From the sequence record SRR31156797_3163: a DNA stretch of 39,100 nt, one strand, 5' to 3'. The notes under the pieces were generated by a model. The model was not told where the DNA came from, searched no databases, and saw nothing but the letters and a program-made list of their open reading frames with translations. Both the position numbers and the translations under genes were made by a program. Positions 1-39,100 of this stretch are shown here, piece after piece. Within the stretch, counting starts at the first letter, position 1. Every line of letters begins with the position of its first letter.

Positions 1-30
1 TAACACCCGTTACACGCTTAGCAGGCGTGC
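1..30 (-). other. att site: duplicated 3' part of tRNA-Ser(GCT) (anticodon arm plus start of variable arm; continues left of window)
   Basis: Reverse complement reads gCACGC-CTGCTAA-GCGTGtaacgggtgtta: a 5-bp anticodon stem with a 7-nt loop CU-GCU-AA. No D-arm upstream (31 onward), so it is a truncated copy. Confidence 0.85.
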
Positions 31-128
31 AATGCACTTTTTGAACATTCGATAAACCAAGTATTTATAGCATTAAATTGATTCTTCTTGCATGTCATGC
101 CCCCCTTTTTTCTCCTCACACTCCCCTA

Positions 129-155
129 AAAAGGGGCATAAGTGGGGGGCACAAA
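129..155 (+). repeat. Putative integrase arm-type binding sites (tandem GGGGCAYAA), left copy
   Basis: aaaaggggcataagtggggggcacaaa matches 39009-39035 with 1 mismatch in 27 bp; an inverted half-site atgcccccc lies at 97-105. Confidence 0.7.
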
Positions 156-620
156 TTATAACAGAGCAAGCTCAGCCCGCAATTCTTGTTTCCTATTGTA
201 CCGCGTCTTATTCCATTCAGATAAATCAGACACATTCGCGGAAACATTTGGATTTGTGAGCAAGTCTTCCAAACCTCGTGGAACATAAGTATCCAACTCA
301 GCCAACTCGCACTTGATTTTAGCAATCTGCTGAGTTTTTTCCATTTCTGCCTTAGCCACTTCGTCAATCGAAAAAGTTATTACCTTTTCTCGATATATCA
401 GGTCGTCATCTTTCGACCATTCTGTTTCGTACTCTGTAAACGGATCGCCTTTGGAATGAGGAATCGCTTCATTATACCCAAGGCGATCCCAAGCCTCGAC
501 GGTCAGGTCACTGGTCGACACCATAATCTGAGTCTCAGTACCATCCTCAAGGGTTCTTTTTTCTTCCATCACCCGAGGCAGGCTGACCGGAGTCTCTGTA
601 TTTCCATTAAGTATCCACAT
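156..620 (-). CDS. Hypothetical protein, possibly tail-fibre associated/chaperone
   Basis: 154-aa ORF, RBS GGAGG, last gene of the late operon after the tail-fibre genes. Confidence 0.6.
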   Translation of the reverse strand: MWILNGNTETPVSLPRVMEEKRTLEDGTETQIMVSTSDLTVEAWDRLGYNEAIPHSKGDPFTEYETEWSKDDDLIYREKVITFSIDEVAKAEMEKTQQIAKIKCELAELDTYVPRGLEDLLTNPNVSANVSDLSEWNKTRYNRKQELRAELALL

Positions 621-632
621 ACTTTCATCCTC

Positions 633-1619
633 CTAATTCGTCGGAGTGTTGGTTGTCTGGGTGCCAGTAACAGACCAATCATTATTATTACCGCTCACGT
701 CATTGCCAAGCGCGGCAGTGACTACGAAATCAAGATAGGCACCATTAGGGCCATAGGTTTGTTCAATACCTTCATAAACAAGAAAAGCTGCAAGAACCGG
801 TATTTTACCAGCATAGGCCGTATTGTTAATATACAGGCGGTAGTATTTATAAGCGGTGGTATTATTGATATTCCAACTCTTACGAGTCGTCGCTGAAGCG
901 TATGTAATGCCTGAACGTGAATCAAGATCGATCCAACTTGTCCCGTTGTTAGAACCTTGTAGTTTAAATATTCCAGGAGCGTTTGAAGCATAGGAATTTA
1001 CAGAACTCGACATAAGCGTATAACGTCTAGCCACCTTGGCTATCGGCAGTTCATACGTCGCCCACTGAGGGCAATAAGTATTCGCGTTCCACTCGTTCGC
1101 GGAATACCCGGAACTGTCCACAAAAACATTCAATCCATCGCTTTGACGAGCACTGCTGAGAATGCCTGTGCCACCGACTAAACAGGTTGATGAGGTATCG
1201 GTCACGTACCACTCAGGTAAATCAACAACTTCTTTGGGAACCCACAATGTTGAGAGATTCGGCGAATATTGCCCAAAAAATGAAATGAGCACACGTCGAT
1301 CCACGCAATGTAATTCAGCGAACAGGCCGGTCCAACCGGACCTATAGGCAGTTAATACGTTTTTGATGATATCGTGATAAGTTGTCCCGACCGGCCCCGT
1401 GTAATTGTTGGATAGCCCATTATCGAACTTAACGGAGACAGTTGTGCCCGCCTTGTCGATCCAAACATGTTCATACCCGCTCCCGCCATCCCACCAAAAC
1501 GAAACCGTGCAATTAGTGGCCAATGCATCACTTCCACTCATGGCGGTAATATCAGCCGCATAAGGAATTTTATAGGGGTACAGGTCTACGCCTTTACCCG
1601 CCTCTTTTGGAGACAACAT
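633..1619 (-). CDS. Tail fibre/receptor-binding protein: LamG-like scaffold with discoidin (F5/8 type C)-like domain
   Basis: Discoidin-like motif FKLQGSNNGTSW...AYKYYRLYI; phage LamG-fibre motifs AELHCVD, WVPK and YGPNGAYLDF...LGNDVSGNNNDW. Confidence 0.7.
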   Translation of the reverse strand: MLSPKEAGKGVDLYPYKIPYAADITAMSGSDALATNCTVSFWWDGGSGYEHVWIDKAGTTVSVKFDNGLSNNYTGPVGTTYHDIIKNVLTAYRSGWTGLFAELHCVDRRVLISFFGQYSPNLSTLWVPKEVVDLPEWYVTDTSSTCLVGGTGILSSARQSDGLNVFVDSSGYSANEWNANTYCPQWATYELPIAKVARRYTLMSSSVNSYASNAPGIFKLQGSNNGTSWIDLDSRSGITYASATTRKSWNINNTTAYKYYRLYINNTAYAGKIPVLAAFLVYEGIEQTYGPNGAYLDFVVTAALGNDVSGNNNDWSVTGTQTTNTPTN

Positions 1620-1621
1620 GT

Positions 1622-2368
1622 CTATGCCCCCATGTTTTGCAAGCTGATGATGGACTTGCGAGAATTGTACTGCTCGATCACGATGCGAATCTCACCTGCC
1701 GAAGACTTCGGAGAGATATACATATCATCCGTCTTGTATGAAGTAGCGGCCGATAACTTGTGCGAGGCCGGGTAAACGTGAAAAATGTAGGTCCCATCAT
1801 AGGGCAGAACCACATCCGAAAACGTGGAGTCCGCTGTTAACGTCCACTTAATATGGTTACGCTCGACAGTCAGCCCGGACAAGTCGGTTCCGACATGCGT
1901 CTGAGCCTGATCTCCATACACAGCCTCGAGCAAATCAGGAGAATCAGCCGCCAAGACTTTATCGGGTATACTTTCGGCTGATGCAGCTGCTTTTTCAGCA
2001 TGATGCTTTGCCGAGAACTTACCTGGCTCGACTTCCACATCTACCGATTTTTCTGCCCATTCCCCAGCCTTTAGCTCTGCACTTTGCGCCGCAATTTTAG
2101 ATTCTTCCGCACCAACCTGTGCGGCCAGCGCCTCATCCCGTGCGGTTTCTGCCTGTGGGACAAGGGTTGCAGTGCTTTCCTCAAGAGCCGCTAATTTTGT
2201 GTCAATTTGATCATGACTGTTACCGTCTTCGTTATTGGAATGCACATTAAGATCAGTAAAAAGATCATCAATAGCTTTGCTGTTCTCGTCGGCAACACCT
2301 TCACGGACAGAAGAACCATTCACGCTATCGTCAGGAATAGTTTGCGGATTTCTGGTGTATGCGGTCAT
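1622..2368 (-). CDS. Tail fibre protein (N-terminal anchor/coiled-coil)
   Basis: Ala-rich coiled coil with the WAEK...VEPGKFSAKHHAEKAA motif typical of phage fibre shafts; position after the ejection genes. Confidence 0.65.
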   Translation of the reverse strand: MTAYTRNPQTIPDDSVNGSSVREGVADENSKAIDDLFTDLNVHSNNEDGNSHDQIDTKLAALEESTATLVPQAETARDEALAAQVGAEESKIAAQSAELKAGEWAEKSVDVEVEPGKFSAKHHAEKAAASAESIPDKVLAADSPDLLEAVYGDQAQTHVGTDLSGLTVERNHIKWTLTADSTFSDVVLPYDGTYIFHVYPASHKLSAATSYKTDDMYISPKSSAGEIRIVIEQYNSRKSIISLQNMGA

Positions 2369-4323
2369 TATTCCACCTCGACTTTTTTGGTTTTACCATT
2401 TTGATCAGTAATTCGCTTCACGTCATGACCAGTCGCACCGAGATACCAAACAATGTCATCGACTTTTTGCCGTTGTTCGGATGAAGAAGCCCGTTGCAAA
2501 GCAATTGCGGCGAGACGTCCGTATACATTAGGCTTGCTGGCTGAACCTCCGGCCACGGTCCGCGTGCTACCGGCCAACCATTTGACAAATTCAGGATCAG
2601 TCATAAGTCGGGCCACTCTACGCTGCACAGTAAGACGCGCTCCTTGGAGAGCCACACCTACCCCGGCTCCCTTGATCGCACCGCCAATGCTCATCCCACC
2701 AGCTCCACCAAGAAAAGCGCCAGTTCCAACCATTCCGATAATAGGCTTCCAAAGTTCGTCCCAAGCAGTATTTATCGCTGTTTGAGAACTGTTTGCGTAA
2801 TTATCCAGACTCTTGAAGAATTCAGCGTTTTTAAGAAGCTTGTCCATTTCCTTCTTGGCAGGACCAAAAAGGATATCAGACGCTCCAGGGGCTTCCTGTT
2901 GCATCCGGGCATAACGAGTCAAAAAAGTTGCGAAACTGAACCCTTCGCCACTTGCCCCTGTTCGACCAGGTGTGGGTCTACCAAGATCACGATATGCCCG
3001 AGAACGAAGAGCCGAAGTTGTTTCTTCTGAAAGCATATTCATTGCTCTCATGAGCTTGTCCGCTGCGGGCTTGCCCCCTCGCATCAACTGCCTATAAATA
3101 GCTTCAGGCTCTGGATTTTTGAGAATGGCTGCAACCTCATCAAGTAACCCGACATCCCCATCTTTCTTATTTCCCATCCCCCGCTTGAACCAATCCTTGG
3201 CATTTCCTCTGGCCTTTTTCGCAGCGTCGCCACCAAGCATTTCAGCGGCATCTCCGAGGTCACGATCTGCAGCCCGTTCAAAAGCCATACGAAGCCGGTC
3301 AACATCATCAGCTTCATGAGCAAGCTTCTTGTATGCCCCCCGCGCAGCTTTCTTGATAGAATCAAGAGCCGTTTTGGAAATATTCCCATTTCCATCTACC
3401 GATTCCAGAACAAGTTCAGCCTGTTTTGCCATCTTGGACATGGCATCTGCTGCATAAGGGCTTTGCTTTGCGGTTTGGAGTATTTCCTGTGCCTTGGCAA
3501 TAACGTTAACAGCAGGAATGGCCGCGTCATCTGGTACAAAATCACCAACTTTTTTCCAGAGCTCATCGTTAACACCTTTCCATTCATTGCGCATGGCAAG
3601 AGCATCCCGACGCATCAATTCACCGATTTCGTAAGGAGTCAGATTAGGACCAAGCTCATCAGCAATCTCTTGATTGACCTGTTGACCACGTGCAAAATTA
3701 TGGGCGTCTACTTCACCATATATCGAACCAGTGGCAGGCTTCCCACGCATGGACTGAGAGAAAGCCCGGGCCTCTGGATTATCGAGCATACCGACTTCCG
3801 GTTTGAACCCCTGTGCGTGAAGGCTGGTAACGTCTCGCGCCGTTTCGGCTCCAACGGGACCAACTTTTCGTTTAATCGCCGATTTGATAGGCGAAAACAC
3901 GGTTTTCCCGGCCTTAAATGCAGTTTCAGCGATTTTGCCACCAGCCACATCAACAGCCATATCCGTAGCCGCCCGCCCTGCGGCCTCGCCCATGCTCGGC
4001 ATAGTCTCGGGGTAGATCAAACCGCGCACGTAATCATATGCCTGACCGCCCATGGCATCGCCCATGGCCATGGCCGCTGGAACCGTTACGAGTTCTTCTG
4101 GCGTGGCCACCTGTGGGCCAAGTTGCCCACCAATTCCAGCAACCAACCCCCCAAGGGCAGAGCCGGTCACCTGCGCAACCCCACGTCCCCAATCTGTTTT
4201 TTCTTCAGGTTCAGGCTGAATATTTTTCTGAACATAAACCATCGAAGCATGTTGCATATCCTCTTTGCTCATGCTGTCTGGGAACTGAACCACTTTGCCG
4301 TCCGGCATCTGCACTTTCGGCAT
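2368..4323 (-). CDS. Large DNA ejection/transfer (internal virion) protein
   Basis: 651 aa, N-terminus MPKVQMPDGKVVQFPDSMS typical of podophage DNA-transfer proteins; Gly/Ala-rich hydrophobic segments; TAATG coupling. Confidence 0.7.
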   Translation of the reverse strand: MPKVQMPDGKVVQFPDSMSKEDMQHASMVYVQKNIQPEPEEKTDWGRGVAQVTGSALGGLVAGIGGQLGPQVATPEELVTVPAAMAMGDAMGGQAYDYVRGLIYPETMPSMGEAAGRAATDMAVDVAGGKIAETAFKAGKTVFSPIKSAIKRKVGPVGAETARDVTSLHAQGFKPEVGMLDNPEARAFSQSMRGKPATGSIYGEVDAHNFARGQQVNQEIADELGPNLTPYEIGELMRRDALAMRNEWKGVNDELWKKVGDFVPDDAAIPAVNVIAKAQEILQTAKQSPYAADAMSKMAKQAELVLESVDGNGNISKTALDSIKKAARGAYKKLAHEADDVDRLRMAFERAADRDLGDAAEMLGGDAAKKARGNAKDWFKRGMGNKKDGDVGLLDEVAAILKNPEPEAIYRQLMRGGKPAADKLMRAMNMLSEETTSALRSRAYRDLGRPTPGRTGASGEGFSFATFLTRYARMQQEAPGASDILFGPAKKEMDKLLKNAEFFKSLDNYANSSQTAINTAWDELWKPIIGMVGTGAFLGGAGGMSIGGAIKGAGVGVALQGARLTVQRRVARLMTDPEFVKWLAGSTRTVAGGSASKPNVYGRLAAIALQRASSSEQRQKVDDIVWYLGATGHDVKRITDQNGKTKKVEVE

Positions 4324-5342
4324 TATTCAAACTCCCCGGTGTTGGGGTTAAAAATAAGATCAACTCCCTGTGGCTTCTGCGTGGGAAAAGCTGCGACTGG
4401 TTGCTGTTCTGTGGGCTGAATTCCAAGATTCTGCTCATGTTGTGCCTTCTTACGCGCAACATATTCACGGACCTGTCCAATCGAAGCCATAATCTGCGCC
4501 TTACGATTATTCCAGGTAAGCGGATTGACCGGTATTTCCGTCGGATCAATCAGCATCTGATTCATAAGATCCAAGTCAGGACCGTTCAAAACACCAAGAT
4601 TCAACAACTCTTTTAACTGCATTTGAACAGCGCGATGAGCAGAACTCATGTCCGCCACAGTCTCGGCGTTAGTGCCCATCTGAGGTTCCCACCCATGCTG
4701 ATCAACAAGAGACTCAAAAGCATCGAGGGAATCGGAAACACCCCGCACTGCGTCTAAGGCGCTGCGGTTGTCTCTGATTTCAGTTTTAGAAAGAGGCACG
4801 CCGCCCGGCCCAACTATGTTTCCCCCAGCTCCAATTTGGACAGTGGGCGCGGCCCTAACACGGCTCCATCCTGTTGGAATTTGTGCGCCTTCTGACACAT
4901 AATGCTGACTGCCATGTTCATCCTCAAAGACATCGTAGCTAGGCTTAACCGGTTTCGGGAACTGTGAATCAACCATTTTCTTGGCACCATAAAGATTCAA
5001 CGCGTCCTGCTGTTGCTGCTCCGGCGTCCGATAACGCATTTGCTCCGGCGACACATAACCGAATGGATTAAACCCATGCTTCGATTCCATTTCCTGCGGA
5101 GTCCTACCCATGTCCCCCTGAAGCGCACCGGAGTTAAGCATGCCCAAGGCCTGCCTCCTTCGATTCACTGTCTCCTGATTCTGTGTCGCCATATCGATTT
5201 GAAGCTGTTGGAGTTTCATAGACATGTCGTCGCGTATTTTTTGCTGCTCAACCAACGCATCGCGCCGCTGATCTTGATGATATTGATCAACACCTTTGGC
5301 AGTGCCCTGCATGAACCCGGCTAATCCGTCCATCATTCCCAT
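4323..5342 (-). CDS. DNA ejection/internal virion protein
   Basis: 339 aa, Gln-rich helical protein, strong RBS GGAGG, middle gene of the ejection trio. Confidence 0.6.
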   Translation of the reverse strand: MGMMDGLAGFMQGTAKGVDQYHQDQRRDALVEQQKIRDDMSMKLQQLQIDMATQNQETVNRRRQALGMLNSGALQGDMGRTPQEMESKHGFNPFGYVSPEQMRYRTPEQQQQDALNLYGAKKMVDSQFPKPVKPSYDVFEDEHGSQHYVSEGAQIPTGWSRVRAAPTVQIGAGGNIVGPGGVPLSKTEIRDNRSALDAVRGVSDSLDAFESLVDQHGWEPQMGTNAETVADMSSAHRAVQMQLKELLNLGVLNGPDLDLMNQMLIDPTEIPVNPLTWNNRKAQIMASIGQVREYVARKKAQHEQNLGIQPTEQQPVAAFPTQKPQGVDLIFNPNTGEFE

Positions 5343-5351
5343 GACAACCTC

Positions 5352-6197
5352 CTAAAAAATCGAATCCCAAACGTTGTCCATCAGACCGCCGACGGCAGGG
5401 GAAGCAAGCTGGCCGACTGCCCCCCATATCGCATTGCTGTTGGCAGCATCTCGGTTTGCATTAGCCATCGCCTGCTGCCCGGCAAGCTGCTGTGTGGCCA
5501 CGGCACCCGAGTTGCCCTGCCCGGCAAGCTGCATGGAACGCTGGAAATTCAACTCATCGATCTGATTCTGCCAATTCTGCTGATTCAAACCGTACTGAAA
5601 ATCCTGCTCAAGCTTCTGGTTGTTAAACTGGCTCTGCTGATTCTGCTGATTCAAATCGTGATTAAGCTTGTTCTGATTGTAAGAATTCTGATCCTGAGCG
5701 TTCGCCAATCCCGCAGCCCAAGAGGCCTTGTTCTGGCCGATCTGCTGCCCCTGATCCTGCAACTGAAGGCCGTAGGACTGAGCTTGCGCATTGGAAAGCG
5801 CATTTTGCGTGGCCTGATTCTGTGCCGACTGCGCACCACTCATCATGCCGTTTCCGGTCGATCCGTAAAGCCCACGCGCCGAATATTGGTCATTAATTCC
5901 GGCCATAGCCTTGTCATGCTGCGAATGGATAGGAGCCTGAAGGGATTGAGTCAGCTTGGCATAATCTCCACCCTCAAGACCGGCAACGGTTTTCATCTGA
6001 CCGGGCGCATTATAATCGTAATAATTTGCCTGTGCCGGGCCTTGCATCTGGCCGGTATAATTGGCTGGGTATTGCTGCTGTTTGTCCAGCCCCGCCTGCA
6101 TGATGTTCTTGCCGGTTCCAAGACCGGTCTTTTGGGCTTTGGTCGGGTCCATTTCACCGACTTCTGCGCCGGTAGTGTACGGATTTTGAAGTGTCAT
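5352..6197 (-). CDS. DNA ejection/pilot protein
   Basis: 281 aa, Gln/Asn/Ala-rich with the YSARGLYGS motif and a C-terminal amphipathic Gly-rich helix, as in podophage pilot proteins. Confidence 0.65.
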   Translation of the reverse strand: MTLQNPYTTGAEVGEMDPTKAQKTGLGTGKNIMQAGLDKQQQYPANYTGQMQGPAQANYYDYNAPGQMKTVAGLEGGDYAKLTQSLQAPIHSQHDKAMAGINDQYSARGLYGSTGNGMMSGAQSAQNQATQNALSNAQAQSYGLQLQDQGQQIGQNKASWAAGLANAQDQNSYNQNKLNHDLNQQNQQSQFNNQKLEQDFQYGLNQQNWQNQIDELNFQRSMQLAGQGNSGAVATQQLAGQQAMANANRDAANSNAIWGAVGQLASPAVGGLMDNVWDSIF

Positions 6198-6223
6198 ATT
6201 TTACTCCTTCTTTTCCCTGTCGG

Positions 6224-6246
6224 TAGAAATCACCTATTGATTTCTA
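6224..6246. repeat. Perfect 9-bp inverted repeat (operator or hairpin) upstream of the lipoprotein moron
   Basis: tagaaatca-cctat-tgatttcta. Confidence 0.5.
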
Positions 6247-6297
6247 GTTGAAATATTTCATCGTTCCGTGATAACCGCCTCGATATAGGGGGTTCAC

Positions 6298-6522
6298 ATG
6301 AAACGTTTTCTCATCATCATACTTGCTCTGGCTCTGCTCGGCGGTTGCGCTCAAAAATCCATGAAGCAGCAGGCCGAAGAGTCACGAGAACGGGCTACCC
6401 AAAACACCAAAGAAAACCCCCCGGAAGAACCGAGCAAAAACAAGCCTATCCAAAAGGAAGACGACTCGATTGGTACTGGCAAAGAAGTAGACAACATTAT
6501 TGACGCCATCATCTTCTACTAA
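6298..6522 (+). CDS. Small lipoprotein (moron, opposite strand to late operon)
   Basis: Signal peptide MKRFLIIILALALLGGC with lipobox LGGC; RBS GGGGG; fits the gap between two minus-strand genes. Confidence 0.8.
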   Translation: MKRFLIIILALALLGGCAQKSMKQQAEESRERATQNTKENPPEEPSKNKPIQKEDDSIGTGKEVDNIIDAIIFY

Positions 6523-7631
6523 ACCGCTTGCGGCCCATAGTATGGCGTACTCCACATCCTCTGCCACTGGGCAGCTAAGTCCGGCTCTCCATCGTTTGTC
6601 TGTTCTGCCCTTGAAGCCATTGTCACCGGCTTTGAGCTCATCATTCCTCCATTACCAAAGCCCTCATAAGATGGAGCGGGACCGTGCGGATTGGTCACAC
6701 CTGTATAGTTGAGGTCGCGTGCTTGGTTGGCCATCGCTGCAATTTGAGAGACTTGAGACATTCCCGGTACTCCCACCAAACCGAGTGCCCTTGTTGCTTG
6801 CTTCACCACACTTGGGGTAGGCGGTGAAATTTTCCCTGAAGCCCACCCAATCCCCTTACTTGCATACTTCGCAGCAGGCACACTCCCCGTCTGTTCGTAC
6901 ACTCCCTTCGCCACAGCAGGGGCCATCATGCCCAACCCAAAACCCAAGGGACCGTATCCCCATTCCGGCGTCTTTTCTGCCACCTCACTCATGGTATCCA
7001 CGTCATCTGTCTTCGCTCCAAAGAAATCTCCCAATGCCCCCAGAAAACCACCGCTACGATGTGTGGACCTCACTTTACCCATGTCATAACCACGGTTTTC
7101 GAGCTCCCCCACTAGTCCTTTATTGAGGGCATCAAGGTCGCGCTTCTTTTCATCCCAAGACATGCCAGGTTTGTTGAAAATCTCATCAAACTTCTGATCA
7201 ATTGCGCCTTGCCTATTGTACGCATCTGCTTTGATATTCTTTTGTCGATTGGCATAATGCTGCCCATAAAATGAACTTCGCGGATCACTGATCCCGTAAG
7301 ACCCCATCCCGCCATTTTTGCTCCAATTGTCACGCTGGTTCAATCCGTACCCGGCAGCCGTGGTCATCATGCCACCCATACGAGATGGCGCACCGACCTG
7401 AACCAAAGACCCGGTGCGAGGATCTACACCCCAAGCAGTGTTGGAACCAAGATTCTGCCCGCCCCAATTCCCATCGGCCTCTACCCCTTTGGGACGGCCA
7501 ATATTGTTATTGGTATTAAAATCGTAACCACCATAGCCGCCACCGCCAGTATCGTGGCCACCAGAGTTCTTCCCTGCACCACCACTAGGATCATCTCCAC
7601 CATAACCACCGCCGCCACCTAAACTCGGCAT
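6519..7631 (-). CDS. Gly-rich hypothetical virion/ejection-associated protein
   Basis: 370-aa ORF between the nozzle and pilot genes, RBS GGAGG; low-complexity Gly-rich N-terminus. Confidence 0.6.
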   Translation of the reverse strand: MPSLGGGGGYGGDDPSGGAGKNSGGHDTGGGGYGGYDFNTNNNIGRPKGVEADGNWGGQNLGSNTAWGVDPRTGSLVQVGAPSRMGGMMTTAAGYGLNQRDNWSKNGGMGSYGISDPRSSFYGQHYANRQKNIKADAYNRQGAIDQKFDEIFNKPGMSWDEKKRDLDALNKGLVGELENRGYDMGKVRSTHRSGGFLGALGDFFGAKTDDVDTMSEVAEKTPEWGYGPLGFGLGMMAPAVAKGVYEQTGSVPAAKYASKGIGWASGKISPPTPSVVKQATRALGLVGVPGMSQVSQIAAMANQARDLNYTGVTNPHGPAPSYEGFGNGGMMSSKPVTMASRAEQTNDGEPDLAAQWQRMWSTPYYGPQAV

Positions 7632-7633
7632 AT

Positions 7634-9151
7634 CTACCTCCCGACGACCGCTATTTCAGCGGCAATTTCTGAAATGCTGAGACGACCGCCATTCATTGTC
7701 CTGACTTGCAGCATGATACCGCTACTCCTGAATTTCGATCGACAGGCCTTGCGCTCAACTTTGGTGCCACCAAGCGAAAACTTTGCGTCATGGAGAGAAT
7801 AAATAGCGTCATGCAAAGAATCCGCTCCAGCCCCGCGCACAAAATCCTCTTGAGCAAGAATTCGTTTGGTCTGCTCATCACCGCCATACACTTCAATCTG
7901 GTATGACCCCGACCATTCATAATTCGACTGCAAAATAGTCTTGTAGAGCAAAATATCACCGGGACCGGTCAACATTTTGAATCGAACAGACGACACTACA
8001 TCCTTAGTGACCCCCGGCTCTATCTCATCTGTTGCTTCCTTTTGAAGCTGATACAGATAGCCAGATTCTCCAGCTAAATAGAGCCCGCTGCCAAACTCGG
8101 CCACGGTATAAATATCCGAAGAGAACTCCAGTTCAGTGAACCCGCCAAGGGGAGAAAAAGTATAAATTTGGCTCCAGTGCCCTGTTTTTGTCAGAATGAC
8201 CCACACAGCGGCCATGCTCGGCAATTTGACCATCCGAGGTTCATCCGCAAGACGGGCGTACTGACCAAGAAACGAATTAACCTTCCCGCCGACAATCGGA
8301 TCATTTGAAATATCTCCATATGCCTGCGTCGGAGCCAGCGCCTCGAACCCCTCGGAGTCGATGTAATAAACCTGATCACCAAAACCGGTAATACAATGCG
8401 GGTTAATAGCGGCGTTGTTCTCGCTCAAATCATCCGCTTGCCACGAAGAAGCCGGAAGCCCCATGTCGAGCCGCCAAAGCTTCTTTTTGACGACAGCACC
8501 GTCGCTGCGAGCCACCTTGGACACAATGAGAGAACTGGCCACCATGGCAAAGCCATTGACGGTCATACCATCACCAAAACCGGCACGAATGGAAACCGCA
8601 CCTCCCGAAGTTGTGTTCCAATCGGTTTCATTTTCCGAGCCACACATCATGATCGCATCAAGATCGTTGATACTGTTGCAAATGAGCCTTCCGCGTGCCG
8701 TAAAGACAATGGTCGCCGTTGGACTCTCGGCAATGCGTGAAACAGTCGTGCCATCCCACGAAAGCAGTCCTTCACCCCCATCTGCCACAATCAACTTACC
8801 GTTGAATGTAACCATGGTGGGAGTACCGGCATTATTCAAAGGAGTGATTTCAACCCATTGATCCGTACTGAAATCATACCGATTCAATTTGCCACCAGAC
8901 ACAGCCACCAAATACCCCTCTGAATCCTTACGAATAAACGGATAAAGTAACTGAATTGGATCAGCCAATTTCACACTTGAAACCGTGGCCATTCCCGGTC
9001 GCGTGACAATCTTCCCTGTGTTGGTGTCATAAATGACGTTGTATGCCTGCGCGAGTTCGTTCTCGGCGATCTGCGAAGCGTGCAACGAAGCATTCCACCC
9101 CCCGGTGGGTTGCATCCTGATAGGTATGATAGGTTTTCCGCCTATAAGCAT
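7634..9151 (-). CDS. Tail nozzle/packaged-DNA stabilisation protein (P22 gp10/tubular protein B-like)
   Basis: 505 aa, beta-rich; N-terminal GGWNAS...NVIYD...TRPG pattern; position after the adaptor. Confidence 0.75.
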   Translation of the reverse strand: MLIGGKPIIPIRMQPTGGWNASLHASQIAENELAQAYNVIYDTNTGKIVTRPGMATVSSVKLADPIQLLYPFIRKDSEGYLVAVSGGKLNRYDFSTDQWVEITPLNNAGTPTMVTFNGKLIVADGGEGLLSWDGTTVSRIAESPTATIVFTARGRLICNSINDLDAIMMCGSENETDWNTTSGGAVSIRAGFGDGMTVNGFAMVASSLIVSKVARSDGAVVKKKLWRLDMGLPASSWQADDLSENNAAINPHCITGFGDQVYYIDSEGFEALAPTQAYGDISNDPIVGGKVNSFLGQYARLADEPRMVKLPSMAAVWVILTKTGHWSQIYTFSPLGGFTELEFSSDIYTVAEFGSGLYLAGESGYLYQLQKEATDEIEPGVTKDVVSSVRFKMLTGPGDILLYKTILQSNYEWSGSYQIEVYGGDEQTKRILAQEDFVRGAGADSLHDAIYSLHDAKFSLGGTKVERKACRSKFRSSGIMLQVRTMNGGRLSISEIAAEIAVVGR

Positions 9152-9162
9152 ATTCGCTCCTG

Positions 9163-9191
9163 TTGACTCGCCAATTCTGAAGGCGTATATT
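9163..9191 (+). promoter_or_regulatory. Sigma70-type promoter antisense to the late operon
   Basis: TTGACT (9163-9168), 17-bp spacer, TATATT (9186-9191). Confidence 0.75.
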
Positions 9192-9200
9192 TATATCTCT

Positions 9201-9298
9201 AATGGCCGGATGATGCTGTCTGTAAGTGGACGGCTAGCCACTCCTGGAGGTGCGTAGCACGCCAGGCACCGGGGCGCGGCGACCTCAATCCGGCTATT
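9201..9298 (+). ncRNA. Putative structured small RNA (multi-branch), candidate RNA antitoxin
   Basis: 11-bp closing stem 9201-9211/9288-9298; hairpins 9215-9234 and 9243-9266; G-U pairs favour the + strand; directly downstream of a promoter; no credible ORF. Confidence 0.6.
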
Positions 9299-9953
9299 CT
9301 TTATGTTTCACGATTTTGTTCGGAAATTTCTCCTCTGCCTTGCGCAACTTTCCTTCCATCTGTCCTTCATTAAACTCGTATGCCGAGCGCACCCAATTCT
9401 TATTGCCACGCCCTCTGAAGTCGGCCACGGTTGCGCCATTATCCTTGGGCGCACGGTCTTTCATGAAAAGCAAAAACCTGTCATCCGTTGCCGGAATCGT
9501 ATAATTCGGGTCTGACATCACCTCTTCAACAAGATTTTGAACGTCTTCCGGCGATGCGTACTTACCACCTCGTTTCTCAAGCAATTTGTTGTAGTTGGCA
9601 TACAGCGGGTGCTCGTTCAGTCCGAGAGTCTTTCGCAATTCATCCGGGACAGGAACAAGCGTTTGTGGCTTGAAACGCTTTCCTCCTGCCGATCCAAGAC
9701 TCCCAACTGGCGTCATCATCCCGCCAACCGGTGCCGCCAACATCCCAAAATCAAGCATGGCTTCATTCACGGCCAAAGGATCAAAACCATGGCCATGTCT
9801 CGCGCTATCAAACTGCTCAGCAAGATTATAAAGGCTCGTCGCCGGTCCTCTGACAAAATCACGATAAAAACTCGGTCCCGTCTTATCGACCTTGGACATA
9901 ATCCGTGCGTCCAATCCTTGAACGCCGGAAACAATGTCGTCCATCATACCCAT
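9294..9953 (-). CDS. Putative virion-associated protein with C-terminal BECR/PBECR-like RNase domain
   Basis: C-terminal ~110 aa has the helix-'VMSDPNY'-beta-meander-'WVRSAY' pattern recalled from PBECR domains of phage polyvalent proteins; N-terminus MGMMD..QG resembles the 4323-5342 protein. Fold call is by eye. Confidence 0.55.
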   Translation of the reverse strand: MGMMDDIVSGVQGLDARIMSKVDKTGPSFYRDFVRGPATSLYNLAEQFDSARHGHGFDPLAVNEAMLDFGMLAAPVGGMMTPVGSLGSAGGKRFKPQTLVPVPDELRKTLGLNEHPLYANYNKLLEKRGGKYASPEDVQNLVEEVMSDPNYTIPATDDRFLLFMKDRAPKDNGATVADFRGRGNKNWVRSAYEFNEGQMEGKLRKAEEKFPNKIVKHKE

Positions 9954-9956
9954 GGG

Positions 9957-10586
9957 TTAACCCTTTCCTACCGTGTTCCAGCCACGGCTTTTCAATGTAG
10001 TCGGAGAAAGGTCCGCAAACATCCCAAGAACATCTTTTTCAAGCTCATCCATGAGGGCGCTGTCGATAGAAGTATCGTAGCGGTCCACCTTCCTGGCGCG
10101 CAGAGAAACGTATTCACAAATAATGTAATCCAGCTTTCCACCCCACGGTGTCTGACTCGACAAAGTCAGGACGTCAGGATCGACATGCACATAATATCGA
10201 AGAGACAGGGGGACATCGTTTGAAGACGCCCCTTTAATTTCGAGATTGTTTTCGTCGATGAGATATACGGACACTTCTCCAGCCGAAACAATGGTGTCCC
10301 ACTTGTCTTCATCGTAGCCATGAAGCGGTGTATTGGTATCCATACGCGTCAAACTGATGGGCGTAAGAAAGTCAGCGGGGAGCGGAACAGAGGTACTACC
10401 AGCCAACAGAATTGGCTCTGCCTTCCCACGCATGAACTTGAGACGGTTAAGCTGGCCGATGGTGTTAGCCCTGCGCACGGCCTGTTTAAAAAAAGTGAGA
10501 AGTTGCGAATCATCCCAACGGCTACTCATCTCGTCGTTCAGTTCATTGCGGACAAACTCTGTGATTCTGGAAAGAATCGTCGCCAT
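9957..10586 (-). CDS. Head-tail adaptor (tail tubular protein A-like)
   Basis: 209 aa, VRNELND...RWDDSQLL..F and LPADFL motifs typical of phage adaptor proteins. Confidence 0.75.
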   Translation of the reverse strand: MATILSRITEFVRNELNDEMSSRWDDSQLLTFFKQAVRRANTIGQLNRLKFMRGKAEPILLAGSTSVPLPADFLTPISLTRMDTNTPLHGYDEDKWDTIVSAGEVSVYLIDENNLEIKGASSNDVPLSLRYYVHVDPDVLTLSSQTPWGGKLDYIICEYVSLRARKVDRYDTSIDSALMDELEKDVLGMFADLSPTTLKSRGWNTVGKG

Positions 10587-10595
10587 TTCGCACTC

Positions 10596-10952
10596 CTACT
10601 TAATAATAATCATCGGACCTTCGCCATTGGTATTGGCGTTGGCACCGTTCATTTTACTGACCGTCATAAACTCCGGGTGGTCCTGAAGCCATTTCTTCAA
10701 GTCCTTGCCGGATAAACAGCCGCCGGACTCCTGCGCTTCGCGCTGCATGTCCAGAAACTCAATCAAAGGCATCTCACCAATCACACGATGGTCACGCTGC
10801 TTGGAGAAACCGTTGTCGCCAAAGTCGCGCTCATATTGAGCTGCGCTGCGCACCACAGCTGCATCGTATGTTGTAACGCGTGTCACCTTCATTTTATCGC
10901 TGTTGCCGATCACGGCATTCTCGACACTGATAAGATTTTCAAAATCAGGCAT
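10596..10952 (-). CDS. Conserved-type phage protein downstream of capsid gene
   Basis: Start reassigned to MPDFEN (10952), preceded by GGAG; 118 aa; motif IGEMP...KKWLQDHPEF. Confidence 0.7.
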   Translation of the reverse strand: MPDFENLISVENAVIGNSDKMKVTRVTTYDAAVVRSAAQYERDFGDNGFSKQRDHRVIGEMPLIEFLDMQREAQESGGCLSGKDLKKWLQDHPEFMTVSKMNGANANTNGEGPMIIIK

Positions 10953-10969
10953 CTTGTCTCCAAGGATAT

Positions 10970-10993
10970 GGGGGAAGGCAGAAGCCTCCCCCC
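10970..10993 (-). terminator. GC-rich stem-loop after capsid gene (weak terminator/mRNA stabiliser)
   Basis: gggggaaggc-agaa-gcctcccccc; lacks a U-tract. Confidence 0.5.
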
Positions 10994-10999
10994 TATTGA

Positions 11000-11965
11000 T
11001 TACGCAGCCTTCTTGGTGCGGGTCAGATTGGTGATGGAACCAACGCACTTCTTGGAGCGTACTTTGAGCATTTTGGACATGGTCAAACGCCACTTCTCGG
11101 CATCGCCGGTCTTAGCCAGCTTTTCACGCTTCAAAGGCCGGAACGTCTCAACATTCAGACGGGCCTTTTCATAAATGAGAAGCCTGTCGTAGAAGACATC
11201 CGGGTCGGGAGTGGTGTCGACATCCGGCGCAATAAACCGTTCCGGCAAAATGGTAACAATGCCGAAGTCGGTTTCCAGAATACGCACGGTCATCTTCAAC
11301 GCCTTTTCAGACGCATTAGAGTTAATGGTCAGGCGACCGCCCTGAGTGAAATCGGAAATCTTCCGTTTCTGAGCCGGAGGAGCAAGTACGCAATCAGGGT
11401 CTGCACCCTGTTCCCACATGGACTGAAGGACATCGTTCAAAATATCCTCTGTAATGTGGTTTGTATCGGCCATGGTCCCGCCGAAGTCGTAGTTGTTTCC
11501 ATTTCCAACAAACTGGAACGCGCCATCCATCTTGGCCGGAAGGGTCGCAGTACCGGCCTGCTTGCTCTGGTTGATGCAGTTGTGTTCCAGATCACGCGCC
11601 AGTTCTTTGGTCTTAAGGCCGGACTGGTATTTGATCTCAGACTTGCGACCGTGCTTGTCGGTCTTTTCCAGGTCTTCGGAAATCTTGAAAGACTTCTCCA
11701 AACGCTGGACCCGGTTGTCGAGCAATTCAGGCGGCACCAGAGCCGCAGCGGTAGAATCCGCGCCTTCAACGTGCGCATTCTCACCAGCATCACCGAGGGT
11801 GTCTTCCAACCATTCAGGATGCAAAGTTTTAGCCTTGCCGCTCTGACCAATGGAACTCAAAAACGGAGTATCGGTCGGTGCAACGTTGGTGATCAGCTTG
11901 TCCACTTCTTCAGGAATGGACTTGTCGTAGTTGGTGGTAACGGTTTTGGTCGTAACATCAGCCAT
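11000..11965 (-). CDS. Major capsid protein (DUF5309/SU10-like)
   Basis: ITNVAPTDTPFLSSIG, HPEWLEDTL, EGAD, KELARDLEH, ETDFG and LAKTGDAEK motifs. Confidence 0.9.
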   Translation of the reverse strand: MADVTTKTVTTNYDKSIPEEVDKLITNVAPTDTPFLSSIGQSGKAKTLHPEWLEDTLGDAGENAHVEGADSTAAALVPPELLDNRVQRLEKSFKISEDLEKTDKHGRKSEIKYQSGLKTKELARDLEHNCINQSKQAGTATLPAKMDGAFQFVGNGNNYDFGGTMADTNHITEDILNDVLQSMWEQGADPDCVLAPPAQKRKISDFTQGGRLTINSNASEKALKMTVRILETDFGIVTILPERFIAPDVDTTPDPDVFYDRLLIYEKARLNVETFRPLKREKLAKTGDAEKWRLTMSKMLKVRSKKCVGSITNLTRTKKAA

Positions 11966-11977
11966 GATAATTTCTCC

Positions 11978-12994
11978 TTAATCGGCATCTCCGAACAGCG
12001 CGCCAATATCACGCAGAGAACCATGCCCGGACCGAACGCGTTTCCGCGCTTCCTTGAGCTTCCGGGTGGACTCGCCGCCGCCCTGTTGCTCGGCCCCTGC
12101 TCCTTCAAGGATAGGGGCTTTTTCGGTCACGGTGCGGCCCTTGGGCAGTGTTTCGATGTGTTCCGGCTGCCCTGGCTGCTTTGCGGCTTCAACAATGCTA
12201 GGCCTCAAGGCGTTGTATCGTTCAAGGTAGTATTCAGGATCGCTATCAAGACGGGCGTAGAGACGCGCAGCCTCATCCTTGCCCCATTTGTTCGCAACAT
12301 CCTGAACCTCGTCGGCAATAGCCTTGTGAACGGCGCCATAGTGATCATCCTGCTGAATGACCGACTTCGCACTGTCTATCCGCTGCTTCTGCTGAAACAC
12401 CCGCTGCTGATCCTGCATCTGCTGAATCTGCGGCTGCACCTTCTGCATGGCTGCCTGCTCGGCGTCCCATTTAATCCGTTCAAATGGATCTTCCGGCGGC
12501 TGTTCGGTTGTCGTTTGTGTGTTCTGCTGTTGGTTGAAGCTCAACACATGCGCCCGAAATTCCGGGTCGCCTTGCATCATCTCGGCAAGCTGTGCAGCTC
12601 CTGCGGCTTTCTCTGTCGCACGGGAAAGTTCCTGCGACTTGCGAGAGACAAACGCTTCGCGGCCCTTTTCGAACTGAAGGGCAACACCCTGCACTTCAGG
12701 CGGAAGCTCGGAGAAAGCCTTCTTCTCCTCTTCGCCCCAATATGCAGGAAGTACCCGCTCGAGTTGGGCCTGATCAGGCTTTGGCTGCTCTTCACCGGCC
12801 TGCGGTTCTGCTATGGGCTGCGCATCAGACTTGGACGCGTCTGCGCCTTCCTCTGCGTCCCCTTCATCACCATCCGGGTCTTCAAAAGCCTCGCCAATGT
12901 CCATAGGGTCGGATAAAGGCTGATCCTCAAGGGATTCCTCGCTTCCAACGGCTTCGTCAGCCTCGACCGCTTCGACGGTCCACTGATCTTTCAT
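11978..12994 (-). CDS. Capsid scaffolding protein
   Basis: Acidic N-terminus, helical Gln-rich body, YW..EEK..F..LPPEVQ motif; immediately upstream of the capsid gene. Confidence 0.8.
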   Translation of the reverse strand: MKDQWTVEAVEADEAVGSEESLEDQPLSDPMDIGEAFEDPDGDEGDAEEGADASKSDAQPIAEPQAGEEQPKPDQAQLERVLPAYWGEEEKKAFSELPPEVQGVALQFEKGREAFVSRKSQELSRATEKAAGAAQLAEMMQGDPEFRAHVLSFNQQQNTQTTTEQPPEDPFERIKWDAEQAAMQKVQPQIQQMQDQQRVFQQKQRIDSAKSVIQQDDHYGAVHKAIADEVQDVANKWGKDEAARLYARLDSDPEYYLERYNALRPSIVEAAKQPGQPEHIETLPKGRTVTEKAPILEGAGAEQQGGGESTRKLKEARKRVRSGHGSLRDIGALFGDAD

Positions 12995-13026
12995 GGATCT
13001 TTTCTCCTGTTATTTGTTGAGACGGA

Positions 13027-13329
13027 CTAAGAAACCCGTCGTACCTTCTTCACTTCTCCGGCAAGCTCTGCCCTCGCCTTCTCGCCAAGAGCAATGTCGT
13101 TCTCAATGCGCTTTTCAAGGGTCTCGATAAAAAGCATCTGAGCCCGACACGCGCTAAATTTGTCCGTCTCCATCGGGGACAGGCTGAGGATGTTCCCCTC
13201 CAGTGCCTCCCGCGCCTCCTTCAGGCATGTGCTGAAGTACCGGTTGCCCTTGAGTTTGCGACCCTGCTCCCCCTGCCTGAATTGCTGCTCCAGAGCCTGC
13301 TCCCGGTCCTTCTTGGATTCCTTGGGCAT
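13027..13329 (-). CDS. Small phage protein between portal and scaffold
   Basis: Start reassigned to MPKESK (13329) with RBS GGAGG; 100 aa; overlaps the portal 3' end by 176 nt. Confidence 0.7.
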   Translation of the reverse strand: MPKESKKDREQALEQQFRQGEQGRKLKGNRYFSTCLKEAREALEGNILSLSPMETDKFSACRAQMLFIETLEKRIENDIALGEKARAELAGEVKKVRRVS

Positions 13330-15169
13330 TGGGTGCTCCTCCCATGAGTTGCTGCAATCGCTGCTGCAACTGCTGAATGGTTTGCTGCATTTGTTGCAGC
13401 GTGCTGTATTCACCTTCGGCGAACTGAAGGTCTTCGAAACTGACCCCCATGAGCTTGCCGATCTTCCGTTCTGTCTTGATGAGATGTTCCGGCCCCGCCA
13501 CTCCAGATGGGATGAGGGCAGTCGTCAGCTTCTGAAAATGCTGTTCAAGCACCTGAGCCTGCTGCATGCGATCCTGCGGCCCGACACCGACCTCGATTTC
13601 AATGTCGTGTCGACCTTGAAGATCTTCAGGAGTTATCTCGGTGGATTCTTTACCCAACAGCGTAAAAGCTTCCTTGGGTGGCCATGTCTGGTTAATCCAC
13701 ATCATGTCCTTGAGAACCTTCTTGAGCGGACTACCAAGCAACTTGGCGTAAAACTTCTGCCGCTGTTGTCCTGCGTTCTGAAGAGCCATGGTGCCAGTCG
13801 CCGTCTTCCCCATGGAGTCGGCGGTCAACCCCTGATTCAGGCTGTTGACACCAGACGTGCGCTCATAGTCCATACGCCTCATCTCAATGGCATCGATAAG
13901 CGTTTGCCCGGGCTGATCAGGCTTCACAAAATCATAGGACCCGGCTTTCAAGGAGGGATGCAGCAATACGTCTGATACCGTTCGACTAGCCCATTCAGAC
14001 GCAAACTTGACGTCATTCGTGACCATTGTCCCGTATGCAGCACCAGCACTGGAGTCAGTGAAAATACGTTGAAGATTGGTCATTTCCTTCTGATCATCTT
14101 CAAGATGTATGGGGAGAGGCTTTCCTTCGAATCGGAAAGGAACGTTGAACAGGTTTCCAGCCCGGAACGGTGGCCGTCCGTAGGGATTTTCGACAATGTT
14201 CAAAATAATCTCACCGGTCTTCCAAATGATAACCGGCTCAAGAAGGCCGTCCTTGTCGACGTCCATACGGGTGTATATTTCGTCAACAAAAACCTCCATG
14301 CCCGGTCCAAGCATGTCCTTTTCATGATCGAACTCGTTCATCGCCCCGGAAACGTCCAGTTCGTCTCTGGAATAAGTGTCCTCCCACTCCTCACGCAGTT
14401 CAGTCACATCCAAAGAATCATACCCTTCCTCTTTGGCGGCCTTTGCTGAACCTTTACGGAACTGACCACGCATTTCCCTGCGCTGGATATCGTCGATAGT
14501 CATTCGTTTGCGATGAATAACAACCCGTGCGCTATCAATGGACTTTGATCCGGGAGAGATAAGGAACTCCCACGGCGGCAAAGCTTCCACTTTCGGGCCT
14601 CTGAACGTTTCTTCCTTCTTCACAGCCTTGACGTTTTCGTATGAAACAACCGTGTCCTCACCGGAAATATCTTCAATACGATCATACTTTGTCGCCTCGT
14701 AACCTTCCTCCACAAGCATGGCGAATTGCTGTTCAGAAAGCCGGTCGAACTCTTCGGAAACCATGTCGTATTGTTCGTCAAAAAAGGTCTTGATAACACC
14801 GTTATGATACCGGAGAGCCACCTCCATGTACGCCTGTAAAATTTCAACGCCGTCCTGCTGACTAAAAAGCTGATTACGCAAAAGCTTCTTGTTTTTTTCA
14901 GCCTTGTCCGAATCTTCCATCAATACGGTAAAGAAATCGGGATGCGTAAAGATTGAATCCAAACCGGGAAGCAACCAGTTGATGGTATCGAACACCACGG
15001 CGGCAACCTGCTGACTGAACCCGTCGACCTCGTTGCCAAGCTTCTCCCGGTCGTAGAGGGCTGAACAGGCTTTCCGCTCTCCAGACAATTGTCGTGCCCA
15101 ATCTTCGGCCTGATCAATATCAGGCTGAATCAGGTCAATGATCTCTTCGTTTTCGATCTTGATAGCCAT
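13154..15169 (-). CDS. Portal protein (P22-like)
   Basis: 671 aa after terL; PPWEFLISP, DVDKDGLLE, ERTSGVNSLNQG and KTATG motifs; Gln-rich barrel helix. Confidence 0.9.
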   Translation of the reverse strand: MAIKIENEEIIDLIQPDIDQAEDWARQLSGERKACSALYDREKLGNEVDGFSQQVAAVVFDTINWLLPGLDSIFTHPDFFTVLMEDSDKAEKNKKLLRNQLFSQQDGVEILQAYMEVALRYHNGVIKTFFDEQYDMVSEEFDRLSEQQFAMLVEEGYEATKYDRIEDISGEDTVVSYENVKAVKKEETFRGPKVEALPPWEFLISPGSKSIDSARVVIHRKRMTIDDIQRREMRGQFRKGSAKAAKEEGYDSLDVTELREEWEDTYSRDELDVSGAMNEFDHEKDMLGPGMEVFVDEIYTRMDVDKDGLLEPVIIWKTGEIILNIVENPYGRPPFRAGNLFNVPFRFEGKPLPIHLEDDQKEMTNLQRIFTDSSAGAAYGTMVTNDVKFASEWASRTVSDVLLHPSLKAGSYDFVKPDQPGQTLIDAIEMRRMDYERTSGVNSLNQGLTADSMGKTATGTMALQNAGQQRQKFYAKLLGSPLKKVLKDMMWINQTWPPKEAFTLLGKESTEITPEDLQGRHDIEIEVGVGPQDRMQQAQVLEQHFQKLTTALIPSGVAGPEHLIKTERKIGKLMGVSFEDLQFAEGEYSTLQQMQQTIQQLQQRLQQLMGGAPNAQGIQEGPGAGSGAAIQAGGAGSQTQGQPVLQHMPEGGAGGTGGEHPQPVPDGDGQI

Positions 15170-16734
15170 TATGCAAGCCGCCTTGGTTTCTTGATGGTAA
15201 TGCCTTCATATCCGCCGCCAATTCTGCCGTGCCGCTCGGAGACGGGTTGTGCATGGGTCAAGGCAAGCGCGTCCCCCTCATCAGGTGACCGCTGTCCTCG
15301 TTTTTCCATCTGCTTTTTGCTCTCAAGCAAAATCCGTTGCAGACTGTCATAGGTGTACCCAGGCGCGCACAAATCAGACTGCAAACTGTCGCTGTCCTCG
15401 ATGCACACGGTCTCAACATCATCGTTTAACCAGTCGTTGAGATTGCCCCACATTTCGGCACGCCGATTGACATAGCGGTCCGGCTCATAAACGTCGGTAG
15501 ACCCAAAATTGACAGGAATGATGAACGCACCGAAAGGCATGTCCTTGACCTGATCGTAAATAGGACCGCCAAGACCACCCACGTCGATAAACATCCAATC
15601 AACAGGATTCTGCTGTTCCTCAGTAAACAACCGGATGATCTCGCCGATAATCGCCTTGGTGTCGGGTGTCTTGTAGACCTTCCCGGCCCACGCCACCCGG
15701 CCCTGTCGGTTATAAAAAGCCGTACGGTCGCCGCCTCTGGCCGGGTCCATGCCAACAATACGAGCGCCGCTCGGCTCAATGTCCCGACGCTTACGGGCAC
15801 GGATGACCACCTCGGGCTTGATGAAAGAATCGTGTCCAGTGTTCTGGAAGGCCTCGGCAGCGCAGCACGGGTACTCCTGCTTGAACAAAATCTCGTCGCC
15901 GTTGAACTCTGACGCGATCTTGTTGCGCCTCCACGCGATATGCCGCCACGTCATGCCCTCACGGGAATACAACGCAAAAAGCTCGTTTTCTTCCTTGGTT
16001 GGCTCCCACCCTTCAGGCACATCAAGCGTGTATTCCTTCTGCCAGAACCACGGCACAAAGATGGCCTGATACTCGGACAACCCGGCCTCTGCCGCCTGCC
16101 ACATCGGGTAGAACATGGCGTCAAACCCGTTGGCGGTGGACTCAAGGATAATTTCCTCGGCTTCATTGGCAGCCTGAAAAACGCCTGTCTGGATTTCCTT
16201 GATGTTCTTCCAGAAAGCGACCTCGGAACCATGGAAAAAGTCGATGGTGTCAGAACGACCGACATCTCCACCGCCTGCCGTGCCGAGCGAATACGCGCTG
16301 TCCAGCTTATCGAAGACGAGTTCCTTACGGTTGGAATGGGACGTGGACGGCGTAACAAGCGGGTTGTTGTGCTTATGATACCGCTTCACCATGTTGAATA
16401 GGTTGGTGGTGGCATCGTCACGATGCGTCAAAATAAATGTCTTCACGCCCTTTTTGTGAGATGTCTTGTGGTAATACCGACCACCAACAAGCGTGGACAC
16501 ACCCTGCTGACGCCCCTTGAGAACGAGCGCACGAATACGGCCATGCTGTTCGAACTGGTCTTCAAGCCTGCCGTTGATGTAGACTTGAGCACGATTGAAC
16601 ACGAAGGGGACGATCTTCTGAGGTTTACCCTCATGAATCACCGGCTTCTTAGCGCGAATCTTGAGACACTTCTTCGCATAATGCGTGAAGTCGTCTCGAA
16701 GTTTGCGACGTATGTCCTTTTCATGCTCGGTCAT
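15169..16734 (-). CDS. terL: Terminase large subunit
   Basis: Walker A LKGRQQGVST, HGSEVAFW, ESTANG; RNaseH-like GMDPARGGD and SPDEGDALALT. Confidence 0.95.
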   Translation of the reverse strand: MTEHEKDIRRKLRDDFTHYAKKCLKIRAKKPVIHEGKPQKIVPFVFNRAQVYINGRLEDQFEQHGRIRALVLKGRQQGVSTLVGGRYYHKTSHKKGVKTFILTHRDDATTNLFNMVKRYHKHNNPLVTPSTSHSNRKELVFDKLDSAYSLGTAGGGDVGRSDTIDFFHGSEVAFWKNIKEIQTGVFQAANEAEEIILESTANGFDAMFYPMWQAAEAGLSEYQAIFVPWFWQKEYTLDVPEGWEPTKEENELFALYSREGMTWRHIAWRRNKIASEFNGDEILFKQEYPCCAAEAFQNTGHDSFIKPEVVIRARKRRDIEPSGARIVGMDPARGGDRTAFYNRQGRVAWAGKVYKTPDTKAIIGEIIRLFTEEQQNPVDWMFIDVGGLGGPIYDQVKDMPFGAFIIPVNFGSTDVYEPDRYVNRRAEMWGNLNDWLNDDVETVCIEDSDSLQSDLCAPGYTYDSLQRILLESKKQMEKRGQRSPDEGDALALTHAQPVSERHGRIGGGYEGITIKKPRRLA

Positions 16735-16740
16735 GCCGAT

Positions 16741-17124
16741 TTACTCCAATTCCTCCAGCGCTTGCTCATGCGTAATTGCAAGGCTACCGCTGTGTTCCAA
16801 ATTCATCTTGTCGCCGTACTTCTTGGGCCGCAGCTTGCCAGCAACCCACTTCCGCGCGTCAATGCGCACCTTGGCCTTCTTCGGATTCTCTTCGGTGTCG
16901 GCAATCTCCACCATTTCATCAGCAAACGAATCAGCCTGAGCCTTCCGCGCGCAGGCGTATTGGTCGGGGAAGGATGCTGCTGTCTTCACGGTTCCACTTG
17001 CCCAAGCAAGGACGGTTGCCTTATTCGGCATTTTCTCATCATCACAAATGAACCGCAGCGACTCACCGTCAGCGAGTCGATCACATATCTTTTTGGCGAT
17101 TGCCTTTGTGAAGCGATTACCCAT
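16741..17124 (-). CDS. terS: Terminase small subunit (Sf6/P22-like)
   Basis: ICDRLADGESLRFIC...MP and RIDARKWVAGKLRPKKYGDK motifs. Confidence 0.92.
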   Translation of the reverse strand: MGNRFTKAIAKKICDRLADGESLRFICDDEKMPNKATVLAWASGTVKTAASFPDQYACARKAQADSFADEMVEIADTEENPKKAKVRIDARKWVAGKLRPKKYGDKMNLEHSGSLAITHEQALEELE

Positions 17125-17140
17125 GTCTTTCTCCCAACAA

Positions 17141-17366
17141 TGAAAACCCCAAAGGATACAATAATTCCTGAGCTATGATGCGTTGTCCCTATGCCCTGCG
17201 ATTTATCGAGCCTGCGAAGTCCATCCGACCGTTTACCCTTGGGTTCGGGCTGGCCGTCGTCGCCTCTCCCGATTTTTAAAACCGCGCTCGTTTATCCGTT
17301 ACGCCGGGGCTTACTGCTCCTGCCCGGCAGATCGGCAGCCGGGGTTCATGCTGCCGCAGGGTTTCA
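17141..17366 (-). ncRNA. Possible structured RNA between lysis cassette and terS
   Basis: ~250-nt gap lacking a minus-strand ORF; several nested inverted repeats (see findings). Strand assumed from the operon. Confidence 0.4.
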
Positions 17367-17378
17367 GGTTGAAATTCG

Positions 17379-17645
17379 TTATTCGTGTCTGCCAAGGGCC
17401 GTTTTCAGATCGCCCTTGATTTCCTGAATGTTCTCCGACAGGGAATCCATTTTCGTTTCAAGCCTGACGACCTTCGTCGTGAGATTGTTGTTTTCTTTGA
17501 CCTGACATTCCAGAAACTCCACACGAGTGTTCAGCGAAACGACAAAGGCAATCACGATTGCAAATGATCCCAAAATGGAAATGATGTTGGCTACGTTCAC
17601 GTTCTTGTCGAGGGTAATTCCCACTCTTTTTTCGTCTGCCATCAT
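17379..17645 (-). CDS. Small membrane protein with coiled coil (lysis-cassette associated)
   Basis: One TM segment followed by a heptad pattern; ATGA overlap with the o-spanin. Confidence 0.7.
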   Translation of the reverse strand: MMADEKRVGITLDKNVNVANIISILGSFAIVIAFVVSLNTRVEFLECQVKENNNLTTKVVRLETKMDSLSENIQEIKGDLKTALGRHE

Positions 17646-17908
17646 TCTGTCTCTCCAACACTCTGCTTGATAGCCGTCTTGTCAGCGTTGGCCCTGCGGA
17701 GCGCATCGAGTCGATCTTCGGCGCACTGGAATAAATCGCCGTTTGTTCTGACCTGGCTACAATCCGGCTCCGGCGTGGGCACCATGAGGTGGCTCGGTGG
17801 AGTCACGCGAACAACCTCAGTCATGGTCACAACGTGGGGCTTGCTGGAGCAGGCCGCAAACAGAATCAGGCAGAGGAGTATCAGCCCAATCGCGGGTATC
17901 CGGTTCAT
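17642..17908 (-). CDS. Outer-membrane spanin (Rz1-like lipoprotein)
   Basis: Lipobox LFAAC, Pro-rich segment, TNGDL...LRRANADKTAI; overlaps the i-spanin 3' end. Confidence 0.88.
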   Translation of the reverse strand: MNRIPAIGLILLCLILFAACSSKPHVVTMTEVVRVTPPSHLMVPTPEPDCSQVRTNGDLFQCAEDRLDALRRANADKTAIKQSVGETE

Positions 17909-18227
17909 TACGAAGTGCCTCCTGCCAACGGCGGCGCAGAGCCTCCCGGTCGGCGTTGATGGTGTTTATCGCCTGCTCGCGCAGAGCAAGGGCCTCGTCT
18001 TTGGATGCGATATTGGCCTTGAGGTCATTAATTGAAGCTCTGGCAGAATTGTAAGCCGCCTGAGTCACAAGAAGTTCAGCGCGGGTGCGTTCTATTTCGA
18101 CCTGCTTTTCCGCTCGATCCCACATGAGAAACGCAAAGGCCCCGATCACAGCCAGAACGGCGAGGGCAATCACAAAATATTTAATCTTTGAGGAACCACC
18201 GACCAAGGAAAGAATTGCAGACCACAT
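17817..18227 (-). CDS. Inner-membrane spanin (Rz-like)
   Basis: N-terminal TM, coiled coil, C-terminal WADTPLPDSV motif. Confidence 0.88.
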   Translation of the reverse strand: MWSAILSLVGGSSKIKYFVIALAVLAVIGAFAFLMWDRAEKQVEIERTRAELLVTQAAYNSARASINDLKANIASKDEALALREQAINTINADREALRRRWQEALRNEPDTRDWADTPLPDSVCGLLQQAPRCDHD

Positions 18228-18553
18228 CAGGCACCTCCATCGGGATCATCAACGACGGCTGACCCGCCACGAAAAGTCTGAGGACGAGCCGAGTTACACA
18301 AACTCCCGGTAGAACCTGTGTAACGCCGCCTCGACCGGATCATGTACCCTTGACCATAACTGGCTGCTCCCCCGCCGGTCAGAACCATACCAACGGCCAT
18401 GCCGAACCCCTGCGGGTCAAACGGCTGGCTCAAGTAGAGTGCATATGATTGAAAGGCGAGAAGAGCGATGAAGGCCACAAGAATCAAAGCGGTCGGGGCT
18501 TCCATCGTTTCAGGCGTGGAGTTAAACGCTCGGAGCAAAGGGTTAAACTGCAT
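18227..18553 (-). CDS. Putative holin
   Basis: Two hydrophobic segments with FDPQGFG between them; lies between endolysin and spanins; start taken at MQFNP (18553). Confidence 0.65.
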   Translation of the reverse strand: MQFNPLLRAFNSTPETMEAPTALILVAFIALLAFQSYALYLSQPFDPQGFGMAVGMVLTGGGAASYGQGYMIRSRRRYTGSTGSLCNSARPQTFRGGSAVVDDPDGGA

Positions 18554-18995
18554 GCAGCCCCCTGTCCGGTGTGAGAAAAAGGTCACGTTCAGCGGCCCTA
18601 CGGATAGTCAAGCCTCTAAGCACACGCCCACCTGACTTATTCCACCGTGGGAATTCATTGGCCGCACCATTCTCATCATCAGCATTGAGCTTACGCAACA
18701 TTGTTGACCGTTCGAACGCACCAACGCCGACATTAAACACGAAAGAAACAAGAGCTGAAAATTGATTGCCGGACAGCCATGCAGGAGCAAGAAAAGATAT
18801 CCCCTCTTCGGCAAAACCAACATCCTGCATCAACAAGTCATTGGCTTGAGCTTCGCTTATAACCTGCCCCTCATACACATCCGGCCCAGTATGGCCATAC
18901 CCGATAGTCAAGACACCAGCCGGGCAATAGTATGCCTCAAGCTCCAGCGACTCCGACTCTCGGATAATGTCCAAACCCAACTCGTTGATACGCAT
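18543..18995 (-). CDS. Endolysin, GH24 lysozyme
   Basis: E..L.AYYCPAGVLTIGYGHT, NQFSALVSFVFNVG and GLTIRRAAER motifs. Confidence 0.95.
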   Translation of the reverse strand: MRINELGLDIIRESESLELEAYYCPAGVLTIGYGHTGPDVYEGQVISEAQANDLLMQDVGFAEEGISFLAPAWLSGNQFSALVSFVFNVGVGAFERSTMLRKLNADDENGAANEFPRWNKSGGRVLRGLTIRRAAERDLFLTPDRGLHAV

Positions 18996-19109
18996 AACCT
19001 ATCCCTTCCCTCATCGAGTGATCCGGCTTGATCATGGAAGACGCACCTCCGAGCCAAGGCCAAAAGGCCGGGACCGGGACCAAGCACGGACCCTCGTGTA
19101 TTGGGTCGG

Positions 19110-19172
19110 ATTATAGCTTATGGTTTTTAAGCGGGAATCGCAGGGAATCACAGGGAACCGCAGGGAATCGCT
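19110..19172 (-). promoter_or_regulatory. Putative late promoter: perfect -10 with four 10-bp direct repeats in place of -35
   Basis: TATAAT on minus strand at 19110-19115; repeats gggaatcgca/gggaatcaca/gggaaccgca/gggaatcgct at 19133-19172. Confidence 0.65.
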
Positions 19173-19204
19173 AGGGGGGGGGTTGACAGATTTTCAGAAG
19201 GCGC

Positions 19205-19233
19205 AAAAAAACCCGCCGAAGCGGGTTTTGTTT
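19205..19233. terminator. Intrinsic terminator (bidirectional) after mazF
   Basis: aaaaaaacccgc-cgaa-gcgggttttgttt. Confidence 0.85.
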
Positions 19234-19253
19234 AACGCTTTTGGGTAATGCGG

Positions 19254-19583
19254 TTATCTAAAAATATCACGAATCATAGTCAAGAGTTCTGCGATAGTCT
19301 CGTCGTTAAGCTTTGCTATGGATCTAATAATTCTATCCTCCGCAACCATCAACTTGGATGGCAAAGCATAACTTGGGTCAACATGCAATGTCCCTAACTC
19401 AAACCGATTACAGGAAAGCTCTAAAGCCATAATTATTTGTGGTCTTGAACTTGTAATAGCACAAAGGATACTGTCGTTGCCATCAAGATCAGCGACAATA
19501 ATGGCCGGTCTGATCTTTGTCCCGCTTTGGTCAGTGAAGGGGAACGGGACAGTAACAACCTCTCCTACTGCAAATGCGCCCAT
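19254..19583 (-). CDS. mazF: MazF/PemK-family endoribonuclease toxin
   Basis: GEVVTVPFPFTDQSGTKIRPAIIV...ILCAITS signature; start at MGAF (19583) overlapping the upstream gene by 19 nt. Confidence 0.9.
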   Translation of the reverse strand: MGAFAVGEVVTVPFPFTDQSGTKIRPAIIVADLDGNDSILCAITSSRPQIIMALELSCNRFELGTLHVDPSYALPSKLMVAEDRIIRSIAKLNDETIAELLTMIRDIFR

Positions 19584-20164
19584 GCCTCGTCTTCCTCTGG
19601 GGTATCCCATATTTTAGACATTGCATGTTCAGATACTTCCATACACATTTGAGTTATATCCTTTAAATCCCTGAGACTATCAAGATATTCAAGGTATAGA
19701 GGGTGCGGAGCATCTGTTAATTTTTCCCACGCTGCGGAAAACCGTAGGAAGGTCTTGTTGTCACCGACTTCGTCAGCGACACTTACCATAAAATTGATAG
19801 AGTTCTCATCCGTAGGGTTAATATCGTAGGCAACCTTACCGTACGAAAGAGCGTCCTCCAACTCACCGCACTTTGATAACGAAGCGGCATAATTAAAGAG
19901 AGTGAGCGCATCGGCACTATATTTAATGGAAAGTTTGTGGTTCTTGTGCATCATTTTTATATCGTTTTTTGCACAAGCGACACTGCCCAATGCAGAAAAA
20001 CCTTCCGCATGGTTCATATCTTTTAATTCCTGAGCCTTCATTTCAGACTCTTTTATTATACGGGCTCGGGTAAAATCGTCGAGATCTTTATCCTCCATGA
20101 CCTTATTGAGATTGTCGATAATCTCATTAAATGTCACGAGGCTAGCTTTTAATGGTATATTCAT
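19565..20164 (-). CDS. TPR-like protein with C-terminal antitoxin motif
   Basis: TPR-like helices (NYAASLSKCGELEDALSYGKVAYDINP) plus C-terminal SEHAMSKIWDTPEEDEAWAHL, the motif of short DUF2281-type antitoxins found before PemK/MazF genes. Confidence 0.7.
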   Translation of the reverse strand: MNIPLKASLVTFNEIIDNLNKVMEDKDLDDFTRARIIKESEMKAQELKDMNHAEGFSALGSVACAKNDIKMMHKNHKLSIKYSADALTLFNYAASLSKCGELEDALSYGKVAYDINPTDENSINFMVSVADEVGDNKTFLRFSAAWEKLTDAPHPLYLEYLDSLRDLKDITQMCMEVSEHAMSKIWDTPEEDEAWAHLQ

Positions 20165-20275
20165 TTTAACTCCTAAGCTGTGAGTTTAATCACAAACTAG
20201 ACGCTGAAACTGATACACTTTACCATCTATAGCAAGCAAAATCTATGCGCAGAATTTATTTTCCTGCTTAGCAAC

Positions 20276-20479
20276 TTACGCAGCCTTCTCCCTAACCCTC
20301 CACTCTTGGAGCGCGTTGTACTCAGCAGAAAATCCACAAATGTTCCCCTTATCATCATACTCGACGGCTATAGGCGCGCCTTGCGCCCACCACTTTTTGA
20401 CTTTGTCAGCCCTGACCCTAAACCGTTCCTTAATCTCCCGCAGGCTCCCCAAATGCTCCGGCGCTACAACGGTGCTCAT
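20276..20479 (-). CDS. Small MerR/Xis/Nu1-like winged-HTH DNA-binding protein (candidate late activator)
   Basis: LREIKERFRVRADKVKKWWAQGAP pattern; last gene of the cro-replication operon; ATGA coupling. Confidence 0.6.
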   Translation of the reverse strand: MSTVVAPEHLGSLREIKERFRVRADKVKKWWAQGAPIAVEYDDKGNICGFSAEYNALQEWRVREKAA

Positions 20480-20976
20480 TCTTCAAACTCCTTCCCATTC
20501 CCGATCATATAATTTTTCAATGCGTCCTTTGCCTCCTCACACCCCTTGCAGACCACAACGAGAAACCCGGCAAACCGCAATATCTCAATCATCCGCTTTT
20601 GATCTGGCGAGATAGAGCCACCCTTGACGCGCTTCATTTCGATGAACAACCCATGATATCCAAGCCGCGCCCACGCAAAAAAGATGTCAGGAACCCCGGC
20701 CTTGACGCCTTCGGCCTTGAGCTTTGCGGCCACGGCTGCGAATCGATGTCCACCGTTTGGCGTCGCCCACAACAACAAATAAAATTCTTCTGGCAACCAC
20801 CCTTCTGCCCAATCAAAAAAGGCAACCTGTTCGTCATGTTCAAGCGGTGTCGCATTTTCCGTTTTAACGACCTTTCCCCCCTTGGGCCTTGTCATGGGGC
20901 GTTCGGACTTCAAAAGTTTATCCAGTCCACCCATTTCACGGATTTGTGCGGCGGTGTATATTTCTTGCCCGCTCAT
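20476..20976 (-). CDS. VRR-NUC domain nuclease
   Basis: EHDEQ, ATPNGG, GVKAGVPD and LFIEMK motifs; start reassigned to 20976 (ATGA overlap with upstream gene). Confidence 0.9.
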   Translation of the reverse strand: MSGQEIYTAAQIREMGGLDKLLKSERPMTRPKGGKVVKTENATPLEHDEQVAFFDWAEGWLPEEFYLLLWATPNGGHRFAAVAAKLKAEGVKAGVPDIFFAWARLGYHGLFIEMKRVKGGSISPDQKRMIEILRFAGFLVVVCKGCEEAKDALKNYMIGNGKEFEE

Positions 20977-21179
20977 TTTTTGCCGTATCCCTTCTTTCGC
21001 CAAAACTCTCTGACCTGCTCGATCCACGGGCACGACCTCATGTTGCATAACTTTTTCGGAGGGACGCCCTTTTCATGATCCCACCTTTGACGGCCAAAAC
21101 ACAACGTTGCACTTGGATTTATGCAATCAAGACGGTTACGAAAGGCTTCAATATCACACGGCTTGTCCGGTTTGCTCAT
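20973..21179 (-). CDS. Small Cys-rich hypothetical protein
   Basis: MSKPDKPC..., 68 aa, ATGA overlaps at both ends. Confidence 0.65.
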   Translation of the reverse strand: MSKPDKPCDIEAFRNRLDCINPSATLCFGRQRWDHEKGVPPKKLCNMRSCPWIEQVREFWRKKGYGKK

Positions 21180-21553
21180 GCCGCAGGCACCCTCTTGTTT
21201 TTTGAAGAACGGATCACAATTTCCAAAATCTTCCGACACCCCAGACGATTTCGCTTAACCTGCTCGTCTGTCAGTTCGTTGGAACCAGACAAAGCCAAAA
21301 GCTTGGGCTTGGGTTCTCGGTCAACAACAACAGCGTGAGCGTCGATTATATCTTTGATGCAGGGGAAAAATTTACTATTTCTCCGGTGTTCAACACACGC
21401 TGCAAGAAATTGTGATTCCGTCAAATGCCCAAGGTCTTCAATCCAGTCGTCCAGGAGTACCAACACTTGGGCCGGACCGATCATTGCCGCCGGGTAATTC
21501 AGGCCGAACGCCGTTAAGCGCATGTGAATTGTATCCTTGCTGACTTTCTGCAT
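21176..21553 (-). CDS. Putative helicase loader/replication protein (lambda P position)
   Basis: WIEDL..L...QF..AC..HRRNSKFFP motif typical of proteins following phage replication initiators. Confidence 0.65.
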   Translation of the reverse strand: MQKVSKDTIHMRLTAFGLNYPAAMIGPAQVLVLLDDWIEDLGHLTESQFLAACVEHRRNSKFFPCIKDIIDAHAVVVDREPKPKLLALSGSNELTDEQVKRNRLGCRKILEIVIRSSKNKRVPAA

Positions 21554-22463
21554 TTCTCTTTGCCTCCTTCGCTTTGAGCAAAGCTATAGCCATGCCTTCA
21601 CGGTCTTGGCTGTTCTTTTGTGCTTGGGTCGTTGCCCTTGGTGGAGCTTGAAACTGGCCGGGCTGTGCAGGAGAAGCCGCACCACTGTCCGGTCGTTTGA
21701 ATGGCTTGTTGCGCCACGCTCGATCTTTTATGCAATTCGTGAAACTCGGAGAAAATCCGTCACTCCACTGGTCGTCTTGCTGAAAAAGCATGACAAACTG
21801 GTCACGGATATACGGCAGGTCTTCGACCAGCATGCCCCGGTCTTCCATGTCGCACCACATACGCCACGCACTGTCCTCGTTAACCCTGGCCTTGTTATTT
21901 TCGAAAACCTGAAGACAGGCCATGAACACCCGATGAGAAGGTCGGCCCTTTGATTTGTACGGCGTTCGCTTCGGACCGTCTGACTTGTCGACCTGTGGTT
22001 GCGGATCTTCGGAGAGAGGACCAACCGCGCCTGTATTATTCTCTCTCTCTCTTATATTCTTATTCTTATCTTCTTGTTCTATTGTGCGCTGGTTGTGCGC
22101 CGGTTGTGCGCCGGTTGTTGCAGTGGTTGTGCGCTTACATTCCTCGTCTGACTGATATTCTTTCCAATTACAAACGGTTACGACCATAAATCGGTTGTGC
22201 ACGTTTCGCGTTTTTATGAACTCATCATCTTCCAAAACCTTGAGCATACGACTCAATTTGAATCGGCTGATTTCAAGCTCTTCGCACCATGCAGACGCGA
22301 CCACAGCAAATGCCCCTGCCGAAACCATTTCCCCACGAAACGGAGAAGGCTTCCGATTCACTCGCACAAGAATGGAGTGCATAAGTCCGCGATACTCAAG
22401 ACCACGACTCCACGACACGGAATCTGTAACCTTTCGCCATGCTTTGTAATAACCGCGATGCAT
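21438..22463 (-). CDS. Phage replication initiator (lambda O/DnaD-like)
   Basis: GYYKAWRK N-terminus, wHTH ending VTVCNWKEYQ; iterons inside the gene. Confidence 0.85.
   Translation of the reverse strand: MHRGYYKAWRKVTDSVSWSRGLEYRGLMHSILVRVNRKPSPFRGEMVSAGAFAVVASAWCEELEISRFKLSRMLKVLEDDEFIKTRNVHNRFMVVTVCNWKEYQSDEECKRTTTATTGAQPAHNQRTIEQEDKNKNIRERENNTGAVGPLSEDPQPQVDKSDGPKRTPYKSKGRPSHRVFMACLQVFENNKARVNEDSAWRMWCDMEDRGMLVEDLPYIRDQFVMLFQQDDQWSDGFSPSFTNCIKDRAWRNKPFKRPDSGAASPAQPGQFQAPPRATTQAQKNSQDREGMAIALLKAKEAKRNAESQQGYNSHALNGVRPELPGGNDRSGPSVGTPGRLD
22035..22135. repeat. Phage replication origin: iterons plus AT-rich tract
   Basis: GGTTGTGCGC(C/T) at 22091, 22102 and 22125, variants at 22082 and 22113; adjacent T/C-skewed AT-rich tract 22035-22081. 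Confidence 0.85.
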
Positions 22464-22544
22464 GGTTATCCCCTGCCGCTACTCTGCTTGAGATTCCAGA
22501 ACGTGTCCTGACGCTGTGTAAACTGTAGACGAAAACCCATGCCC

Positions 22545-22979
22545 CTACCCCGCCATCTTCATGTAGTCACGGCGATACATGACGAAATTTTCTTCAAGTT
22601 CAATGATCGCTTGGTGCATCTTGCGGTTGACGACTTCAAGGTTTTCCCCATCGAGCATAGACTTGTGATAAGCAGCCAGAGCCGGAAGATCGTCCAACAA
22701 CTCATCAGCCAGCGTCGACTTGTCAGGTTCCACATTCTGCATAGGGACAATCCTGTACTCCATCGCGGATGCCAGAAAACGCAATGGCGCTACATTCCCA
22801 CACGTTTTCATAATTGGCCCCAAAAGATCGACACCAAGCTTGCACCCGTCATCATCTGGATTCAATTCTCGGAGAAGCGTCGTGTAGGGTTTGCGTATTT
22901 CAGTAGCCACGGCCTTTGCCGGAACTCCTGAGTTCAACACCATATCGCGAACAATTTCAGTCAGTGACGGTGTAGACAT
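22545..22979 (-). CDS. cII: Phage regulatory CII-family protein
   Basis: AKAVATEIRKPYTTLLRELNPDDDGCKLGV motif; RBS GGAGG; downstream of cro. Confidence 0.8.
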   Translation of the reverse strand: MSTPSLTEIVRDMVLNSGVPAKAVATEIRKPYTTLLRELNPDDDGCKLGVDLLGPIMKTCGNVAPLRFLASAMEYRIVPMQNVEPDKSTLADELLDDLPALAAYHKSMLDGENLEVVNRKMHQAIIELEENFVMYRRDYMKMAG

Positions 22980-22981
22980 GG

Positions 22982-23314
22982 TTAGGATTTTCCTCCGCGA
23001 TAATAGTAGTCTCTCATCAACGTACCGGGCCTACTACGGCCATGGACGCAAAACTGACAATTCACTTTCGAAGACAGGACGACGGCTCCACCCTGGCCAC
23101 GGCAGTCATGATTGAATCGGGCAGCAGTACGCCCCGCTTTTTCCGTATGCCGATCAAACCAGACGTTGACCCATGGACGGTGTACGCGGACGTGGCGAAT
23201 CAGGCGGTCGGGTATTTGAAGTCCCAAACGAAGCCGCCGACCAAGAGTAAGCAGACTGGATCGTCGCCAAAAGGAAGACTCATTCAATTGCAAGGAGTGC
23301 TGACGACATGACAT
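22982..23314 (-). CDS. Hypothetical protein between cro and cII
   Basis: TAATG-coupled to the cro stop and ends 2 nt before cII; competes with the antiparallel ORF 23042-23311. Confidence 0.4.
   Translation of the reverse strand: MSCRQHSLQLNESSFWRRSSLLTLGRRLRLGLQIPDRLIRHVRVHRPWVNVWFDRHTEKAGRTAARFNHDCRGQGGAVVLSSKVNCQFCVHGRSRPGTLMRDYYYRGGKS
23042..23311 (+). CDS. Hypothetical protein (antisense within cro operon)
   Basis: 89 aa with globular-looking composition; no clear RBS. Confidence 0.4.
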   Translation: MDAKLTIHFRRQDDGSTLATAVMIESGSSTPRFFRMPIKPDVDPWTVYADVANQAVGYLKSQTKPPTKSKQTGSSPKGRLIQLQGVLTT

Positions 23315-23538
23315 TAAGCAGCTTCCTCGGGCGGTTCAGGACGTCGTGCCCCGTAAATGTAAGGCCAGAGCTTTTCAATGTTTCCACCGGAAAGGCCCGA
23401 CGTGCCATTGCAAAACCTCGAAAGGGAAGCCTGATCCACGCCGCTTTCTCTGGCGAGACGGGTAATAGACCATCCAACCTCTTGGGTCAGACTCTCGATG
23501 TCAATTCGGAGTTGTTGTTGGGTAAATTTATTTTTCAT
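23314..23538 (-). CDS. cro: Cro-like HTH repressor
   Basis: HTH SITRLARESGVDQASLSRF; divergent from cI. Confidence 0.88.
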   Translation of the reverse strand: MKNKFTQQQLRIDIESLTQEVGWSITRLARESGVDQASLSRFCNGTSGLSGGNIEKLWPYIYGARRPEPPEEAA

Positions 23539-23544
23539 GGCCTC

Positions 23545-23623
23545 ATTGTATGAGATTCATCATTTTCAATCAAGCCAATTATGAGATTCATCAGATTGAC
23601 ATGGTGCACAAGTGGAGTATGTG
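23545..23623. promoter_or_regulatory. OR region: two operators with divergent promoters
   Basis: tatgagattcatca at 23549-23562 and 23580-23593. Minus-strand promoter TTGATT(23568-23573)-17 bp-TACAAT(23545-23550). Plus-strand TTGACA at 23596-23601 with a weak -10. Confidence 0.8.
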
Positions 23624-23630
23624 AAAAATC

Positions 23631-24290
23631 ATGGGATTCGAAGAAGCTATAAAAGAACAGATAGAGAAGGCAGTCGAAAAGGCTGACAACCCCACCAGCT
23701 TTGCAAAAGCGTGTGGAGTGGATCAGGCGACTCTCTCCCGCTACCTCAAAGGGGAGCAACGCGGCTTGGGCTTTACCAGCCTCGCAAAAATCATGGACTA
23801 TATGGAGACAACCTCTCCGATCACTCCTCTCGCTCCGCACGGTCGAGAGGGGGCTGGTATAGTTGTCTCCACGGGGGAAATGCCACCCAAGGGCACAGGA
23901 GCCGTGGTCCCGGTCTATCAGTTCGCAGCTGGTGGCTTACCTGTTGAATGGCAGGAAGCAGAACCCTTCTGCGAAGTATGCATCCCACAAAAATTTATGT
24001 TCCCCGGCCTGATGGTTCTTCAGGTTGTTGGCGACTCCATGGCCCCTCTTATCAAGGATGGCGCATACGTTGGAATCAACAAACACGCCAACATCCTCAC
24101 CCCCGGCAAGGTGTACGCTGTTAGCGTCCCCTACGAAGGACTGACCATCAAACGCGTTTTCCTGGACGGAGACAAGGGCGAGCTGATCTTGAAACCAGAA
24201 AACCCAATCCACCCGACACAACACGTATCTATCGACGACCGCGAAGGTCTTCTCGTCGGCGAAGTCATGTGGGGAATGCAGGGGATATAG
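23631..24290 (+). CDS. cI: CI-like repressor (HTH + S24 peptidase)
   Basis: HTH FAKACGVDQATLSRY; AAG cleavage site; VVGDSMAP and TIKR catalytic Ser/Lys. Confidence 0.95.
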   Translation: MGFEEAIKEQIEKAVEKADNPTSFAKACGVDQATLSRYLKGEQRGLGFTSLAKIMDYMETTSPITPLAPHGREGAGIVVSTGEMPPKGTGAVVPVYQFAAGGLPVEWQEAEPFCEVCIPQKFMFPGLMVLQVVGDSMAPLIKDGAYVGINKHANILTPGKVYAVSVPYEGLTIKRVFLDGDKGELILKPENPIHPTQHVSIDDREGLLVGEVMWGMQGI

Positions 24291-24371
24291 CCGGCCGCGT
24301 CGTGTGGCCTGGCCGGACGTGAGGGATAAGTAAACATTGCTATTACTGAAACTGACCTCTACAATACATGA

Positions 24372-25277
24372 ATGGAGACGACATTGGCAGACCTTCAACC
24401 AGATCAACGCCCCGATTTTTGCGTTAAAGTTGATTTCAAAAAGGGGACACAGCACCCGGAGAACGTCCTGCGCTCGGCAGCTCAATTCATTGAAGCCCTA
24501 CAAGATCTCGATGTCCTTCTGGTCCAATCTGTTGATTCCAAAATCAAACCAGTCCTTCTCCTCGAAGAAATTGAAGCTGGTTCTGTAAAAATTTGGCTCA
24601 AACAATTTCTTGAAGCTGTTGACGATGATGCGTTGAAATCTCTGGATTGGAAGCCCGCTGTAGGGAAATATCTTGTAAAAGCCAAGCATATGGCGGTTTC
24701 CTATCTTGGCGAAAACAAAGGGCTAGAAGGATCTGACGCACTACATCAGCTATCATCTCGCCTACACCAATTAGCACAAGCCACTGACGCAAAAAAAATG
24801 CCCGCATATCGTCCTGTTTCCCCCTCTGACATAGCGAAGCATCTAAAACAGGTAAGCGACGCCCTTATCCCATTAGGGGAAACAGAAAGTATTTCTATCG
24901 AATCAGACGAAGGCGACTCTACCGTCTATGGGTCGGTATTGGTGACACAAGAAGACATAGAGAATATCCTTGCCGGAGATAGCATCTCAAACGAGGTGGA
25001 AAGGATATTGATAGTCAGAAAGCCAGATTTCCTTGGTGACACAATGTGGGACTTCCGTCACGAAAAGAAAAAAATCTCGGCACGAATAGATCATGCAGAA
25101 TGGTTAAATCAATTCAGAGCAGGGAAAGTCACCATTCTTCCAGGCGATGCGCTGCATGTAAAAGTTCTTGAAACCACCACCTATGGAAAGGATGGAGAAG
25201 TCCTTTCAGAAGAAAGCTCCATCTCGAAAGTCTTAGGTGTCATACGAGAATTCGCTCCAAGACTTCCAATTGAATAA
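24372..25277 (+). CDS. Moron protein of unknown function in immunity region
   Basis: 301-aa ORF, AT-richer than flanks, downstream of cI, followed by a terminator. Confidence 0.8.
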   Translation: METTLADLQPDQRPDFCVKVDFKKGTQHPENVLRSAAQFIEALQDLDVLLVQSVDSKIKPVLLLEEIEAGSVKIWLKQFLEAVDDDALKSLDWKPAVGKYLVKAKHMAVSYLGENKGLEGSDALHQLSSRLHQLAQATDAKKMPAYRPVSPSDIAKHLKQVSDALIPLGETESISIESDEGDSTVYGSVLVTQEDIENILAGDSISNEVERILIVRKPDFLGDTMWDFRHEKKKISARIDHAEWLNQFRAGKVTILPGDALHVKVLETTTYGKDGEVLSEESSISKVLGVIREFAPRLPIE

Positions 25278-25283
25278 ACACTC

Positions 25284-25310
25284 AACCCCGCCCCGGCGGG
25301 GTTTTCTTTT
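25284..25310 (+). terminator. Intrinsic terminator
   Basis: aaccccgcc-cc-ggcggggtt (stem ccccgc/gcgggg) followed by ttttctttt. Confidence 0.8.
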
Positions 25311-25313
25311 GTC

Positions 25314-25556
25314 CTACCATAACCTCCACACCACCCCGGCCAGCCCGGCCGCGACAAACATCAGAAGCAGCTTAATCGAGTCAAGGCGCTGCTTGATAGG
25401 CCGCAGCTCACTCATAAGTTCTGCATGACGCTCTCCACTGGTAATATCCTGATCTAGAACTCTCTCCTTCACACCTAAAACGTCGTTCCTCACTTCCGAG
25501 ATTTCACGCGACAAATCTTCTAAATCATTTTTGTGATTGAACTCATCATCAAACAT
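25314..25556 (-). CDS. Small coiled-coil protein with C-terminal TM anchor
   Basis: 80 aa, RBS GGAGG, heptad repeat then LLLMFVAAGLAGVVW. Confidence 0.75.
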   Translation of the reverse strand: MFDDEFNHKNDLEDLSREISEVRNDVLGVKERVLDQDITSGERHAELMSELRPIKQRLDSIKLLLMFVAAGLAGVVWRLW

Positions 25557-25648
25557 AAAACACCTCCATCCCTTTCCTACGCCCTACATCAAACCGTCGC
25601 AACCGCCTGCATTCTTTCACCAGACCAATATTTTTTTGATTCAAGATT

Positions 25649-25698
25649 TGAGAAATCTCATATTTAATCTTGACTCAATATGAGATTGCTCATATTCT
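25649..25698 (+). promoter_or_regulatory. PL-like early promoter with two operators
   Basis: TTGACT(25670-25675)-17 bp-TATTCT(25693-25698); operators tgagaaatctca (25649-25660) and tgagattgctca (25681-25692) match the OR sites. Confidence 0.85.
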
Positions 25699-25764
25699 GT
25701 CTTCAACACGACGCACCACCAACCCCGAACAGTCTGCGCCAAGGCCAGCGAGTAGGGGGTAGCA

Positions 25765-25848
25765 ATGCGAAGTAAACGCCAGAAGTACCGCAACAGCAAG
25801 GCCGGGCAACGAGAGGTCATGCCACGGGAGGGAAAGGCGAGAGGTTGA
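25765..25848 (+). CDS. Putative 27-aa Arg/Lys-rich peptide
   Basis: MRSKRQKYRNSKAGQREVMPREGKARG, preceded by AGGGGG; first ORF after PL. Confidence 0.3.
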   Translation: MRSKRQKYRNSKAGQREVMPREGKARG

Positions 25849-25882
25849 GGAAAGGTTCTACTGCAACAATAAGAGGAACATC

Positions 25883-26146
25883 ATGGAAAAAACATGCGGC
25901 CTTTGCGAACAATTCGAAGGATTACCCGGCACTACCGGCCTCGGCAAGTGTGACGCACTGGAAGACGAAATCGAACTGAAGCACAGCGTCAAGGTAACTG
26001 TCTTTGTCCATGAAGGCGCAACGTGCGCCAAGTGCAAACACTTCGACGGCACCGACGAATACCGCGACCTGCTCAATGCAGAGTTTGCACACGACGAAAC
26101 AGTGGGCCGCACCGCGACCGGACACCCTCACAAGAGCGCAGCGTAA
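25883..26146 (+). CDS. Cys-rich hypothetical protein
   Basis: CxxC..F motifs twice; RBS GAGG. Confidence 0.7.
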   Translation: MEKTCGLCEQFEGLPGTTGLGKCDALEDEIELKHSVKVTVFVHEGATCAKCKHFDGTDEYRDLLNAEFAHDETVGRTATGHPHKSAA

Positions 26147-26176
26147 ATTTTCGAGACGACACCAAGGATAAGCAAC

Positions 26177-26671
26177 ATGAAAACCATCAAATTGACAAAA
26201 GGCTATGTCGCAATCGTTGACGACGAAGACTACGACAGGCTCGCTGAACACAAGTGGAGTGCCCTTGAAATCAGACGTAGCGATGGAAGTGTTCGTGTTG
26301 TGTACGCGGTTCGAGCGCTTACGCAAAACGGGAAACAGCGCTCGATCCTTATGCACCGGGTAATCATGGGCGCAACATCTGGAGACTTGGTTGATCATAT
26401 TAACTGCGACAGCCTAGATAACACCAGAAAAAACCTTCGTTTCTGCACACATACGCAAAACGCATGTAATAGTCGCCGGCAAGTATCCAACTCTAGTGGG
26501 TATAAAGGGGTGTCGTGGCACAGTAGAGACAAAAGATGGCAATCCTTCATCAATATAGATGGGAAAACAACACATCTTGGGAACTTTAAATCGCCGTTAG
26601 CCGCAGCGCGTGCATATGACAAGGCGGCTATGAAGCATCATGGCGAATTCGCTCGCTTAAACGGTGTGTAA
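26177..26671 (+). CDS. HNH endonuclease with AP2 DNA-binding domain
   Basis: MHRVIM...VDHINCDSLDNTRKNLR (HNH) and SGYKGVSW...AARAYDKAA..HGEFARLN (AP2). Confidence 0.95.
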   Translation: MKTIKLTKGYVAIVDDEDYDRLAEHKWSALEIRRSDGSVRVVYAVRALTQNGKQRSILMHRVIMGATSGDLVDHINCDSLDNTRKNLRFCTHTQNACNSRRQVSNSSGYKGVSWHSRDKRWQSFINIDGKTTHLGNFKSPLAAARAYDKAAMKHHGEFARLNGV

Positions 26672-26749
26672 TAAATTTCTACTGATCCCCACCCCGCCGG
26701 TGGTGGCCCCGAACAACCGGCAAGCTTTTTAAAACAAAGGAGAGGAACA

Positions 26750-27016
26750 ATGACATGCGTTGAGACAATGCCGACCATAGATCGCAGAGCGCGTACGAGC
26801 GACGGGACAATGACCTGTTACGACTGCGGCGAAATCATCCCCGAAAACGAAGGATATGTCCAATTCACCAACGTCTGCACCGGCACCCTTCTCCAACGTG
26901 ATATCTGCCTCAACTGCATCGGTGGCCGCGATAGAGACGAATTTTCAGCCATCCTCGGTGTAATCGCAATCAGTCTGGCGTGTGTAGCACTCCTGGCTTG
27001 GGCATTGACGGTATAG
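26750..27016 (+). CDS. Zn-ribbon protein with C-terminal TM helix
   Basis: CYDC...CLNC motifs, hydrophobic C-terminus, RBS AGGAG. Confidence 0.7.
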   Translation: MTCVETMPTIDRRARTSDGTMTCYDCGEIIPENEGYVQFTNVCTGTLLQRDICLNCIGGRDRDEFSAILGVIAISLACVALLAWALTV

Positions 27017-27018
27017 TT

Positions 27019-27657
27019 ATGACCGTTACCTGCGAACAATGGCTTGCCGCTCGCAAGCTCGGCATAGGTGGCAGCGACGCCGCCGCAGTCCTTGGCATAA
27101 GCCCATGGAAAACTAACGTCGAGCTTTGGGAAGAAAAGACTGGCCGCAGGGAAGAGAAAGATATCTCTGACGATCCTTATGTCCAGTACGGCGTTGCCGC
27201 TGAGACATACATTCGCGGCCTATTCGCGCTCGATTTCCCGCAATACGAAGTCTCGCACACCGAAAACCTTTCTGAACAGAACCACAAGCACCCTCAGCTT
27301 CGAGCCTCTCTCGACGGGCGGCTCTTTGAGACAGCAACCGAGCGCACTGGCGTACTGGAAATCAAGGCATCGTTCATCAACAGCCGAATGGACCGCGAGA
27401 AATGGAAAAAAGGCATGCCGCAGCATTATTACACGCAACTGCTCCATAACATGTTTGTAATCGGTGCCGACTTCGGGATCCTGAAAGCAAGACTTATAAG
27501 CGAATGGGATAGCGACATATTCATCACCGAAAAAGACTACCGGGTCGAATACGCGGACAAAAAAGAAGACATTGAATACCTGATCGAAAAGGAATTGGCC
27601 TTTTGGAAGATGGTCGAAACAGACACAAGGCCGAACTTGATTCTGCCAGAAATTTAG
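27019..27657 (+). CDS. YqaJ-like (lambda-exo family) recombination exonuclease
   Basis: WLAARKLGIGGSDAAAVLGISPWK, ASLDG, LEIK and YYTQ motifs; start at MTVT (27019). Confidence 0.93.
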   Translation: MTVTCEQWLAARKLGIGGSDAAAVLGISPWKTNVELWEEKTGRREEKDISDDPYVQYGVAAETYIRGLFALDFPQYEVSHTENLSEQNHKHPQLRASLDGRLFETATERTGVLEIKASFINSRMDREKWKKGMPQHYYTQLLHNMFVIGADFGILKARLISEWDSDIFITEKDYRVEYADKKEDIEYLIEKELAFWKMVETDTRPNLILPEI

Positions 27658-27669
27658 GAGGTTGAGGAA

Positions 27670-28596
27670 ATGGGTATGGAATTGAAGATCATCAGCCCGT
27701 CAGAAGACGGATACATCAAGAGTATTGAGTTTAATTTTGACGAACTCAAGACCGGCCTGGGTTCCAGTTTGGAGAAATATCAAGGACTCGCTTACACCGA
27801 CGAGACTATTCAGGATGCCAAGAAAGACCGGGCGACCTTGAACACACTCAAAAAGGCATTGAACGCCAAGCGTCTTGAAATCAAAAAGCGTTGCCTTGCT
27901 CCATACGACGAGTTTGAAGCCAAGATCAAGGAACTGACCGGCTTGGTGGATCAGCCCATGTTGGCAATCGATTCTCAAGTAAAGGGCTACGAAGAACGCA
28001 AGCGCACCGAGAAAAACGACAAGATCAAGGCTTATTGGGACGCGCAGGAGTCAAACGTCAAGACACTGGTTCAATTGGACCGCATTTTCGACAAGCGTTG
28101 GCTCAATGTGACTTATTCCATGGCCAAGGTTGAAACCGCAATCACCGAGTTTTTGGAAAAGGTCGAAACCGAACTGGCTTTGATCGAGGAATTAGATACC
28201 GAGTTTTCTGATCAAGTGGTCCGCATGTACCTGAAAGAATTCAACGTTGCCAAGGCTATGGCCGAGAATAAGGCGTTGATCGAGCAAAAGGCGCAGCGCG
28301 AAGAATACACACGTCAGCAAGAAGAAGCCGCAGCCAAGGCCAAGGCTGAAGCCGAAGCACTGGCCCAAGAACGTCGGCAGGAAGAAGCCGTCGCTTCTCA
28401 AATGGTCGAACCTGAACCGCAGCCCGAACCGACTCAGCCGGTCGAGATTCCGCAACAGACACAGCCTGAACCCAATCCCGTCCATCAAGTTGACTTCCGC
28501 GTGTGGGCAACCACCGACGAACTCAGAGAACTCGGACGCTACATGAAGTCCAAGGGCCTCAAGTACGGCCACGTCACTAACGAACAGGCCGCATAA
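27670..28596 (+). CDS. DUF1351-like protein
   Basis: IEFNFDELK, AKKDRATLN and PYDEFEAKIKEL motifs; lies between exonuclease and recombinase. Confidence 0.85.
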   Translation: MGMELKIISPSEDGYIKSIEFNFDELKTGLGSSLEKYQGLAYTDETIQDAKKDRATLNTLKKALNAKRLEIKKRCLAPYDEFEAKIKELTGLVDQPMLAIDSQVKGYEERKRTEKNDKIKAYWDAQESNVKTLVQLDRIFDKRWLNVTYSMAKVETAITEFLEKVETELALIEELDTEFSDQVVRMYLKEFNVAKAMAENKALIEQKAQREEYTRQQEEAAAKAKAEAEALAQERRQEEAVASQMVEPEPQPEPTQPVEIPQQTQPEPNPVHQVDFRVWATTDELRELGRYMKSKGLKYGHVTNEQAA

Positions 28597-28602
28597 GGAG
28601 AT

Positions 28603-29643
28603 ATGAGCATGACACAGGTAAATAATTCACTCGTTCCGCAACAGGCGGGAAACGGCAACAAAGGCGCACTTATAGCCAAATTTTCTGAAAAGTTTGGCGT
28701 CGATCAGAACCAGCTTGCAGGCATCTTGAAGGCCACTTGCTTCAAGCAGTCTTCCAAGAAAGGACAACCACCGGCAGATGTGACCAACGAGCAAATGGCT
28801 GCGTTGCTTATCGTGGCTGACCAGTATGGTTTGAACCCGTTTACTAAGGAAATTTATGCTTTCCCCGACAAGGGCAAGGGGATTGTCCCAATCGTCGGTG
28901 TGGATGGCTGGACTAGGATTATGAACGAACACCCGGCATTTGATGGCATAGAGTTTAACTACTCCGAAGACATCATAACTATTGATGCCGACGCTAAACC
29001 TTGTCCGGCATGGATAGAAGTCGTGATTTACCGCAGCGATAGAACACGGCCTATCAAAATACGTGAATACCTAACCGAGTGCTATCGCCCTGCGTTCGAC
29101 GGGAAGTTCGGGAAGATTGCTGGCCCATGGCAATCTCACACCAGCCGTTTCTTGCGTCACAAAGCGCTGATTCAAGGCGCACGTACCGCCTTCGGATTCT
29201 CTGGAATATATGAAGAAGACGAAGCCAAGAATATCGCAGAGGCTCGTGTTGTTGGCATGAATCGCGACATGCCAAAGGCCATCGATACGGAACCCGTTAA
29301 GACAAAGACACAAACTCAATATCCCACTCAAGACCAGCCCTCCCCAGAGGACGCGCTTTTCGGCTCTGACGGCACCGATAGCAATGCCGAACCGACCGAA
29401 GATGAACTTGTAGTCAGTATCCTTGGTGATGATGCCACTGGTTACAACAGCGGCTCCGCTGCCGATAAAAAGGCACGACTCCTCAAATCTCTCAAGGCAT
29501 ACGGCGCAAATCAAAACGACATGGAAAAATTGGTCGGCAAAACCTACGGCCAGTGGGCATTGAAAGAACGCATCGCCCTGCTCAAAGCCTACCGCGCTTT
29601 GGCTTTTGGTGAAGACCCGGCAACAGTTTTCCCGACACAATAA
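28603..29643 (+). CDS. bet: Phage single-strand annealing recombinase Bet (RecT family)
   Basis: ALLIVADQYGLNPFTKEIYAFPDK, PIVGVDGW and PW.S...R.LRHKALIQ.AR.AFGFSGIY motifs. Confidence 0.95.
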   Translation: MSMTQVNNSLVPQQAGNGNKGALIAKFSEKFGVDQNQLAGILKATCFKQSSKKGQPPADVTNEQMAALLIVADQYGLNPFTKEIYAFPDKGKGIVPIVGVDGWTRIMNEHPAFDGIEFNYSEDIITIDADAKPCPAWIEVVIYRSDRTRPIKIREYLTECYRPAFDGKFGKIAGPWQSHTSRFLRHKALIQGARTAFGFSGIYEEDEAKNIAEARVVGMNRDMPKAIDTEPVKTKTQTQYPTQDQPSPEDALFGSDGTDSNAEPTEDELVVSILGDDATGYNSGSAADKKARLLKSLKAYGANQNDMEKLVGKTYGQWALKERIALLKAYRALAFGEDPATVFPTQ

Positions 29644-29714
29644 ACCATACCCTCCTAAACATGCTGGTCGGGGATAACCCTCTCCCTCCCCGGCCAGCAA
29701 AAGGAAACAAGACA

Positions 29715-29921
29715 ATGACAAATAACGATATTCCCATGGCAGAACCAAGCCGCGAGAACCTTCGCATTATAGGCAAAGACGCACTTGTCAGTGAGTTCAG
29801 GTCCGCCGCACTGAAATGCACACTCAAATATGGACTCAATGAAGACGACGTAAGCGACGTGGCTTGCGCTATCGCTCAAGAAATCGACTCCTACCAGGAA
29901 GAAGCAGAGGACGCCGCGTAG
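29715..29921 (+). CDS. Hypothetical protein
   Basis: Start MTNND (29715) with AAGGA RBS; ends EDAA as do other genes of this phage. Confidence 0.65.
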   Translation: MTNNDIPMAEPSRENLRIIGKDALVSEFRSAALKCTLKYGLNEDDVSDVACAIAQEIDSYQEEAEDAA

Positions 29922-29923
29922 TC

Positions 29924-30412
29924 ATGCCAGACTTTGACGCCACACCATGCGCCGTTTTCCCGAAACAGGCAGGGAAAAACAGAGCTTTCACGCTTCGCTT
30001 TTTCCCCGGCAACAGTCGGGAAACATGGACCAAGCACGGCGGCACTCGCGACAACTTCCGCGTGGCAATCAACGGTCAATATTATCGGACCAGCGAACGC
30101 AAGTTTATATTTTTCTCCCGCGAGTCCGTGGAATGGATGATTCAACAACACGCCCTTGCCCTGCTCGGCCTGCTCGGACCATGGCCGGAAACGGCTACCA
30201 CGCCAGATTTACCCCGAGGGGCAAAGGTTTGGTGGCTCAAGACAGAGAAAGACGGCAGTGGAGTCATGGACTGCGACACGGGCGGTGAAACGATGATCGA
30301 GACATTTACCCGCACCGAACCGTTTCAGGACGAGCACAACGAATGGAAAGCATATGTCATGGGTAGCCGCGCCCCGGTATCACTGACGCAATTACATCCG
30401 AGGACACGATGA
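29924..30412 (+). CDS. Hypothetical protein
   Basis: Start MPDFD (29924), 2 nt after the upstream stop; ATGA overlap downstream. Confidence 0.7.
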   Translation: MPDFDATPCAVFPKQAGKNRAFTLRFFPGNSRETWTKHGGTRDNFRVAINGQYYRTSERKFIFFSRESVEWMIQQHALALLGLLGPWPETATTPDLPRGAKVWWLKTEKDGSGVMDCDTGGETMIETFTRTEPFQDEHNEWKAYVMGSRAPVSLTQLHPRTR

Positions 30413-30777
30413 CCAAAACAACACAGCCAGCAATGAACAAACGGATTTGTGCAGCTCCAGAATGCAATAACGAGTTCGAACCCAAGGTGTGGAGCCAGGT
30501 CACATGCTGTGACAAATGCTCCGCTAAATGGGCAAAGATTCAGGACATGCGCAGAAGTCGAAAGCGTGACGATGGCAGTCGTTTATCAATAAAATTGCCG
30601 ATAACTGATTCGACATACAGCGATCTAAAGACTCAACCGCTTGGGCTTAATGACTTCAACGTCACGCCGCGCCACCCCTTTTTCAACCCGTTTCACGGTC
30701 CGTGCGGCAAACCGTTAGCCCAATGGCCTCCCGCTCAGCCAGAAAACAAACCGGCCCAAGGCGTCGTGGACGTATAG
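30409..30777 (+). CDS. Zn-finger-containing hypothetical protein
   Basis: CAAPECNNEF.P....Q.TCCDKC motif. Confidence 0.7.
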   Translation: MTKTTQPAMNKRICAAPECNNEFEPKVWSQVTCCDKCSAKWAKIQDMRRSRKRDDGSRLSIKLPITDSTYSDLKTQPLGLNDFNVTPRHPFFNPFHGPCGKPLAQWPPAQPENKPAQGVVDV

Positions 30778-30792
30778 CAAATTTTGGGGAAT

Positions 30793-30869
30793 GGCCCCGA
30801 ATCGAGGGGGCCGGGGTCGCACAGTGCGACAAGGTTCATATTGTGAACCTATTAGGCCCGGTCCCTCTC
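30793..30869 (+). ncRNA. Possible cis-regulatory structured RNA (three-way junction)
   Basis: Stem 30806-30815/30857-30866 enclosing hairpins 30816-30830 and 30832-30850. Confidence 0.45.
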
Positions 30870-30891
30870 ATACAACTAGGAGAAGTAAGTC

Positions 30892-31131
30892 ATGACAAAA
30901 GCGGAATTGATAGATGCTCTTGCAGATTACCCAGACAATTACGAGGTCCGAGTTCTTGCAACCGTATATTGCCCACACAGCTATGACAATGATTGTGACT
31001 ATGACGGGATAAATATTGGTCATGGCAAAATTTATCCGCGCAACCCTCCTGCCCCCTTCGGCAGCAAGTTGGAAGGGTTGAGGGTTGACGACAGGGGTGT
31101 GGCTGTTTTGCTCCAGACAACCGTAGGCTGA
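30892..31131 (+). CDS. Hypothetical protein
   Basis: MTKAELIDALADYPDNYEV N-terminus common in phage small proteins; RBS AGGAG. Confidence 0.75.
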   Translation: MTKAELIDALADYPDNYEVRVLATVYCPHSYDNDCDYDGINIGHGKIYPRNPPAPFGSKLEGLRVDDRGVAVLLQTTVG

Positions 31132-31144
31132 TGAGAGGCACATT

Positions 31145-31432
31145 ATGCAAATGAGAGGGACACTCCCCGGATGCACTGGCGAAGATCAAGTCATTGCAGA
31201 GCGACAAATAGCGGAAGAAGCCCGACTTGATGAAATGGTCAGCGTCGATGTGCAGATGACAATTTACAGGGTCGAATTCCGTGAATCAGTGAGAATGTCT
31301 CGTCGGAGTTTTGAAAAGATCGAATCAGAAATCGATACAGACCTTGAAGGCCTTTTCAATAACATTGACTGCGGTGACATAGATTTCTCGGATTGCGATG
31401 TTAATATCGACGAATTTTCAATCAGGGAATGA
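31145..31432 (+). CDS. Acidic hypothetical protein
   Basis: 95-aa ORF, RBS GAGG, operon-contiguous. Confidence 0.65.
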   Translation: MQMRGTLPGCTGEDQVIAERQIAEEARLDEMVSVDVQMTIYRVEFRESVRMSRRSFEKIESEIDTDLEGLFNNIDCGDIDFSDCDVNIDEFSIRE

Positions 31433-31446
31433 GAGGTAGGCAGACG

Positions 31447-31626
31447 ATGAGTAAAATTCACTACGAAATTCCAGCCATCGACGACAGGTTTATCCGCGTT
31501 GCTTGCCGGAGCCGCGAGTTCCAGAAGTACACGAAAGACCTTGGACGTGTGACATGTGCGAGGTGCCTCAAGACGGAAGTTTTCCGCGAGGCGTGGGCTA
31601 AAATGAAAGCGAAGAGTGGAGCCTAG
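31447..31626 (+). CDS. Hypothetical protein (VTCARC motif)
   Basis: Start MSKIH with GAGGT RBS; operon-contiguous. Confidence 0.6.
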   Translation: MSKIHYEIPAIDDRFIRVACRSREFQKYTKDLGRVTCARCLKTEVFREAWAKMKAKSGA

Positions 31627-31628
31627 AT

Positions 31629-32063
31629 ATGAGCGATCAAAATTGCATCTACTGCGGAGAGTTAGTCAACTACTCGAGCGAGCCGGAGTTCGGTGAAACT
31701 GGCGATGAAACGCCAAACGGACCCGCTCATCACCGGTGCATTGCCAAGGCGCGGATTGAAGAACTTGAAGCCGAAGTCAAACATTTCAGGACAAAGGCCA
31801 CAAGGTTTGAAACTGAGGCTGAATCCGGTTGGCACCTTGCCAGTGATGCCGCCCGTGGTCTTGGCGTCGAGTGTGACGGCGACCTTGGACATGAGGCTGA
31901 ACAGATACGCAAAGAGCGCGACCAACTGCGCAAAGCTCTTTGGAACGTTTACAAAGAAGATCAGCACCCCAACTACGACGATCCAACATCGCCGATCATT
32001 GGCTCTCTGGGCAAGATGGCTTGGAAGGTTCTCAATCGCACGGAAAATGGAGGGAACGTTTAG
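31629..32063 (+). CDS. Hypothetical protein (Zn-binding N-terminus, coiled coil)
   Basis: CIYC...HHRC followed by ARIEELEAEV; RBS GGAG. Confidence 0.7.
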   Translation: MSDQNCIYCGELVNYSSEPEFGETGDETPNGPAHHRCIAKARIEELEAEVKHFRTKATRFETEAESGWHLASDAARGLGVECDGDLGHEAEQIRKERDQLRKALWNVYKEDQHPNYDDPTSPIIGSLGKMAWKVLNRTENGGNV

Positions 32064-32064
32064 A

Positions 32065-32688
32065 ATGGCTACCAAACCTATCCTTTTCAGCGGCCCCATG
32101 GTGCGGGCTATTCTGGCTGGAGACAAGACACAGACGCGCCGGGTAATCAAGCTGGATATTGGCAATGACAATCGCTTCCCCATCGGCCTCAACACGGTGA
32201 TGAATATCCGCGACCCTCAAGCCATCGAGTATGCCACCTATAAAAAGGATGACATCCTTTGGGTGCGTGAAACATGGCGTGAATGGGATAGCGGCCTTTG
32301 TGGATGTGGTGGAGACATTTGCCACTGCCCGCCTGACGGCACACCTATCTTCCGAGCCGAGATCAACCACAATATGACGGAAGAAGAGTTCAAGCCATGG
32401 CGGCCTTCTATCTTCATGCCTAAAAAGTACTGTCGCATTTTCCTCAAGATCAAAAATGTCCGGTCTGAATGGCTACGAGACATAACTTGGCAGGACGCTC
32501 AAGAGGAAGGATTTTCCGACTATGGAGACAACCCGAATCAGGGACATCGGCATGACCCACGAGGTTGGTTCCGCGACCTATGGAACTCCATCAATGCCAA
32601 ACGCGGCTTTGGTTGGGATGTCAGCCCTTGGGTGTGGGTCTACGAGTTCGAGCGCACCGACAAGCCCGCCAATTGGCCAACAAATTGA
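32065..32688 (+). CDS. ASCH/PUA-like phage protein
   Basis: PILFSGPMVRAILAGDKTQTRR, LWVRETW, WRPSIFMPK and PWVWVYEF motifs; start at MATK (32065). Confidence 0.85.
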   Translation: MATKPILFSGPMVRAILAGDKTQTRRVIKLDIGNDNRFPIGLNTVMNIRDPQAIEYATYKKDDILWVRETWREWDSGLCGCGGDICHCPPDGTPIFRAEINHNMTEEEFKPWRPSIFMPKKYCRIFLKIKNVRSEWLRDITWQDAQEEGFSDYGDNPNQGHRHDPRGWFRDLWNSINAKRGFGWDVSPWVWVYEFERTDKPANWPTN

Positions 32689-32710
32689 TAGTTCAAAGGC
32701 ATTTTTGATT

Positions 32711-33640
32711 ATGAAAGTAGGAAGTCTTTTTAGCGGTGCCGGGTGCGGCGATCTTGGCCTTGAATGGGCCGGGTTCGAGCACGCTTGGTTTTGCGAAGCC
32801 GATCCGTATGCCCGGAAAGTCCTCGCAGCTCGTTGGCCTGGTGTCACAATTTACGGAGACATCAAAGAGGTTGATTTCACGAAAGCCCACTCGATCGAGC
32901 TACTTGCTGGCGGGTTCCCCTGCCAAGACATAAGTGTCGCCGGAAAAGGCGAAGGAATCAAAGGAGAGAGAAGTGGATTGTGGAGCGAATTTACTAGAGC
33001 CATTGCTGAAATACGACCCCGTTACGCACTCATTGAAAACAGCCCGGCCCTCATTACTCGCGGGCTTGATGTTGTCCTCTCCGACCTTGCCGCGCTCGGG
33101 TACGATGCGGAATGGCATTGTATCCCCGCTGCGGCCCTTGGTGCTCTACACAAAAGAGACCGGATATGGATTGTGGCCTACTCCAGCAGTACATGGAAAC
33201 AACAACCGCAAGGAACTCAGCCCCAAAGCCGGAGACGGATTAGCAACGGCAGTCAAGCGCAAGCTATGGGCAACGCCAGCAGCAACGGACGGGACACGAG
33301 GCGGGACGATCACGGAAAACATGACAGGACAGTCATTGCCTCAGATGGTCAACACTCCAAAGAAGTGGCCCACACCAACTTCTCAAGATTCCAAAAATTC
33401 GACCTTGCCACCCTCGCAACGGGACCGGGACAGCATACCGGGTGCTCTCTTGAAAGAGGGGGAAAAACCTGGTGGGCAACTGAACCCGAATTGGGTCGAG
33501 TGGTTGATGGGACTCCCAATCGGGTGGACCGACTTAGATGCATCGGTAACGGGCAAGTCCCGCAATGCACCTATTTCCTCGGCAGCCTGATTCAGCAACA
33601 CGCAGCGCAAACGTATTCAAAATCAGTAGAGGAGAAATAG
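32711..33640 (+). CDS. DNA (cytosine-5) methyltransferase, alpha-type polypeptide
   Basis: Motif I SLFSGAG, IV GGFPCQD, VI IENS, VIII HKRDRIW, X IGNGQVP; start at MKVG (32711). Confidence 0.92.
   Translation: MKVGSLFSGAGCGDLGLEWAGFEHAWFCEADPYARKVLAARWPGVTIYGDIKEVDFTKAHSIELLAGGFPCQDISVAGKGEGIKGERSGLWSEFTRAIAEIRPRYALIENSPALITRGLDVVLSDLAALGYDAEWHCIPAAALGALHKRDRIWIVAYSSSTWKQQPQGTQPQSRRRISNGSQAQAMGNASSNGRDTRRDDHGKHDRTVIASDGQHSKEVAHTNFSRFQKFDLATLATGPGQHTGCSLERGGKTWWATEPELGRVVDGTPNRVDRLRCIGNGQVPQCTYFLGSLIQQHAAQTYSKSVEEK
32934..33590 (+). CDS. Alternative-frame methyltransferase beta-type polypeptide (WPTP repeats + motif IX-like)
   Basis: WPTP/WATP/WPTP repeats and GQLNPNWVEWLMGLPIGWT, nested in another frame of the MTase gene; true start uncertain. 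Confidence 0.7.
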   Translation: MSPEKAKESKEREVDCGANLLEPLLKYDPVTHSLKTARPSLLAGLMLSSPTLPRSGTMRNGIVSPLRPLVLYTKETGYGLWPTPAVHGNNNRKELSPKAGDGLATAVKRKLWATPAATDGTRGGTITENMTGQSLPQMVNTPKKWPTPTSQDSKNSTLPPSQRDRDSIPGALLKEGEKPGGQLNPNWVEWLMGLPIGWTDLDASVTGKSRNAPISSAA

Positions 33641-33641
33641 A

Positions 33642-34337
33642 ATGAGTGATCTTACTTTTTCACAGATGATAGAGGCAAAGGTTTCTGAATACATGGCTTC
33701 CGGCAAGCTGGAAGAGATTATCGAAAGCAAAATTGATTCGTGCCTTGAGCGCGTGATGGATGACGCTTTCTCCACCTATCGCGGCGGCTTTGGCGAACTC
33801 ATCAAAGACGCTGTTAAAAAGGCTCTGCCCGGCAACCTCGACGGCGTGCTTGATCTTGCCCCGTACACCCAGCTTGTGAAGAACCAAGTAAAAGACCGCC
33901 TTTCGGTCCACTTCAACGCCAGCGCTGCCGGGTTGTGTGACGGCCTCATGGATGAATTGCTGGTGGAACCTCCCAAAGAAATAAAGCTCTCGGAGCTTAT
34001 GCACGCCTTTGTCGAAGATCGTTGCGGCCTTGCTCCCGGGGAGTCGGATGGGCCTTACATCAAGATCAAAAGGGACAGCGTTATCTCTGACGAATACTGG
34101 ACTGTTGAGTTTGATGAAGAAGAACCAACATACGGCAGCGCGAAGTACGAGCTTTGGGTTAACGGCAACGGTCGTGTTTATGGATTCCGACTCAACGGGC
34201 AGGACAGTTCAAGCAAAACAAACACCCCAATCTCCGACTTTGACAAACGGATTTTTCAGATTGCTGCATATCGAATTCCATTGATTCTGAATGAAGATTT
34301 CGACCCCTATGATTTCCATTTTGAAGATCATTACTAG
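33642..34337 (+). CDS. Hypothetical phage protein
   Basis: 231-aa ORF with RBS GAGGAG. Confidence 0.8.
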   Translation: MSDLTFSQMIEAKVSEYMASGKLEEIIESKIDSCLERVMDDAFSTYRGGFGELIKDAVKKALPGNLDGVLDLAPYTQLVKNQVKDRLSVHFNASAAGLCDGLMDELLVEPPKEIKLSELMHAFVEDRCGLAPGESDGPYIKIKRDSVISDEYWTVEFDEEEPTYGSAKYELWVNGNGRVYGFRLNGQDSSSKTNTPISDFDKRIFQIAAYRIPLILNEDFDPYDFHFEDHY

Positions 34338-34369
34338 GCCAATCCAAGAGAATCAGCAGGAGGTTTATC

Positions 34370-34468
34370 GTGAAGATTTTGTTTTTAATTATATGGGTTG
34401 CCTTCGGCGTTTGGGCCTTGGGCTGCGGAGCCATGACGTTGTTTCAGACAATCGCGGAGTTGTTCTAA
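34370..34468 (+). CDS. 32-aa membrane peptide (not in ORF track)
   Basis: GTG start after AGGAGG; MKILFLIIWVAFGVWALGCGAMTLFQTIAELF; TAATG coupling to the next ORF. Confidence 0.6.
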   Translation: MKILFLIIWVAFGVWALGCGAMTLFQTIAELF

Positions 34469-34575
34469 TGGAAGGATTCAAGTTCTTTTGCTTGGTGGCA
34501 TCCTTTGCCATCTTCGCTTGGCTTCTTTTCGGGCGAGGACTGGAGTTAATCTACAGACTGTGGGAGTTGCTATGA
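34468..34575 (+). CDS. 35-aa membrane peptide
   Basis: MEGFKFFCLVASFAIFAWLLFGRGLELIYRLWELL; TAATG and ATGA overlaps. Confidence 0.6.
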   Translation: MEGFKFFCLVASFAIFAWLLFGRGLELIYRLWELL

Positions 34576-34853
34576 TTCAATTCAGAGACGGAACATTTTC
34601 GGGTGAAATGTCCGCTAACGAAGCTTTTAACATGTTCAAGGAGCTTGCCCCAATCGGAGAAGCAAAAGCCTTGCACGTTGGAACACACGGAGAACTGTTG
34701 AAGGTCAAAGAAGAGGCAGACCAACAGGCGCAAATCAGCGACATGAAAGACCGCCTGACCTACCTTGAGAACAAAGAACCTGTCCGGTCCGATGTTCTGC
34801 ACATTCCTAGCAATGAGGACGTACTTCGATTCGCGCCCCAAGGAGATGAGTAA
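34572..34853 (+). CDS. Hypothetical protein
   Basis: Start MIQFRD (34572), RBS GGGAG, coupled on both sides. Confidence 0.7.
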   Translation: MIQFRDGTFSGEMSANEAFNMFKELAPIGEAKALHVGTHGELLKVKEEADQQAQISDMKDRLTYLENKEPVRSDVLHIPSNEDVLRFAPQGDE

Positions 34854-35041
34854 TGGAATGGATAGGTTTCATCGTTCTGTTTCTGCTCGGCCTCTGGTTC
34901 GGAATCATGGGGTTTGCTGTCTGCTTTTGTGCCGGGATGCTCGGAGGAAAGGCCGGGGCTGAATGGCTGATACCACTGGCCGGGGCTGTAATCATCTATG
35001 TGGCTTTCAAGTTCGCCCCGTTCTCAGTCGTAATTAACTGA
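34853..35041 (+). CDS. Small two-TM membrane protein
   Basis: 62 aa, highly hydrophobic; AGGAG RBS; TAATG coupling. Confidence 0.7.
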
Positions 35042-35064
35042 CTATCCGCAAGCAGGAGTTAAAA

Positions 35065-35277
35065 ATGGACAAGAACATCCTTATTATCGGCGCTGGACGC
35101 CCTGATTACGGGACCGAAGCAACTGCCCTGGTCTTGAAGCTGGCAAACTCCGCTCGCCGTGGTCGGGCATGTAGTGTCCCTTGTGTGGAACCTGTTACCA
35201 AGATGCCCAAGGTCGGACGCAACAAACCGTGTCCGTGCGGATCTGGCTTGAAGTTCAAACGCTGTTGTGGGCGTTAA
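35065..35277 (+). CDS. SEC-C metal-binding motif protein
   Basis: C-terminal [29 protein letters not shown]. Confidence 0.85.
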
Positions 35278-35301
35278 CCACGTATCTGTAAGAGGCGTAT
35301 C

Positions 35302-35595
35302 ATGAAGCTGAAAATCAAATACCCGACCAAGGAACGGAAGTGGTTGAACGAAACCACTTACCAACACAAGTACAAAGAAGTGGAGTTGCCTCCGGTTCGT
35401 GTGTTGCGCTCCCCGTGCGGAACGGGCGCAGCGGCTAGCCGGTATTATTACCAAGCCGATTTTACGGCCCCAGATGACGCCGCAATCACACACGGCGGGA
35501 GGATTCGCACAAATATCGAACGCAAATGGAATCCGCACTTTAACCCGAAGAAACTGCAATGGGACGGCGATGTGTGCAACACGCCGTGCGCGTAG
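35302..35595 (+). CDS. Hypothetical protein
   Basis: 97-aa ORF, RBS GAGG. Confidence 0.65.
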   Translation: MKLKIKYPTKERKWLNETTYQHKYKEVELPPVRVLRSPCGTGAAASRYYYQADFTAPDDAAITHGGRIRTNIERKWNPHFNPKKLQWDGDVCNTPCA

Positions 35596-35616
35596 TTCTC
35601 AGCAAAGGTGGATGAA

Positions 35617-35763
35617 ATGAATAAGTTTTATAAGTGCGATCATTGCGGACACATACACCAGCAGTTGCCCGAACCTTTTTCTTGCGATTGTTGCGGGAAG
35701 AATGGGTTCTCACAAGTTGGCGAGGCCGAATACCTTGAGTCTCTGAAATCCAAACGAACATGA
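35617..35763 (+). CDS. 48-aa rubredoxin-like/Zn-ribbon protein (not in ORF track)
   Basis: MNKFYKCDHCGH...FSCDCCGK...; ATGA overlap with the next gene. Confidence 0.65.
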   Translation: MNKFYKCDHCGHIHQQLPEPFSCDCCGKNGFSQVGEAEYLESLKSKRT

Positions 35764-35984
35764 GAGCATCTGACATGAGGAAAATGACAAAATATCAGGG
35801 CGAACAGATTCCAGCTTGCCCCAACTGTGAAACGCCGTTGCTGGACGATTCACGCATCGGCGGTCTGTCTTGTTGGAACTGTGGATACGAAGAAAATTAC
35901 GACGAGGAAGTTTTGACGGAAGGCGACCCCAAGTTTGCAGTCAAGGATACGTCAACTGATACAACCGAGGAAGACCATGGATAG
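35760..35984 (+). CDS. Zn-ribbon hypothetical protein
   Basis: CPNC...CWNCG motifs. Confidence 0.7.
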   Translation: MRASDMRKMTKYQGEQIPACPNCETPLLDDSRIGGLSCWNCGYEENYDEEVLTEGDPKFAVKDTSTDTTEEDHG

Positions 35985-36189
35985 ATTTTACCCCTGCGCT
36001 GAACACCAATGTTCCAAATGCGGTGAGACGGAAGTCTCTCACAGTATGCCGCACAGGTGGGAAATGATTGGCGGCTACATGCTTTGCCGCCCGTGCATAG
36101 AACGCATGGTGAATGAATTCATAAACGGAGTGCCCAAAAAGCAACGCCCGAGTGCATTTAGGTATCCCAGTAAATCCAAGAGAATATGA
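35977..36189 (+). CDS. Zn-finger hypothetical protein
   Basis: Start MDRF (35977) with GAGGA RBS; CSKC...CRPC. Confidence 0.65.
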   Translation: MDRFYPCAEHQCSKCGETEVSHSMPHRWEMIGGYMLCRPCIERMVNEFINGVPKKQRPSAFRYPSKSKRI

Positions 36190-36202
36190 ACGCAGGAGAC
36201 GA

Positions 36203-36523
36203 ATGATGGACTTTCTTCAAATCGCTGACTGCTTAGTTCGTTCCTCGAACGTTAACAGCGCTCCCAACGAATGGCCCCAGGTCAAACCGTGTCTTGAAGC
36301 CCTGCGAATTGTTGCCAAGGAATACCGTGAGGAGTTGTACGAAGCTCTGAAACAGTCCGTGGATATCCAGCGCATCAACGTGCACGCGAGCCTGTCTTTA
36401 CAGAGAATGGAGGCGGAACGCGAAAGGATGATCCGCGCCAGACTTGAAAGGATTGAGAAGATTCTTGGCATGCCGAAAATATCTCAGAATGAAGACAACG
36501 CGGACACTTCTGGCAACTTGTAA
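36203..36523 (+). CDS. Hypothetical protein
   Basis: Start MMDF (36203) with AGGAG RBS. Confidence 0.65.
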   Translation: MMDFLQIADCLVRSSNVNSAPNEWPQVKPCLEALRIVAKEYREELYEALKQSVDIQRINVHASLSLQRMEAERERMIRARLERIEKILGMPKISQNEDNADTSGNL

Positions 36524-36603
36524 GTAATACTTAATAGTTGCACCAGCTGACCGACATTCGTGTCGGTCAGTGCAAAACAAGACAACGAATAGGGAATACC
36601 GCC

Positions 36604-36981
36604 ATGAGAATAATCAAAGTGAAAGAGGTATACCGCTGCTCATTTTGCGGGAAGCTCTACCAGTTGAAGCATGCCTGCGAGAAACACGAAAAAGCGTGTT
36701 GGTCCAACCCAAAAAACCAAACGGACTGTTTCTTCTGTGACCACTACGAGAAGCCTTGTTTCGAAACATATGGTGAAGGTTCAGAAGATTATGCCTTCAC
36801 TTCTCATTATTGCGCCCTGCATGGAAAAGAAATGCTCAGCGGTGCGCAGATCGTCAGAGACGGACGAGCGTGCAGCACAGAATATGAGCGCAAAGACGGC
36901 GAGATTGATACCCGTGAAAAGATGCCTACTAAGTGTAAAGACTACACTTGTGGAGAATCTATTTTCGTAAAAGCCAACTGA
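36604..36981 (+). CDS. Cys-rich (C2H2-like) hypothetical protein
   Basis: YRCSFCGKLY....ACEKHE.AC..NP and CFFCDH motifs; start MRII (36604). Confidence 0.75.
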   Translation: MRIIKVKEVYRCSFCGKLYQLKHACEKHEKACWSNPKNQTDCFFCDHYEKPCFETYGEGSEDYAFTSHYCALHGKEMLSGAQIVRDGRACSTEYERKDGEIDTREKMPTKCKDYTCGESIFVKAN

Positions 36982-36997
36982 TACACTGAGGTAAGGC

Positions 36998-37165
36998 ATG
37001 AGCGACTTACGGGAAAAGCTTGAATCCAAAATCACAGACATCATCCGTGATGAAACAGAGTGCGACGATCCGTATTGTCAAGTCATGTACGCTGAAGACG
37101 CCGCTAAAAAGATAGTCGCTCACATCCTCAAGGGTGATTGGCGAAAAGAATCAACTGACAAGTAG
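36998..37165 (+). CDS. 55-aa hypothetical protein (not in ORF track)
   Basis: MSDLREKLESKITDIIRDE...ESTDK; RBS GAGGT. Confidence 0.65.
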   Translation: MSDLREKLESKITDIIRDETECDDPYCQVMYAEDAAKKIVAHILKGDWRKESTDK

Positions 37166-37174
37166 GAGCGAGAC

Positions 37175-37444
37175 ATGCTGACAGGAATGGATAAAGCTTG
37201 GTTCAAGCTGTACCAAATAGCACAGAGAGACATTAACCACGCAAGAAATAACAGGGGTAGCATCTTTGGTATTGCCATTAATGATGACGACCTTGCTCTC
37301 CAATTTCAAGAAGCAGAATACCGTCTTGTCCGCGCTGAACACGCTCTCAATGGGAAGTGGACCCCGTGTGCGCTGAAGGTCTTTCGGAAACGAGGACTTC
37401 AGGCGCGTAAAGAAATTAAACGACGAGAGTCAACTAACAAGTAG
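37175..37444 (+). CDS. Hypothetical protein
   Basis: 89 aa, RBS AGGAG. Confidence 0.65.
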   Translation: MLTGMDKAWFKLYQIAQRDINHARNNRGSIFGIAINDDDLALQFQEAEYRLVRAEHALNGKWTPCALKVFRKRGLQARKEIKRRESTNK

Positions 37445-37452
37445 GTGTAAAC

Positions 37453-37698
37453 ATGGGCGCAAAACACGATATGACGAAATGCCCGAATTGCGAGAATTGT
37501 ATTCGCGATTTACGGACAGAGAAAGACAGGTTCAAAAACATGTGCGACGACTTAGCCTATGCGTTAACGTCGAGTGACCGTGAACTCCGCGCGATATACA
37601 AATCTACTGGCGAGACTCTTTTTTCGAAAAAAATCATTTCCTTGAATAAAAAGATTCTTGCTGGGCACAAAACAATCAAATCAACCTACGAACGATAG
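37453..37698 (+). CDS. Hypothetical protein
   Basis: 81 aa, RBS AGGT, CPNCENC motif. Confidence 0.6.
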   Translation: MGAKHDMTKCPNCENCIRDLRTEKDRFKNMCDDLAYALTSSDRELRAIYKSTGETLFSKKIISLNKKILAGHKTIKSTYER

Positions 37699-37778
37699 CC
37701 CTGAACCGCCGCACCCTGGCTTTAAACTCCCCCCGGATTGGGCCGGGGTGTAGCGGATTATAAAAGGAGAAAGAAACA

Positions 37779-38192
37779 GTGACCGACGAACGTTGCATAG
37801 ACTACAAAGCCCTAGCCGAAAGGCTCGGACGCTCTGAAAGCACCATGCAAAAGGAATGGAGGATGTACCCCCACTTCTTCGTCGGTCGTGGCCGCAACTT
37901 GAAGTCTGCGCGTTTTGACTTTAATGAGGTGCTAGATGATATGAAGGAGAAGTCACGTGGCGTTCAAACCGTACAGCGGCCCAGGCGGGAAATATCGAAT
38001 GGTATTTCGGTACAAAGGGCAGGAATACAGCAAAGTCGTCAAGACCAAGGCCAAGGGCTTGGAGTGGAAAACAGAAAAACTCAAAGCGCTCAAAAAAGAA
38101 GCGAAAAGACAGCGAGCCGGTTTAACGTTTTCCGTAATGTCCCAAGTGTATCTGGAGGACTGTCGGGCCAGGATGCAGCCGCAAACGGTTGA
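37779..38192 (+). CDS. xis: Excisionase-like wHTH protein
   Basis: N-terminal ~58 aa IDYKALAERLGRSESTM...P.F.VG...RFD..EV; RBS AGGAG; directly upstream of and overlapping int. Confidence 0.7.
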   Translation: MTDERCIDYKALAERLGRSESTMQKEWRMYPHFFVGRGRNLKSARFDFNEVLDDMKEKSRGVQTVQRPRREISNGISVQRAGIQQSRQDQGQGLGVENRKTQSAQKRSEKTASRFNVFRNVPSVSGGLSGQDAAANG

Positions 38193-39045
38193 CGAAAAAT
38201 ATCGCCACTTCACTGAATTTGCCGAACACCTCCAACAAGATGTTTACCCCGAACAAGTGACCATCAAGCTGGCCCAATCATTTATATCCAGCATACAAAA
38301 GACCAAGACCAACAAAACCGCCAACCGTTATTTGCGCAACCTCAAGGCGTGTTGGAATTGGCATATCAAAAAAGGTGAACAGATTGCCAACCCTTGGAAC
38401 AACGTAGACAAGTACCCGGAAGAATCACATATAAAAAATGTTCCCACCTCTGAGCAAGTAGCCGCTGTGCTTATGGCTGCGAATCAATTTCAATCAGATT
38501 ATTTGCAGTTACTTCTCCAAACAGCAGCCCGGCCCGGCGAGATCCGTTTACTTCAATGGGATGATATCCATTTTGACCGCAAGGCGATCATACTCTGGAC
38601 GCGCAAACGCAAAGGCGGCGGTAAAACTCCACGCCCTGCTCATATGACCAACACCATGGACGTCATCCTAAAACGCCTGTGGAAGACACATCAAGGTGGA
38701 CCATGGGTGTTCACAAACCCGGAAACGGGAGAAAATTACGAACGCCACTCAAACGCGATCCAATATATGATGAAGCGCCTTTGCAAAAAAGCGGAAGTGA
38801 ATTTCTTCGACCTGTATTCTCTGCGCCACTTTGTCAGCCAGCGCGTCATCGACTCCGGCAAGGCTAAGCCTGTGGACGTACAACGACTGCTCGGGCACCA
38901 GAGGTTGACGACGACTGATAACTACATCAAGTCCCTTATCCCCGACATGGAAAATCTGGACGACATCCTTGAGAGTATTTTGACGCAAAATGTCTCCGAA
39001 AACGACCCAAAAGGGGCACAAGTGGGGGGCACAAAATCAAAATAG
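37957..39045 (+). CDS. int: Tyrosine integrase
   Basis: Catalytic R (ARPGEI), K, YSLRH, LGH and Y; RBS AAGGAG; adjacent to the att site. Confidence 0.95.
   Translation: MAFKPYSGPGGKYRMVFRYKGQEYSKVVKTKAKGLEWKTEKLKALKKEAKRQRAGLTFSVMSQVYLEDCRARMQPQTVDEKYRHFTEFAEHLQQDVYPEQVTIKLAQSFISSIQKTKTNKTANRYLRNLKACWNWHIKKGEQIANPWNNVDKYPEESHIKNVPTSEQVAAVLMAANQFQSDYLQLLLQTAARPGEIRLLQWDDIHFDRKAIILWTRKRKGGGKTPRPAHMTNTMDVILKRLWKTHQGGPWVFTNPETGENYERHSNAIQYMMKRLCKKAEVNFFDLYSLRHFVSQRVIDSGKAKPVDVQRLLGHQRLTTTDNYIKSLIPDMENLDDILESILTQNVSENDPKGAQVGGTKSK
39009..39035 (+). repeat. Putative integrase arm-type binding sites, right copy
   Basis: aaaaggggcacaagtggggggcacaaa within the int 3' end; matches 129-155. Confidence 0.7.
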
Positions 39046-39049
39046 GAAC

Positions 39050-39084
39050 AAAAAAAGGGCTTACGATTTGCATCGTAAGCCCTT
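39050..39084 (-). terminator. Intrinsic terminator downstream of tRNA-Ser
   Basis: 13-bp perfect stem aagggcttacgat-ttgc-atcgtaagccctt with a T-run on the minus strand. Confidence 0.85.
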
Positions 39085-39090
39085 AAAATA

Positions 39091-39100
39091 TGGCGGAGAA
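39091..39100 (-). tRNA. 3' end of tRNA-Ser (partial; integration target)
   Basis: Reverse complement TTCTCCGCCA gives a G discriminator + CCA, followed by a terminator; Ser(GCT) identity inferred from the left-end duplicate. Only 10 nt visible. Confidence 0.7.

Follow-up and report, generated by a model that had tools for sequence, protein, structure and literature searches.

The window, i.e., the whole stretch of DNA analysed here (39,100 nt, sequence record SRR31156797_3163), comes from a temperate SU10-like podophage. A CI-like repressor (E 2.1e-25) and an integrase (E 5.2e-43) are encoded on the + strand of the same phage, which bears out the lysogeny assumed in a preliminary description of this DNA. 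The late operon runs along the - strand, and the gene of interest lies directly after the head-tail adaptor gene and four genes after the portal gene. The features of the locus are as follows.

9957..10586, - strand: head-tail adaptor gene, 209 aa (Pfam SU10_adaptor PF24175, E 3.5e-10); left border of the insertion
9152..9953, - strand: inserted cassette, 802 nt, composed of the cargo gene and a 142-nt spacer (from locus comparison)
9294-9953, - strand: cargo gene, 219 aa; the ORF starts 4 nt past the adaptor-gene stop
9669..9953, - strand: N-terminal domain of the cargo protein, aa 1-95, with three long helices followed by a Gly-rich linker (AF2)
9330..9665, - strand: C-terminal PBECR/MuF-C-like domain, aa 97-208, with Lys127, Arg128, Arg189 and Ser190
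9198..9312, + strand: predicted small non-coding RNA, about 105-115 nt (from the fold; start and end are putative)
9201-9211/9288-9298, + strand: P1, the 11-bp closing stem (minimum-free-energy fold)
9213-9219: shared block ATGCTGT, spaced as in locus L005
9215-9221/9228-9234, + strand: P2 (same fold)
9243-9266, + strand: P3 (same fold)
9270-9278: shared block CGGGGCGCG, spaced as in L005
9271-9286, + strand: P4 (same fold)
9299-9312, + strand: U-rich tail
9163..9191, + strand: sigma-70-type promoter TTGACT-17-TATATT (promoter scan, 10/12 matches), antisense to the late operon
9156..9167, strand not assigned: 12-nt block, the same in the window as in L005 (top-scoring local alignment between their spacers)
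7634..9151, - strand: nozzle-like tail gene that borders the insertion on the right; 505 aa, match to phrog_3287 'virion structural protein' with E 5.3e-11

The ORF at 9294-9953 confirms the 219-aa gene that had been placed between adaptor and nozzle genes, with the name 'nozzle' given to the 7634-9151 gene from its position only. This nozzle-like gene is 70-72% identical to the adaptor-following gene of three other loci (L001, L002 and L005), and the profile of its family matches designed beta-propeller proteins. The tail operon also contains another + strand unit, a 74-aa lipoprotein-like ORF at 6298-6522.

Adaptor and nozzle-like genes occur together in 11 loci, namely the window and 10 of the 20 loci examined. 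The cassette is absent from six of these (L001, L002, L035, L037, L038 and L039), in which adaptor and nozzle-like genes abut, and in L001 and L002 the adaptor stop lies directly against the nozzle-like gene. Inserts occupy the junction in the other five (the window, L005, L025, L026 and L027); that of L005, a prophage of Pseudodesulfovibrio karagichevae 9FUS, is a homologous insertion at the same junction (8001-8774). Cargo gene and spacer are one precise insertion at the adaptor-nozzle junction. A second DNA run yielded short contigs of nozzle and adaptor genes only, none of which spans the cassette.

The cargo protein (P0001) has two domains. Its N-terminal domain is modelled by AF2 with helices at residues 2-22, 28-52 and 59-80 and low pLDDT at residues 76-90, and it is common to P0002, P0013, P0037 and P0003 as well. 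The first of these is 52% identical to the window protein over aa 1-103 and ends in an ART-PolyVal domain. C-termini borne on this N-domain are PBECR-like (P0001, P0003), ART-PolyVal (P0002, L025, L027) or of other kinds (P0013, P0037); the ART-PolyVal matches, with E 1.4e-6 and 2.2e-6, are both just below Pfam's cutoff. A constant N-terminal module (aa 1-~100) is thereby combined with interchangeable C-termini, and this module, as a putative carrier, probably places the cargo protein in the virion. Its best score in a language-model atlas is 0.87, which is a lead only. No close relative of the 219-aa cargo protein turned up among phage GenBank records at DNA or protein level, in a word-indexed protein search, or in viral or genome contigs queried with the single protein, and an N-domain family alignment gave no match in viral and metagenome contigs. 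Alignment A2 matched 3 of 401 genomes of an order sample and 1 of 42 genomes of the genus, with no new PBECR cassette among them.

The preliminary description likened the C-terminal part to BECR-type RNase domains and looked to fold comparison for confirmation, which came from BFVD but not from solved structures. The domain model (pLDDT 93.3, pTM 0.87) has a helix at 41-53 followed by strands at 57-60, 67-71, 78-84 and 92-100, i.e., the PBECR core of an N-terminal helix and a four- or five-stranded sheet. Four BFVD entries match at E <= 0.001 (E 7e-6 to 9.5e-4, TM 0.59-0.65): a minor capsid protein, which is the best (E 7e-6, TM 0.65), a MuF-C-domain protein of Escherichia phage phi191 (E 1.5e-4), a nuclease (E 4.1e-4) and a second MuF-C protein (E 9.5e-4). 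A 'Colicin D' entry follows at E 0.047 with probability 0.99. In the language-model atlas, the domain scores 0.89-0.91 with PBECR2/PBECR3/MuF_C clusters. HMMER searches with the cargo protein gave 52 matches at E <= 1e-3, of which 48 cover the C-terminal part only, within proteins of up to 4037 aa, where the domain occurs beside RadC or GGDEF domains. Five viral loci with the domain were found; in the three others that were inspected it forms part of a larger protein, and neither a spacer nor a partner is present. Pfam recognises no family in P0001 even at E 10, which includes the PBECR and MuF_C models; in alignment A1 (26 sequences, window protein included) PBECR3 is matched by two sequences (weakly, best E 0.0015) and PBECR2 by one (E 0.19). 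When the whole-protein and domain models were compared with the PDB by Foldseek, neither had a match at E <= 0.001, the domain model giving only weak RelE/HigB-type ones, and profile searches of solved-structure sequences returned nothing usable. The modelled fold assigns the C-terminal domain to the PBECR/MuF-C type, with a predicted BECR-fold, RNase-like character; the supposed kinship is upheld by the fold but not by Pfam, by solved structures or by the catalytic His.

[quoted passage not shown] In column counts over 27 sequences, Lys127 is K in all 27 and Ser190 is S in 25. Position 128 is His in 24 and Tyr in two, and Arg in the window protein only; a second His, present in 19 of the 27, is absent from the window protein. 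The window protein thus retains the Ser of the PBECR active site and has an Arg128 that is unique within its own family. With Arg in place of the near-invariant His at the catalytic position, it is doubtful whether this copy is an active RNase or toxic, and the window protein, judged by its residues, may be catalytically dead and in no need of an antidote.

On the opposite strand, the near-consensus promoter TTGACT-17-TATATT noticed earlier is recovered by the scan at 9163-9191 (+). Promoter-like sites in the window are at chance level (nine in 5000-17500 vs 8.2 +/- 3.0 expected), and the scan found no sense-strand terminator or promoter in the window spacer. Three other cassettes have a promoter with the same placement beside the nozzle start: TTGACC-17-TATTCT in L005, TTGAAA-16-TATTAT with TG in L027 and TTGAAA-16-TATGAT with TG in L025. 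An antisense promoter is therefore called at the equivalent place in 4/4 such cassettes (the window, L005, L025 and L027), and in L005 the scan gives three sites vs 0.5 expected. Within the 12-nt block that the window has in common with L005 lie the ribosome-binding site of the nozzle gene (9157-9161, - strand) and the initial five bases of the -35 element (+ strand); the local-alignment score of this block is reached by 6-7 of 1000 shuffles.

The minimum-free-energy fold of 9195-9305 (+) reproduces exactly the 11-bp closing stem and the hairpins at 9215-9234 and 9243-9266 that had been described by inspection, and contains a fourth hairpin at 9271-9286. The 3' arm of P1 includes 9294-9296, in agreement with the claimed overlap between the predicted RNA and the cargo stop codon. 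This fold has z -1.42 (14/200 shuffles as good) and that of 9198-9300 has z -1.91 (7/200); window promoter and fold, each alone, are no better than chance. Over the same 103 nt the + strand folds at -43.4 kcal/mol vs -37.4 for the - strand, a gain of 6 kcal/mol that is due to G-U pairs. In the window, a U-rich tail is all that comes after the closing stem. Neither spacer of the two cassettes contains an Rfam family (at gathering thresholds or E <= 10), a tRNA or tandem repeats; Tandem Repeats Finder returned 0 rows for 8900-10200, and no repeat family was found in the spacer beyond one 69% chance match. The tRNA-shaped decoy suggested previously gains no support from ARAGORN, which detects no tRNA.

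PBECR cassettes number two in everything searched, the window and L005, and because there are only two, covariation is read from one hand-made pairwise alignment fitted to the structure. Both contain three blocks, GCTCCTGTTGAC, ATGCTGT and CGGGGCGCG, in identical order and separated by 45/46 and 50/51 nt in the two cassettes. The 5' arm of the closing stem ends 1 nt ahead of ATGCTGT in both cassettes, and four of seven arm positions differ between them with full compensation. Among 19 comparable pairs, 10 are the same, seven are changed on both sides, one is changed on one side and one is broken, so that structure is conserved between these two sequences. Complements to the stem arms arise in shuffled downstream sequence in 1/5000 cases for the window 11-mer and in 151/5000 for the L005 7-mer. 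The antisense strand of L005 folds at -47.1 kcal/mol (z -3.98, 0/200 shuffles as good) into a closing stem and two hairpins, followed by an 8+3-bp GC hairpin and UUUACUUUU; this hairpin and U-tract read as an intrinsic terminator on the antisense strand only. Topology differs, with the GC-rich block lying within the closing stem in the window vs in an external terminator in L005. The L005 sense strand also folds well (z -3.09). Spacer identity (56%, from a lenient global alignment) is in effect no higher than gene DNA identity (53%), and the two cargo proteins are 32-37% identical.

The preliminary description had looked to homologues for a conserved promoter and a covarying RNA: the promoter is kept in L005 and the helices compensate, but this is a single homologous cassette in a hand alignment. 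It is only by comparison with L005, L025 and L027 that promoter and RNA rise above chance. When both RNAs were aligned automatically with MAFFT/RNAalifold, the resulting structures did not agree, and that alignment was discarded. A small-peptide reading was also rejected, since ORFs from the shared ATG are of 15 aa vs 63 aa and unrelated, and the two spacers have no conserved ORF. The three-block pattern had three matches in viral and three in metagenome contigs; all fall in GC-rich coding sequence lacking the cassette proteins and were judged to be due to chance.

The sister cassettes with ART cargo, one of them in a D. gilichinskyi prophage, suggest what the spacer may be for. In both L025 and L027, a convergent ORF of 113/123 aa with a ribosome-binding site follows a TTGAAA-16-TGnTAT(G/T)AT promoter, so that an ORF slot lies behind the same promoter position that in PBECR cassettes is followed by no conserved ORF. 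Homology searches with the convergent small protein found two related proteins, with no name or family, and complex prediction for the L027 ART domain with its convergent 123-aa protein scored 0.14 (mark 0.34). Promoter and convergent gene together make the slot look like one for a lysogen-expressed partner, which would be filled by RNA in PBECR cassettes. An antitoxin or antidote role for the predicted RNA is proposed by analogy with that convergent protein gene, for an RNA represented by two sequences.

The reading that we favour, at a probability of about 0.3, is that the locus is an effector cassette with a prophage-expressed RNA partner that neutralises the PBECR protein. A mobile 802-nt cassette would have inserted exactly between the adaptor and nozzle-like genes. 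Its late-operon gene would make a two-domain cargo, a virion-carrier N-module joined to an RNase-like C-domain, and the opposite-strand sigma-70 promoter would fire away from the nozzle gene to give a compact RNA of ~100 nt that reaches the cargo stop codon. The partner would be made from the prophage independently of late transcription, and the lysogen would be protected from the effector. In PBECR cassettes the partner would be the RNA itself, which might occupy the PBECR domain's RNA-binding cleft in the manner of a pseudo-substrate or decoy; such logic would be type III-like, although the layout is not. That the ~100-nt prophage RNA is an immunity factor for a virion-delivered BECR-fold RNase, with protection against the effector of its own and kin phages, is a tentative proposal. 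The earlier interpretation is partly supported: by the kind of domain as judged by fold, the temperate phage, the promoter and the RNA in L005, but not by the Pfam and PDB searches, the residue at the His position or the tRNA search.

A doubtful but serious alternative is that the RNA acts in cis, by pairing with the cargo-nozzle intercistronic mRNA in the lysogen and causing 3' decay and transcriptional interference in a type I-like manner. By construction, the RNA is fully complementary to ~100 nt just past the cargo stop, its promoter is directed against the late operon, and convergent 3'-overlap is the layout of txpA/RatA and bsrG/SR4. However, the overlap stops short of the cargo ribosome-binding site and coding body, the L005 terminator would end the RNA at the stop codon, and the cargo is not a small membrane peptide. 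Moreover, the three blocks are kept at fixed spacing despite 32-37% protein identity, which points to recognition by a trans-acting factor, since a purely cis-antisense pair would not need them, and the sister-cassette slot holds a protein gene whose product is incapable of pairing.

It is also conceivable, though unlikely, that there is no functional RNA and that the spacer is junction DNA that supplies the nozzle ribosome-binding site, perhaps as the remnant of a lost immunity gene. The AT-rich part of the spacer near the start would then resemble a promoter by chance, and the GC-rich part beyond the stop would fold because of its composition. Chance-level promoter counts and fold z-scores in the window fit this explanation, as do the presence of the ribosome-binding site in the strongest shared block, spacer identity that does not exceed gene identity, and a window protein possibly inactivated by the His to Arg change. 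It is opposed by the promoter at the same position in 4/4 cassettes, by the strong L005 fold with its strand-specific terminator and by closing stems that compensate at a homologous anchor point at the shuffling frequencies given above. A tblastn search for a small-ORF remnant in PBECR spacers likewise found none (best E 0.039 in a tiny database, coding antisense).

Less probable still is an independent lysogenic-conversion 'moron' sRNA with host or phage targets in trans that merely travels with the effector. That the predicted RNA has a promoter, and in L005 also a terminator, to itself between two late genes would suit such a unit, and the same phage has the other + strand unit in its tail operon at 6298-6522. 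Against this, the RNA is found only with PBECR cargo (2/2 cassettes) inside one precisely bounded insertion, ART cargo has a different partner in 2/2 independent cassettes, and no free-standing copy turned up when viral and metagenome collections were scanned for the three-block pattern. A sense-strand mRNA element of the late operon, which would govern processing or stability, or act as a partial terminator, between cargo and nozzle, is very improbable: its position between two late cistrons and a closing stem that also forms on the sense strand in both cassettes (L005 z -3.09; window -37.4 kcal/mol) are outweighed by G-U pairs that become A-C mismatches, with a loss in the window of 6 kcal/mol and one hairpin, by an L005 U-tract that follows the hairpin only on the antisense strand, by the lack of a sense terminator or promoter in the spacer scan, and by the conserved antisense promoter that it leaves unexplained.

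Comparison with known systems suggests a view of the locus, with its proposed RNA partner, as a kind of phage polymorphic toxin-immunity cassette. Sections of Jamet et al. 2017 (PMC5576092) describe MuF polymorphic toxins, which are alike in their temperate phages, virion-gene block, constant N-module with variable C-effector and small partner element immediately downstream; a small ORF lies downstream in 89.4% of 191 MuF toxin genes. The MuF toxin gene lies just after the portal (PMC5576092), whereas the cargo gene here lies between adaptor and nozzle. In addition, there is no MuF domain here (no Pfam or PHROG match), and the partner, which is convergent, has a sigma-70 promoter to itself; in PBECR cassettes its slot contains a predicted structured RNA and no ORF. 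PBECR/MuF-C domains of polyvalent proteins (PMC5512222) share the helix and four-stranded sheet, the Lys/Ser residues and the virion-gene context, and fold matches are to MuF-C and polyvalent 'nuclease' proteins. In contrast, the protein here is small, with two domains, and is encoded in a cassette of defined borders that also contains a dedicated unit on the opposite strand, no Pfam model is matched and the window copy has Arg for His. The sections of Iyer 2017 (PMC5512222) drawn on here make no mention of an opposite-strand partner for PBECR domains.

The proposed logic is all that is shared with type III toxin-antitoxin systems. In those systems (ToxIN, CptIN, TenpIN) an RNase-type protein is checked by an adjacent structured RNA, with a terminator between the units; their RNA consists of tandem repeats upstream on the same strand and their toxin is ToxN-like, whereas here the RNA has no repeats and is downstream and convergent, and the toxin candidate has a BECR-type fold. 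Type I pairs of the 3'-overlap class, such as txpA/RatA and bsrG/SR4 on Bacillus prophage-like elements, have convergent 3'-overlapping antisense RNAs. The cassette resembles them in geometry, with a convergent, predicted ~100-nt RNA complementary to the 3' region of the toxin mRNA, in being prophage-borne and in having its own constitutive-type promoter. Type I toxins, however, are small hydrophobic membrane peptides with their own promoter, unlike a 219-aa soluble two-domain effector of a late operon, and sequence blocks here are conserved between diverged cassettes. Phage morons are promoter-gene-terminator units between late genes (e.g., lambda bor/lom, HK97); the predicted unit is similarly autonomous between two late genes of a temperate phage and absent from six related loci, but it is non-coding, antisense to the operon and part of the same insertion as an effector gene that is expressed late.

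Effectors that are known or predicted to enter the cell with phage virions include T4 Alt, the MuF toxins and the polyvalent proteins, and to our knowledge the handling by lysogens of their own phage's effectors is poorly known. We know of only protein antitoxins and immunity proteins for BECR-fold RNases, and a non-exhaustive literature search found no title on an RNA inhibitor of such an enzyme. Small size, defined borders and a natural homologue that retains the His (P0003) make the cassette directly testable in laboratory strains. These cassettes represent a compact family with swappable effector domains and a partner slot predicted to be transcribed from the other strand; their site, between the adaptor and nozzle genes of temperate podophages of the SU10 type, is a new one. 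Should the RNA partner prove real, it would be an RNA inhibitor for a BECR-fold RNase, and protein and RNA antidotes would be interchangeable within one cassette design. If the immunity role is true as well, polymorphic effector cassettes would have a new class of immunity, based on RNA and swappable with protein immunity in one slot.

In the window, the structural genes of an SU10-like podophage form an operon on the minus strand between 5 and 17 kb. The phage is temperate, with a CI-like repressor and an integrase encoded on the plus strand.

Structural and lysogeny genes of the window (coordinates, strand, gene)
16741-17124, minus strand: small terminase (Sf6_terminase, E 3.1e-38)
15169-16734, minus strand: large terminase (phrog_2)
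13154-15169, minus strand: portal (SU10_portal, E 3.8e-92)
11000-11965, minus strand: major capsid protein (SU10_MCP, E 4e-71)
9957-10586, minus strand: adaptor (SU10_adaptor, E 3.5e-10)
9294-9953, minus strand: 219-aa gene (protein P0001), between the adaptor and the 505-aa tail gene
7634-9151, minus strand: 505-aa tail gene (phrog_3287), 'nozzle-like' by position only
23631-24290, plus strand: CI-like repressor
37957-39045, plus strand: integrase

The family profile of the 505-aa tail gene matched designed beta-propellers. The window is one entire contig of 39,100 nt from run X1, and a 27-nt direct repeat (96% identical; 129-155 and 39009-39035) near its two ends may represent attachment-site or terminal repeats. 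Its word depth is 112.4 compared with 33.7 for another contig of the run, a difference that does no more than hint at additional phage copies. Three tandem 10-nt units resembling GGGAATCGCA (19133-19169) and a 24-nt inverted repeat with a 2-nt gap near the repressor gene (25646-25695) are candidate iterons or operators. The late operon contains a second opposite-strand unit, a 74-aa ORF (6298-6522, plus strand) in the 321-nt gap between minus-strand tail genes 6519-7631 and 5352-6197. It has a ribosome-binding site and a lipoprotein signal (weak LPAM_1 match, E 0.005), and inspection of the sequence shows a lipobox-like LLGGC; the unit may be a moron for lysogenic conversion or superinfection exclusion.

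The adaptor-nozzle junction is a cargo hot spot, because inserts occur at five of 11 adaptor-nozzle loci when the window is counted. An adaptor search of 401 genomes from the family of genome G001 gave matches in 17, and the junction survey covered 20 loci, including 17 re-retrieved places. A nozzle-like gene lies downstream of the adaptor in 10 of these 20; eight have no downstream nozzle match, L040 has no adaptor match and L041 ends at a contig edge. The two genes abut in six of the 10 nozzle-bearing loci (L001, L002, L035, L037, L038, L039), including the IMG/VR loci L001 and L002, in which the nozzle-like protein is 70-71% identical to that of the window and the adaptor stop adjoins the nozzle start directly. 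Inserts are present in the other four (L005, L025, L026, L027). Adaptor-like genes with 34-36% identity in other Desulfovibrionaceae (L028-L034, L036) have no nozzle-like gene after them, which reflects either a different element organization or a prophage edge; the next ORF in L029 is 1200 aa long with a SU10_portal domain (Pfam), and in L032 it is a lactate permease (Pfam).

Inserts at the same junction in related loci
L005: adaptor 7372-7998; cargo gene 8001-8624; 150-nt spacer; nozzle 8775-10295
L025 (locus coordinates): convergent small ORF 3637-3975, plus strand
L027 (locus coordinates): convergent small ORF 3622-3993, minus strand
L026 (locus coordinates): third kind of insert, 2619-6396, with ORFs of 170, 531 and 533 aa, no Pfam family in any of the three and no opposite-strand unit

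The cargo protein P0001 is modular. It has no family match in Pfam or PHROG, and a 15-billion-protein collection lacks its exact sequence; an exhaustive HMMER search gave 52 matches at E <= 1e-3. Only P0003, the cargo protein of L005 and a hypothetical protein of Pseudodesulfovibrio karagichevae, matched both parts. Three matched the N-terminal part only (P0002, 52% over residues 1-103; P0013; P0037), and 48 matched only residues ~51-217, in proteins whose length ranges from 128 to 4037 aa, with RadC and GGDEF domains alongside in one of them (P0020); this spread corresponds to the polyvalent-protein pattern. The N-domain, being joined to differing C-termini, is thus a fixed module that is combined with exchangeable effector domains at the C-terminus. 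P0002 carries ART-PolyVal at its C-terminus, scoring just below the cutoff (E 1.4e-6, 29.6 bits; cutoff 31.2). P0013 and P0037 join the proposed carrier N-domain to other C-termini, with a weak LPD23 match (E 0.001, below cutoff) and a DGxHR-like motif in P0013 and an R...STS-like pattern in P0037, both motifs read by eye only.

In an AF2 model, the N-domain forms three long helices followed by a Gly-rich linker that is flexible. The C-domain modelled alone (pLDDT 93.3) is built of a helix, a sheet of four strands and a helix at the C-terminus. The preliminary description had likened it to PBECR RNase domains. This likeness is borne out by Foldseek matches among predicted viral structures, namely a minor capsid protein (E 7e-6, TM 0.65), a MuF-C-domain protein of phage phi191 (E 1.5e-4), a nuclease (4.1e-4) and a second MuF-C protein (9.5e-4), with polyvalent proteins and a 'Colicin D' entry (E 0.047, probability 0.99) lower in the list; it is not borne out by Pfam for P0001 or by solved structures, where nothing reached E <= 0.001 and only weak RelE/HigB/Cami1/CdiA-type matches occurred. 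Two of 26 family members matched PBECR3 weakly in Pfam (best E 0.0015), and a language-model atlas places the domain nearest the PBECR2/3 and MuF_C clusters (0.89-0.91). We conclude that it is a PBECR/MuF-C-type domain. Catalytic competence of the window copy is doubtful because a conserved His is replaced by Arg and a second His by Leu: across the 27 sequences of alignment A5, Lys is invariant (27/27), Ser occurs in 25/27, the first His column has 24 H, two Y and one R (the window protein), and the second has His in 19/27. Part of Iyer et al. (2017; PMC5512222) characterizes PBECR domains by a His in the N-terminal helix together with a Ser/Thr towards the C-terminus, describes one PBECR family with Arg at the His position and regards the MuF-C domain of phage Mu itself as inactive.

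The opposite-strand promoter proposed for the window (TTGACT-17-TATATT, 9163-9191, plus strand) was recovered by scanning with 10/12 matches, and folding 9195-9305 (plus strand) gave the proposed closing stem of 11 bp with its two hairpins and added a fourth hairpin. These features are real, yet taken alone they lie within chance because promoter-like sites in 5000-17500 are as frequent as expected (nine seen; 8.2 +/- 3.0 expected) and the fold is weak (z-score -1.42, equalled in 14/200 shuffles). For 9198-9300, the plus strand gives -43.4 kcal/mol (z -1.91, 7/200 shuffles) and the minus strand -37.4 kcal/mol (z -1.38, 19/200). The cassette region contains neither a tRNA nor an Rfam family nor a tandem repeat.

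A promoter and a predicted structured RNA also occur in L005, the only homologous cassette found. Because the L005 adaptor end is almost identical to that of insert-free L001, its insertion starts precisely at the cargo ATG and stops immediately before the nozzle ATG. Its opposite-strand promoter is TTGACC-17-TATTCT (three sites in 3 kb; 0.5 expected). The antisense strand of the spacer has a 7-bp closing stem around two hairpins, then an 8+3-bp GC hairpin and UUUACUUUU, which read as an intrinsic terminator on that strand only; it folds at -47.1 kcal/mol (z -3.98, 0/200 shuffles), and the sense strand at z -3.09. Three sequence blocks are common to both spacers: GCTCCTGTTGAC, a 12-mer spanning the nozzle ribosome-binding site and the first five bases of the -35 element, which is the best local alignment (score reached in 6-7/1000 shuffles); ATGCTGT, 45 or 46 nt further on; and CGGGGCGCG, 50 or 51 nt past that, within the closing stem in the window versus the external terminator in L005. 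Across the whole spacer, identity is 56%, not above the 53% of the gene DNA. The 5' arm of the closing stem stops one base short of ATGCTGT in either RNA; the arms differ at 4/7 positions, with compensating changes in the distant 3' arms. In a hand-fitted alignment of just these two sequences, 10 of 19 comparable pairs are unchanged, one has a one-sided change, seven are two-sided and one is broken; between these two the compact fold is kept through compensating changes. Arm complements arose in shuffled downstream sequence in 1/5000 (window 11-mer), 219/5000 (window 7-mer) and 151/5000 (L005 7-mer) cases.

L025 and L027 (the latter from D. gilichinskyi, by the name on P0054; IMG/VR locus L044 encodes the same proteins) are sister cassettes with a 339-342-aa cargo gene that joins the window-type N-domain to ART-PolyVal (E 2.2e-6). 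The following ~400 nt hold a convergent ORF of 113 or 123 aa with a ribosome-binding site and a TTGAAA-16-TGnTAT(G/T)AT promoter right beside the nozzle start. Its product matches no known family, has one other relative only in protein searches and is a candidate ART immunity protein of two Desulfovibrionaceae prophages. The antisense promoter is thus conserved in position, at a distance of 11-17 nt from the start codon of the nozzle gene in all four cassettes with the N-domain. With ART cargo it would drive a small protein, and with PBECR cargo a predicted structured RNA that has no ORF; the window and L005 spacers retain no remnant of the small ORF.

By analogy with MuF-fused and polyvalent effectors, as treated in parts of PMC5512222 and PMC5576092, the cargo would be made late and carried in the virion, while the opposite-strand unit may be expressed from the prophage as an antidote. 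We tentatively favour action of the RNA on the cargo protein (probability about 0.3), because the equivalent ART slot holds a protein, which is incapable of base pairing, and because the blocks persist at fixed spacing between cassettes whose proteins are 32-37% identical. Against an antidote stand the missing His of the window copy and the occurrence of PBECR domains elsewhere inside large proteins with no partner (three contexts inspected of five loci). The main rival, a type I-like cis-antisense role, is unlikely: a pure antisense pair has no need of blocks kept at fixed spacing, and the ART slot again argues against it. A non-functional junction, which the chance-level window signals favour and the L005 fold opposes, seems rather unlikely, and an sRNA moron unrelated to the cargo is improbable. 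A sense-strand mRNA element is very improbable, even with the sense-strand fold of L005.

The closest design is that of the MuF polymorphic toxins of temperate phages (PMC5576092), which combine an invariant virion module with a toxin that varies and a small partner encoded downstream. The cassette differs from these in its N-terminal module and genomic site, and in a partner that is convergent, promoter-driven and, with PBECR cargo, a putative RNA. It departs from the layout that defines type III systems, since repeats are lacking and the RNA lies on the wrong side and strand, and its cargo is not the small peptide that characterizes type I systems. The arrangement would be categorically new only if neutralization of the protein by the RNA is real.
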